Origin: Sphaerodactylus townsendi
Lineage: Eukaryota
Assembly: GCF_021028975.2 (NCBI RefSeq)
Contig: NC_059436.1
Coordinates: 35,340,001-35,404,000, forward strand
DNA length: 64,000 bases
Direction: 5' to 3'
Part shown: piece by piece, positions 1 to 64,000 of the stretch
How the letters are laid out: each line of letters begins with the position of its first letter
How positions within the stretch are numbered: position 1 is the stretch's first letter
Translations under genes and position numbers: made by a program
Notes under the pieces: generated by a model
What the model was told of the DNA's origin: nothing
What the model saw: only the letters and a program-made list of their open reading frames with translations
Database searches by the model: none

Positions 1-47
1 TCCATACAAGCTTTAAACAAAATGTACAGGGGTTTACAGCCGGGGTC

Positions 48-3784
<3,737 letters not shown>

Positions 3785-3887
3785 GATGGCGGACGCAGGA
3801 TCTAGTGGCGTCGGAGCTCTAAGCTGCCTCGTCTGATGTCGTTAGCGGCGCAAGAATACTAGCTGCGTCAAGGTAACGGACGCAACC

Positions 3888-4234
3888 TTATATAGCGAGC
3901 CGCATGAAAGTGGGCGGGGTTTTGGGTGGCTTGCGCGCGCGGCGCTGCAGTCTCACTCCACCTCCTCTTCTGTGTGTCGATTGGCGCAGCCAATCAGGTG
4001 AAGGTGAGGATTGGGTAAATGGGCTGTCGATCTTACACAAAATAAAAAACGTGCACTTTTGGCTCGAGCTCATTCTCCCGCCTTCTCTTTCATTGGTACG
4101 TTGCAACGGTCGATTCGAGCAACGGCTCCTCCCTCCTCCCCTCTCATTGGTCCGCTGAAGTTCCCTCTTTCACGAGCCCAACGTTTCAACGGCCTGTTGG
4201 ATTATTTGAATGATTGATAGCGAGCGTTGATTGG
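3888..4234 (-). promoter_or_regulatory. TUBB4B CpG-island promoter with TATA box, GC box and CCAAT boxes
   Basis: TATATAA on the minus strand at 3888-3894, about 105 nt upstream of the ATG. GGGCGGGG at 3912-3919. CCAAT/ATTGG at 3980, 3990, 4010, 4092, 4146 and 4230. CpG-rich from about 3480 to 4600. Confidence 0.8.
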
Positions 4235-7200
4235 CTCCTTTCTTGTTGACGCGGGAGTTAGCACGAGAACTGTTTCTTAGTAACGGCTGCAGTAATAACC
4301 CGCGCCCAAGAGCGCGCCGCTCTGCGTCCCCAGTACCTCGCGTACAGTCTATTCAGGATGCTTAGTACGCTATTTCCGTAGTGTACCGTACGCTATTGGT
4401 GTAATGGCTCAGTCCTCTACAGGCGGTTGCGGCGGACGCGTAACCACGGCTTCAGAGAGCAATGGAATCTAGCACTATAATGATCTCCAAGGAGGCCTGC
4501 CAGGGTCCCAAAACACACTCTACGCAGCCATGACAACGGTTTTAGCACCACTGCTCTCTCATGACGACGGTCCTCCACTGCTACAAACGTGGTCTAGTAA
4601 CATTTGTTGATACGTACACAGGCCAGATGGTTGTACAGTGAAGAAAACAGGTGACTAATTCAGCAAGCATTAAACAACATAAAAATACATGCAGAAGCAC
4701 GAGGAAGATAGCATAGCCTTCTCACCATCATATTGAAAAAAACCATTTTAAAGACTACATATAATGCTCTATTCCCCCCCCCCCCCCCAAATTTTCACAT
4801 TTGTAGTATGCGGAGTGCTGGGCTAAGACCTAAAAGACTCAGGACTGGACCCCTGTTCTGCCATGGGAACTTGCTGTGTGATGTTACTTAGCCGAATTTA
4901 GCTCCCAAGGTTGGTGAAAGGATAAAATGAAAGATAGGACAATAATAAAAACCACTCTGGCTCTCCCTCATTGGAGAGAAAGGCAGGGTATAAATGAAGT
5001 AAATACATAAAGGCTCTTGGAAGCCTAAAGGAGACTGATTTGCTTAGGGGTACAAGGTGCCCCATGACTAACATCAGGAGATGGGGGCAGGATGATACTG
5101 CCAGATCTAGGTTGGGAAACTCCTGGAGATTTAGGGATGGAGTCTGGGGAGGGCAGGGACCCATGGGCAGAGCAAAGGGGAATTGTGCCCCCGTGCCCCT
5201 GCCATGCCCCCATCCCACCCCACAACACCCTCGCAGGGGCATGCGGCCAATGCATCGTGCACCTTCCCCCTTGGTGCTGCTACCTCACTGCAGGAACCTC
5301 AGTGGGATGGTGAACAATTGTGAGCTTCCCATGGAGAAGGCAAAAGCAAGCCTTGCCTCTGCTTGAAACAGTACCTGAGCTGAAAACCCCTTAGGATTAA
5401 GTATCACTGCTGAGAGACTGAAGCAAAATGGTGGACTGAGGCTACTATGTTAAATAGTAAAATGAATCTCAGCAGACCTCAAGCCTGCTTGTTGTCTTTG
5501 AATACAGCTAACAAGAACGGAAACTCCCCCCCGCACACTTCAGCAACTCTCCAAAAAATGCAGGGGCTCAAGCGGTCCAAATAACCCTAATTAAAAAGCA
5601 CAAAATCTGCCTGATAACTAACCCTTTTTGCAAAGAGTCATTAAGAATGACAAGGCTCTGGTAACACTTCACCTCCAAGGATTTCAACTTGAAACTGAAG
5701 ACAGCCAGGAAAGTGCTCCTTCACTCGGGCATAGCTCAGCCTTTAAAAGAGGCTCACATCAGGCCACAACTCCAGGCTTCTGCCCAGGGGAAGGAGTTCT
5801 CCACTCAAGCAAGCCATAGCCTTCTAAAAGAGCCATTCTGCATTGGAAGCTTTGTCAAGCAATATCTTCAGGTTTTCCCCCTTAGAGCTGACATAGCCAA
5901 GGTGGGCAAAAGTGCCTTTATGGTGCACAGCCAAAGTCTTTGGGAAAAGAGCTCTTTTGAGTCCAGTTCTATCAAGTCATGCCTTCAGAGTAAACTGATG
6001 ACAGAAATAGCAGGCAGCTCTGCTGTATGGTCCCCCAGGTAGATAAAACACAGACATTTATGGGTATTTATCAGCACCATTTTAAAGCCACAGTTGGCAC
6101 AATCCAGAGGAGGCATTTTGAGCTATAATGACAAAGTAGAAATCCAGAAACATTTCTTCTTTAAATGCAGTTTATTCTTCACTAGAATGAATATTGATGA
6201 GAGAAATAATTCTCCTCAGCCCCAAAAACGAGGTGAGAAAAAAACCACAGAATAGCAATGGAGAGCCTCTTTTTGCAGTGGTAAAAGGAGAACAGAAAGA
6301 GTAGCATTAATGTGGAACTACATGGAAGTCGCGACAATTAATTAGTACGTTAGCTACTGCAGAGTAAAGCAGATGCAAGGTGTGAAATGGCAGGCTGTAT
6401 GTTGCATGTTGCTTCAGTTTTCATGTGCTAGCTTTTACTGACCTCTGCGCTAAAGATAAGATTGATCTATGCACCCAGCAATGCTTCCCTAGCTTTTCAG
6501 GGAATACCCTGTAAAGGGAGCTGTATGCTAAAGGATACCAACATATGCAAGTGATGACAACAAAACTGTAACAGGAACAATGAGTTACCAGGGATGGGGA
6601 TCAGAGAATTGGAACAAGCAGAAATTTCACATTAAAATATATTTTAAAAATTGCTCCAGCCATACAGACTGGGCCCAGTATAAAGACTAGCTTCACCTTC
6701 TAACTTGTATAACAAAAGTTTTAAGCAATGTTAGAGATCATGAGCACAGACATAATGAGTCAGTTACCTGCACAGCATTATTTCAAATTTTGCTATGGAG
6801 AACACAAGTATATTGTGAGAGGTACGCAACTGAGAAACTCCCAAACACTAGCTCTCGACCCAGAATGTTACTTTGCAATGACTAAAACATTGTTTCTGCC
6901 TTTTTGTTAGCTATTTTAAAACCTAATTAAAAACCTGTTAAAAACCTGTTAGCTATTTTAAAAATCAAATAGCTAACACATCTTAGATCTGCTTAGAAAA
7001 AAAACTCAAAGAGATTTTTCTCTTTATGTATATATCACTTTGAGTAGCAGCTCTCAAGATTTATTCATTCTAAAGAATTGTATCTGGTAAAGATTTGTTG
7101 CAATCATGGATATGTTTTATATCATGCTTTATCTCATGACCATGCTTATGAAATATTAACTATTTTTCCCTCCAAGTGCATTTGGAAAAATGACTGGCAT

Positions 7201-7801
7201 TTTGAAACCTACATTTCTTAAAAGGCACTACACAGTCTACAGTTGTAAGCACTCCGGAAGAATGAATCCCATGGGAGGAGTTTATGGGGAACCTTTGGGC
7301 CTAAATGGTTAACTAAAGCCTCTGGATTTTTGCCTCCAAAAGTCTGTAAATGTAGCCATAGCAACCCAAGAAGTAGAGCTGAAGGCATTTTCTCACTCCA
7401 GGTCACTACAAAAAATGCTATTTGTTATCTGTAAGAAATACATACCATTTATACAGTTTCAAATGTTCAAAGAACACCTCATGCATAGATTGTCTTGTTG
7501 AAATCCTTAAAACAACTCTAAGGATGGTTACTATTATTATGTGTATCCCCCAAAACATTTTTCATAGTCCTATGACAACACATAGGGGTTATAAAGAAGA
7601 CACATTGATGTTCCTTGAACACATGTGCAAAGGATATCCGGAAGACAGAAAGTTGAAGGGCACCTGGCTTAAAGAGAAAAGACATTGTTTTAATGTGAAG
7701 GCCTCTTGAGCAGAACGCAGCTTGCTGGAGATATTTCTTGTACAAGTTTCCATAGCAAAAACTTCTTGCACCTTCAATGTTTGTCACTGGGGCACTGCCT
7801 C

Positions 7802-10800
7802 TTAATTAATTTCTTCATAAAAATGCTCCTCATTTCTGTTGAATATAGGGGGAAAAACATTAATTCTGCATCTGTCAATTCCTGAAAGTCCCAAGAAGAA
7901 AGGCTAATGCTTTTGTTCATCACTGGGATTCACCATAAAAGGACCTGCAAAAATGCATGTCCGCATGGAACACAAACATGATATTTCCCAAAAGTTTGTA
8001 CTAAACCAGACTTGAGAAAGACTGCAGCAAAGCTTAAAGAAATATGGAAAGTGGACCATTAAAGGATGATGGCATGTGGATACTGCAAAAAACACAAACA
8101 TGCCCCAGCTCAGACACCGACCTGGAGCAAAAACTCCATGTGGAAGCAGCCTTTTGAGAATTTTTGCTAGTGTGATGGTTTATTGCTATGCAAAACAAAC
8201 CAACGAAGCCCTGCAGTCCTGTGATGCACTAACTCACCCTTTCGGTTGCTCCTCAAGGGAACCAGACACATTAGCCCTGGGGAAGGAAAAAGCAGACAAG
8301 TGTTAAAACAGGGTGGGGTTTCTTGCCCATCTGGCTGCACAAGGAGTTTGATGTGACAGGCAACCCAAATTTAGCCCAGGGAGAGAAGAGATCACTGTGA
8401 GGACTCCAACACTGGAGGGTATGCAATTTAACAAGCAGGAGGGGCTTCTTTCTCTAGGCATTTTTCCCTGATCAGCTAAATGGGAGTCCCCAGCCCTTGA
8501 ATGCTGTAAAGGTGAGCTGGTGATTCTGTATACCTTTTCTGAAGACTTGGGCATGAAACACAGGGTTGGATCCTACCATCCATCAATAATGAAGAATGAG
8601 GAGGAGAGTGGAATACAAGGAAGATCCATGCCCCTCATGCCTGCAGCTCTGTGGGGTTGGATGTCTGCCATACCATATCATGGCTCTATATATTTCTTAG
8701 TTGCTTTGTGGGAATTGGCTAGGTGGAGGTTAAGCATGGGAACATTGTATATATACAGACCCAAGACACTCAGTGCCCCAGCCTTCCCAGAAACCTGGAA
8801 GCCACCTTCCTGCACACAGATTCCAATTTGGTTGGAAAGCAGAATTTCTGCATGTTCACCATCGCATCAGTCACAGTTCACCAAGCGCACAAGAAGGTAC
8901 ATTTTTTGTCACTAAAAGCTGTCAGACTTTCTTAAGTCTGTTATATTTACAGTGTCTTACACTACAGGAAGATTCCTAGGGTAGAAGAATCCCTTCATTC
9001 CCCGTGCTTACACGGATTCAGCCTGTGGTTCCTCAGTAGTTCCATAGGAAGTCGAAGGTTCACGAATGGATGCATATATATGCTCTGGAGAGGGGCTAGA
9101 ACACAAGGATAAGGGTGAGGGAGAAAGTATTATTTTACACTCACACCATTGTTATAAAGATAACTAATATTTAACTCTGTCATCATAGATATCCCACTAA
9201 CTTTTGCTCATACAAGGATACACAACTCTGAGGGTGTCCAGGTACATTCCCATTTTGAACAGTCCTTCATAGGCTACCTGACGGCAACATTAGCTTTTAA
9301 CATCCCTTGTTCCAAAAGACACACAGTTTCAGCCACACTACACAGATAATGGTTTCATAACAATTGATTAAAAAACCCTGTAGGATAACGTGCACTAACA
9401 TTTTAAGCAGACAATGCCCTAAACACTTTCTGAAGGTATCATTCCACACAAAGCCTTTGAACTCTCCATGCGGCAGAGAAAAGGAGGGCACATGCCAGGC
9501 AATCAAGCATTAGCTTTGACAAGCCATAAAATGAGGCACACAGTTGGTTGGCCTGCAAAAAAAATGCTACAAAGAGGCCAGCCTCCTATTACCAAAGTAC
9601 ATCACTTTATTCACAAAAAACCCCACAGAGTCTGAATTGCACTTCACACAATAATTACCAGGTAAAAACTATCTAGATGCTTACAGTCAAAATCCTTTAA
9701 AATGGGGCACAACTGCCTGACAAGTATCAGAGGTAGAGAACTGGCTTAGAATGCAAAAAGGCCTCTGGTATCTTCAGTTGAAAAGATCTCAGGTAGTGCT
9801 TGGAGAGAAAGAACCTCTCTCTGCATGAGAACCTGGACAGCCACTATCTGGAGAGGCTCAGTGCTCAGTGGCAGGGCACTTGCTTGACATACAGAAGTCC
9901 CAGGTTGAAGCCCTGACATCTACACTTAAAATGAAGCCACAGCTAGACTCTGTCCAAAACAACAGAAAGCTGCTGGCTATCAGAACAGACAACACTGAGG
10001 CCCCTTCCGCACTTGCATAATAATGCTCTTTCAATCCACTTTCACACTGGTTTGCAAGTGGATTTTGCTATTCCGCACAGCTGCAAAGTGCATTGAAAGT
10101 GAATTGAAAGTGTATTATTCTGCATGTGTGGAAGGGGCCTGAGTTAGATGGCCCAGTAATGAAGTTTCGTTTGAGTGCTTCTTTTTGCTGACAGAATGCA
10201 ACTTTTTGGAGCCACAAATTATCATCCCAGCTGTATATGGTCAATCAGGGAGTTCTTGAACAGGCGTCTTAGCAAGACTGTCCTCTCATCTTATTTGTCA
10301 CACTCACCTAAAATGTGGTGCCAAATTCATACTGGTGTAGGCCTTCTCAGGAGTGGATCTAGAATGACAAGAAACCAATTTCAAGGGTTGCAGCAGTAAG
10401 GTTCCACCAATGGCAATAAGCAAGACCGGGTGAAGCAAGAAAGTGGGAGTTCTGAGTTGGGCATAAGGTTGCTCAGGAAAACTGGAATGTTGATGTTGGG
10501 AGTTTCAGTGGATTCATCACATCCAAACACGCTTTCTCCTCTTGGAGCTTTTGTGTTCACAGCTCCTGCCCTCTGTTTTACAATCAGCGCAATCATTTTA
10601 TCCATGACGTGATGATTTTCTGGCTCATTTTAATGTTGATATATCAGCATTTTTAGCACACCGCATTGTTACAGGGGTTTGGAAACCACTTCCAGAATTT
10701 TTATAGTGGAATGCACTATGTAAACTACATGAAAACGCACACATACAACATTTACTTATCCTTCTGAGAAGGGCTCTCAGCCTACACAAACAATTTCACA

Positions 10801-13800
10801 CCCCAGATGAGTTTTCCCAGGTAGTTAGAAGAAGAGACACGTATCTCACATCTTCACCAATGCAGAAAAGAAACCTAGGTTTTGTCAGTGTGTCCATCTA
10901 AAGCCATCTCTTAGGACTCTAACTAGTCATTTCCACTTCTAAGACAAGCCCTATATTCTGTTAAAATATCCTATGGGAGATATACGCTGGGGAAAAATAT
11001 CTTCCCTTCCTTAGGATTTGGACTTGCCAAACTATCAAAATTAATTTTAAAAGTTTTAATCTTTCCTAACAGAAGATGGGGGGGGGGGGGGGCTTATTTG
11101 CACCCAAGCATGGTCAAAGTGCCAATAAACAAAGCTCTGGGAATCCTAATGGCCATCCAGGCCAGAGACAATAAAATGGCAAACTCATACCTAATCTGGA
11201 ATTGGGGGGGGGGGGGGGGCAGTTCAAGAGGCTAGAGTATATTTTCCTAAAGTCCTCAGGAATGTTTGACCCATAAGAGGCAGGCAAACAACGGAAATAC
11301 AATCTTTTTGAGTGGGATCCATTTTGGCAGATTCCATCTGCAGAAAGCTCTCACACTTGAGCTCCATCTTGGTGGCTCCCACTGCCCATATGGAACAAAA
11401 TGCAGCTTGCCTGGACAAAGGCCCCTTCTGCACATGCAGAATAATACACTTTCAATTCACACCTGTTTGCAAGTGGATTTTGCTATTTCGCACAGTAAAA
11501 TCCAGCTGCAAAGTACAGTGAAAGTGGATTGAAAGTGCATTATTCTGCATGTGCGGAAGGGGCCAAAGACTCCCAGGTAATGGGAAGCTCTTAAACAAAC
11601 TGTATCTTTATAGAGTCTCTGCTTAGAACAAGATCAACTGGGGCATGTATAGGGGCTGAGGGACAGAGATCACATGTTTACACCTTTTCTTTGTATTCTT
11701 TGATCAATCTGCTGCTGTGCAGTGCTGTATGTGTGTGGACTTTATACTTTAAACAAATTCTTTACTATTTTCTGTGTACTACATAGACCTCTACAGTTTC
11801 AGCACTCTATTTAAAACAGAGGCCAGGGGAAGGAAGGTGGTCAGTTGCTAAATCATTACCTCCCTAGAGGCATGCAAGTACAGTAAGCTATCCCCACAGT
11901 AACAGTCACCGGGTAACAGGACACACAGACACTAAATGGAGCCTTAGAATGGCAATGCAGGAAGGAAAGCTGGAAGTAGTGTCCTTCTCAGTGGGTAATT
12001 CCTAATGTAAACAGAGTGGCAGCATACCAAAGAAGAAGCAAGAGAAAAACACCTCAAAGGGCTGAGACAACAGCATGTCTCCAAGCAGAGACTTCCTATG
12101 GTTGCTGGGTGCCTAAACACCTCAGAGAGCTAAATGGAGTGGCATTGGCGGGTCAGTGGGGTCATTCTGCCACCTATGCAATGGGTGAACACAATAGAAA
12201 GCACAAGTTTCTGTTTGAGAGGCAGAACTGGTAAAATCTGGAGCGTACTGTTAATGCCTATGGATCTTTTAAAGCCTTCCTGTGGAAACTCCAAGTTTTT
12301 TTTCTCTCCCACTCTCAGTATATTAATTGCATTAACATGCTTTACTCTGTTAGGCTGCAAGTACGTAGCTACCAACTGGCTGAATTAAGGCTGTGTGGCC
12401 TGGCCTGCTACCCTCACTCAGCCAGCTATTATTTAGTTTTCTATTTCCTGTCTTGAGAACATGCTGAACTATTCATACCGAAAACAATGGAGAATTTAAT
12501 ATTGTTTTGACCACTGTGAATATATCAAAGATTCTGTTGCCTGGCTTGCAATAGTGTCAGGTCATTCTGCCCTGATTTTATTACTCATCATTCCAATGGG
12601 AAGTAGGAACCATTTTCTCCCACTCATATCCAGAGGGGATGGACTGTGGCTTAGAGCACCTGCTTTGCACACAGAAGGTTCCAGCTTCGGTAAAGGGATC
12701 TCTGCCGCCATGTATTGGAATAGGATGTTCTTTGCCTGAGACTCCCGAACAGCCACTGCCAGAAGGTGCACTGAGCTACACAGCCTAACAGTCTAGATTG
12801 GTAAAGAGCAGCTTTATAGATTCCTATTGGAGAGTAGCTATGTCTTAGTAGTAAAACACACATATTGCAAGTAGGAAGTCGCAGGATCAATTCAGCAGGT
12901 GCTGGTACAGAACTTTCTCTGCCTGAGAGCTTCAGACAATGCACAGCTAAAAAAGATCAGCAGTAGCTTCCTACTGAGGGGATAGGGTGGGGTAAAAATC
13001 TAACATAAAGACAAAACATGCAACTGACCAGCCTTTCAGCAGGGAGATACAGCAACAAGCCCAAACATTTTATGCCTCAAAGTTCACCCAACACCTTAAC
13101 ATTCTTTCAGGCTGTGACCAAGTTCCCTCGATGTCCCCCTCCCTCCAGCACCCTCACTGGGTGGTAAAAGAACTATCCCCTTACTGGAGTGTTGTGGGGT
13201 TTCCGGCCTGTAAGACCGTATTCCAGTAGCATTTTCTCCTGACGTTTCACTTGTGGCTGGGTTAGAACCTCTGAAGACGCCAGCCACAGATGCAGGCGAA
13301 ACGTCAGGAGAAAATACCCGGAAACCCCACAACACTCCAGTGCAGAGGCGTAGCAAGAGGGGAAAGCACCGGGTGCACCGGTGCGTCCTATGCCCCCACC
13401 CTAGAATGCCCTGCCACACCACGTCCCTGGAATGCCCTTGCCGTGCCCCCACAGGGGCATGCACCCAGTGTGTTGCGCCTACCCCCTTGGAGCTACGCCT
13501 CTGCTCCAGTGATTCCGGCTGTGAAAGCCTTCAACAATATCCCCTTGCTATTCTGACTTACGTGGCTGGCTCCTGTGTTCCTTCAGCACGGATTCTGAAA
13601 TCACAGAAAGCACATCTCACTGCAACCACTTGCTGACTGCAATAAAGACTGTTTCCACACTGTGATGATTCTCCATGCAGTTTTCATTACCACTGAGAAT
13701 GCAGAGGAATTCACAGCAGAAACAGAGGACCCATGTAGTTTCCCCTGTGGTTTCCTTACCTTATCCTCAACCTCAGCCATGTTCCCATAAGATGGCATTT

Positions 13801-16800
13801 CTTTCTGAACTATGAAAGCTGGAAATTCAGAGGTGCCAGCAAATCATGGGAATGGATCATTGTAATGTCATTGGGCCATAATGCTCTTGCAATTGTTAAT
13901 TTTTTAAACAACCACAAAAATGCTGTCTTGTGTTGGCTGGGGGGGGGGGGCAATGGCGGTGGTGGGAGGCAGAGAAAAAGAAAATATGTTTTGTAATGTT
14001 ATGGATTGGTTTGTTTAAATTTGTTTAAATTTACTGGGGGTTTGTATGTTTTTATCTTTGGCTGTACACCACCCAGAACCCTTCCGGGNNNNNNNNNNNN
14101 NNNNNNNNNNNNNNNNNNNNNNNNNNNNNNNNNNNNNNNNNNNNNNNNNNNNNNNNNNNNNNNNNNNNNNNNNNNNNNNNNNNNNNNNNNNNNNNNNNNN
14201 NNNNNNNNNNNNNNNNNNNNNNNNNNNNNNNNNNNNNNNNNNNNNNNCTTCAAAACCATGCACCTTCCTGTCCACAAAGCATGAAAAGGCACTAACTGCA
14301 GTCTCTCCCAAAAGATTGTTTCAAACTAGGATAGGGAAAGATTGCAGCAAAGAAAGACCAAAACCAGGTTTTCCCCTAGATACACAACCTTAATGTGGAA
14401 ACTACCAAAGTCTGCTTTTATCCCTCAGGCTAGCACTATCTTGTCAGTGTGGTGTAGCAATTACCATATATACTCATGTATAAGTCGAGTTTTTCAGCAC
14501 ATTTTTTGTGCTGAAAAAGCCCCCCTCGACTTATACGAGTCAGCTGAATTTTAAAAAACATTTTAGGGTTTTTATTTTGTCGGTCACTAGGGGGCGCAGT
14601 TTTTAGGCTAGCGGCACCAAAATTTCAGGATATCATCAGGTGACACTCCTGATGATACCAGCCAAATTTGGTAAAGTTTGGTTCAAGGGGTACAAAGTTA
14701 TGGACCCCCAAAGAGGGTGCCCCCATCCCCCATTGTTTCCAATGGGAGCTAATAGTAGATGGGGCTACATTTTGAGGGTCCATAACTTTGGACCCCTTGA
14801 ACCAAATTTCACCAAACCTGGGTGGTATCATCAGGATAATCTCTTGCTGATACCAGTCAGGTTTGGTGATGTTTGGTTTAGGGGGTCCAAAGTTATGGAC
14901 CCCAAAGGGGGTGCCCCATCCCCCATTGTTTCCAATGGAAGCTAATAGTAGATGGGGCTACATTTTGAGGGTCCATAACTTTGGATCCCCTGAACCAAAC
15001 TTCACCAAACCTGGGTGGTATCATCAGAAGGGTCTCCTAAAGATACTCTGAAATGTTGGTACTGCTAACATAAACATTCCTGATCAAGGAAGCAGCGTGG
15101 TCCTAGACAACCCAGCAGCAACACCAGTACTACAGGCATCACATACCTTAAGCAGATTGTCCTTCTGGATCAGATTCATGTTTCTAATTCAGCAAAAGGC
15201 AGAACTCTGTTTTCCACAGAGACCAGCTAGACACTTATGAAAAGCGCACAAGCAGGACGTGAAGATTAACTTTCCCAACCCCTAGATCATGTGCACCGTT
15301 TGGCACTCAAAAGTGGACTGCCTTTAAAAATGGAAGGCTCACTCTTTGCTATTTTGACTAATCCATTGATAAATCTACCCCTCTGTGAAACTGACTGCTC
15401 TGCATTATCTCTGTACCTATTGGGAAAGAGGCTGGCTTGTCATGCTGAAAAGGTAGGAGTCTCTATCTTCTGGGGGGGTGGGGGCGGGGAGAGGATCCCA
15501 GGTGTTCTAAAAAAATAGGCCTCTGTAAACCCCCACCCCCTCAACAGGGAAAGAATATGCTCCCAAATAACATAATATTGCTCAAAGAACCCTTGGTATT
15601 TGATTCCAAGTTCAGAAAAAGCAAGTGCTTTAGAAGTCACAGGTCTCTCCCACTCCCATGCCATCTTGTCCTTCCAGCCCACCTGGGACCAGGGTGTAGC
15701 TCTTTAGGATCCACATATGAACTCTCTTCAGCCCTGCAATGACAAAAGAGAGTCTTCAGTGCAGAAGCAAAAGACCAGGTAAAGTAGCTTACAATGTCAC
15801 ATTTCCTTTTTCACTTATATGAGCTGAGCAGGTTATGCAAGCCATCGGCTTGTAATGAAGTTACAGATCTGCCCAGCTTGGGTTAACCCGAAAACTCTAC
15901 TTCATTTATCTCAATTGCCAATCATATGGTTGGACAGAAGAAAGCAACCAGAGCTAAGGGTGCATTGGCCATTAGGTTCACAGGGAAAAGTGGTGGGATC
16001 TCAATGGCCTGGGGGCTGCCCCTTTCCTAGGGTCATTTCCAGGCCAAGAGAGGTATGGCTCTTGCCCTGCCTGGGGTGGGTGGCAGCTGCTGCAAACTGG
16101 TGCTGATAACGTGACAACAAAACAAAAAAGAAGCAACATTTACAAGCAGTATAAAAATTAAAGATTTTCACATGGACAGTCATTTACAGCATTCGTCTAC
16201 ACAGCATGCTCTCAAAATACATCAACTAGACATGCATGCCCTATTCTCATTTTATTTATATATTCAGTTTTTCTTGGGTTTGACCAGCAGCCAACACAAG
16301 AAAGGAAACTATGGTGAAATGGTAAGCGCAGAGGCATAGCTCCAAGGGGGCAGGGGGGTGCGCGACTGGGAATTCTGGGGTAGAAAATGCAATGGCAAGA
16401 AATTCAAAAGGACCCTTAAAGATGGTTCTTCAGTTTCTTGGCCCCAAGCCATGAACAACAGTTTTAATAATCACAGTCAAGTGTAAGCATAGAAGCTGCT
16501 TAAACCTTTATAATCATGGGGCAGTCATACTACACAAACAAGTACTTTTCTCTTTTTTTATAGCCTCGTACTTGGAAATATGCAAGCAACCAGAGGTGTA
16601 GTAAGGGGGAAAAGCACCCAGTGCACTGGTGTGTCCTCTGCCCTGCCACGCCCCTGCCATGCCCCACAGGGGCATGCGCCCAGTGCGTCGTGCACCCCCC
16701 GGTCTCCTTAGAACTACGACTCTGCAAGCAACACTAGTTAAAGAGCAAAAAGCAGCCAGGCTCTAATGGTCACAGGCTGGGTCTTGAGCACCCCAAGACA

Positions 16801-19800
16801 TGGCTATACAGTACCTGTAACTTTATTTAAATGAAATTTTGCTTACTTTAATTGATGTCTGTTACAGAAATCCTCTTTTTTTTTCCAGCTCAGAGTTTTG
16901 GTAAGTTTTAATTTTAAAAACCCTAACTCCCAACAAGCCCTTCCTGTTCCAGCTGCGACAGACTAAAATACAACCGCTACCGACTAAAAACAGAAAAGTA
17001 GAAAGATTTGTTACTCACTCCATTACTGATTTCATCGTTTTGTATGGAGGAGACTCTTTTGGCATCACATAAATGCGCTCTGATGGACGGCGTCTGCAAT
17101 CACAAACAGCTGGTCTAAGTGCCCTCCCATACTCAGCCTCTCGTGAGGTCACCACACAGGTGTCGAACACAACTGCTCAAAGAGGCTATTTAGTTGACTC
17201 CCGGACGATGGATGCCACAGATCCATTCCGCGAATGGTGGTATTTTCCTGCAGACCAGGGAGGCATCCCCGAGCACAACAGGCTCCCAGGTTGGGAAGGC
17301 CAGGAAGACCCCCTCAGGGAATCAATACAGCCTCTGGGGCCACGTAGATGCTTGACTCTGCTCTGTTATGAGGCTACTGTAAACTCTGCTCCCTGGTGCC
17401 ACCGAACCCAGAGAGAATGGAACTGCAAAAGGCTTCATTCCTAGATACATTCTGGTTCAGCACACAGACACACCCCTAACTGAGATCTTGGGAATCTGTC
17501 ACATTAACACAGGTTAGTTTCTAGATTTCATGGTTGTAAAGAAAGACTAGAAAGTGTGTGGGCAGTGCCTGTGGAAATCTCAGAAGTCAGAGCAGAAATT
17601 CAGCAGGTTCCCTGCAATTATGGTAACAATACAGCTCCACACCCTACATTCACTCTTGCCATCTCCCTGATGCTGGCAGGGGATGATGGGAACTGCAGCC
17701 CATAACATATGGAGGGCCGCGAGTTTGGCACCTATGCCTGGTGTGATCTGTTGAACAACATAAACAAACATGTGCACATCTATTCAAAGGGCATATTTTT
17801 TTCAGGAAGCTTTTCACAGTGCAAAATTCAGATTATTATTATTCTGAAATACAGAAATAAATTGCCCACCGCCAGACCTGCTGCGGCTGGTGGTTTGGCA
17901 TATGTCACTTACGGGACAGGCGGGACGGACTTTTTGGGAGCAAGTGATTCTTTTCTCTCTTTTTTTTCTTTTTTCTCTCTTTTCCTTGGAGACAAGACAA
18001 AGACAGCCGCTGTGACTACAGCTCTGGGGGAACGGGCTACAAAACCAACCAGGATTTTACTGCTCTGATATATCTCTGGGCCCCAGATTAACATGCTCAC
18101 TACTTTAAAAGGGCTCCTAAATTAAACAAAACAGGTGGGCATCTACAATAGAGCTACTAAAAAAAAGGTTTAGTAGTAGCTCAACTCACTCCCTGATCTG
18201 CCACCCCAGGAGAAGGGAGTTTACCTCATCCTGCATTGTTGCCACGTGCAGTAGCCACTGGTACCCAGTCCTAGGAGCACAAGCGAGATAGGAAGAGCCA
18301 GATCAGAGCACAGGTCCCTTTGTGCCTGCATCCTGTTTCCAGCATTGGCTAGCCAGATATCTCCAGAAGGCCACAAGTAGGGCATAAAGCAATAATCCTT
18401 CCCTTAAATCCTTCCCAATAGGCCATGCTGGCAGCAATCAGGGACTGCTGGGAATCGTACTCCATGAACATCCGGGGCGCCAGAGTTGGACACCCCTGCC
18501 TTAAAGTTATCCCATAGGTTAGTGGTTCTCAACCTGGGGGTTGCGACCCCTTTGGGGGTCGAATGACCCTTTCACAGGGGTTGCCTAAGACTCTCTGCAT
18601 AAGTGTTCTCCATCTGTAAAATGGATAAATGTTAGGGTTGGGGGTCACCACAACATGAGGAACTGTATTGAAGGGTCACGGCATTAGGAAGGTTGAGAAC
18701 CACTGCCATAAGTGATACTGTCAAGCTGCCTCTGAACACACACACGATCTTAGCCAAAAGGTCAAGAAGTGATTGCTGCCTTTGAACACAGGAGTTTCCC
18801 TTTGCCATCATGGCTAATAGCTGCTGGCAGACTTGTTTGATTTGGTCAACTCCGCTATTAAAGGCAGCTTACTGAAAATAAACCTGCAGACATCATAAGC
18901 AGCAGAAAGAGTTGTAGGGCCAACAGCTCAATGGTAGAGCTGATGCCTTGCATTAAGGAAGTTCCAGGTTGAACCCAGTTTTAAAAGTTCCTTGCGTAGC
19001 AGAACGTGGCTGCCAGAGATTTTGGGAAACTTCTGACAATAGCAGGGTGCTGGGGTAGGGGACGGACCAATAGCCTGATAAAGAGTTACATGTTCAAGGA
19101 GCACTAGCAAAAGGGAGAGGATAGTTAAGGGTCTCATCAAGAGCAGCAAGGAGTAAAAAACTTTTCCCGCTAAAGAACAGGAGCGTGAGCCATCACTGCA
19201 CTGGGGACCCACTCCAGGCAGCACAAGGGCCCTGATGTAACAAAACCCAGGGAAATGGGAAGCTTCTCTTCTTTGAAGCCTGCAAAGACTCACCAGTGTT
19301 TCTCTACCAAGCGCAGGATGATGATGGCTATGAGCAGCAGAACCAAGGTGGAAAAGAAACCTAAGACAGCCAGGGAGCTCACAATAGCCACCAGCGTACT
19401 CTTGCTCAACACCTCAGGGCAAACACATGTTGTCCGTGATGCTGCGACAGAAAGGGGAAGGGCGCGTATGAGAAACCATTCGCCCAGTCCAGAATTCCCA
19501 AAGCCTTTCCTTCTAACGTTGAAGCCAGCACAACTCTTCAAACTTTTTCTGTTCCCAATCTCCATATGATTCCCAGGCAACCCAGAGCATTCACTCCAAA
19601 TCAACTTGCTCTCCTCTGAGCAACTGAGGAGGGCACAGTATCTCATACATTTACGCCCCCAGAACCCTGCTCCCCTCCCCTCCACAGCCAAATGGCTGAT
19701 TTTGGAAAAGAGCGATGTCTTACCTGGTAGCAAGGCCTGCCGGTTCCCAACTAACATCGCTTCGGAATCTTCGGGGAACTATGGATGAGAGCATTGATTT

Positions 19801-22800
19801 AGTTCACTATGACATTGTGGCTCCATAGCAACACAGCTTGACAGAAGAGTTCAGTGGTCAAATTTGTGGCTGGCCAGTCCAAATGTTGGCATTATTTATT
19901 TGTTTAAAACATTTTAATGCCATCTTGACCCCAAGTCAGTGGTCAAAACGTTGAAACACATTTTAAAATGTCTATAAATAAAATGACAAAAAGAATTCAA
20001 CAAAACACAAAGATGTAGATGCACTTAAATAGGAAGGAGGGTCGATGAGAGAACACTAAACAAAGCACATTTTCAATCACTGGTGCAAGCCAAAGATAAA
20101 GGGGGACAAACACATCTCCCTGGTGAGGGAATTTCTCAGTTTCAGTGCCACTAATGAGAAGATTCTTTCTTGGGCTCATTCCGCACATGCAGAATAATGC
20201 ACTTTCAAACTGCTTTCAGTGCTCTTTGAAGCTGTGCGGAATAGCAAAATCCACTTGCAAACAGTTGTGAAAGTGGTTTGAAAACACATTATTTTGCGTG
20301 TGCGGAAGGGGCCTTGGATTACTACACATCTAAACTTAGATGGCAAGGACTGCAAAGATCACTGTAGTAGCTGGGTAGGTTCATATGGGAATAGGTGGTC
20401 TTTAAAGGATAGCAGTTGTAAGGACAGTTCTTTGTTTGCCCTCAGAGATCTGCTGCCAGGCAAATTCAACACACCTAGGCTGGAAGCACATTAGCACAAT
20501 GGTCTGATGAAAAACAAGGCTGCTAAATATTTCTGCCTGGGGGAGAATTCTTTTGTATTCTCTGTGTGTTCATGCAGCATTTTCAAGTGTTCCAAGCACA
20601 TCACATCAGTGGGACAGTATCATTATCCCTATATCAGGCTGCATTCACAGCAGAAGCAAAATTCAAATCCAGGGCTTTCTGCTGTGCCATTTAGTCTTTT
20701 GGTTTCTGCGCTACACAAGCTCGCAGTTTAAAATTTCTCCAGCCACAGTTATTCCTTATTTACCTTGAACTACCAATTGCCTCCGGACTCCTGCTCAGCC
20801 CATGCACAGTGGATTTAAAGTGACACTCAAACAGTATCATTTCCATACTCACCTTCCTTACCATCCTTACTGATCTATGGACAATATTTTTACTGTCTTT
20901 GAATTCATCTGAAAGGGTACTAATTGGGTGTCCTTTTGCTGATGGTTCTTGAGAATCAAAGCCATGCTCTTGCACTCTAGAGGTCTTGGCCCCATTCATA
21001 TTTGCTAGAAATCACAGACAGAAGATTCAGATTTGGTTAAGAGTCAACAGAGGGATAATCTGGTCCCTCCTATGGTTACTGGTTATAAACACTGAGCCAT
21101 CTGTATAAGACCTAAGACATAGGGCTCCCCATAACCTAGTGTTCTCACCAGTGCTTTTCAACACATATATAAAGCCACTTAATTAGATTGTCTGCAACTG
21201 TAGAGTTGGCGAGATGGCGAGAACGCACACTATGTAAGTTTTTTCTTACGCTTTCAAGGAGGGTAATGTTGGCCAGAAAAGCTGATGCTCTGGAGGTGAT
21301 CGACTTCACAGGTGGATCTAAGATTTGTCATCCGGTGGATCATGTAACTAGGAATTGTGTTGGAACTAACCTTACAGATAGAAAAATGGGTTGGGACTAT
21401 CTCTATTGGATTTAAAACCTGCCCTTTTTTCTAGACTTTGCTGATCTAGCTACAGCAGTTGGTTTCTGTGACCTCAAGGCCACTGCAACACATTATACAT
21501 GGGGCTGCCCTTGAAGATTAGTCATCTCTGATTTGGGATGATGCTACTTTTTTAAAAAGCAGATGTGGAGTCTACACATTTGACCCTTTCTTCACACAGT
21601 CATTTTTCCTAACTGTTATATGCCTTCTTAATGTTTGCAAGGAGGATGCAAACAATCTATTCCAAAGTGAGCAGTTTAGTTGTCCATATGGGGTCTAGGT
21701 TTAAAAGCCTCATCTGCAGCTATTTCACAATCCTACCTCTCACATAACCAGAAAAGGACAACCATCTTAGCTGCAGTTTTACCAGGCGTATTCAGTTGGA
21801 TATATTGCCCAATGCTTTTTACAATGTTCTGATGGTGTTTAACAATTAAATACGAATAATTTAGCATCAGGATCAAACTACCTGCTTGGTTAGAGAATTG
21901 TAGTTAGAACCCACCAGGTGACTCAGCTCCACCATTAAAAATATTGAGAATAACTAGTCTTTTTCTCAAATAAATTATGGGAAAGAAGCTTACTTGGGGC
22001 TCCATATCAATACCTTGATATTTCATTTGAGGTAGAGAAGCATGACATGGATTTATAGCCCTTTCCACTAGGATTCAAATAACCACTCAGCTACTTCTCA
22101 GAGTCCATGGGAGCAGGTAGTGGTAGTGTTCAGAGCTCTTTTTTTGAACTATTCATTTGTTTTATAGGCTGCCCTTTTCTGGTTAACTCAGGGAGGCTTA
22201 CAACAGCTACCATTACAATAAATAAATTCAATAAAACCATTAATAACAATCATATCTTGTCACCATTCCAAAATTTGAGGGATGACATATCATCCATATG
22301 CCATACCATCATCCATAGTCACATCAAAAGGGAGGGAAAGGGGATGGGGAGAAGAAAGGGAGGCCAGCTAGATGGATCCTGCCATAGTCTTAATCAGAGG
22401 CCTGGTAGGCTCTGCAAAGCTGGGATGGGTCCCACAGGGTCCTGATCTTACTTGACAGAGAATTCTACTAGACTGGTGCCACAGCCTTAAAGGCCCTGGT
22501 GTTGGTTGAGGACAGCCAGACAATTTTGGGCCAAAGATCATCAATATTTTGTTGTTTGCTGAACACAAGGCTCTTGGAGAAACATTCTGGGAGAGGTGGT
22601 CTTGCAGATATCTTACAAGCACACACACACACGGGCGCGCGTAGCAACCCAAGAGGCTTTCAAAAATACCAGCTGTGATAGGGCATTGGGAGGAGTGTTG
22701 CTATTCAAAACAAATGTAATCAAGAACGCCACTGGGCATAACCAAGCACCTGGATACACCTAAAACAGCTCTTTGGATCACTGAAATTATTCAATTATAT

Positions 22801-22876
22801 TAGTGAAAGGAGAGATCAGCACCTTAAAGATTAACAACCACAACAGGGCAACTTGTTTACATCTGGAGCAACACAT
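7802..22876 (-). CDS. Predicted multi-exon TMEM210-like single-pass type I membrane protein with a tyrosine-motif-rich cytoplasmic tail (about 267 aa on the minimal path)
   Basis: Phase-consistent GT-AG exon chain: 22823-22876 (MCCSRCKQVALLWLLIFK, signal-like; tentative), 21783-21828 (tentative), 20853-21004, 19724-19778, 19294-19441 (SRTTCVCPEVLSKSTLVAIVSSLAVLGFFSTLVLLLIAIIILRLVEKH), 17913-17984, 17019-17093, 15683-15733, 13562-13594, 9012-9095, 7802-7835 (NEEHFYEEIN-stop). Total 804 nt with no internal stop. Optional exons at 15147-15183, 13760-13804/13809/13818, 10756-10781 and 8534-8572. The CxC-TM segment resembles human TMEM210 as I recall it, and TMEM210 lies next to ANAPC2 in human. 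Confidence 0.65.
9999..10139. mobile_element. PIF/Harbinger-like MITE, about 140 bp
   Basis: TIR GGCCCCTTCCGCAC...GTGTGGAAGGGGCC with a 3-bp TSD TGA. Same family as the copies at 11420, 20173 and 63299. Confidence 0.8.
11420..11564. mobile_element. PIF/Harbinger-like MITE
   Basis: Same TIRs, 3-bp TSD AAA. Confidence 0.8.
13268..13308 (+). ncRNA. Minimal type I hammerhead ribozyme motif (Penelope-associated)
   Basis: CCT-CTGAAGA-C-GCC(13-nt loop)GGC-GAAA-C-GTC-AGG. Conserved CUGAnGA and GAAA core boxes, stem I CCT/AGG, stem II GCC/GGC, palindromic ACGT in place of stem III, and a GUC cleavage triplet ending at 13305. Confidence 0.7.
13343..13503. mobile_element. hAT-type MITE nested in the Penelope remnant
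   Basis: Perfect TIR CAGAGGCGTAGC/GCTACGCCTCTG. 8-bp TSD CTCCAGTG (13335-13342, 13504-13511). Confidence 0.85.
14089..14247. other. Assembly gap (159 N)
   Basis: Run of N. Confidence 1.
14464..14540. mobile_element. Tc1/mariner (Tc2-like) MITE end
   Basis: TA followed by CCATATATACTCATGTATAAGTCGAG, with the inverted copy CTCGACTTATACGAGT. Resembles CCGTATATACTCG-type termini. Confidence 0.5.
14584..15070. repeat. Tandem array of about 194-bp internally palindromic units, probably from a non-autonomous DNA transposon or Helitron-type element
   Basis: TATCATCAG recurs at 14631, 14826 and 15019. Each unit contains the inverted pair gtttggtt...aaagttatggaccc / gggtccataacttt...aaccaaa. Confidence 0.8.
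16591..16724. mobile_element. hAT-type MITE, same family as 13343
   Basis: TIR CAGAGGTGTAGT/ACTACGACTCTG with an 8-bp TSD CAAGCAAC. Confidence 0.8.
18520..18705. mobile_element. SPIN/URR1-type non-autonomous hAT transposon
   Basis: TIR (T)AGTGGTTCTCAACCT / AGGTTGAGAACCACTG. 8-bp TSD CCATAGGT/CCATAAGT. Internal segments gacccctttgggggtcgaatgaccctttcacagggg and ggggtcaccacaacatgaggaactgtatt match the URR1/SPIN MITE consensus as I recall it. Confidence 0.8.
18741..18773 (-). pseudogene. U2 snRNA 5' fragment (tailless retrocopy)
   Basis: Minus strand reads ATCACTTCTTGACCTTTTGGCTAAGATCGTGTG versus U2 ATCGCTTCTCGGCCTTTTGGCTAAGATCAAGTG. Flanked by a 16-bp duplication GCTGCCT(C/T)TGAACACA (18725-18740, 18775-18790). 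Confidence 0.8.
19294..19441 (-). CDS. Transmembrane-encoding exon of the TMEM210-like gene
   Basis: Strong acceptor (cccttcccctttctgtcgcag) and donor (CTG|gtgagt). 148 nt, phase 1 to phase 2. Encodes CxC followed by a hydrophobic stretch of about 26 aa. The next exon starts with a basic stop-transfer run, KREKKEKKERK. Confidence 0.8.
20173..20313. mobile_element. PIF/Harbinger-like MITE
   Basis: GGCTCATTCCGCAC...GTGCGGAAGGGGCC with a 3-bp TSD TTG. Confidence 0.8.
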
Positions 22877-25040
22877 TTGATGATCTTTTATGATTTTTTT
22901 CAGTATATTTCTTCCTGGCTCTTGACATCTACTGAAGAGGTCTTGTTTTTGTATTCTTGCATGAGGGTTAAGAACAGGGCCTCCTGACATGGCACCCATT
23001 TTGTGGACACTGTTGCTGGAGTATGAAGGTGAAAGGAGGTTCTCAGGATATTAAATTCTGCATCCAAAACCAGCCTTCTGTGATTACAATGGAATCATGG
23101 AATACCCACTGTTCAGTGCACTTCTATGGCCAGCGCACTGATTCTGCACAATGAATAACCAAAAGCCCCCCAGCCCTTGAAAGCTGTGTGTGTAGAAACA
23201 GACAACCCATAGCCATTTGCTAAAAAAACCAAAATCCTTACACAGTCTCAACAACTACTGAAAAAGGAACCACTAGCCAAACTACCAGAGCAGCACTCAC
23301 AGGAAGACGAGGCAATGACGCTTATGGAGAATACCAAGGCACCCAGACAAGCTAACAGCATAATTGGGATGTTAGACCAATTCCCACACCCACCAAAGAA
23401 TTCTGACTTAGAGGATGCTTGCAGGGCAGAGCTAGACAGAAGGCCTGTGTGGATTCTGGGTCTAACTGTGACAGCACAATAGCCTGGAATGTTTGCCAGC
23501 CAATAGGCTGAACTTGCCCCAAGCCTCTACCATCCCCTCCCCAGGTTTTCAGTACTAGGGTAGATTAGCATGTGCTCTTAAAAGCCTGTTGGTTTGCTAC
23601 ATGCAAAGATAAGGGGATACTGCAGCTACAGGAGAAACTGACTTTTTTCTTTTTGCTAGCTAGCCTAAAGAGAGAATTATAGTGACACCCAACATGCCCT
23701 ACAGCCAGTAGCAGGAGTCTGACCCCAATGAATCTTTGTTGGGAATACAACACATCCTTGCTGTGGCCCCAGTGGCAGAAACTGAGGCGGAAACAACTTT
23801 AAGGCACACTCCTTCCTTTAACAGAACTGTTAATCCAGTATTATCCTCACAACATTCCATCTCCCAATCACCATAGAACTATAGAAGTCCTGGCCAGCCT
23901 CACTTCAGCTAGAGGCTGGCTAATAGGTTTTCCTAACTGCACAGTATCTGAGGAAAGGCTCCTCACAGAAGCAGAATTTTTGCCCTGAGTTTTGCAGATC
24001 TGAAGCCCCCAAGGATTGAAGTTGGGCACTTATACACACAAAACACATACCTTACCTTTGAAGTCTGGTTCTGCTGAGTTCCTTGGCACAGACAGGTGGA
24101 GGCGGGACACTTCTTATGCTGTCCAAAAGTCTCCTCAGTAGTTAAACTATCTAGAAACATTTCCCCACAAGTATGAGGGCTAGAATCTTTTTTTCTTTTA
24201 AAATAAGCAAACATTCAAGGAAGTCAGATTTGATTTCAAGGGATGCAGCTGAAGCAACTCAAAAGCACAATCAAGTCTGTGAAAAGGGTGTATCTTAAAC
24301 AGGACTCCTGTTTTATTATGAATAGAACCTGTGAACAAGAGAAATCCACTTACACAACAGAAAACTGTCTTGCCGCAACAGGCTACCCAACTGTACAATA
24401 TTTTAGGAAGGACTGGCAGAGGTGAAGAGAATAATGCTGTCCTCAACTGGTCTATTTTCACCTCTCCAATGGAACAGATGGATCTGCTTCCCCCCTACCC
24501 CCCATACAACCACTGACTGCATACTTTGCTTTGTTGTTTGCTATGAGTGGTGGACTACTCCCAGCCACCCTGTTCCTGTAATATCACACACAAGAATCAA
24601 AATAATTACAGCAGCAGCAGAAATGGTGACAGCAGCAAAATATCCTGAGTCAGGTGACAAATTTGGAACAAGCAAGGTGAAGGCCAGGCTGGCCATCTGT
24701 CCAATACAACTGAGTAAGAAATTGCAACATAATCCATACAAGCGCAGCCATTTCCATTTTATTATGAACAAGGGAGATGGGTCAAAAGAGGGCTTTCTCC
24801 AAGTCCCAAACCCTGCCTTGCTTGGGAGGGATTTCACAGGGTCCTGCACAATCCCTGTATCAGTGCCCAGCAGATTTCTTTTCCAGCCTCACAGAATGGG
24901 GCAGTACAAAGGCCAGTGCCAGAAAAAAACAAAGCCTCTGATGACACCACACATAGATGAGAACCACACTGCACCCTCTGGGGATGGGAGGTCATTGCAG
25001 TCAACCATAATGCAAAAGGAACTGGAGTCTGGAATAATGC

Positions 25041-28000
25041 TCAGTTGCAGCTCTTGGGCAGACGGTAGACGCCGCCAGAGTAGATGAGCTGCTGGTCTCG
25101 CACCTTCTTCTGGAGGAAACCCTGTAGCTCCTGGATGTCAATCTCTGTCACCATGGGGCCTGTCATCACAAAGATCTTGAGCATGCTGTGGATGCGCTCC
25201 AGTGATAGACTCTCCAGATTGGTCAGCATCGCCTGGATGTACGTCCAGAAAAGCTGCAAAGGGCATCAAACGAGAAGTCAAAAAATACAGAAGCTGCAGG
25301 CTATTTGCAGAAGGCTTGTACAGTGCCCTCCCAGTTGGAAGCCTAGCTTCATTTATCAAAGATACAGTTTCACAACAAAACACACACTCAGATGCACTCA
25401 TTCAATCAGTACTGAAAACAGCTCAATTTTGGTTCAAATGAAACAATCTTAGAAAAGGAGACATCAGATTTAGAAATCTTAGAAACAATCTTAGAAAAAG
25501 AGACCCCAAAACCATGCTTTGGACAGGGGCCAGCTTCTGCACTATAAAAAACATTTGCAGCCAGAAAACTTGAGCACTTATTTTTGGAATATGCTACACA
25601 GAATACATCAGAAATAGGCAAGACATGAATATCTGATGCTTTGTTCATACTGAGAAATCTCACTTTGCTTGGCATGCAGCCAGAGGGTCAAATGAGCTCC
25701 AGAACCTATCTGCAGTTGATCCAAGTGAGAAATTATGCCCCCACCCCCCGCCAACAACTAGGGCTCTGAGAGGACAAGGGCAGCACCTGCAACTCCTCCT
25801 CTTTCTGGTCAGCTTGTGAGGCCATGGCTGAATCGCCTTCTTCATCGCTGTCAATCAGTACCACTTTCTCCGCCCGGTCCTTCTGCTCCTCTTCAATCAC
25901 AGTGAATGTGCCTGGAGGTTCTTCCCGCAGCACACCCTGCTGCAGCCACAGGGTCATCTTGCGCCGGAGGGATGTCACAGGCACCTTCAGCACCTCACTC
26001 AACTCGTCCAAAGTCCATGTGCCTGAAAAGGGTCAAAGGACACAAGGGTTACAAGGAAACAGCCAGAAGCCAGGTCAAGGAATGTGCTTGTAGGGGAAGA
26101 ATCAGGACAGTGCATAGTTTTGCATGAAAGAAGCATCTCAGCTAGCAGGACTGGGAAAGATAATCTAGGTGAGACCCTTGAGAGCAGCTGCCCGTCAGGG
26201 TGGCTATAGAATAAAGGACCGGACAGACCAAATGATCTGGCTCTGAAGAAAGCAATGGTTTATAAACAACTCACACTCTGTTTCACACTTTGTATGCCCT
26301 CTAAGCTTGGATCACCTGTTCTCCTCAAGACACCCCTCGCCCACTCAAAGCCCTTTTATAAACCACTAGAACAGTAGCCCCCACCCTTTTGGGCCCACAG
26401 GCACCTTTGAAATACTGAAATAGGACGATGGGAACAGCCCCAAAATGGTTGCCAAACCTACCATCAGTCACACCATGAATATTATTGTGCTGTAGTGGCA
26501 GCTGTTGCCTAAGCAACTTTTTAAAAACACTGCACAGCCAATCAAATCTCCAGTGGCCAATAAGAAGCCCTACTGGGCAAAAGCCCCACTTTCTAAAAAC
26601 ACTTGGTGGGCACCAGGAAAGGTGAGTGTAGGCACCATGACGTCACAGTCACCTCATTGTGGACCCTGGCACTACAGCCTCTTCCACGCTATACCATGGG
26701 TTACAAGTGAATTCACTGCTGTGCAAAAACAGCTGCAACCCCTTCCTCCCAGCAGAGGGCAGCGGTGTATCGACATTGTGGAACTCACTCTTGTTTTGGA
26801 AGTACAAGATGATCGCTGCATGCACAGGTGAGACGGAGAGGGAAAGGGTGCGGTCCGCCAACTCCACATCCAGTTTCACTAAGCCCAGATGGTGCTTCCA
26901 GTTCAGTGTCCTCATGGCCTAAGAACAAATCAGGCAGAAAGGAATGCTCAGAAACCTGCCCCGCACATTTCGTCAACAGAAGAAAGACAGAGAAAAAGAA
27001 AAGGCAACAGCCAGAAAAAGCACCTGATCCCTGCCCCCTTCCTGGTGTAACACAGTCACTGGCTCCCTAGTGCTTATTTGCTTTAATCTGGAGCAATACA
27101 ACACTTCCGCATGCATGTGCAATTACCATTTGGAAATACGATGCCAGGAAACTGAGGGCTGGAAGTTACTCAAGTAGCACTGTTAGATGCAGGCAGCGTA
27201 AAGGGAAGAGGAATAGCTGGAAAAGCTGTGGTTACAACATGTCCTGAAGGCTGCCTGTCAATCTCCTGTTACATCATCTTGGTTTTCCTTCAAAGAGCTC
27301 AGGACAGTGGACATAATACTCCTCTTACCCTGCTCTTACGAGAAGCCTGCAAGGTGGGTTTGATTGAGAAGGGGCAAGTGGGCCCAAGGTCATCCAGCGA
27401 GCCTTAAGGCTGAGCAAGGAATAGGAACCTATATCTCCTCAGTCACTCTGACAGCTATACCAAGCCAGCTCTTATCAATGCACTGTCTACCAATGGTCAG
27501 GGATCTAAAGCAAAGCAGGGACATGTCAATCTTCATTAGATCATCAGGACAGCAATGGAAAGACCCAACTCAACTTGTCAAGGGGCCTGGCTATTGAATT
27601 AAGAACCTTCACTCAAAAAGGAGCAGCAGTGGCGAATTGGTTGAGAGCAAGTGCATTCTAATCTGAAGGAACCGGCTTTGATTCCCCGCTCTGTCGCTTG
27701 AGCTGTGGAGGCTTATCTGGGGAATTCAGATTAGCCTGTGCACTCCCACACACACCAGCTGGGTGACCTTGGGCTAGTCACAGTTCTTCGGAGCTCTCTC
27801 AGTCCCACCCACCTCATGGGGTGTTTGTTGGGGGGGGGGGAGAGCAAGGAGATTGTAAGCCCCTTTAAGTCTCCTACAGGAGAGAAAGGGGGGATATAAA
27901 TCCAAACTCTTTTTCTTCTTCTTCTTCCTATTGTTGTACAGTTGTCTATGCCAATAAAGGCTTGCTGCTGCTTCTTCTTCTTTTTCAACCCTCGCCAATT

Positions 28001-31000
28001 TCCAGAGGCTGAAGCCTGTGAGTCTCCTGCCTGATGCCCCTCCAGGCTGGCTCACTGACCTTCAGTTTCTCATATTTCTTGGAGTAGGCCTCCATGGCCT
28101 CTTTGATTTGCTCAGGCAGCTCCAGCTTCTCTTCCTTCAGCGGTGGCCAGAACTCACTGGATAAGATCACAGCAACAAGACTAAATGGGGGCCTTTCTTC
28201 TTCTGGAAGTTTCTGCTCCTCATCACGAATATTAGTGTTAATACGGCGAGAGTCTGCCATGTCCTAAGGAGAGAGAAAGAGCAAAACCGGACTGCTTCAT
28301 TGCCAGCCTACAGCGAGAACAAGAAAACAGTCAGTTTTGGGGCATTTCCAACTAGCCAGCTGGGCTTTGCCTTGGAGCGACAGTTCCACCCCTTTCTGTA
28401 AAGGGTGGTGGCAATTTTAAAAAATCAGCAACATACAGCTATTGCTCAGTTTCTGTGGTAGAAATTCAATATTTTTTTCTAAATCCAAAGTTACGGACAG
28501 CCCATAACAGACTAAACAATAACCTGATGAACACAGTCACATAAAAAAAGAAAGCTTACTAGCAGCTTTCCCCATCTCAGCTTTCCCCACAGGCACTCCG
28601 GATGGTGAATATCCCAGTTTCCAGGGAGAATTATTCTGTCCAGTCAAAAGACTAATTGCTTTTGAGTCTGAATCTCTTGAGTCTGAGTCTCAGGATTAAA
28701 TTTAAGCTTGGGTGGGGGGTAATGGTTTGAATTAGTCTTTTACCTGACCTTCCTACCTTATTTATATTTTTGCTCTTTCTAATTTACCTTCTGAAGAACA
28801 TAAGAAGAATCCTGAATTAGCATTTAATATTAATGATGGTTTAATCAACTTACTTTTAACATGACTTCGCAGTAATGCATTTGGGCTTCCCCAAAACGCA
28901 GCTTCAGCAGTTCTACATTCCGAATTTCTCTAAGGCAGAGAATAAAAAAAACAGAGATAAAGACCTGAGCATATAAGGAATCGGAGGTATCAGAAAGCAA
29001 ACAGCCAGAGGTTCTGGAGGGACTGTGAAGTCCAAAACAAGGACCATCCATCACAAGGTCCAACTGTAGCTCCAGTAGTGTTTTAGGGTCCAGGCAGATG
29101 GCATGAGTCTAAAAGGCACTGCCAGGAGTCCCACTCCCATGCTACTGGCAGCCAGGAAGATATGCTTTGGAAGCATTGCCAGCAGCAGTATTGGCTCCCT
29201 TCTTCAATTATGGAGCCTCAAGCAATTACTTGGGTGGTGAGAACCAGCTCTGAAACCACCTGCACGCAGTGCAGTCATCATCGTTGCAATGAAGGAAATC
29301 TGCCATCATGTACCAACAAATTTACACTAAGGGCCAGAGGCCCACTAGGTAGATTCTTTAATTGCTACCAGAACAAGCAAGACCTGTGGCCAATGTCAGG
29401 AACTGAAATGCCTTTCTCCTCCAAATGCAGATCCGATACAGCTTTAAGGCATGGTAAGGACAAAGTGAAATAATTCTTCTCACAAAGCGCAACATGTAGT
29501 GATGGCTACCAGCTTTCATGGCTGTAAAAGGGGATGAACTATGGAGGAGCTCTATTAACAAGAATATTGTGAACACCAGTGGGAGGAAGCGAGGGAATCA
29601 GGAGAAAATGGTTGCTGCCTTAATTCCCTGCTTGTAAACTTCCTGGAGATATCTGGCTAGCCAGTAAAGAAACAGGATGCTGGACAAGATGGACCTTTGG
29701 TCTGATCCCACTGGGAGAATCTTATGTTGTTAGCCAGGACAGCCAACAAAACTCCATGTTCAAATGCAAAATACCCGAGCACAGAATACTGAAAAAAGGT
29801 AAGGGGATGAGATTGCCCTTCATGTTTTGCTCACGACCATCCATAGATATCTGGCTGGCCACTGTAGGAAGCAAAAAGCTGGCCCAGATGGATCTTCATT
29901 CTAATCCAACATATAAACTCTAATATTCTCATGGTGAGGTGCTGGGCTGTGGGGTATTCGCTGGCTGGGTGCCAGGCCTTCAATCCACCCACCCCTGCAG
30001 TTTTTGCTATAACTTCTAGGGCCAAGGAAGGGCAGAGTTTTACAGTTCAGGCAGCAGGGCCTCACCTCTCTGCACTGTAATTGAACTGGTGTAGCAGTCG
30101 GTCAGCCAGGAGCGTGCGATACTCGTTGATGAACAGGTCCTTGCTGCCATAGATGCTCACCAGCAGACTGATGATATCTGAGGAGCGGCGCTTCGAATTT
30201 GATTTCCCTGGTAGGACATGGAGACAGTGAACACCCAAAGAAAGGCACGAGGATCCAACACAACAAGACAGTGACGGAAACCATCAAATTTCTAGGAAAG
30301 CAAACTTCTTATCCTGTGCCAATGCTGAGGAAAGGTAAAACTCCTGCAAACTAAGCTTTGAAAATCTATTGTGTTTCATAATTTATACAGTCCTGGAAGC
30401 CACAAGGAGTGACCAAGACGTCTGCAGAACATTAAACCCAGGATCACTAGCAGAGGTGCCTTAGATGCTGTCAGTATGTTTTAAAACTTTATTTGGTGCA
30501 GAATTCAATATTTTAAACAGCTATTTTAACTGATTTAAATATATTTTGAGGAATTTTTTTAAGTTCCTAGTTCTCATGTGGTGAAGATTTCTTTATCACA
30601 TAAATAAACAAACCTATCTAGCACAATATTATCTTGCACTTCCATGAAGGCATTTAGAATAGAATACATGGCTATCCCTCATTTTCATAAGGACTAGAAC
30701 TTCAGTACAAAAATTAAAACTGAGATTTCCCAATATTTGTTAAACATCTAAGATGCTGAACTGTGAGCCAGATAGCTAACTGTACATTTGCTAAAGAACG
30801 CAACATACAATAACAAGGCTGTTGTGATGTTTGGTGTTTTTTTTTAACAAACTGTTTGGGGCATGGCATTTGTCATAAAACATTTTGGAAGACAAATACA
30901 GGTCTCACCAACCTACTTACTTCTTGGAAATAAATTAAGTAGTCTGGTTAATAAACAAAATGCTCTTTTGAGGCAATTTATCTGGGTTGAAAAATCTCTG

Positions 31001-34000
31001 TGAAACTGTCATGGAATGATGCCATCGCTAGAGCAAAGGGAAATCACACATGACTGTGAAAAGCATCTTTGCTTTTTGATCTCCTGGATGGAGAACAGGA
31101 AGCTATGCAAAGGTGCCAGAATGCAACTTCAGAGGCCTAAATTACCTCGTGGCCAGAACACAGTTTTCCTGAGAAGGTGAAAACAAAGGATTTTAGATTC
31201 CATCTCGAGACGTGGTCAGAGAAGCATCTCTGGGCCATGGGTTCCCGAAATGGGGACAAAAGAATCCAAAAGGGATGTGTCTAGCTGAGAGATCTCTGTA
31301 ACCAAAGTTTGTTGTGACAGAAACTTTGCAACAAGCTCAGCAATTAGAACAGAAAGATCAATTCCAGCTTTCTGTTCAGAAAGAAAAAGGGGACCAAGGG
31401 AAACCAAACTAAACAGAGGTCAGGGTGACTACAGTTGTTATTTGTTAACCTGGGTCAGCGTCAACGGGATCAGGCACCCAGTCTTCTGGCTGAGAGACAT
31501 CATCATCGCTCTCTTGGCCATTCTCCAATGTCACTGGATCAGCTTTGGAGAGCTCATTTGCTAAGTCACCAGATCCTTCAGCATCGCCTGTTAGACCAGC
31601 CACAATCTGCCGCACTGTATCCTCTCTGGTTCTGTCAAGGGAAAGCAAGGGCTATGGTACAAGCCTATATAAGTGTTTCTGCCACCACTATGCCAGTACC
31701 TACACCCACCTGCTGTATTCCCCACAAGAACTGTGGCAATCATTGTATGGGAACTGAGCTGTGGATCTCTAACAACCCTCAGCGTCCCCAAAATGCTACA
31801 ACTCCCAACACTCCTTGAGGAGAAGACAAGCCTATGTTTTAAATGGTTCCTGCTCACCTCAAGTACTTCCTGATGGGCTCACAGGCCACCTCCAAGATGA
31901 CCATGGAAGGATCCAACTCTCGCAGAGCTTTGATGGCTGAGATGTACAGGGTAATGATATCTGATGTGTTCACCCCTAAAATAAACATATAAGGAGATGC
32001 AGAAAGTCTAGCTTCTGCTCCCCTTTGGCAAATCCAAATGCCAAGAATCTCACTGTTCTTTGGGTTGGTGTAGCCCTGTATATTCCATCACCCTCCCCAC
32101 CCCCAAAAAAGTAGAAAGGGTAGTCTTGGTCCCTTTTGCTACAGAAAAGTGCAGGGAGAAAGCCTTGCACAGCCCATATCACACTTCATCCAGTAGACTA
32201 AATTTAGTTAGATATATACACTTAGGAAACTCAGCTGGACCCCCTGGGGAAATCTATATTGGGAGAAGTGGGGTGTCTTTGCCTATCACCAGTTGAACTT
32301 GAACTTTCTTTGCCGTCTTTCCTACTTACACATTTCCCTGTGAGCCTGGCTAAAGTTATTGCCATTCAACAAAAGAGAGATGTTACAGTAATTGTAGCTT
32401 AGGGGCAGAGATTTGCTCCAGAGACCGCCATAGAAGGTGGGCTCTGAAGTCACGTTTCCAGATCCACGTCCAAAGTTCTCTTCAGTGCCACCCTGCTGAC
32501 TCCTGCCTGACATCTTAATGAACTACTACCAAGAGAGAGAACAGAACTAGTCTCAAATTAGGCCAGGAGGCAACTTTCAGTAGCAGCTGGAAAAAGAGGG
32601 ATGCAAGCCACTGGTCAGCATTTGGTAGATGCTTGTACTGTGTTCTATGTACCCCTATTTCCCCATGTATATACATATGAGCGTGTGTCTGTTTCCAGCA
32701 GCCAGGCAGATGCTTTTGAGCATGAAGCCAACACCCTTCCCTGTTGCTTTTCTCCAGAATCTGGTATTCAGAGGTAGACCCTCCATGAATGTACCTATCA
32801 TACCTACTAGAATGTAGCTATCATACCCATTTAGCTATCATACCTACTAATTAGTTCTAGATCTACCCTTCTCTATATATCTGTAGGATTTAAATCCATT
32901 TAAGCCTGTGGCTAACAATATAACCTACAGAATCAAATGTCATAAATTAACTATCTCCCCTGTGTCTGCTCAGACTCTACGGTCCATGAGTTTCCGTGGG
33001 TCATTTCAGTTCCAGTATGGTGAGAAAAGGGAGAACACATGATGAGGCTAAGCTAGTCTGGGTCTGGTCAGCACTAGGACAGGAGACCCGCCTTCCCCTG
33101 GAACATTGTGTATTCTGTTCTGATGAGTTCCATGATGAAGGAAAGGCAAGTTGTAAACAAAAACACCTTGTGCCTCTATCTCCATGTGATCCATAATTTT
33201 GTAAATCTCTATCATGTTCCCCACCCCCAGACTGCAACTTCAGGAGAGGCACAGGGTTAAAAAATACCCACCAGGATGAAGAAGCCGCATTTCTAAGGCA
33301 CTCTTCAGGGAGCTCAGAAGCTGCTGACGTTGATTGGTCCTTTCTAGGCAGTACTTCAGATCATCTACCGCTGGCTTCGACTCTGGGAAATCTGCAGAAC
33401 AAAACCGGTGGGAATAGGAAGCATGATGCATTCAATAGCATATGACAGAATTGCAGGAGAAGTTACCATTCATTGTCAAGAGGAAAACAATCATGAAGAG
33501 AATTTATGCAGTTCAGAGGTCTCCAGCCTTTTTGAGCCTGTGGGCAGAGCTGGAATTCTGAGAAAGGAAAGTGAGCACAGCTACAGAATGGCTTTCGCAG
33601 GAGGCCTGAAGCGAGGTCAACATTCCAGGCAGAAGCTCTGCTTAAAATGAAGAGACTGTTTTAAAGTATTTTCGTATAAACAAAGTTCACTTTCAGTCAT
33701 ACAGTGATACGGTGACATGAGTTGCTGGAGCAACTTTTAGAACATCTACTCAGGCAATCCCGTCTCTAATGGACAATCAGAAGCCCTGCTGGGCACAAGC
33801 CTCATCTGGCCCCACCCAATTTCTAAAAACACTCGGCACGTGCCAGGAAAGGTGTTGGTGCGCACCATGGTACCCACTCAGCAACTTCCCAACTCAAAGG
33901 CTTAGCTTCTATGATACACTAACTTGAAGGGGAAGTGACTGGTGGGTAGATTTTGCTTGGAGGCTGAACGATAAGTATTCAGCATCAGGATCAACCACAC

Positions 34001-37000
34001 CAGCCTTTGAGTTGGAAACTTGCTGAGTGAGTTCCATGGTGCCCACCAACACTAGGTCAGTGTAGTGATCCTCAGACTTCCTATTTGCAGAGAACAATAT
34101 GAAACTGTCTTACAGCCCCATCCGGGGGAGTGGGGGCTGAATTTTCCATTGGAAGCAGAAATGCCCTCCCTGGTGCACTAACCCCAGTGGAGGTGTGAAA
34201 CAGCTGGTGGGCAGCTGCTGCTGGCCTCTCCCAGCACTGGGATGTGGCACAGGTTGCAGCACCAGCATCCCGCCACCCCTGCAGGGGAGGCAGTCTGGCA
34301 GGGAAGCCGGACTTATGTGACCCTTTGGGATTGCGTAAGTTCATCCAGCCCCATAGAGGCTTCTCTGCAGCAAGGAGGCTGTTTGGTTTTCCAAGCCTCC
34401 TCACACTGCTGGGAAACTTCTTTGGGAGTGGCAAGGTGGTGTGGTTCAGCACCGCCACCACCTGCCTTGACACTTGGATGGGGTTGCCCCGAAGTAGAAG
34501 GTTTCAGGTCGACAAACATCTTTCACAACACTTGCTACTTGAAATATTTAACTCAAGGATCGTGGGGATTGAACCAGAAGTCTTCGATTACAAAACAGCT
34601 GCTCTACCACTGAGCTACACAGTCAAAGTTTACTAACTGAGGTGAAGCTGCCTTTCAGGAAACATGGGTAGGCCATTACCAATTTTTTAATTAAGCAAGC
34701 TCTGATAAACTAGTTTTGCACAGAGATTGAAATTCCAGGGACAAAACCCCACTGTGCAGTAAAATTCATAGTTGACATTGGAAGAGCCATGTTCTCTTGG
34801 TGTAATCTACCCCACAGATTTTAATGCAATATAAAATAGGAAAGGAACAATGTCCATCACGCTAAGTTCCTTGAAAAAAGAGCAGGAAAAAATTGGAGAT
34901 AGTTATAACCTCCAGTGAACCCTACTGGGAGTTCCCTAGCTCACACTTTGAAAGATGCTGAAGTTAATCCTTTGGCTAGTTTTATAGCTGGAATCACCTG
35001 CCCTGCAAGCATCTAGTCTGGATACACCTGCCTCTGCCTGCACTCTGTAATAGTCTGGAGTCTGTGACACCCTGCGGAACTGTATACACAGTTCTAGACC
35101 AATCCAGGATTGATAGGCCCCACTTATGTAGAGTAAAGGGAACCTTCAAAATGACATCTCTACATCCTTGTGAAAAGGGGGAGGAGGGAGAAACAACTTG
35201 TAAGGCTAGAGCATTCCTGCCTTTACCTCGGATGATGCTGAACAGTTCTTCAATGCGCATGCTAGCATATAGGCGGTAGAAGAATCTCTGGACATGGCAC
35301 CGCCAGCGCTTCAGAGTGCTGTTGGCTTCAGGGTTGGGATGGGTTGCCACCCCTCCTTGCAGAAACACTCTGCTAAGCCAGCCAAGAACCTTCTCAATCC
35401 ACTGCATTACAAGGAGGACAGGAGAGAGAGAGAGAATCATCATCAGACTCTACAGGGCTATTACCTGATCCTTTTAACTGGAGATATTTGGGTTAGGACC
35501 TGGGACCAAGCAGAGATGATCTATCACAGACGCATAGCCCCTCTCACTATACCAAAAAGGTCCAAAGCAGCAGTATTTTCAACAGAAGCTTTTGTACTTC
35601 CTATACCAGCATGCTCTGTAAGGAACCATTTAATTTCAGATTCTAATTTTATATGAATACCTAATATTGAAACATGGGAGTGCTCTGGCACATAGAAATT
35701 AAACAACTAGATCGGATGCATGAGCCTTCAAGACTGACTTGCAATTAAATTGTGTAGATTTAATTGCAAGTCGGTCTTGAAGGCTCATGCATCTGGTCTA
35801 GTTTAATTTCTATGTGCCAGAACACTCCCATGTTACAAGATTAGATATTCATATAAAATTAGACTCCTAAATTAAATGGTTCCCCAGGGGTGAATAACTC
35901 CCAGGAGACATCTGGTCAACCAGAAAGGTAAAGGAGGGGTTCAACTTTTTTCCAGCTCACAAAACTTCTGCTGCTTGCTAGCCTAAAGATGATCCTTGTA
36001 TGCCACATATGACGAGCTGCTAGCAAACTACTCACAATTTGCCCATTGTGTGAATCAAAGAGACAGAGGTGCAACTCTCATCTCTACACAGACTCTCAGT
36101 TCTGAGTTAATAAAATAGTCTTGCACCCTCAAGGGTTTAGGGGGGGTCTGCAAGGCTGACTTTTAAGACTATAAACCAACTAAGCAGAAATAATAGCAGG
36201 ACTGAGTGCTAGGGTAATTGATCCCAAAGTTTTGCTTTGGGCCAGTGGTTTTCAAATTCTGTTACAGTGAACCCAGGGGGTTCAAGAAGCTTATTAGTAT
36301 TTCCTCAGGTGAGAACAGTTTTCCTGAGGGTTGTTGAACTCTTCCTGCAACATGCAGTCTTGGAAAAGTGTTAAGTTGTGGTCCATGGTATAATCAGTTT
36401 ACAGTCACCAATGATGAGGCACAACAACTGGAACAGCATCCCATGAGAATCTAGCTTGAGCTCCTGAATCCTTTACACTGCATGGGGTTCCCAACTCAAC
36501 TTCATGCAGGAAGTTTAAACGCTGCCAGTGGAGGCACCACATTTCAAGGGAACACCCCATAGAAAGCAAAGATGAACATATAACCTTTGACAAGCCTGGG
36601 GCTTTCAATTTACATACAAAGCTGGCTTCGATCTAATTTTGAATACATACAAACAGCTAACTTATACCTAGTCATGTCACTGGTTCATGTAACTCAGGCC
36701 GTTTCCGCACGAATGCGGAAGCGGCCAGGTTAACGTCTTTGTGAACGGGTCCTTCCAGAAAGGAGCCGGGAGCGGTACGGCGCCGCATGAAGCGCCGTGG
36801 CCTCTAACCGGGACTCCGGCATGTCCTCCAGGCCTCCGGCGACATCGCGAGGAGCCTGGAAGGACCACGCCTCGACCCTGGCGCCTGCTCCAGCTGTCTC
36901 AGGGCAGGGGCGTCCCTGCGCCTCTTTCAGCTGACATCGCCGGAGGCCCGGGGACAAGAGTAAGTCTGCAGAAGTGCCGGGAAGGCAGCTGCCGCCAGCA

Positions 37001-40000
37001 CGGGCAGCGGCTTCCAGCCGGGCGTTTCCAGAAAGAGTGCGCGCTTCCCAGCGCACTCTGGAAAGCGCCGGAAATACTCGGCGCCGGCAACCAGGCAGCA
37101 CAAAGGGCAACGCACGGATACTGCAAGCAGCATAGCGATAAAGCGACTCAATGCGCGTAATGTATGGCTGACCATGGACAGCGTTTTTTTGCCATCCCCA
37201 GGCGCGCTTACGTATTCCATTCCCGATGCGGAAAGCTCGGCCTCAGTATCATCTGCTCCAACTTACAACAGCTTTCCAAGGTCACACAGCTTTTATGAAA
37301 GGTCTTTGTGCACACCTACAGTCGACATTTTAACTGGTGATGCCAGGGAGTCAACCTGGGACCTAATGCATGCAAAGGACATGCTCTGCCTCAAACTCAT
37401 GGCCCTACCGGTAGCTATTGCAACACTGCTCACCTCCTGGAACTCATTCAGAAAAGAGCGTTCATATTCCCCCCGGCATCTCCACTCCATCCGCTCCTCA
37501 ATCATCCTGTGCAGAATGTTGGTGACGGCATCAGCACTCACCCGCTCCAGCAGGTTGAGCCTGCGACTGAAGGGACAAATGGTAATTGATCACAAATCAG
37601 TATTTTAAAAAAATCCCTCTCAAATAATCTCTAGGTGGTCAGGATGAGGCAGTACTTAAAAGTAAAAACTGGAAAATGTATTCACAAATGTAGCTCCATT
37701 TAATGAGCATTTCATTTTACCATCATGAAGAAGTGTGCCCCATTACAATACTCTCTGACTCCTGTTACCCAGCTTGGAATATTACAGATGTGTTTGAGCA
37801 GATATGCATGCAAGTGCGGGAGGAATAGTGTTCTTTTGTTATTAACATCTACTGTTTTCTTTTTGATGACAAAAGTAACTGTAGCTGTGGGTTATATTTT
37901 CAATTACAGCAAACTATATAACAAAATAGCAGGAATTAAGCATTATCACCTGGACAAATTCCTCATCCCTATGGTTAATTCCTCATTCATCAGTCTTTCT
38001 ACCCTAATCAGCCTGCCCACGACCACCACCCAGATCTACCATGCCCACCTGCCCAAAAGTCTCCCGAACATTTAAAGGATACTGCCCTCCCCCCAACCCC
38101 ATAGCCTTTCTTCCTGGAACCCTCCTCCAGAACATTTATGTGATGTTACTTCTCCTATTTTAGATCCTCTCTTACAACCCACCTTTTCTATGAAACTTTT
38201 GGGACAACCTTAGTAGTCACCACAAACTGAAACAAAGCTCGAGTATGTGTAACAAGACTAAATGACCATTCTTCCCCTATTACCTTCTTCTAATGTTAAG
38301 TGTAGCTTCTCAGAGCAGGCTGTTTTTTTGTGGGGTTTTCTGCCCTCTGTGAGCACCCTGACAGGGCTATACAAATAACTGATAGTAAACTACATGGTAT
38401 TAGGCAAGTCAATTTTCCCCAGCGCCATTTTGCAATGTATGGATAATATTGCTGGCCTATTTTAAGAATTATGGCTTTAAGCCAATGGAAATGCTCTGAA
38501 TATGTTGAAGCTCTATAAAAAAGGCAACTATTGCTAAAAGGCTCCTTAATGAGTTCACAGCTGAGGTGATGTTTCAATGGGGGCTGTCCCAACTATTTTT
38601 TTTTGCTATTTAATTCAATTATACCCCACTTTTCTCCCCAATGGGGACATAAAGTGGCTGGCATCAGTCTCCTCTTTTCTCCATTTTTATTGTTATGACA
38701 ACCCTGCAAATTGAGAATGTGTGACTGGCCCAAGGTGATCCAGTGAACTGTCAAATACTTGCCCAAAGCTCTTAACCACTACACTGGCTCCCACAACATT
38801 ATATCCCTAATTTCTGTGTTCTGTGCAAGCAACTGACAGGTAACTGACTACTAGCCTAACTACTAGCCTTCAGCGTTAGTTTCATGTCCATTTTCAAGTC
38901 CTACAAATTACTCACAGGATGTCATTGAGCTGCTGAAACTGTTTCATGGCTGTCGGGCACCAACACTGGGCCCTCTTATAGTTGCAGCCTGCACACTGCA
39001 GGCCCCCTCCTCCGGGTTCACCATCCTCCACTTCACTCTCTTGCTCATTGTCACTCATGCTGTTTTCTCCCTCATTAGCCTTGTCTTCACTTCTCTTCCA
39101 CTGCCTCATGTAGATCTTGAAACTGCGGCTGTAAAACTGCTGTATCATCTCTTGGAAATTCTTTGTGGTGGAGAAGAAGAGGATGGCTCTGAACATGGTG
39201 TAGATTTTCTCCTGCAGCCCTTGAGAGCCAGTCCCAAGGAGCAAGCCTGCTTTGGTCCATTTCTCCAGAAGATCCATGCTGTGCAGATAAGGGTCCAGGC
39301 GGCACTTCAACAGGCAAAAGGCATCCAAGAGCAGCAGGGAGCACTGTGGTTCTTCAGCAGTGTTTTCATACTGTGCAATACAGTTCCAGAACTCTGGAGC
39401 AACGTTTGCTTGAAGGTCAGTTTGTAGAACTTCCAAAAACCATTCCTCCACAACTGAGTGCAAGTCATACCGCTGCAATACCTCTATGGCAACCTGCAAG
39501 TCAGAATCCTTTGGCAGGCTTGCCAAGCTGGATCGAGGCACTGCCTAAAAATAAAATACCCCATGAGATATTAAAAAGGTCTAAAAAAATAGCTTAACAG
39601 AAAGCAGGCTATGTGCCATTCTCAGGATGCCAAACAGCTGCAGTCTTCATATTTAACGGAAGACAACCAAGGCACATTCTGAGGTCATGATACACCACCA
39701 CAGCAAATGACGTCCAAAGCAGTTCTTCCCTACAGTCAGCCATGCCTCCAGACAAGAAAAATCGCCCATCTCAAAAGATGGTTTCTGGTGTGCCTCTTAG
39801 GGGACAAACTGCCTAATTATGTCATTTTATTATATACCTTCTATACAGGGGCTCCATTTTGCAGGAGCCCCTAATCTACGTCCCTTCTCCTTCACTACTA
39901 GCACTGCTGCCTGTTTTACTCACCAGCACTGAACAATGCTAATTATACCCCCCCACACACACACAACCAGGCCAGAAGTAACTTCTACTCCAAGTGCTTG

Positions 40001-40444
40001 GGAATTTGCATCCAATGACCCCACCACCACCTCCACCAGGCATCGTACCTTCTGGGTCAACAGATTCTTCCTAAGAAGTGGAACCAAAGAGGGGAAAGTA
40101 AATACTCCTCACCCATTATGCCCCCTATTATGCTGCCCAAAGCCACTCCCTGTTCATTCCTCCGAGGCCCCCTTCGTTCCTACCCCCCCCCAATCGGGTC
40201 ACCCCCAATTAACTCGCGGATCCCATACGTGCGTCCCCTTAGTCCTCCCTCGAACTGGCACCTGGAGCCCCGGTGCCCCCAATATGCTAACTGCAACCCG
40301 CCCTAACCCGACATGAGTTGCCGGCACTCCGCATACACACCACCCGCTTTCCTCATTCGTGCCCCGTTCTCCACCTACCAGACCGAGGGCAGCGGGCGGC
40401 ACTAGGCCGGTGCTAAGCGTGTGCCAGGCGACCGAGAGCTCCAT
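25041..40444 (-). CDS. ANAPC2: Anaphase-promoting complex subunit 2 (cullin-homology), 13 coding exons, 807 aa
   Basis: Exons 40379-40444, 38916-39544, 37434-37566, 35227-35401, 33272-33391, 31858-31975, 31450-31631, 30066-30207, 28854-28929, 28060-28263, 26789-26918, 25787-26022, 25041-25253. All GT-AG and phase-consistent, 2424 nt in total. Recognisable APC2 peptides include EELFSIIRDFPES, DWVPDPVDADP, ILSSEFWPP and the C-terminal winged helix FWTYIQAMLTNLESL. Confidence 0.97.
27619..27927 (+). mobile_element. tRNA-derived squamate (Sauria-type) SINE with (TTC)n tail
   Basis: A-box and B-box-like head, core gctgggtgaccttgggctagtcac and a (TTC)n tail. A closely similar copy lies at 49258-49562. 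Confidence 0.8.
35622..35883. repeat. Long imperfect inverted repeat (fold-back) in ANAPC2 intron 3
   Basis: Arms of about 128 bp (ggaaccatttaattt...cttgcaattaaat / atttaattgcaag...aaattaaatggttcc) around a 7-nt loop at 35751-35757. Confidence 0.9.
36697..37242. mobile_element. CpG-rich PIF/Harbinger-like non-autonomous element in ANAPC2 intron 3
   Basis: Termini GGCCGTTTCCGCA / TGCGGAAAGCTCGGCC with a 3-bp TSD TCA. GC/CpG content rises abruptly against AT-rich flanks. Confidence 0.75.
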
Positions 40445-40700
40445 GACAGGCCCAGCCAGACGCACAGCCGGGACCGTTGAAAAAAGGAGGAGGAGCAGCA
40501 AAGGGAGGGCCGAGGAACGGAAGGAAGGAAAGCAAACCGAGAGAGCGGGAAGGAGGGAGGCGGAGAGCAGCAGCCGCCACCGCCGCGGCTCGGGGGCCCG
40601 CGATGACCCACCAAGGGGCTGCTCTGCAGAGCTACAATAACGAGTTGGTCAAATGTGAGGAGAGGGAGCGGACTGGCGCGGTGGGGAGACTAGGCCTCAA
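40380..40700. promoter_or_regulatory. Compact bidirectional CpG-island promoter shared by ANAPC2 and SSNA1
   Basis: Divergent ATGs at 40444 (-) and 40603 (+) are separated by only 158 nt. The region is GC/CpG-rich with no TATA box and has purine-rich GGAA repeats (ETS/GABP-like) at about 40520-40550. Confidence 0.85.
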
Positions 40701-43700
40701 GTTGCTATGGCGACGAGGGCCTAGTTGGGCCGGGGAGGAGGACGTTGGACTTCTTTGGGGTGTCGAGAGGGAAGCTTGGACGAGGAGGGTGCTGTGGGAA
40801 TGTAGGACCACGCTGTCTGGATGAAATATAATATGTGTGACACTGGGGAAGAATTTATGGAACTCCACTATAGGAGGGTTTGGCTGGGGTAGCGTGGCCA
40901 GCTCCGGGTTAGGACATTCCTGGGGAATTTGGGGGTTGGAGACTGGGGAAGGTGGGGTTTGGGGAGAGGAAGAGTGCAATACCAAAGACTCCACCTCCCG
41001 AAGCAGCCATTTTCTTCAGAGAAACTGATCTTTGTGGTTCGGAGATCAGCTGTAATTCTGGAATATTTCCAGGCTCCACCTGGAGGTTGGAAACCCTAGT
41101 GTGGGGTGTCTGGGTGAGTGGGAGGAGTCTATGGGTGCTATCCCAGAAATTGGGGTAAAGGGATGCAAGAGAGGCTGTACTTGAGAAAGCGATATACTAC
41201 CATGGGCTGTGGGGAAGGTAGAATTATGCCTGCAGGAGAAAACAGGGGCACCTTGTTGTACATTATAAGCAAAGGGTTCTGAGCATCTTATGATTAAGGT
41301 ATGGACCTACTGCATATGCAGACTGTGCTCATAGCCTTGAGAGCAAGATTGAGGAGTGGTTGAGGTATTCACCAAAGTGCTTTGGGACTGGAAGATGCTG
41401 CTGAAAAACAATCTAGCAAGTTTGCTTGGAAGGATGTCTTACTTCCTTACGTAGGGCTTACTTCCAGGAAAGTATTCTTGAAATTGCAGTTTTTATGTAG
41501 TGTATGATAGAGAGGACTATAGGCTTGTCTAGCGTTCCACTGAGCTTGAATATCTGAGTACCCATCTAATGAAACATGGTGTCTGGGGTGCCAACAACCA
41601 CTGCAAGCTGTTTGTACATAGAACAGGTTATAACACCGCGTGGTTTGGCTCCCCACCATTGTATTTGTATTTATTTTTAAGTCATTTATAGTCTGCCTTT
41701 CTCTCTGAGATTCAAAGTGAATTAGACAATGCAAGTCAAATACTACCAACAGGATGGGACATCCAATAAACTATTGTTGGGTAATAACATTACCAAATAG
41801 TGTCATGTGAGCTGAAATGGACAGCAACCAGCGGTCCTGTGGATTAGATCTGTGAAAGAAAGCATTAGCAGTTGCAGACCATGAGCAAAGTTGTGCTGTT
41901 CACCGCCCTGAGCCCTTTGGGGGAGGGCAGTATACAAAGTGAATAATACAATACAAAGATGTGGCTGAGCGCACTGTTGTGTTGGACAAAGGTGTGTATT
42001 AAGAGAGTTCTCTGGATCTTCTCATGATACAACTCTTCATGCTCAGGTATTGAAGATCTCTGTTTAAAAAGGGATGAGCTGACCAAACAGATACGGCTAG
42101 AGGAAGAGGAGAAGGTTAAGCTGCAGAATGAAATCCGCCTCTTGACAGAGAAGCTGGCTCGTATTAATGAGAATCTGGCCCGCAAGATGGCTTCCCGGAA
42201 TGAATTTGATAAAACCATTGCTGAGACAGAAGCTGCTTATATGAAGGTATTGGCTGTAGAACTCTCATAGCTTGATTTGCTTTTCTTCAAGGTGGCTGGG
42301 CAGAGGCTGCAATGGAGGAAAGGGCTGGTCAGTTGCAGCTGACTTATTGCGACCCTGTAGCATTTCCAAGCCAAGAGACGTTCAGAAGTGGTTTGCTATT
42401 GCCTGCTTCTGCATAGCAACCCTGGAGTTCCTTGGTGATCTCTCATCCAAATACTAACTAGGGCTGACCCTGCTTAGCTTGCAAGATCTTATGAGATAGC
42501 ATAAGCATAAGCATTTTATTGTCATTGTGCACGCACAACGAAATTTACAGCAGCATTCCTCGATGCACACAATTTCAGACTCATACATCATCCTCACTTT
42601 CCCCTTCCTCCACCCATCCCTACACAGCCCCAAATACATCAATATGAAGCAGCGGAGTTTAGCATAGCCACAGCTCTAGAGTAGAAGCTGTCTCTAAGCC
42701 TCTTTGTCCGAGACGTGGATGAGTGTGCTGGGCCATGCAGGCTATGGTTGCAGAAGCTGTATGCTTATATTAAGTGCAATATTCTTGCCAGATGTCTTGG
42801 TACTGCTCTTTGCTTTTCAGGAACTTGAGTTCAAATCAGTGCAGCCAAAATCTTGCTGAGCCTTCTTAATGGCTGGCCTTCAGGAGACCATTCTCTGATG
42901 CATGGCATTTTGAAGTCTGTTCACACACACACCAGTGAAACATACCATTAGGTTAACTTTATTGGGTGGGGAGAGGTAGAGAATCCTCTGTTACAAAGAA
43001 CAAAATCTCCAGAATTCTTTAACCTCTATAAGCCACTGGGACCTGTGTTAAAGCACTCCCAAGATGACTGCAAGTTGTGCTTGGTTCTTCCAGCTTTGCT
43101 GATGAACAGCACTAGGCAAATAGGAAAATACCAATGCTCATGGCAGTCTCCTTCAATATTAAGCAAATTCCAACATTTCTGGAAGCATTTTCTTGTTTGT
43201 TCTTAGCCACCTTGTCTTTCACCTTATGTGCATTGAAGAACTGGCGGTGTTTCAGCCTCTACAAGCACCTACCTTGCAGACTTGCTTAGCCTTCTTCACT
43301 TTCTATGATACAATCATGGCCCTTCCTGTTCTCTCAAAACCCAACTGAAACTTCCTTCCTTCCAGGGATTCTTACTCCTCAAACTATAACTCCAAAACTC
43401 TCCCCCACCCCCACCCCAATGTAGATCAGGTTGTTTTTTTGAAGCAGTTTAAGTAGTAGATCTTGAATATGGGCGTTTTTTGTGCTGGGAAGTACTGGTT
43501 GTTGAATTACAAACAAACCTGAGACAGATTATGCCTATTTATGAGATTCAGTCCTTAACTAAATGTTATATACAAACATGCAAAAAACTCCATATTGTTT
43601 ACCAGGGAATCTGTTTTTGGATGAGAGAGGGTTTATATTGAATCAACCTGGTCCCAATTCAGGTATTTTAAAAACCTGTTTGCATGTCATGTTCCAAAGT

Positions 43701-43858
43701 GGTATAAGTATAGGCATGTCCTAACTTTATTTTTGCTTTTCCTTTCTACTTTATAGATCTTGGAAAGTTCACAGACACTACTAAATGTCCTGAAAAAGGA
43801 AGCAGGGAGTCTCACCAAAGCCACAGATATGAAAAGCACTGGGACTAAAGAAAGCTGA
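40603..43858 (+). CDS. SSNA1: SS nuclear autoantigen 1 (NA14, microtubule-associated coiled-coil protein), 3 exons (40603-40654, 42047-42246, 43757-43858), 117 aa
   Basis: [29 protein letters not shown]...[31 protein letters not shown]. Exons of 52/200/102 nt are phase-consistent. Head-to-head with ANAPC2 as in human. Confidence 0.96.
42340..42489 (-). mobile_element. 5S rRNA-derived SINE in SSNA1 intron 2
   Basis: Minus strand GATCTTGCAAGCTAAGCAGGGTCAGCCCTAGTTAGTATTTGGATGAGAGA resembles the 5S rRNA internal control region and is followed by an RTE-like tail. A second diverged copy lies at about 44625-44815. Confidence 0.7.
42498..42709 (-). mobile_element. Rex1/Babar-like LINE 3' end
   Basis: Minus strand encodes [17 protein letters not shown], typical of a Rex1 ORF end, followed by AATAAA and a (TGCTTA)n tail. 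Confidence 0.65.
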
Positions 43859-43952
43859 ACAGTAGTTTCGGTTGACCTGAAATAGATTTTTAAGAGGGAG
43901 CTCCTGGCTCATAGGACACTTTACAGGCACTGCTTGGTTTAAAACAATGTCT

Positions 43953-43958
43953 AATAAA
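43953..43958 (+). terminator. Probable SSNA1 polyadenylation signal AATAAA
   Basis: AATAAA about 95 nt after the stop codon, followed by T-rich sequence. Confidence 0.6.
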
Positions 43959-46900
43959 TCTTTCTTATGTTTCAGTTAACAAAGATTCCATTGAATTGGC
44001 AAACAGCAAAAACCTTTCTTAGGGCACAATCGTCATATGGTTGTATAAGATTCGAACTACGTTTGTGTAGATTCAGAGCTCCTATACGTGGTTTTCTGTT
44101 CCAGCCTAACCCCTCTGTTGTAGCTTGAGATCTCTTTGTGACTGTTAATTCCATGTTTTCATACAGTATCTATTACATGGCATTACACATTGGCCAAGCC
44201 CAAGACTGAACAAGCTGTGGCATGGAAGGTTGAGTACAATGCTGGACCTGTCTGGTTTATGGTATAAGCTAAAATAATTGCAGTGTTGAAAGGCAGCAGC
44301 AGGCAGATTTTAGAAATGTGCAAGGAATGGTAAGCAGTTTTTCTTAAGCACCAGGCTGAGATATTTGTTTCTGGTGTTAAGATACTGTATTTACTAAAAT
44401 GCAAGTCTGTATCCCCCCCTCCCCAGATATGCCATACAAAAAAACCAGTCGTCTTACATTCACATACAAGTCACAGTTATACAGTTTTAATTATTGGACA
44501 TGACTTCTTAGGGAGATCATCTTATAGTCAAGGTTGTATTCCTTTTGTGTAAATGAGGGAAAAGCAAGGGGAAGATTGAACTTTCGAATATTCTAAGCAT
44601 ACAAAAAACTGCTCTCTGTGTGTTAAGTGCCATGAAGTTGCAGCTGACTTATGAAAATCCCATGGGGTTTTCAAGACAAAAGATGATTTGCTAGTTTGCC
44701 ATTGCTTGCCTCTGCATAACAACCCTGGTCTTCTTTGGGGGTTTCCCACTCAAATACAAACCATGGCCAATCCCCAGATACTAACCATGGCCAATCCCTC
44801 TAAGCTTCCAAGATTGGGCACACCAGCTCTGCTAGATGGTGAAAGACCTTTGTGTAATTTATAACTTGGTCAGAGTGATTCTTTTAATTTTTATCTTCCA
44901 GACAGCATTGGTTTCCTTAGTGGTATTCCCATATGGCTTTCAAAAACATGGTTCCATGATAAACCTGGGCATAGCCTTTTTAGAAGATAAAATGAGGCCA
45001 AGTTCCTTTTTCGATGGATTAGCTGGAAGGACAGAGTCTCTTTAGTACACCTAATTAGACCTCCTTTGCTTAATTAAGGTTACTTTGTTGTAGCCTTGTA
45101 GCTACATTATACATAGTACTTGAATGTCATGGCGGGTATAACTATCCAATTATCTTACAAGCTACAGGAGCCAGATTGTAGAAGTCATATGTCCCTGCAA
45201 TCAAGTTTTCTGAAAATGTGTGTCAATCTGAGTCTCCTCCCCCCTCCCTTTTTTTACAGAGATATACTTGTGAAGCACATATAGGCCATGTAGCTCTGGT
45301 TAAACTACTGGTAGTCATGCAGGAGTAGGATCAAACATTCTGCCCAGCTGGTTTTATCCTACTGCTTCCTAGTAGTTCTTTGTGTTACAATTGTGCACAT
45401 TGAAATGAAAGCACTTTTCCCTGGTCACAGTACTGGCAACTAGAGCTCAAGTAAAAGTCTCATGTTTTGGGGGAAAAAGTTGAAAACTTCAGGCCTCATA
45501 AAAGTCTGGCTTGAATTAAAGTGACATGAAGATCAGATTCTGTTGCCATAGGTTGCCACAAAGCAATATCCCCACCACCACAATGCAGCTGTCATGATTA
45601 TTTAGTCAGGACTGTTTGTGCGTCCTGCACTGAACAAAAGAGCTGGGAATATGCTTCAAAGAATGCCAGAAAAATAAGTGCTTTACAAAGAAGCCTTTCT
45701 AATTTCATTTTGCTATTCTGTATAGGTTTATTCTAGTCATAGAAACAGACATGTCCGAAGACATTCCGGATTATACTTAAATCAACAAAAATTACCATCA
45801 GGCATGAGTGAAGAAATCACTTGTGTAGTTTAATGAGCTTTGGAAGCACAAAGTGATACCATTCCTGGGGGAAGGGGAATGACAAATATAGTAGTTTGGC
45901 CTCTCCAGCCAGACCCAGCAACAATGGGCAGCTGAGTGCATGATCTAGAATTCCCAATCCCTCCAATGAATTGTTCTGAAGTGCAAAATACAGAGCATTT
46001 TATAATTCATCACAGTAAATAAGCTCAATCTGATTTGACATTCTAAACAAAAAGAAGTAAGTTTCAGAGTAGAAGCCTTGGTCCTTTGGAGTAGGGCTGG
46101 ATGTAAGGATTTATCATTTCCATTTACACACATTAATTTCAACCATGTTTCTACACGCACACCGGAGTATGGATAATTTTCTATTCTTCTAAAGAATGCC
46201 ATTTATCAAGTTTACAGTACTTAATCTCACTTCCTTAACCTGGTCATAGTAAATTGCTATGTAGAACAGTTACTGCAAAAGCTATCCAAATACAGCACAC
46301 ACCTTCAGGCTTCCACATCAGCTCCTTCTAAAGAGTGTGGCCATGAAAGGTCATTACTGCAACTTCTGACAGGAAGGATAAGAAAGAAATAAGGTTTCTC
46401 CACCTGCAAACATGGAGATGGGTTAACCCAACAGCTGTTCTGGAGACAAAATCTTGAGATCTAGGAGCTGCGGACTTCTCAGAGGAGAACTGGATAAGAA
46501 TTCTGCTTTGCAACTAATGAAAATGTACTTAAGGTGGTGTTTGATAACAGTGTTCATGAAGTGGCTAATCACTAATAGCCAGAGGTTATGTGAACAGCTG
46601 TTCCCCTCCAGCCCTGGTTATTCAGTTAAGCTATTATCCAGTTTCCAACCAGCCTGAGGAAAGGTGCACATGTGGCAATGCTCCACTCAGACAGAAATTG
46701 GATGTTTCAGATGATTGCAAAGTTTGCACAAAGTGAGCATAAGAAATAGCCAGGGGCTTGTTTGAAATTATGCTCACATACACTCAGATATTGGTCCTTG
46801 TTAAAGGTGTACATCCACAATCAGTCCTTGTAATGCTGGACACTATTTCCAAGTTTACTTTTCTATTAAAGAACAGTTTTTTTCTTTGTTAATTAACCAA

Positions 46901-47460
46901 ACCAGCCAGGCAACGTTAGTGTCCATTATTTGCACAATAGAAAAATCTTCAAACTTCAGTCTTTCAGAGCATTCTAAGGTGAATTCTAAGATGGTGTTTT
47001 CCACCAGAGGGCATCTATCAATTTACACCTTGTTTGCATAGATCTAGTACCCAAGCCGTCAAGCCAGTTCAAACATGCTTGGCTGAAAGTGCACAGCACA
47101 GCCAAGCAAGAAGAAAAGCATGTCAGCAATCAGCAGTCCAGTCACAATCCAGTTCAATTTCTTCTTGAACCATCCAAAAAATGGTGATTCACGTTCCATT
47201 ACTCAGCCACTGGTCTTGAGCGGAACTGGTAAGGCCACAGGTATAACAAGTAGGCTGCCTCAGAACAAGTCGTGCACCAGAATCCAGTGTAAATACAGAG
47301 CTGCCCCACCCCAAATGGCTTCTTGGAACCCAATAAGGGGCAGCAACTTGGCTATAAATGCCCACCTTGTTCTCCCATTAAGTGCGTCTGCAGGCACCTG
47401 TAGGGAAGGAGACCAGGAATTTTGGAGTGGCCTCTGTTCAGCACCAAGTCAGACTAGCAG

Positions 47461-50400
47461 TTAGAAGTACAGGGCAGGTTCACTACCAAAGTCAGAGAGG
47501 CTACTTTTGTCTGCTGGAGTGAGCTGTGAGAGGAGACAAAAAAAGATACCACAATGTTGTTCCTCCAGATAATGGATACAGGAAATGAAACAATGACATT
47601 AAAAGCACCGCAAAGGAGCCACACAATGCAATAAAGAAATGCAACTATTCCAAAAGGGAATAAATCTGGCAGCCAGTGATTCTATATCAAGTTACAGGAT
47701 GCCATGGCATCTCCCAACATTGGCAAAGTTTGAACCTGAAGTCAACAGGTTATCTTGTGGCCTCTTCAAAAGTCAGAGGAGAGGTAAGTGTGGGAATCAT
47801 TTCACAATTTTAAAAGATGAAGGCGTTTATGCTTCCTTCAGCTCAAAACAGAAAAAGAAAAAGTTGAAACTCAAACAACTGCTCCCCCTAGATCTTACCA
47901 TGTCTTGGTTGCCAGGAAGGGAAGCATCCCGTGGAAAGGCCCCTGTGCTTGGAGGTATCTCCTCATATTGCTGCTCCTGCCACTTGCTGAATTCAACTGA
48001 GTGTTTTGGGGTATAACTTGATAAACCTATAGAAAAAGCACACAAAGTGGAGTCTGAACAACAGCAGCTAGATGAACAAGCAGAAGTAAAACATGAGCAG
48101 TCCAATCCGGGGGGGGGGGGGGGGGCTGAATGAGCTGTGTTGTGGCACTGGGTTGTGCCAATGTATTTGCCCCCTTGTGCAAGGGGCACCTGTGCCAGTG
48201 GAGAAGGCAAAAGTGTTGACGACCAGGCACCCCTCGGCTCTGCGGCAGCAAAACCCAGAAGTGGGCACAGCTGCAGAGGAATGATAGCATCCAATTGGAC
48301 ACTGGTGGGGGGTGGGGGGAAGGCAGGGCATTCTCAGGGGTGTAGCTGACCTTAGTCAGCTTCCCCCCCCCCCCCCCCCCCCCGGCTTTAGAGCTGGGAA
48401 CACTGTGGCCAGGGCTTCAGAGTTATGCCACCCTTTTTAGAGGCATTACTCCATTAAGCCCCATGGATGGTTTCCAGGCGGCTCTTTTTTCTTTTAGCTG
48501 CCTCCCTGCACCGCTTGGAAGGCCTCTGGAGGCAATGCGAAAGCAGTGCCGTCCACAGCAGTCTCAGGATCTGGATTGAGAGGAAAAAGGCTTTAAAGCA
48601 GATCCATCCCTGATTTTTGCTCCAGAGACTAGAACAAAACAACACGTTAATTAATGAAATCACATAGCTTGCAACTACTCCACCTCATCTTCCTTTACAA
48701 GAAAACGGCTGCTAAGCGACTGTGCAGAGACAACAGTGCCCCAATTTAGAACCTAGGCTTTTAAAATTACACCCAAACATTATTCATGACTAATACCTTG
48801 AATGGATGCATGGCTCCAAGTAAAGGAAACAGCAGCTCTTTAGAAAAACAGAGGATTTGCAGGACTGTATTTTAGTCTTAATTATATTTGGAATTACCTA
48901 ACTGCTAGTTAGGACCTTACAATTATCACACTACACTTGCAAATGTTAGAAATATGGAAAGTTCACTTCTCTCCACTAATTTGTGTGAATTATTAAAGAG
49001 CAACAGAAAACAGAGTGATTAACAGGAAAAAATAGCCTTTTAAGAACATGTATATTTTCTGTCTCATTTAAAGACACTGCTCTTTGAACCACAGCCATAA
49101 AAGCATGCTCTGCAACATGAACAGTTAGACAACATAACCTTTTTCTCCAAAGATCAGTGGAGGTTCACCAGCGGCTTCAGCCACAGTGGAAGAGAAAAAT
49201 GATGGGCAAGGTAGGAATACCCAAATTCCTCTCATTACCATCCTTCTCAGCATAGAGAAGGATGCAGCAGTGGTGTAGTGGTTAAGAGCAGGTGCATTCT
49301 AATCTGGAGGAACCGGGCTTGATTCCCTGCTCTGCCGCTTGAGCTTTGGAGGTTTATCTGGGGAATTCAGATTAGCCTGTGCACTCCCATGCACACCAGC
49401 TGGGTGACCTTGGGCTAATCACAGCTTTTTGGAGCTCTTTCAGCCCCACCCACCTCACAGGGTGTTTGTTGTGAGGGGGGAAGGGCAAGGAGATTGTAAG
49501 CCCCTTTGAGTCTCCTACAGGAGAGAAAGGGAGGATATAAATCCAAACTTTTCTTCTTCTTCATAGCCCTACGTGGTTTACCTGAGTTTACTGCATTTGA
49601 GCTCTGGATACTGTTTGGGCGAGGAATGATCAAGGCAGGTTTCTCATCCACTTCTGTTGCATATTCTTCATCACCATTCTCCTCTGCCTCCACTAAGGAG
49701 CTTTCTGATGGATATTCAAACATAGTTTGAAGGCTGCTTTCATTGAAAGAGATCTTCATCTGGAAGAAAGGAAGTGGGACATGGGAAGCTGCTTTGTAAC
49801 CCTACCTGAAGTTTGATAGTTGCTAGCTTACTCCACCTGAAGGGTCACTGTGGTAATTATTTAAAAGTACACATTGAAGAAAAACAATCCAATTGTGAAG
49901 GTAAAAAACAGCATTAAAGTTCCACCTTGTCCCTGCTTAGCCCAGCCACCAAATACTAGCACAAAAAGGGTCATATAGCTCTTCTGAAAAACTTTAAGGA
50001 TAAGAAACAAACACCAAGAATTCCTCTAACAGTGCATTATACATTATACATGGATGGTAAATTCATGTTACAGCGTTGTCCCAGATAATCTAGACTAACC
50101 TTTGTTGGTGTGGGCCATCACAGCTGATAACGGTTCATTTCTAGAGTTTGTGCTACAAATGCAGGTCAGAAAAGTAGGAGCGTTTTAGGTCACAGACGCT
50201 TACTCTAAGAGGGTCTTTCAATCTCCTTCAACAGTAAATCCCTATGCTGGAAAAAGAACTTTAAAAACATACTTGTGCAAGTACTCCTATTAAGTCACAG
50301 AAATCAGATTGCTTCCCATCCCAGCTCATTTCTGCCTCTATCAATTTATGGCACAATGCAGGCTCCTCCTACCTTTGCCTTTCTTTCACATATACTACCA

Positions 50401-53400
50401 CCAAACTTTATGCTTCATTCAGGACATCACACTGGTTCCAACCCAAAAACTACTAAGCAGAAGAAGACCAAGGAATGCTTGGAAAAGGGAAGAGACAAGC
50501 TTTCACTATCAGTCATATATCCTTTACCCTTGAAAGGTACACTCCTATCTGGGATGGTTGTCCTCTTCCACTGAGCATGCAGCTTCGGGGACACGCATAA
50601 AATACTGACAGAGGTAGGGGACACTCACCTAGACAGCCAAATCAATCCAATCCCCCCCACCCCGGTGATTCATGGGGTGATAGATGTTACAGCCAGATTG
50701 CCCTCATACCCAGTATTAGTCTTCTTTTTAGAAAATGCAAACTTCTCCATATCAAGCACCACCAAGTTCAGCACCCATTAGGTTAACAGTCCAATTCTCA
50801 TACTTGTTTAGATTTAAATCTTTCGGCAGTATACAATCCTGTTAGGGCAGAACTGCTTCTGTTTCAGCCCAGTTCTCTTCATTCCCTGGCCAATCCCCTA
50901 GAGGTGATAAGCCAGTGATGGTGAACCTTTTTGAGACCAAGTGCCCAAATTGCAACCCAAAACCCACTTATTTATTGCAAAGTGCCCACACGACAATTTA
51001 ACCTGAATACTGAGGTTTTAGTTTAGAAAAAACGGTTGGCTCCAAGGCCTGCGTTACTCAGGAGTAAGCTTGGTGGTAGTTGGTGGCTTTGCTTTGAAGC
51101 AACTGTGCAACTCTTCCAACGGGTGAATCACAACCCTAGGAGGGTTTACTCAGAAGCAAGCCCCATTGCCAGCAACTGAGCTTACTCCCAGGTAAAGGAT
51201 CATGCTTTAGTTCTTCCAATGAAAATCAGTGGGATTTAACAGCGCTTAACAGGGTTACCTACACTGCTTCCCCAAAACTATGTCTTAAGTTTAATGCTAA
51301 TAATCGAGCCCAGGCCAGCCGAGATGTGTGCGTGGGGACTCTGTTTGCGCGTGCCCACAGAGAGGGCTCTGAGTGCCACCTCTGGCACCTGTGCCATAGG
51401 TTCGCCACAACTGTGATAAGCTGTAAACTCTGGTTATTTGTGTAGCTATGGTCTTATCTGTTCTAGGGTCTGGGCCACATGACAATCAAGTAAGAATGAA
51501 CCCCAAAGGTTACTGTTGCTGCAGTGATACATTCATCTTTTGCATCATGACTGATTCCAGTCCCCTCTTCCCTACAATTCCCATTAAATCCAAATAGGTT
51601 TATGTTAGTGAACCTTCGGCTCTGGACTTGGTTTCTGACATTTGGACCTTTCAGTGCCATCTATGACCTCATTCTCCATTGTGCTTTCCCATAACTCTCA
51701 TTTCATTAACGATTTCATCAACACTAGCCTCCCTTCTTACAAGTCATTCTAGTTCCACATAGCTATTTAACAGGCACAGAGTTGCTTAAACTGCAAACAT
51801 ATTTACAGAGGTGGACTCAGCCACTAGACTTTCTTCCTCAATAGAGTCATTCAACCGTACCAGGAAGTACAGCTGGAGTGGTTGACTGAAATTCCATTCT
51901 CAAGGCCCGCATTGATTTCTGCTTAGTTTTTAATTTAGCCCGTTGCTCTGCTCGTGACTATCCGGGAAATGACCAGACAAGCCAAGCAGCATGTCTGTGC
52001 ATTAATAAAAAGTACAATAAAAAGTACAACAGATGGCCTCTGACATTTGAAGCCCAGGTAATCATCCTGCCCTTGTCTTCCTTGGTGTTCACAGTGCCCC
52101 GGGGGATCTTAATGAGAATGGCTTACATGCAGGCATAGCTTTATTGCCAGCAAAATCAAACACATTAACAAGTCTTGTCTATACTGCAAGCACATGGAAA
52201 ATGCAATGCAAAACTTTAGCTAATAATAAAAAGGGGTGGCAGCTAATCCTTCCACAGCCATCTCAATTTTGCACCATGAATGCACAACTTAGGCACGTTT
52301 ATATATGCTGCACAACCTGGAAGTACAGGTTCTCTTTCAATTAAACTCCACTTCAGACAATGCTGACTAGATGAACATATTAAATGTAAGGTACAAAAGC
52401 ACAGCATCCGTTGAAGGCCAAGTTTTAAGTGCATCTCCCATGTTTCTCCCTGCCAGTGTCCTGACTCTGGGGGTGAGCCCCATAGAGCTTTTTTTGCCGG
52501 AGGGGAGAGTACCCTCTAGCATTATTCCATGCTCTGATGTCTTATAGCGATATGCCAAGAATCTCCCCTTACAGGAGAGACAGCCCACAAAGTGACCAGC
52601 TCTCTGTAATCAATATGCCAAGACGCATGGCAGCCGGAGCAATACACAGGGCTCAAAATACCACATGCCACTTACAAGACATGGGTGAGTTTCAAGTTCC
52701 TTGGAAGAGACGTGCAGACAGAGGAGTCTGGATCCTGCCCCTGACTGACTGCCTGAATGAAAAGGAAGCTCTTTATAACATCTGCTCAGTGTGGTGGTGG
52801 GCACTCCATGCGTTACACTTAAAAATAAAAACTTCTCACAGACGATCAGAAGTGTGTCAAGCAGAACCCAGTACATGCCATTTATAAACTACGCTGCCAT
52901 CTCAGTTTACATGAGCACTGCGTCTAGTTTTTAAAAAGTGTTATTTGCATCTGGATATTGCTTTTCATTTATACACCATAACCTGTATTGTGATTGAATG
53001 CATTTTCTATCAGAAAAGCTGATTATTTGAAAAAGGGAAAAGGGTCACTCAAACCTATGTATGACAGTAGCACGATTAAAGCTATTTTAAAAATGTAAGC
53101 CATACTATCTGCTTCTTGGAGAGAACAGAACTTTCTGCCTCCACTGAAACCTAACTCCTATCAAACCTCCTTGAGCCATTCTGAACTTTTCGCAAGCTAG
53201 TCCTCCATAGAGGAGACCTGTATTTCTCTAGAAATGCTCATTCTGCCAACAGCCAGTGCCTAAGAGAAGATTGGAAACATTTACAGTAAACATCCAGCAG
53301 GACCACACTTTTATTATAACTGAAGTAATCCTTTATTTTAGAATCTACAACAAGATGAGCTCAAGGGCAGAGCAGGACAAATACAGCTCTTAGTAGGAGA

Positions 53401-56400
53401 AAGCTGGAGTCTGGCAAGTGAACTTTTTGCTTTGTCTTTGTCCTTAAACGTCTGCCCTCTTAGGCCAACAGCCAAGAACCAACAGTCTTGGTGCCACCTG
53501 AACGTAACACCACAATAGCTGCACAGTCACAGGTTTTCCTCCTTGTCACAGCACAAGCTATAAATAGAACTTCAGCCAAGGGAAGAGGGGAAACCTTTCA
53601 ACAGTAGCAAGGTCACAAAGCAGGGAGGGGAGGCATCCTGCACACACCTTATGGCCAGAAGACCAGTTTTCAAGACATTTACACTGGAAAAATAAGAACA
53701 AAAATGGTTCTTGTCATCTCAGCAACAAGTTATAAGACTGCGATCAAATGCTAGATACAGAACTCTGCCTACCAGTAACATGTATGCACAAAAAGTTCCT
53801 ATTCTCATTTCAACTACGATGACACATCATTTAATCTTCTGCCACTCAACATCCTTAACCTTCAGTTTTACCAAATGGCACTGCAATCAGATACAGCAAC
53901 CCACACTCATTCTGTAAGGGCCTAACAAATCAGAGTACTGGGAGGGAGGCAATATAAATTTGGAAGATGAGATTGCCAATCCTTTGCCAGGAAGAACATG
54001 AATGGGTGACAAAAGTAAACACACTGTACCATTACAGCAATGCACAACTGCTGCTTGGCACTGGACACCTGGCTAGTTGAACGATAATGCCACAAGATCA
54101 CACTGGGTCATCATCTAAACAGTTGTAATCGTGGAGTGCTAGGCAAGGTGAACAAAGACAAAGTCTGACGTTTTTGCCCTGTGCAATCAGCCATGAAGAC
54201 TTTAGTGTTGCTTTCTTGCTGGCACTGGGTGTGAAACTTTATGAAGACAATCCAAATTCACTAGTAGCTCTTCAGACTCAATCTGAAAACCAAACGTTAG
54301 ATGTAGAAACGTACATTTTCTCCCATCACCCCAAGTCCCTGGGAATCTGCAACCATGGATTCAGTTCTAGAGTATAGAATATTCAGCCTAAGGGATACAT
54401 AAATGGACAACACAGTAACCTCGAGACCTCTTCTTTCCACCAATGTCACATATATTTGAACATGTTTGTATGTTGTGTAGATTAATGTTTCACAATAGAG
54501 CCACTGATGATGAGCTTGGAGCCCATTCTAACAATTAAAACCCTGAAAACTTTTGTTCTTTTCCTTTGAACTTACTTTTTCCAGGGACCACAGAGCAAAA
54601 GGAAGCATCCATTTTTGTTCTGCTACATATGGAACAGTTTTCCATTATTTCATTCAAGAGCCAATTAAGACAGAAGTCTGAGGTTCTGAATCAAATACCA
54701 AAGTAAAGGGACCTTCAGCACTGACTCATCTAGCTCAATAGACGGGATCAAGTCTTTTCTACAGCTATGAAGTTCAAAGAAAATGGCTTTTTTTTTTGAA
54801 AAGCATTTCCTCCCCCACCCCCACCACATTTCAACTTTCCAAATAAAAGACTGGAAATTGGGGGGAGTACAGCAAAACTGCTGAAATGTTTTAAAGGCAA
54901 TCTACAAATATTACATTATGATTTCCATGTATGCTGTAGACATATTTGACATGTAAATCCAGGATGTATTTCTGCCACTAGAACAGTGATGGCGAACATA
55001 TTGCATGGGTGCCAGAGGTGGCACTCAGAGCCCTCTCTGTGTGCACGTGCAAACAGAGTGCCCCCCCACACATCTAGGCTGGCCTGGGCTGCTGGGCTCG
55101 ATTATTAGCATTAAACCTAAGACCTAGTTTTGGGGAAGTAGTGTAGGCAACCCTGTTACGCGCAGTTAAACTAAAGCATGATCCTTTACCTGGGAGTAAG
55201 TTCAGTTGCTGGCAATGGGGCTTGCTTTTGAGTAAACCCTCCTAGGGTCGTGATTCACCTGTTGGAAGAGTTGCACGGTTGCTTCAAAGCAAAGCCATCG
55301 ACTACCACCAAGCTTACTCCTGAGTAACGCAGGCCTTGGAGCCAACAGTTTTTTCTAAATGAAAACCTCAGTATGCAGGTTAAATTGCCGTGTTGGCACT
55401 TTGCAATAAATAAGTGGGTTTTGGGTTGCAATTTGGGCACTCTGTCTCGAAAAGGTTCTCCATCACTGCACTAGAAGATGCATTGACCTTCACAATATGA
55501 TTATACAGGGCCATTTTTGTGTGCGATTTGCCATTAGCCTTCATCTGATGAACTTTTGTTGACAACCATGATGTTTATACTTCAAAATTTCTTAAATAGG
55601 CCAATCTGTACAAATCCTTATTCTAAGCTGTAATTGACGTACCGGTATTTTACATTGTTAAAGCAATAATGTTTAGATTGGAAGCAAAATTCATATTTTT
55701 CATGTTTTACAAGGCTCCAATATTACCAAATATTTGACATCTCTTGCTCTTTCTTCTCTGCTTAGGCAGAGTCAATAGTGACTTGCATGGTGAAATTCAG
55801 CTGGCACAACTCACAACTGTAATGATGTAGTCTAGTAACATTCTGCACCAACGCACCCAAGACCCGCCCACCTCAGCAATAGCTCTTTATATTAAAATGA
55901 CAGTGGCCCTTTGTCAGATCTCTCCCCATTTTGGCACACTGACTGGACTGCATAAACTCCTGGCTACAAGAGGCCATAGTGAATGTAAAATAGTTCTTTA
56001 GTGCTCCTGGTAGCAGCCTGTTGGTAGTTTAAACAGGTGTCGCTAGAGCCACTCTCAACAGCAGACCTAGGATGATAAATGTTCTTTAGGCAGGAGAGTT
56101 TGAACAGTTCCAGACCTATGAACAATTTGCTGCCTTAAAGAAAGATTCCAAGTGCCCCAGGAAACAGAGTCTCCACTAAACCTCTGCAATCTCATCATCA
56201 GCATATGCCCTAGTTTGAGCGTGTAATCCCATATGGACCATTACAGCATGCTCAAATGGTGAGGTTTCTAGCAGCTCAGTGAATACCAAACAGCAACACT
56301 ATACAACTGTATGCTCAAAGTCATTGGGGTGGGGGGGCATCAAGGCAGCAGGACACGAAAAGCAGCAGGACACGAAAAGCTATCTCCCCAAGATCAGCTG

Positions 56401-59159
56401 CCTGAACTAAAAGGATCTCTAATCTGACTCAGTGTGAAAGCTTCATATATTCATATCAGGCTCCAAGCAGCAAATGTACTTCTCCTGCAGTTTGTGGGAG
56501 ATTATTGGTTAGGGCAAAACAGCTCTTGGGAGATTATTGGTTAGGGCAAAACAGCTCTTTCATGTCAAGACCTCACCCTAAACTTTATACACAGACTTCT
56601 GGACCACAGAGCTAAGCTTTGAGTATTCTTCGGGGGTCTCAGACAGAAGAGCATTTCCAACATCACTGGCCTTTTAACAGGAGACGATACAATGATAGAA
56701 TCTGGGACCTGGTATTGGACCCAACATCTAGAAAGTCAAAGATCACAAGGGAAATACTACAGCACAGAACCGAAAGTGTTAAAAGGGACCTGGGACGCTT
56801 TCTTCAAGGCATTCTCCTGCTTGATGGAGAAAACTTTCACATACACCTTCATCAGTTTCTGTTAGCAGCGTGAACTCATGGGGACTAGCACAGGCTGGAG
56901 GGAAGACTGCTCAAATTGATTGCAAGAGTTGGAACACACTGATCTTCTTTGTTCTATGCAGTCTCACCAGAGCACTTTCAAGAACACATCATACCCATCA
57001 GCTAACATTTAACTTCACATTAGTACGTTCATACCAAGAAGTTACAAAACAGATCTAAATTAGTAAACAGAGCTCAGTGATTACTTGTGTACAGCCTAAT
57101 CCATAAGAACATGAAATGTGTAAGAGCTCTAAGCAACGGTAATTATTGTGCTCGACAGGGGAGAATTAACTGAATTCCAGGGAAAAGAAATTAATAATTA
57201 TCAGAAACACAGTTGTCACCGTTGTTGAGAAACATTCAAGCCAGTTACCTTTTTTCGTCGAGAACCTGATTTGATCATGCAGGACCTATCCAAAGAGAGG
57301 TAGCCCCCTATCACCTCAATCTCATTCACAGTGGGGTAGCGCTTTTTGAGAAGCTGGCCCAAATTTTGGTGGGCCACATCACTCCTAGCTTTCACTCGGC
57401 TTTCTTCTTCCTCTTCCTCCTCCTCCTCCTCTGGCAGCTGAGCTCTGCTGAAGGTCTCCAGTGCAGCATTAGGGGGCTTCCTTTTGGGCACAATGGTAAA
57501 GGTGTTACTACTTTTCTCAGAACAGGTGGCATAATCAGCAGGGTGGGGCCTGTACACGGGCACGGCCAGGTCCTCCACTCCAATGGAGGAATCACCTTCT
57601 TGGAGCACATCAAAGCCCTCAAGCCTTGGACTCAGGACTTTCAAGGGGGCCAAATCTCCAAAATCCAGTTCAACCAGGTCGTCATCGATGTAAGTCACAG
57701 GCACCAAAGTCTCTGCCTGCTTCTCTGGGGTAGCTGGCAGTACCCCTCCTGGCAAACTTGGGGGGACTTCAGTAGGTTCCAATGGTCTGGAGGCTTCCCC
57801 TTTATGGTGGGGCACAAAAAGAAAGGAGTTTCGAGAGTTAAGGCGCAGGCTGGCCAAGGCCTGCGCTTGGAGATCATGAGCAGGGATGGCAGCCAGGTCT
57901 GGCCTGGGGGCCGGGCGGATCTCGAAGGAGCCGTTAGAGCAAAGGAGCGCTGGGGGCCGGGCTGAGTTGGCCGTGGCACTGCTATCCAAACTGGCACTAG
58001 ACTGCTGGGCGGGGAGCTGCGGGGTCTCAGTAGCCCCCTCAAGCTTTGGCTTCCACGAGTTGGCTCGATTCGGCAAGGCAGCAACGGAGCTTGGCGATGG
58101 CACTGGCTTGGGTGCAGCTCCCACCTGTCGGTTTCCGCCCTCAGATGGCATGGGCGTAGCAGCCACCCCAGGCTCCACAGGCCCGTTACTAAGTGCAGGG
58201 GTGGGATTTTCTGACACAGGGCAGCATGCACGGGGGTTCACCACGAAGGAATTGGAGCCAGTCTTCTGCACAAAGCCTCCGGTCGGGTGGCCGCGTGGAA
58301 AACAAGGACGGGCCGTGAGAGCCAGCAGCGCAGGCGTGCCTTCCTGAGGAGGGTTTGGCACCACCGGCTGCAGCCGAGCGACCTCGCCAGCCCTCCACCG
58401 CCCTCGCCCCACGCTGCCCCGGGGCCGCCGGTCAAATTTCTGCAGCAGCCGACTGACCCTGCCGGCTTCAGGCTCGGGACCGCCACTGCCGGCACGGGAC
58501 GAGGAAGCCGGCGACGATGACTCAGACTCATAGATGACCACTTCAGCAGCTCGAATCTCGGTGACAGCAGCCCCGGCACGTGACAGCAGGTCCCGGAAGG
58601 GATCTTTGCTGCAGGGGGAGCTCGGGGGCGGCGGGGGGGCGGCAGCGGAGGAGGAGGAAGTGGGTCGCCCCAGTTTCGGGCAGTCGAGGCCGTCTCCTGA
58701 TTTCTGGGTCGGTCCCGGAGCCGCCGTGGCCGATTCCGCCTCCCGGGATTCGATGATGAGGATGTTGTCAGCCCGGATGGTGCGGATGCCCGGGACGGAA
58801 CTGTACAGCTCCAGCAGTTGCGCCAAGGCCGGAGGGTCGGAGGCGGCCGCCGGGGAGGAAGAAGATGAGGTGGGCCGAGGAGGAGACGGCAGGAACCGCC
58901 TGCGCCGCCGTCGCCGCTGCTCGCCCTCCAGCCGAATGAACGGGTTCTCCCTCAGAGGGCCCAGGCTTTCGGCCACCACGAACCGCTCCTTCGCCGCCTC
59001 GCCCTCCTTCCCTGCCTCCGACGGCGGCTTCGCGTCCGCCTCCAAGCCCCGGTGGAATTCCACACCGGCGGCCAGCTTGGCCCGCTTCCGCTCCAGCAGC
59101 GCCCGCTTCCATGCCGGCAGTCCCGGCGCGGCCGCTCCACAGGCCGGAGGGCTCGTCAT
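47461..59159 (-). CDS. TPRN: Taperin (phostensin family, PP1-docking), 4 exons (57249-59159, 49582-49759, 47899-48026, 47461-47523), 759 aa
   Basis: N-terminal PAWKRALLERKRAKL, ESLGPLRENPF and LELYSSVPGIRTIRADNILIIES. KRYPTVNEIEVIGGYLSLDRSC. RVxF-type KISF motif just after the exon 1/2 junction. YTPKH. C-terminus SDFGSEPALYF. 2280 nt, phase-consistent. Confidence 0.95.
49258..49562 (+). mobile_element. Sauria-type SINE, antisense in TPRN intron 2
   Basis: Same family as 27619. Its tail ends about 19 nt from the exon 2 donor. Confidence 0.8.
50913..51413 (+). mobile_element. Non-autonomous hAT transposon, about 500 bp
   Basis: TIR CAGTGATGGTGAACC / GGTTCGCCACAACTG with a perfect 8-bp TSD TGATAAGC. 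Confidence 0.9.
54984..55468 (-). mobile_element. Non-autonomous hAT transposon, inverted relative to 50913
   Basis: Same family in reverse orientation, perfect 8-bp TSD CACTAGAA. Confidence 0.9.
56495..56558. repeat. Perfect 32-bp tandem duplication
   Basis: TGGGAGATTATTGGTTAGGGCAAAACAGCTCT x2. A 17-bp duplication (GCAGCAGGACACGAAAA x2) lies nearby at 56345-56378. Confidence 0.9.
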
Positions 59160-59285
59160 GGTGACGGCAAAAGCCCCCTCAGACACCCGCTTGCTCGGTG
59201 CCGCGCCGCCGCTCTGACCCGCCGCTCCTCTCGACTTCAGGCACCGGCAGCAGCGGCGGTGCCGCCCAGAGGGCAGACGACGGTG

Positions 59286-59560
59286 ATTGGGCGAGAGACG
59301 AAGAAATAGGCTCGGGTGGCGGCGTCGCTGATTGGCTCGTATTTTACAGGGCGAAAGTTTCTGGCGAGGGCGATCGCTATTGGTCACGGAGGGGTCTTAG
59401 AAGATGCCTATTGGACAAAAGTGTCCGGCGCAGTTTATTGGGTATGAGAACAAGTCCTCGTCTTCGTGCCTTCTTATTGGACAAGGATGAGGTTCGAAAC
59501 TGGCCTATTGGGCAAGACGTTCAGCTTTGTAAAACGGAGGTAGGCGGCAAAACGGATTGG
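59286..59560 (-). promoter_or_regulatory. TPRN promoter with eight co-oriented CCAAT boxes
   Basis: ATTGG on the plus strand at 59286, 59331, 59379, 59410, 59437, 59476, 59507 and 59556, at the edge of the TPRN CpG island. Confidence 0.7.
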
Positions 59561-61489
59561 TCAAGGAACTGATCCTCCCCTTCCCCATTGCCTTCCTCGT
59601 ATTTCAATCAGATAAGAGTACGGCAGAAGTGGAGATAAAAGATCCAGGTAGTGGCTGGTGCCTGTAGCCTGTATAGAGAGTTAAAGACGGGTACTTATTT
59701 AGATTATTTCTATCTTTGTTCTCTATTGAAAAGCCTTTCCTGTCCTTTTCCTCGAAGTAACTGCTTAACTCGGTGCATCGGGGAAAACTAACCCAGGGCG
59801 AGGGAAAGACAAGAACAATTCTAGGAAAACTTGGTGTCCTGCAGGTCTCATTATAGAAAATTACAAGAGCATTGGCTCTATATGAACATTATATAAATAG
59901 AACCCCACCGTCTCAAACTAGAAATATCTGCTGTTTCTAAATGCCTCTCGGAATTCCAAAGGAAAGGCCGTCCAGTTTTTTTTTGTGCTCAGTAGCTGGT
60001 ACTCCAAAGTATATTCTCTCCATACATGAAGGGCTTATTCCATTTGGCAATCGTGGCTAGTAACCGGTGAACACAAAAAGCATGAAAGCAGCCATGTTGG
60101 ATCAGACTAAAGGTCCATCTAGGCCAGTAGCGCTCACTCTGCTGCTTGCAGAGAGCCACATTCACAGTTACCATTAACTAAAAAAGACACCCGACTATTG
60201 TATGTCCTGTGTGCCGCCACTCCAAACACACCCATTCAAAAATATGTGGATATTAATATCAGATATAGAATGATAACGAATGAAATTGCCAAGGCACCCC
60301 AGGGGAGAGCAAGCTGTCCCTGAAGAAATTGAATTAAAAACATCACACCCCAATTGTGGCCAGCTTGCTATTTTTCTGAGTGGCTGCTGTGGTGGTGATT
60401 TTGGTGGTTTTACTCTAGTTCTGGCCAGCTTGCTAGCCTCTGAGCAGCTGCCTGGGGGTTAGGATGAAAGTGCAGGGGCTTCAGAAAAGGGTAGCAGGTA
60501 GCAAGAAGAACCCTTTACTTCCATCGCTGGGATGAGGTAGGCGGACCTGCCTAGAGATTTCTCAGAATCACAACTCATTTTCAGGCTACAGAAGAAATGG
60601 CAGCTTTGAAAGGTCAACTGTTGGCATTATGACCCACTGAAGTCCATCCACTCGGCAAATTTCACTCTCTCCAGGCTCTAACCCCCAAATCTCCAGGAAT
60701 TTCTGAACCCAGAGGTCTGCTGCTGAAGGAGACTCACAGTTTACCATCCTCAGTCCCTCCACCACCAGCTGTTTCAAGGTATAAACCACCTTGCCCACCA
60801 CAAGACCTACTAGACAATGTCTTTGCCCAGTGCCCACTTTCATGGAACATGGGGTGGGAACCATATTGAGTAACAATTCCCAAAAAACCACAGGTCGCTC
60901 CTGAGCAACTTAGTATCACTGATCTAGTCCATCATAGTGCTCCCCATACTAGCCAGCCAAATTGCCTCTGGGCATCATCAAGCAAAGTCTGAATGTGATT
61001 GCCATCCTGACTCAGTATCTATAGTATGCAGAGATATAATGTCTCTGTCTTCGGAAGATTTCATTTAGCAGATCTGGCTAATAGCCATCTCTCCAATGTA
61101 AGAGTCTGCAGGATCAGAGCAAAGGTTCATTTAGTCCGACAAAACTATTTCCAAGAGTACCCGGTCATTTGCAGCTGGGTAGCCCACAAGCAGGGCATGT
61201 AGGCAACAGCTTTCAGCACTGGGAATTCAAAGGTCTGCTGTCTCTGAATATATAGACTCCAAACAGCTGTCATAGTTAAAATTAATTATTAAACCTATCC
61301 TTCTCAATGAATGTATCTCGTTCCCTTTTAAAGCCATTGCTACAAGTTGTCATTGCTACAAGTTGTACCAGTAAATTCCATTATTTAATTGTATAAAGGA
61401 TTATTTCCTTTTGTCCACATTAAATTTACTGTTGATCATTTTAACTGGATACCGTGAGATCTACTGTTGGAGATGCGGCAGGGAGAGAT

Positions 61490-62052
61490 TAGGCAGAAGA
61501 GCCTCAGCAACCAGGTTTTTCCCAAGGAAAATATTTACTGTAATTTTTTTTACAACAGTGCACCCGTCCTTAATTCTTAAAACACTTTACCTGGAGAAGT
61601 GTATGTGTGGTCATAAGGGAAGTGAGGACATTTTACACTATTCCTTGGAGCACCCTCTTTACGAAGAATTAAGAATTAAATTAAGAAACTCTTGCCAATT
61701 GATGCAGGTCCTGTGAATGTTAAAAATTTGATTTATTATGTCGTCAGACATTGATCCATATGTATCTAACCATGTCGCGCTATTCGCATATGCTGCAAGG
61801 AAAATTAGATTAAATAGTGTGGTGACCTGTATGTTATATCATTTTACTGTTATCGATATCTATTTTATCATTGCTTAAAATTTACCTTAAGTACATTTAG
61901 ACCACTTAGTGATTAACATTTGTACAGGATTTTAGCTATTAAGGTACATTTGATGTTATTATTTCCTGTTATGCCATATGTAAGATTGTTCTCTATATGG
62001 GAAGATTGTGAAGGCCTATGACCAATACAAGAAAACTTTTTGCTTGCTTGCT
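61490..62052 (+). mobile_element. Degenerate non-LTR retrotransposon 3' end with zinc-knuckle remnant
   Basis: Translates to KCMCGHKGSEDILHYSLEHPLYEELR (decayed CCHC motif), then an AT-rich 3' UTR and a (TTGC)n tail. Confidence 0.55.
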
Positions 62053-63087
62053 ACTTTACTTGGAGAAAGCCAACATTTTCTCTAATTGAATGAAGAAAGT
62101 TCAAGTAGTCAGAGAAAGTCACTCTGCACCTACTCAAAAACACTATATTCTATTTTGCGTGTTCTAGTTCACTGAACACTGGGGCAGATCCTGGTCTTGT
62201 TGACAAAAGAAAGAAATACTATGTGCCTTCCTGCAAAGTTAAATAAAAACTGATCTTTGGACTTTCTCATATACCAACCTCTTACTAAAAGAGCCACTCC
62301 CAGGCCCAGCCCACAGGCTTAAACAAAACCAGTTTCACTCCATCATTGTGATGTTAAACAGCTAAACAAATAAAGCTGTTTGAGGGATTTTTTTCCTCCT
62401 TCCTTGCAAAAGTTTCCTACTGTTAGTAACACTTTCCCAACACATTCCTGTTTACTAGGATTTCAGCTCAGACCTGGCTTATCCAGCTCAACATTGTGCT
62501 TAGCACTTTACGAGTACTCAAAAATAAGAACACATTCAAAATGTGCAGAAAGTGTTTTCCTCACAAGCTCAGTATAGACTGCCCGCCCTATACTTATTTC
62601 AGAGTAGTAAGATTCCTTGGTGCCTGCAGCACTCCCATTTGGACTATTTGTAAAATGTTATGAAAGATTCGACATGAATCTCTGGGATGCCCATCAAGTC
62701 TATGTCCAAGCTCACAATTGGACTTTGTCTCTAAACCTTCTACAAGGCATTCATGGCTGGAATCAACTGGTTGTTTCAGATTTTCTGTGTTGTGTGGCTG
62801 TGGTCTGGTAGTTTTGCCCATTACATTTTACCTTGACCTATTATGGTTGGCATCTTCAGAGGCATATCACAGTAAGATTCATTTCTTTCTGTGGTGTACA
62901 CAATCACTCCACACTGTGCCACGGAGAGAAACACATCTTACCATGACATGCTGACCCAAAATATCCTTCTACAAGAATTCTTTTATTTTATGTAGCACTC
63001 TACATGGAGCAATCCTAAGCATGTCTCCTTGGAAGTAAGTCCAAGTTTATTTAATGGCACTTGCAGATTTTTTTGTAGGCCCCGATG

Positions 63088-63525
63088 GCAGCCAGTGTTG
63101 TGTAGCAGTTGAAGTGTTGGACAAGGATTTGGAAGACCCAGGTTTGAATCCCAGTTCTGCCATGAAAGCTTCCCAGGTGACCTTGGGCCAGTCATATACT
63201 TTCAGCTTAACCCAGTGGTGGTGAACCTTTGGCACTCCAGATGTTATAGACTACAATTCCCATCAGCCCCTGCCAGCACGGGCTTAACCTATCTCATAGG
63301 CCCCTTCTGCACACGCAAAATAATGCGTTTTCAAACCACTTTCACAACTGTTTGCAAGTGGATTTTGCTATTCCACACAGCTTCAAAGAGCACTGAAAGC
63401 GATTTGAAAGTGCATTATTCTGTATGTGCGGAATGAGCTATAGGGTTGTTGTGAGGCTAAAATGGGGGAGAGAATGATTTAAGCCACTTTTCGATTTCGC
63501 TGGAAAGGCAGAATATAAATAAAGC
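63088..63525 (+). mobile_element. Old tRNA-derived SINE carrying two nested DNA-transposon insertions
   Basis: SINE head and core (ggtttgaatccc, ggtgaccttgggccagtca, gggttgttgtgagg) interrupted by a hAT fragment at 63213-63281 (TSD GCTTAACC) and a Harbinger MITE at 63299-63439 (TSD ATA). Confidence 0.75.
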
Positions 63526-63739
63526 AAATAAACAACGTTCCCATTTTCTAGACAGGGAATTGAGGCTGAGGAAGTATGACTTGTCCAAAGCTGTTGAGTG
63601 ATTTTAAAGAAGGAAGAATGGGAGGAAAAGAACGAAAAACTGGAGGTTGCAATCATAAGCTTGTTTCCATGAAAGTAAGTGCCATAGCAAAAACCTTTCC
63701 AGGGGCTGACTGTAGTGTTGGCAAAAACTACTGTGCATA

Positions 63740-64000
63740 CCATGGACAGCTAGGGTGACAAATGCCTCATAAAACCAGATACATCACTAGAGGGGAAAAT
63801 AACCAGGCCCAGACTTACATACTTCAGTCATGTGATGCGATCAAATTTGCTAGAAAAAATATATGATGCTCGGACTTGTCAATGGCGGGAAAAGACCTGG
63901 ACACCAAAGAATACAATGGCTAGATACCATAAAAGCTGATACAGGCATGAGCATCAACCAGTTGAAGGAAGCAGTACTTAATTGAAAAATGTGGAAAGAG
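63740..64000 (+). mobile_element. RTE-clade (BovB-like) LINE ORF 3' fragment
   Basis: Translates with frameshifts as SLEGKITRPRLTYFSHVMR...MLGLVNG...QRIQWLDTIKADTGMSINQLKEAV. Confidence 0.7.

What the first reader, a model, noticed from the sequence alone, without database searches (positions are those of the whole stretch)
7802..17984. Cytoplasmic tail built from symmetric phase-2 cassette exons, mostly one tyrosine module per exon
Seen: the exons after the TM exon are 72, 75, 51, 33, 84 and possibly 39 nt. All are multiples of 3 and open in the same phase 2, and the last exon also starts in phase 2. They share peptide patterns: ERIYVMPKE / SSYVDPKE, EHIYASI / EHFYEEI, KESPPYKTM / KEMPSYGNM / EPSTSYGT. 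Inference: the tail grew by tandem exon duplication. Any cassette could be skipped in frame, allowing combinatorial tuning of SH2 docking sites by alternative splicing. Repeated phase agreement together with recurring motifs seems unlikely by chance, though I have not quantified this.
Basis: partly seen in the sequence, partly recalled or inferred. Interest (0 to 1): 0.7.

Follow-up and report, generated by a model that had tools for sequence, protein, structure and literature searches.

The report
Squamate membrane adaptor with skippable exons
A gecko gene for an unstudied membrane protein of lizards and snakes encodes its inner tail in seven short exons that can each be left out without shifting the reading frame; its conserved tyrosines are likely signalling docking sites whose set splicing would tune, a design already known from PECAM-1.

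Summary
The exon anatomy is real. Joined, they match RefSeq LOC125441491 X1 of Sphaerodactylus townsendi, and five of the eight tail junctions are seen spliced in one run. Such a run has a chance of about 3e-5. 'One tyrosine per exon' fails in the gecko (0,2,1,0,1,2,0,1) but fits the squamate consensus (5 of 8). KEMPSYGNM is in no gene model; it is likely a decayed YxN exon. All named homologues are squamate. Tyrosines, a proline motif and a terminal HxYEE[VI] motif are conserved. Gene models of 8 of 12 species skip whole tail blocks in frame, 7 of them with a tyrosine. Tandem duplication has moderate support only. Best reading: a single-pass adaptor, probably the squamate TMEM210 orthologue, likely docking Src-family kinases at both ends of the tail with spliceable docking cassettes between. 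This is a new member of a known design (PECAM-1, LAT/NTAL-like). No phosphorylation, binding or tissue data exist here.

The parts
23301..23361 (-). Unannotated first coding exon, predicted signal peptide, phase-1 donor
   Evidence: Hydrophobic (mean KD 2.6) and like the N-termini of 11 of 14 orthologue models tested; joins E0-E1-TM in an open frame. Not in RefSeq X1/X2; skipped by the X4 contig.
20853..21004 (-). Ectodomain exon E0 (phase 1-0), ends in a basic RxxR site
   Evidence: P0003 aa 1-49 map here; boundaries; motif
19724..19778 (-). Ectodomain exon E1 (phase 0-1)
   Evidence: P0003 aa 50-67; joint E1/TM in X4
19294..19441 (-). Juxtamembrane Cys plus transmembrane exon (phase 1-2)
   Evidence: weak Pfam TMEM210 match, E 0.67, model positions 1-41
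17913..17984 (-). c1, 72 nt, phase 2-2: polybasic stretch and proline motif, no Tyr
   Evidence: joint c1/c2 in X4; +xxPPxP in 18 of 19 species
17019..17093 (-). c2, 75 nt, phase 2-2: two Tyr
   Evidence: Tyr columns kept in 17 and 11 of 19 species
15683..15733 (-). c3, 51 nt, phase 2-2: one Tyr; its donor is read through in one contig, giving a stop 12 codons on
   Evidence: Tyr in 18 of 19; skipped in Crotalus models
13760..13804 (-). cX, 45-nt exon-like element with the KEMPSYGNM peptide; in no model; likely a decayed copy of the family's YxN exon
   Evidence: Best of 2557 unannotated candidates by a crude splice score; phase 0-0 in that frame
13562..13594 (-). c4, 33 nt, phase 2-2: no Tyr in the gecko; in RefSeq X1, skipped in X2
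   Evidence: the family has Tyr here in 15 of 19 species
   Evidence: joint cM/c5 in X4; Tyr in 19 of 19
9012..9095 (-). c5, 84 nt, phase 2-2: two Tyr in the gecko, one in most orthologues
8238..8276 (-). c6, 39 nt, phase 2-2: no Tyr
7802..7835 (-). Last coding exon, opens in phase 2: terminal H-[IFL]-Y-[ED]-[EQ]-[VI] motif and stop
   Evidence: motif in 19 of 19 species
6153..7801 (-). Likely 3' UTR, with AATAAA near 6171
   Evidence: An X4 contig spans 6153-7836; signal

Best explanation
This gene encodes a single-pass membrane protein of lizards and snakes, probably their TMEM210 orthologue, whose tail lies on seven frame-neutral exons and likely works as a phosphotyrosine adaptor: a proline motif near the membrane and a terminal YEE[VI] motif would dock a Src-family kinase, and splicing would vary the tyrosine docking sites between them. 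Shown: exon structure, phase symmetry, most splice joints, motif conservation, in-frame skipping in gene models. Inferred: signal peptide use; kinase binding through SH3 (c1) and SH2 (last exon); phosphorylation of the internal tyrosines; recruitment of Grb2 (YxN) and Crk/Nck-type (YxxP) adaptors; origin of the roughly 18-codon cassettes by old tandem duplication with continuing gain and loss.
For: Exons and frames match RefSeq X1/X2; 5 of 8 tail joints are seen in X4. Seven Tyr columns are kept in 17, 11, 18, 15, 19, 17 and 19 of 19 species; the modal residue fraction is 0.86 in Tyr columns against 0.66 in others. Terminal motif in 19 of 19; YEE in 16, YDE in 2; +xxPPxP in 18, RxLPPxP in 12; YxN in 15 of 19. 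pYEEI is the Src SH2 ligand (PMC3507883); YxN is named as the Grb2 motif (PMC2196071). Skipped blocks are c3, c4, cM, c5 and c5+c6, never c1 or c2, in same-species model pairs. Blocks are 18, 19, 18 and 18 aa; Tyr register p 0.003-0.004; module profiles beat 3000 of 3000 column permutations. Atlas look-alikes include SCIMP, LIME1, GAPT and poxvirus A36, all under 0.9, so leads only. TMEM210 is the most frequent Pfam family, 8 of 18 members.
Against: No phosphorylation, binding, protein or tissue data. Isoform skips come from automatic annotation and may be splicing noise that survives because it keeps the frame. The gecko's only modelled skip has no Tyr, and its modelled tail has no YxN and no RxLPPxP. 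Gecko exons are not significantly alike after correction, in protein or DNA. Profile likeness may be convergence on kinase/SH2 consensus, and 10 of 19 species are snakes. Every TMEM210 match is under the Pfam cut-off (best 18.2 of 27 bits, E 0.0035), and the profile search of 1.84 billion proteins returned no named non-squamate at E up to 0.001. The Nck consensus pYDxV(AYST)x(DEC) (PMC2661883) is not met by most members.
Confidence: 0.6

Rival explanations
1. The anatomy is a by-product. Frame-neutral exons accumulated in a disordered tail by duplication or exon gain, the skipped isoforms are unregulated noise, and only the full tail matters.
For: Runs of symmetric exons are enriched in disordered proteins genome-wide (PMC3632108). 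Which block is skipped differs between species. The gecko skip removes no Tyr. X4 shows retained intron sequence between c3 and cM.
Against: The same blocks recur: c5 in Pantherophis, Crotalus and Notechis; cM in Pogona, Anolis and Hemicordylus. c1 and c2 are not skipped in any same-species pair.
Confidence: 0.3
2. The exons did not arise by tandem duplication. Tyr motifs evolved separately in pre-existing exons and look alike because kinases and SH2 domains favour an acidic residue at -3 and a hydrophobic one at +3.
For: 0 of 36 gecko exon pairs pass Bonferroni, and no in-register intron-flank homology was found. The profile signal is strongest at -3, with smaller contributions at +3 and +4. 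Only 2 of 21 module pairs pass correction.
Against: Convergence does not explain eight phase-2 introns, equal block lengths, or Tyr at codon 6-8 of each exon. Recent repeats exist in Podarcis (three copies, one skipped as a unit), Anolis and Rhineura.
Confidence: 0.25
3. The gene is not TMEM210's orthologue but a squamate-specific gene beside ANAPC2 that resembles the TMEM210 model only through a generic Cys-plus-TM segment.
For: All Pfam scores are under the cut-off, and other TM families score as well for single members. No mammalian hit.
Against: TMEM210 recurs in 8 of 18 members, and in every match whose range was printed it falls within model positions 1-55. Cattle TMEM210 lies in the same 500-kb interval as SSNA1, TUBB4B and FAM166A (PMC6304683). 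No match over the cut-off elsewhere in this genome (a loose search).
Confidence: 0.3
4. It is a cleaved receptor or adhesion protein rather than a ligand-free adaptor: the ectodomain of about 70 residues, cut at a basic site, has its own ligand.
For: Signal peptide, an RxxR-type site in the ectodomain of 18 of 19 species, and invariant ectodomain residues E52, R62, Q63 and C75.
Against: The ectodomain is short, acidic and varies in length; no folded domain by Pfam, PDB or Atlas structure search.
Confidence: 0.15

Closest known systems
PECAM-1 (CD31) cytoplasmic domain
   Same: A tail on eight exons subject to alternative splicing; loss of exon 14 removes SHP-2 binding (PMC5664058, passages). 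The same logic of spliceable docking sites.
   Different: PECAM-1 has six Ig domains and two ITIMs. Here there is no folded ectodomain, ITIM-like matches occur in only 6 of 19 species and not in the gecko, and all eight introns share phase 2.
Transmembrane adaptor proteins (LAT, NTAL, PAG, LIME, LAX, SIT, TRIM; also SCIMP, GAPT)
   Same: Short ectodomain, one TM, long tail with several Tyr motifs (PMC2803307). LAT and NTAL are 11-exon genes with YxN motifs (PMC2196071). Atlas features point to SCIMP, LIME1 and GAPT at 0.81-0.85.
   Different: No sequence homology shown. A signal peptide and a longer ectodomain (about 70 aa against 6-16). No cytoplasmic CxxC. Expression in leukocytes untested.
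Mammalian TMEM210 (Pfam PF15195)
   Same: Weak match over the Cys-TM segment and the same genomic neighbourhood (the position directly downstream of ANAPC2 in human is recalled).
   Different: Mouse Tmem210 spans four exons within about 1 kb, is testis-enriched, and its knockout is fertile (PMC9226692, passages). It therefore cannot hold this long cassette tail (inferred).
Nck/Grb2-recruiting Tyr tails: nephrin, vaccinia A36, EPEC Tir
   Same: The terminal and c5 motifs resemble the Tir and A36 phosphopeptides printed in PMC9333988. A36 is an Atlas look-alike at 0.84.
   Different: Most members have E, not D, at +1 and end one residue after +3, so the Nck consensus is not met; the YxN sites lie N-terminal of the terminal motif, the reverse of A36.

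Membership tests
Transmembrane adaptor proteins (TRAPs) | Single transmembrane segment | tested here: met
   One hydrophobic segment conserved in 19 species
Transmembrane adaptor proteins (TRAPs) | Long tail with several potential Tyr phosphorylation sites, no catalytic domain | tested here: met
   6-11 Tyr per tail in 19 species; no domain by Pfam or PDB
Transmembrane adaptor proteins (TRAPs) | Short extracellular domain | tested here: inconclusive
   About 70 aa after a predicted signal peptide; about 35 aa if cut at the basic site; longer than in LAT, NTAL or PAG
Transmembrane adaptor proteins (TRAPs) | Cytoplasmic CxxC palmitoylation motif (raft subgroup only) | tested here: not met
   No CxxC in the juxtamembrane stretches printed for 19 species; would fit the non-raft subgroup
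Transmembrane adaptor proteins (TRAPs) | Inducible phosphorylation by Src/Syk kinases and SH2 recruitment after receptor engagement | not testable with these tools
   Motifs only
Transmembrane adaptor proteins (TRAPs) | Expression in leukocytes | not testable with these tools
   One spliced run of unrecorded kind
TMEM210 (PF15195) | Score at or above the Pfam gathering cut-off (27 bits) | tested here: not met
   Best 18.2 bits; 8 of 18 members match at E up to 1
TMEM210 (PF15195) | Signal peptide, juxtamembrane CxC, TM | tested here: met
   CxCP in 9 of 9 lizards, a single Cys in 10 of 10 snakes. That mammalian TMEM210 has this layout is recalled; PMC9226692 says 'two transmembrane domains'.
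TMEM210 (PF15195) | Conserved position next to ANAPC2/SSNA1/TUBB4B | tested here: inconclusive
   Gecko neighbours by Pfam: ANAPC2, tubulin, phostensin/taperin, CMI2B-like. The cattle 500-kb list has TMEM210, SSNA1, TUBB4B and FAM166A, without order. Human order recalled.
TMEM210 (PF15195) | Testis-enriched expression | not testable with these tools
   No tissue information
PECAM-1-type spliced docking tail | In-frame skipping of Tyr-bearing tail exons | tested here: met
   7 of 12 species by gene models; not seen for a Tyr exon in the gecko
PECAM-1-type spliced docking tail | Regulated, tissue-specific isoform switch that changes partner binding | not testable with these tools
   No data

The most novel reading that the evidence does not exclude
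Mammalian TMEM210, a small dispensable testis protein, is the stump of an ancestral Src-family scaffold that squamates keep in full. Its tail is an exon-per-motif array that gains and loses docking sites by exon birth and death (three repeats in Podarcis, a doubled YxN module in Anolis, a decayed YxN exon in this gecko) and is tuned combinatorially by regulated splicing.
Probability: 0.25. Interest if true: 0.65.

Novelty: new member of a known kind. Interest (0 to 1): 0.42.

Why it matters
If right, it gives a function class to an uncharacterised squamate gene family and a possible ancestry to mammalian TMEM210. It is also an unusually clean natural case of modular evolution of a disordered signalling tail, with one phase throughout and about one motif per exon, where gain, loss and splicing of docking sites can be followed across 19 species. 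The design principle itself is in print (PECAM-1; PMC3632108), so a specialist would find it neat rather than startling.

Tried and rejected
KEMPSYGNM as an eighth phase-2 cassette: rejected, no phase-2 acceptor without a stop in that frame. Its peptide alone ranks only 121 of 60,662 windows against the family's c4 profile, and 5th of 2,327 in the c3-cM interval by best single match. Exon duplication from gecko DNA: no pair passes correction among the exons; with flanks, one 18-nt out-of-register match (c1 downstream intron against the c4 acceptor, 0 of 300 shuffles) and one overlap artefact (cX/c4). Ranking isoforms by contig depth: not valid, one depth per contig, and that contig includes ANAPC2. 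The c3/c4, c4/cM and c3/cM joints were not seen in X4, which proves nothing; the TM/c1 joint was not listed (the tool dropped one joint row at a repeat). Run search: no RNA holder listed; X4 was judged to be RNA only from its GT-AG joints. X1-X3 cover introns evenly and look like DNA. A single-sequence search with P0004 found only the gecko protein. PDB search: two weak HP1 hits, E 0.74 and 0.98, rejected. Atlas structure hits, TM by query up to 0.33, rejected; a second Atlas look at the TM part gave no result. Homodimer prediction of the Cys-TM part: no verdict. PF15195 in the own genome: two hits at E 3.2 and 8.7 elsewhere, under the cut-off, and this locus was not picked up, so the search is weak. 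Earlier findings: none by place or by sequence. Paper searches with no listing. PMC2268406 is not held. No structure was predicted, as the tail looks disordered (Atlas pLDDT 0.48).
Full report
Setting. The finding lies on the minus strand between an ANAPC2 gene and a beta-tubulin gene. Pfam confirms ANAPC2, tubulin, a phostensin/taperin-type gene and, beyond the tubulin, a CMI2B-like gene; the SSNA1 name for the small gene near 42,000 is recalled, as Pfam gave only a coiled coil. The TM exon matches RefSeq 'uncharacterized protein LOC125441491' of Sphaerodactylus townsendi at 100% and has one match in the genome.

The observation. After the TM exon (19441-19294) come c1 72, c2 75, c3 51, c4 33, cM 51, c5 84 and c6 39 nt, then the last exon. 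All have AG/GT ends and all eight introns are phase 2. The joined frame lies letter for letter in RefSeq X1, and without c4 in X2. Run X4, of unrecorded kind, shows GT-AG joints at E1/TM, c1/c2, c2/c3, cM/c5, c5/c6 and c6/last, that is 5 of 8 tail introns; TM/c1, c3/c4 and c4/cM are not listed. Using human counts from PMC3632108 (passages and section 16 read), seven successive 2,2 exons have p = 3.0e-5 given a phase-2 start, and eight introns of any one phase 2.2e-3. The same paper counts 671 of 78,502 exons in runs of 2,2, so such runs are rare but known. Tyr per exon is 0,2,1,0,1,2,0,1: the title's 'mostly one module per exon' holds for 3 of 8 gecko exons.

KEMPSYGNM. This peptide (13804-13760) is in none of the three gecko models. 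In its frame it is phase 0-0, and the only phase-2 acceptor within 100 bases upstream is followed by stops. It is still exon-like: it ranks first of 2,557 unannotated candidates by a crude splice score with recalled weights (13.7; real exons 6.7-20.5), and it holds one of only two YxN[VILM] motifs in the minus-strand frames of 11.5 kb. It sits where 15 of 19 species have a Tyr exon, often YQNV or YGNV, and where the gecko's c4 has none. Its peptide alone is not a significant match to that exon (rank 121 of 60,662). I read it as a likely decayed copy. An N stretch in the same intron could hide a small phase-shifting exon, which I cannot exclude.

The family. A profile of two sequences found 18 proteins, and a profile of those 18 found 15 among 1.84 billion representatives. 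Every named one is a squamate; three are unnamed. In 19 species, one model each, seven Tyr columns hold Tyr in 17, 11, 18, 15, 19, 17 and 19 species. The terminal H-[IFL]-Y-[ED]-[EQ]-[VI] motif is in 19 of 19, +xxPPxP in 18, RxLPPxP in 12, YxN in 15. An unannotated exon at 23361-23301 supplies a signal peptide like those of orthologues and joins in frame, so the protein is predicted to be type I.

Skipping. Isoforms were taken from cluster look-ups of P0001 and P0002, 10 of the 18 first hits and 10 proteins, so counts are lower bounds. Of 12 species with two or more models, 8 lose a whole tail block in frame: Sphaerodactylus c4 (no Tyr), Pantherophis c5 and c5+c6, Crotalus c3, c5+c6 and both, Notechis c5, Pogona cM, Anolis cM, Hemicordylus cM, Podarcis c4 and one repeat unit. 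Four do not: Thamnophis elegans, Python, Erythrolamprus and Vipera differ at the N-terminus, in a six-residue insert or in the C-terminus. Blocks in other species were mapped to exons by alignment, not by their genomes. These are automatic models. One X4 contig reads through the c3 donor, which gives a stop 12 codons on; the Phrynosoma model also leaves the family sequence at this point, starting with the same Trp, and a Vipera model leaves it here too. A short-tail form is therefore possible.

Duplication. Against: 0 of 36 gecko exon pairs pass correction in protein (best p 0.0025) or DNA (best 0.003), and the flanks show no in-register homology. For: skipped blocks are 18, 19, 18 and 18 aa; the first Tyr of all five Tyr exons lies at codon 6-8 (p 0.003-0.004, 200,000 draws); Tyr-anchored family profiles score -13 against a null of -94 +/- 14, with 0 of 3,000 permutations as high, though only 2 of 21 pairs pass correction and the signal is strongest at -3, as kinase sites share anyway (that confound is recalled knowledge). 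Podarcis, Anolis and Rhineura carry recent module repeats. I put old tandem duplication at about 65%.

Mechanism. pYEEI is the Src SH2 ligand (PMC3507883, passage), RxLPPxP is the class I Src SH3 ligand (recalled), and YxN binds Grb2 (PMC2196071, passages). The two likely kinase anchors lie in c1 and the last exon, and c1 is not skipped in any same-species pair; the skipped exons carry the internal Tyr. The likely working is two-point docking of a Src-family kinase, phosphorylation of internal sites and recruitment of adaptors, with splicing setting which sites are present. All of this is inferred. The gecko has lost YxN and has only the weaker KxxPPxP. The terminal motif resembles the Tir and A36 peptides in PMC9333988 (passages) but misses the Nck consensus of PMC2661883 (passage) in most species.

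Identity. TMEM210 is the most frequent Pfam family (8 of 18 members; best E 0.0035, 18.2 bits against a cut-off of 27) and, where ranges were printed, matches over the Cys-TM part. Cattle TMEM210 shares a 500-kb interval with SSNA1, TUBB4B and FAM166A (PMC6304683, one table row); that human TMEM210 lies directly downstream of ANAPC2 is recalled. Mouse Tmem210 has four exons in about 1 kb, is testis-enriched and dispensable for fertility (PMC9226692, passages). I put orthology at about 70%; the Pfam membership test is not met.

Known kinds. PECAM-1 has a tail on eight alternatively spliced exons, one of which carries SHP-2 binding (PMC5664058, a review, passages). TRAPs share the architecture (PMC2803307, passages). 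PMC3632108 describes assembly of disordered regions from successive symmetric exons. PMC2999339 and PMC7205035 were seen as passages and add nothing. None of the 21 papers listed for TMEM210 (of 22) nor the 12 listed (of 22) deals with this squamate gene by title or abstract start; subscription journals were not searched and no supplements were read, so a mention in a table cannot be excluded.

Verdict. A real, non-random gene anatomy, correctly spotted in outline, with errors in detail. It is a new member of a known kind, function untested. Interest 0.42.

Noticed in passing
window 24056-24500 joined to 21004: An X4 contig runs from the ANAPC2 3' flank through a donor at 24056 into E0, skipping the signal-peptide exon. 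This is a possible ANAPC2 read-through transcript and may be why RefSeq X1/X2 lack a signal peptide. A contig across two genes does not prove one transcript.
   Followed up: partly
window 10359-15682: X4 covers this intronic stretch in several patches, while the c2/c3, cM/c5 and c5/c6 introns have bins without cover: slow splicing or a long alternative 3' end after c3.
   Followed up: partly
window 1-64000 and L005-L010: The order CMI2B-like(+), tubulin(-), this gene(-), ANAPC2(-), SSNA1-like(+), taperin-like(-) would differ from the recalled human order by one inversion with a break beside TMEM210.
   Followed up: partly
window 20853-21004 and orthologues: A conserved basic site (mostly RRAVR[KR]) in the ectodomain of 18 of 19 species looks like a furin-type cleavage site.
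   Followed up: partly
window 19294-19441: Lizards have CxCP before the TM (9 of 9), snakes a single Cys (10 of 10); one Cys is invariant and could form an inter-chain bond.
   Followed up: partly
P0048 (Podarcis), P0059 (Anolis), P0051 (Rhineura), P0044 (Hemicordylus): Lineage-specific repeats inside the tail: three 15-aa Tyr units, a doubled YQNL unit, a doubled c5 unit, and RGSPP repeats.
   Followed up: partly
window 10005-10140, 11430-11565, 20170-20320, 14590-15080, 18520-18705: High-copy interspersed repeats, some with inverted ends, fill the introns; not classified.
   Followed up: no
L009:2100-2560: A long simple TGGA-type tandem repeat.
   Followed up: no

What the first reader, a model, noticed from the sequence alone, without database searches (positions are those of the whole stretch)
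7802..22876. Hidden micro-exon gene: a TMEM210-like transmembrane protein with a multi-tyrosine signalling tail
Seen in sequence: a chain of small minus-strand GT-AG exons, mostly below the ORF-track cutoff, joins without stops. It gives a signal-like N-terminus, a short ectodomain (with RSVR, a possible proprotein-convertase site), CVC + TM helix, a basic stop-transfer run KREKKEKKERK, then ...SVPPVPRRPSERIYVMPKESPPYKTMKSVMEAEESSYVDPKELHPGPR...PSPEHIYASIREPSTSYGTTEEPQAESV...NEEHFYEEIN-stop. Established knowledge: YxxP is preferred by Crk/Nck/Abl SH2 domains, YxxM by PI3K p85 and pYEEI by Src-family SH2. EHIYA resembles EPIYA-type Src substrates. PPVPRR fits a class II SH3 ligand (PxxPxR). This architecture is typical of transmembrane adaptors such as LAT, PAG, SIT and TRIM. 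Human TMEM210, as I recall it, is short (about 147 aa) and lacks such an array. Inference: this is either a TMEM210 orthologue that kept or gained an adaptor tail, or an undescribed reptile transmembrane adaptor. The 5' exons are the least certain part.
Basis: partly seen in the sequence, partly recalled or inferred. Interest (0 to 1): 0.88.

Follow-up and report, generated by a model that had tools for sequence, protein, structure and literature searches.

The report
Squamate tyrosine-tailed membrane adaptor gene
The chain of tiny exons is a real gene, already in RefSeq as an unnamed gecko protein and conserved in lizards and snakes; it encodes a single-pass membrane protein whose disordered tail carries conserved docking motifs for Src-type kinases, but its function has never been studied.

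Summary
The window is from the gecko Sphaerodactylus townsendi. So the gene is not hidden, but it is undescribed in the literature.

Its start codon at 22876 is wrong. I found the true signal-peptide exon at 23361-23301, which RefSeq also lacks; it is conserved in Gekko kuhli. The assembly gap lies inside an intron.

Homologues were detected only in squamates, always between ANAPC2 and a tubulin gene. They share an identical exon plan: a signal exon, an ectodomain with an RxxR site, CxC plus a transmembrane helix, then phase-2 mini-exons that each carry one tyrosine motif.

Tail tyrosines are 88% conserved, against 20-50% for other residues. Also conserved are an [RK]xxPPxP SH3 ligand and a C-terminal HIYEE[VI].

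Similarity to TMEM210 is weak: below the Pfam threshold and limited to CxC plus the helix. Gene position supports it.

The most likely function is a Src-family kinase docking adaptor. This is inferred, not shown, and no RNA data were available.

The parts
23301..23361 (-). Exon S: start codon and signal peptide (MLLACLGALVFSISVIASSS), 61 nt, phase-1 gtgagt donor. Absent from the RefSeq models.
   Evidence: Found by a scan for Met + hydrophobic core + phase-1 donor. The orthologous exon is in Gekko kuhli L001 8272-8332 with the same length, phase and donor, and with conserved upstream letters. It resembles the signal exons of other squamates.
20853..21004 (-). Exon A: ectodomain, with the conserved R-x-[VIL]-R multibasic site (HRSVRMVRK) at its end. 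The RefSeq CDS starts at an internal ATG at 20999.
   Evidence: RRAVR[RK] in other squamates.
19724..19778 (-). Exon B: 55 nt, FPEDSEAMLVGNRQALLP.
   Evidence: A 55-nt orthologous exon is present in Gekko, Varanus and Anolis; it is 58 nt in Naja, and in Sceloporus it forms the 3' end of a longer 232-nt model exon.
19294..19441 (-). Exon C: CxC + transmembrane helix, 148 nt.
   Evidence: AF2 helix at residues 81-130 with pLDDT above 90. dN/dS 0.17 against Gekko. Pfam TMEM210 E 0.66.
17913..17984 (-). Exon D: polybasic run KREKKEKKERK and the SH3-ligand core KSVPPVP.
17019..17093 (-). Exon E: 75 nt, RRPSERIYVMP and PPYKTM (two tyrosines).
   Evidence: It is 75 nt in the three species whose model contains it and in Gekko; the Naja model lacks this exon.
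15683..15733 (-). Exon F: SSYVDPKELHPGPR.
   Evidence: the YLxxxELxPGPR motif is conserved.
14089..14247 (.). Assembly gap, inside intron F/G. Not coding in any model.
13562..13594 (-). Exon G: 33 nt, alternative (isoform X1 only), no tyrosine. The Gekko orthologue is 54 nt with GKYASV.
10308..10358 (-). Exon H: STPEKAYTSMNLAPHF (YxxM).
   Evidence: the E-x-E-Y-I column in other squamates.
9012..9095 (-). Exon I: PSPEHIYASIREPSTSYGTTEEPQAESV (two tyrosines).
   Evidence: no substitution in a congener about 2% diverged.
8238..8276 (-). Exon J: ANVSGSLEEQPKG, 39 nt.
   Evidence: one non-synonymous difference at 8275 in the congener.
7802..7835 (-). Exon K: NEEHFYEEIN + stop, 34 nt.
   Evidence: A 34-nt last exon encoding HIYEE[VI] was mapped in Sceloporus and Anolis; my mapper did not resolve the last exon cleanly in Varanus and Naja.
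7689..7694 (-). ATTAAA, a candidate polyadenylation signal 108 nt after the stop.
   Evidence: sequence only.

Best explanation
Shown:
- This is a real protein-coding gene of 12 coding exons (23361 to 7802, minus strand; about 284 aa with the newly found signal exon).
- It is conserved across squamates, always immediately 3' of ANAPC2.
- It encodes a type I single-pass membrane protein: a signal peptide; an unstructured ectodomain of about 85 aa with a conserved R-x-[VIL]-R multibasic site and an invariant CxC next to the membrane; one transmembrane helix; a polybasic stop-transfer run; and a disordered tail of about 145 aa.
- The tail is built from phase-2, frame-neutral mini-exons, each carrying one tyrosine motif. 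Exon skipping and exon duplication therefore reshuffle motifs without breaking the frame.

Inferred mechanism:
- The protein acts as a transmembrane adaptor that docks Src-family kinases.
- The conserved [RK]xxPPxP motif (RPLPPLP/RPLPPVP in several lineages) binds the kinase SH3 domain.
- The kinase phosphorylates the tail tyrosines.
- The C-terminal pYEE[IV], the optimal Src-family SH2 ligand and present in every complete tail (YEQV in Naja), holds the kinase by its SH2 domain.
- The other phosphotyrosines recruit further SH2 proteins: YxN/Grb2-type in most squamates, YxxM/p85-type in geckos.
- The CxC may give a disulphide-linked dimer, and the RxxR site may be cut by a proprotein convertase.

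It is probably the squamate counterpart of TMEM210.
For: Gene model:
- Exact match to the RefSeq isoforms.

Distribution and position:
- 14 homologue clusters in an exhaustive HMMER search. All named ones are squamate; two unnamed fragments resemble the squamate CxC+TM exon.
- Same neighbours (ANAPC2, the gene, tubulin) in Gekko, Sceloporus, Varanus, Anolis and Naja.
- Same exon plan and phases in four further species and in Gekko.

Selection:
- Gecko-gecko dN/dS is 0.46 overall and 0.17 for CxC + TM.
- Tail tyrosines are identical in 88% of cells and CxC in 100%, against 20-50% for other residue types.
- Conserved motif table.

Structure:
- The AF2 model has only one confident element, helix 81-130.

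Leads only:
- The nearest language-model clusters are the transmembrane adaptors SCIMP, GAPT, LIME1 and PAG, and poxvirus A36R, all below 0.9.

TMEM210:
- PF15195 hits in register in 8 of 15 members, best E 0.0061.

Background:
- The specificities of pYEEI, RPLPPLP, YxN and YxxM are established knowledge (Songyang 1993; Yu/Feng 1994), recalled from memory, not tested here.
- Transmembrane adaptor definition: PMC3342071.
Against: - No RNA run was available, so expression, tissue and the S/A junction are unverified.
- No phosphorylation or binding data exist.
- Many of the motifs also fit YxxPhi sorting signals.
- There is no cytosolic CxxC palmitoylation motif, and the ectodomain is longer than in classical transmembrane adaptors.
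- No Pfam adaptor family is matched.
- Tail dN/dS of 0.67 shows only weak overall constraint.
- The TMEM210 scores are below Pfam's cut-off (17.5 against 27 bits) and cover only CxC + TM.
- YxN motifs are absent in this gecko.
Confidence: 0.58

Rival explanations
1. A small membrane protein without phosphotyrosine signalling. The tyrosine motifs would be YxxPhi and acidic sorting signals that steer endocytosis or trafficking, perhaps in a testis-type role like mouse Tmem210.
For: YKTM, YASI, YEEI, YERL and YMTV all fit YxxPhi. Mouse Tmem210 is testis-enriched and dispensable for fertility (PMC9226692).
Against: There are seven to eleven tyrosines per tail, in acidic and proline-rich contexts. 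A conserved SH3 ligand and a C-terminal YEE[IV] are present in all lineages with a complete tail (YEQV in Naja). Several motifs (YLSA, YQNV, YVNM) are not YxxPhi.
Confidence: 0.2
2. A precursor whose functional part is the ectodomain. The conserved R-x-[VIL]-R site would be cut by a furin-like convertase to release an N-terminal (often acidic) peptide, and the tail would only sort the precursor.
For: The multibasic site is conserved at the end of exon A in all squamates, and upstream stretches are acidic in many species.
Against: The ectodomain is the least conserved part (dN/dS 0.71). The strongest conservation is in CxC + TM and the tail tyrosines.
Confidence: 0.1
3. A squamate-born gene unrelated to TMEM210. 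The CxC + TM likeness would be chance among short membrane proteins.
For: All PF15195 scores are below threshold, nothing aligns beyond profile position about 55 of 114, and the family members are not independent trials. No non-squamate hit appeared in the HMMER search.
Against: The hits share one register in several lineages, and for two proteins TMEM210 is the only family reported. The slot 3' of ANAPC2 on the same strand holds no other gene.
Confidence: 0.4
4. A chance chain of open mini-exons or an annotation artefact, with no real protein.
For: No RNA evidence could be obtained here.
Against: Frames, phases, splice sites and motifs are conserved from geckos to snakes.
Confidence: 0.02

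Closest known systems
TMEM210 (Pfam PF15195), mammalian small testis-enriched membrane protein
   Same: A signal peptide plus one transmembrane helix. CxC directly before the helix aligns in register with the start of the profile. The gene lies in the ANAPC2/SSNA1/TUBB4B block: cattle gene list in PMC6304683; immediate adjacency to ANAPC2 in human is from my own memory.
   Different: Scores are below Pfam's cut-off. Nothing matches beyond profile position about 55. The protein is twice as long. It has 12 coding exons against 4 in mouse. It has an added ectodomain with an RxxR site and a multi-tyrosine tail.
Transmembrane adaptor proteins (SCIMP, PAG/Cbp, LIME, LAT, NTAL, SIT, TRIM)
   Same: A single helix, no enzymatic domain, and a disordered tail with several conserved tyrosine motifs plus a proline-rich SH3 ligand, as in SCIMP and PAG. 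These are the nearest language-model neighbours (lead only).
   Different: No sequence membership in any of their Pfam families. There is a signal peptide and an ectodomain of about 85 aa. The cysteines are extracellular (CxC), not a cytosolic CxxC palmitoylation site. Expression in leukocytes is unknown.
Src SH3 + SH2 dual-docking substrates (p130Cas/Sin type) and poxvirus A36R
   Same: A class I RPLPPxP-type ligand combined with a pYEE[IV]/pYxxV-type SH2 ligand in one disordered chain. A36R is a membrane protein phosphorylated by Src (own knowledge; one search lists it as a neighbour).
   Different: No homology. This is a resemblance of motif logic only, and it is untested.

Membership tests
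TMEM210 (PF15195) | Score at or above Pfam's gathering threshold (27 bits) | tested here: not met
   Best is 17.5 bits, E 0.0061 (Sceloporus). The gecko exon C scores 10.9 bits, E 0.66.
TMEM210 (PF15195) | CxC followed by the single transmembrane helix, aligned to the start of the profile | tested here: met
   Hits run from profile position 1-3 to 41-55 in the five proteins listed individually and in the gecko exon C. 8 of 15 family members match at E <= 1.
TMEM210 (PF15195) | Cytoplasmic part of the profile (positions about 55-114) | tested here: not met
   No alignment beyond position 55 in any member.
TMEM210 (PF15195) | Gene directly 3' of ANAPC2 on the same strand | tested here: inconclusive
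   True for this gene in the window and in five other squamates. That mammalian TMEM210 holds this slot is from my memory; a cattle list only places it in the same 500-kb block.
Transmembrane adaptor proteins | Single helix, no enzymatic or folded domain, tail with several conserved tyrosine motifs | tested here: met
   The AF2 model has only helix 81-130 as a confident element. There are 7-11 tail tyrosines, 88% conserved.
Transmembrane adaptor proteins | Very short extracellular part (a few to about 40 aa) | tested here: not met
   About 85 aa after the signal peptide in the gecko, longer in other squamates.
Transmembrane adaptor proteins | Cytosolic juxtamembrane CxxC palmitoylation motif (LAT/NTAL/PAG/LIME/SCIMP subgroup) | tested here: not met
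   The geckos have no cysteine after the helix. Many other squamates have one Cys (several iguanians two, Hemicordylus none) inside or just after the inner part of the helix.
Transmembrane adaptor proteins | Sequence match to Pfam LAT, PAG, LIME1, SCIMP, SIT or GAPT | tested here: not met
   Only SIT at E 0.21 in one member, over the helix.
Transmembrane adaptor proteins | Tyrosine phosphorylation by Src/Syk kinases, SH2 recruitment, leukocyte expression | not testable with these tools
   No RNA runs were served for this species. No papers mention any of the six LOC identifiers searched.

The most novel reading that the evidence does not exclude
Squamates keep the full-length ancestral form of TMEM210: a disulphide-linked, convertase-processed membrane adaptor that docks Src-family kinases through an SH3 ligand and a C-terminal pYEE[IV]. 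Its tail is a set of frame-neutral, one-tyrosine mini-exons that alternative splicing and exon duplication rewire between lineages. Mammalian TMEM210 would then be a truncated remnant, and this would give the first functional clue for that orphan protein.
Probability: 0.3. Interest if true: 0.62.

Novelty: new member of a known kind. Interest (0 to 1): 0.42.

Why it matters
- It would add a lineage-restricted member to the transmembrane adaptor class, conserved across squamates from geckos to snakes and carrying textbook Src SH3 and SH2 ligands.
- It shows a clear case of signalling motifs packaged one per frame-neutral mini-exon.
- It corrects the RefSeq N-terminus of the gecko gene, which lacks the signal-peptide exon.
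- It offers a testable link to the orphan mammalian protein TMEM210.
- It is not a hidden gene: annotation pipelines already predict it in many squamates.

Tried and rejected
- **RNA evidence.** The run search returned only DNA-type holders, so splice junctions could not be checked. Read laying therefore served only to compare a congener about 2% diverged: exons K, I and G had no substitutions, J had one, there were no frame shifts, and exon H was not resolved in the printed rows.
Rejected.
It is in no model, and two substitutions in the congener fall there.
- **Profile search with the family alignment.** It was swamped: only 8000 candidates were scored and it returned only squamates, so it says nothing about TMEM210 or non-squamate kin.
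- **Atlas searches.** They gave only sub-0.9 leads.
- **Pfam on single tail exons.** Nothing.
- **Papers.** No paper mentions any of the six LOC identifiers searched.
- **TMEM210 comparison.** No tool could give me TMEM210 sequences, so no profile-profile comparison was run.
- **Joined models.** The joined corrected model with exon S was built only inside local scripts, for frame checks and dN/dS, and was not sent to any search or fold.
- **Complex prediction.** None was run, because no suitable kinase reference is offered.
Full report
**What is in the sequence**

I then searched with the unspliced ORF 19757-19293, scoring only its last 50 residues (the CxC + helix exon). This returned a 100% match to [quoted passage not shown]. 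The cluster also holds isoform X1 (262 aa) and a 206-aa UniRef entry. The window is therefore gecko DNA, and the gene is already in RefSeq, unnamed.

**The annotated gene model**

Mapping the RefSeq proteins back onto the window reproduces them exactly from eleven exons:

| Exon | Coordinates | Note |
|---|---|---|
| A | 20999-20853 | RefSeq CDS start |
| C | 19441-19294 | CxC + helix |
| D | 17984-17913 | |
| E | 17093-17019 | |
| F | 15733-15683 | |
| I | 9095-9012 | |
| K | 7835-7802 | |

- Exon H carries a further tyrosine motif (EKAYTSM).
- From exon D onward every intron is phase 2 and every internal exon length is a multiple of three. Any of these exons can therefore be skipped without a frame shift.

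**The assembly gap**

The Ns at 14089-14247 lie in the intron between F and G. No reading frame crosses them. The flanks align to Gekko kuhli in the same order and orientation, with a similar spacing. In Sceloporus the F, G and H equivalents follow one another with nothing in between; Anolis has a duplicated G-type exon there. A coding exon hidden in the gap is not needed, though it cannot be excluded. I did not look up the missing letters.

**The 5' end**

Joined to the acceptor at 21004 it runs into a stop.
- The stretch 23200-22148 has no counterpart in Gekko. I reject this start.
- Most other squamate homologues begin with a signal peptide that the two gecko models lack.
- A scan for Met + hydrophobic core + phase-1 donor found MLLACLGALVFSISVIASSS at 23361-23301, with a gtgagt donor.
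- Gekko kuhli has the same 61-nt exon, with the same phase and donor, and with conserved upstream sequence.
- Joined to the acceptor at 21004 it reads ...ASSSSNMNGAKTSRV..., in frame with exon A.
- The corrected coding sequence has 12 exons, 855 nt and 284 codons. The RefSeq start at 20999 is an internal methionine.
- This joined model was used only in local scripts.

**Relatives and position**

- An exhaustive HMMER search of 1.84 billion representatives found 14 clusters.
- All the named clusters are squamate and all are annotated as uncharacterized or hypothetical: Gekko, Sceloporus, Phrynocephalus, Phrynosoma, Anolis, Hemicordylus, Podarcis, Zootoca, Rhineura, Varanus, Vipera and Naja.
- Two further clusters are unnamed fragments from run assemblies, and they resemble the squamate CxC + helix exon.
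- In Sceloporus, Varanus and Naja the order is SSNA1(-), ANAPC2(+), this gene(+), tubulin(+), CMI2B/FAM166A(-). In Anolis the same order is seen, without SSNA1 in the fetched stretch. In Gekko only ANAPC2 followed by this gene falls within the fetched stretch.
- The window has the same arrangement: a tubulin C-terminal exon at 48-1040, ANAPC2 exons from about 25.7 kb (aligned to the Gekko ANAPC2 gene), and a taperin/phostensin-family exon at 57.2-59.4 kb.
- The exon plan is the same in Sceloporus, Varanus, Anolis and Naja: a signal exon with a phase-1 donor; an ectodomain exon; a 55-nt YPEDS exon (58 nt in Naja; part of a longer model exon in Sceloporus); a CxC + helix exon of 148-154 nt; a 75-nt exon with two tyrosines (missing from the Naja model); then phase-2 mini-exons of 45-111 nt. 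The 34-nt last exon was mapped cleanly in Sceloporus and Anolis.
- Isoforms in Anolis, Podarcis and the gecko differ by whole mini-exons. Anolis has duplicated the YQNL exon and Podarcis a PKTYSGAGGISSPV exon.

**Selection**

Between Sphaerodactylus and Gekko, splice sites and frames of exons S to F are kept. Nei-Gojobori dN/dS values:

| Region | dN/dS |
|---|---|
| All of S-F | 0.46 |
| CxC + helix | 0.17 |
| Ectodomain | 0.71 |
| First tail exons (D-F) | 0.67 |

- The tail as a whole is loosely constrained, but its short motifs are not.
- Across nine squamates with complete tails, the gecko's seven tail tyrosines are identical in 88% of cells and the two cysteines in 100%. Other residue types score about 20-50%.
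- Conserved motifs:
  - [RK]xxPPxP, which is RPLPP[LVI]P in Hemicordylus, Podarcis, Varanus and Vipera
  - PE[HR]xY
  - GYER[LI] (YKTM or YTTM in geckos)
  - Y-L-x-x-x-E-L-x-P-G-P-R
  - YQN[VL]
  - E-x-E-Y-I
  - K-Y-x-N
  - [ND]H[IFL]YEE[VI] at the C-terminus of every complete tail (YEQV in Naja)
- In the ectodomain, R-x-[VIL]-R followed by a basic residue is conserved at the end of exon A.
- In a congener about 2% diverged, exons K, I and G show no change and J shows one. This is weakly fewer than the roughly four expected.

**Structure**

An AlphaFold2 model built with the family alignment has a single confident element, a helix over residues 81-130 of the RefSeq protein (the membrane span plus the basic run). 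Everything else has low confidence. This fits a disordered tail that carries short linear motifs.

**What it most likely does**

The architecture matches the definition of transmembrane adaptor proteins: one helix, no enzymatic domain, and a tail of tyrosine motifs phosphorylated by Src or Syk kinases, with proline-rich SH3 ligands in PAG and SCIMP (PMC3342071).

The following specificities are established knowledge that I recall from memory, and they were not tested here:
- RPLPPLP is the classical class I Src SH3 ligand.
- pYEEI is the optimal Src-family SH2 ligand.
- YxN suits Grb2.
- YxxM suits PI3K p85.

One chain that offers both an SH3 and an SH2 ligand is the logic by which substrates such as p130Cas unlatch and hold Src kinases.

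I therefore favour a Src-family docking adaptor. The extracellular CxC may make a disulphide-linked dimer, and the RxxR site may be a convertase site. Every step after "the motifs are conserved" is inference.

A protein language-model search put SCIMP, GAPT, LIME1, PAG and poxvirus A36R nearest, all below the 0.9 level at which such hits mean anything. This is a lead only.

**Family membership**

- No Pfam adaptor family is matched.
- The cysteines are outside the cell rather than in a cytosolic CxxC motif.
- The ectodomain is longer than in classical adaptors.
- So the protein works like a transmembrane adaptor but is not a member of any named adaptor family.

For TMEM210:
- Pfam PF15195 is the family hit most often, by 8 of 15 members, always with CxC at profile position about 3 and running through the helix to position 41-55.
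- For two proteins it is the only family reported.
- All scores are under the cut-off (best 17.5 against 27 bits). The members are not independent trials. The cytoplasmic half of the profile is not matched.
- The gene fills the slot 3' of ANAPC2, which I recall TMEM210 occupies in human. A cattle gene list puts TMEM210 in the same 500-kb block as SSNA1, TUBB4B and LRRC26.
- Mouse Tmem210 has four exons, is testis-enriched and is dispensable for fertility.
- I put descent from a common TMEM210 ancestor at about 60%.

**Verdict**

- The gene is not hidden, its 5' end was wrong, and no function is shown.
- Nothing about any of these loci was found in the literature.
- Interest is moderate.

Noticed in passing
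window 23301-23361 (-); L001 8272-8332: The RefSeq models of Sphaerodactylus LOC125441491 and the Gekko kuhli model both start at an internal Met and lack the conserved signal-peptide exon. This is an annotation error worth reporting.
   Followed up: yes
L002 11123-11354: The Sceloporus model XP_042334433 contains a 232-nt 'exon' (TLLDVHYFLCVMLRINRC...) that ends with the usual 55-nt YPEDS exon. It looks like a retained intron or a wrong acceptor in that model.
   Followed up: partly
window 9889-10286, 11282-11679, 13073-13510: Introns hold very high-copy repeats: contig depths reach the hundreds of thousands to millions. Two copies at about 10050 and about 11520 lie in opposite orientation. 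These are probably SINE-like elements.
   Followed up: no
window 27774-28055 (-) and 49415-49759 (-); also L001 4401-4541: The same repeat-derived ORF tail (KKKKSLDLYPPFLSCRRLKGAYNLLALPP.QQTP.EVGGAERAPK.CD) occurs twice in the window and in the Gekko locus. It is a dispersed element shared by geckos.
   Followed up: no
window 48-1040 (-), 25.7-39.5 kb (-), about 40.5 kb (+), 57216-59387 (-): Flanking genes: a beta-tubulin last exon (Pfam Tubulin_C); ANAPC2 exons; an ORF with [11 protein letters not shown] that looks like SSNA1 exon 1 (not confirmed by Pfam); and a large taperin/phostensin-family exon. Compared with the human order that I recall, tubulin sits directly beside this gene in all squamates checked, which suggests a rearrangement.
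   Followed up: partly
L001 17980-18033 against window 13562-13594: Exon G is 54 nt with a tyrosine (GKYASV) in Gekko kuhli, but 33 nt, tyrosine-free and alternatively skipped in Sphaerodactylus. This is a motif exon in decay.
   Followed up: yes
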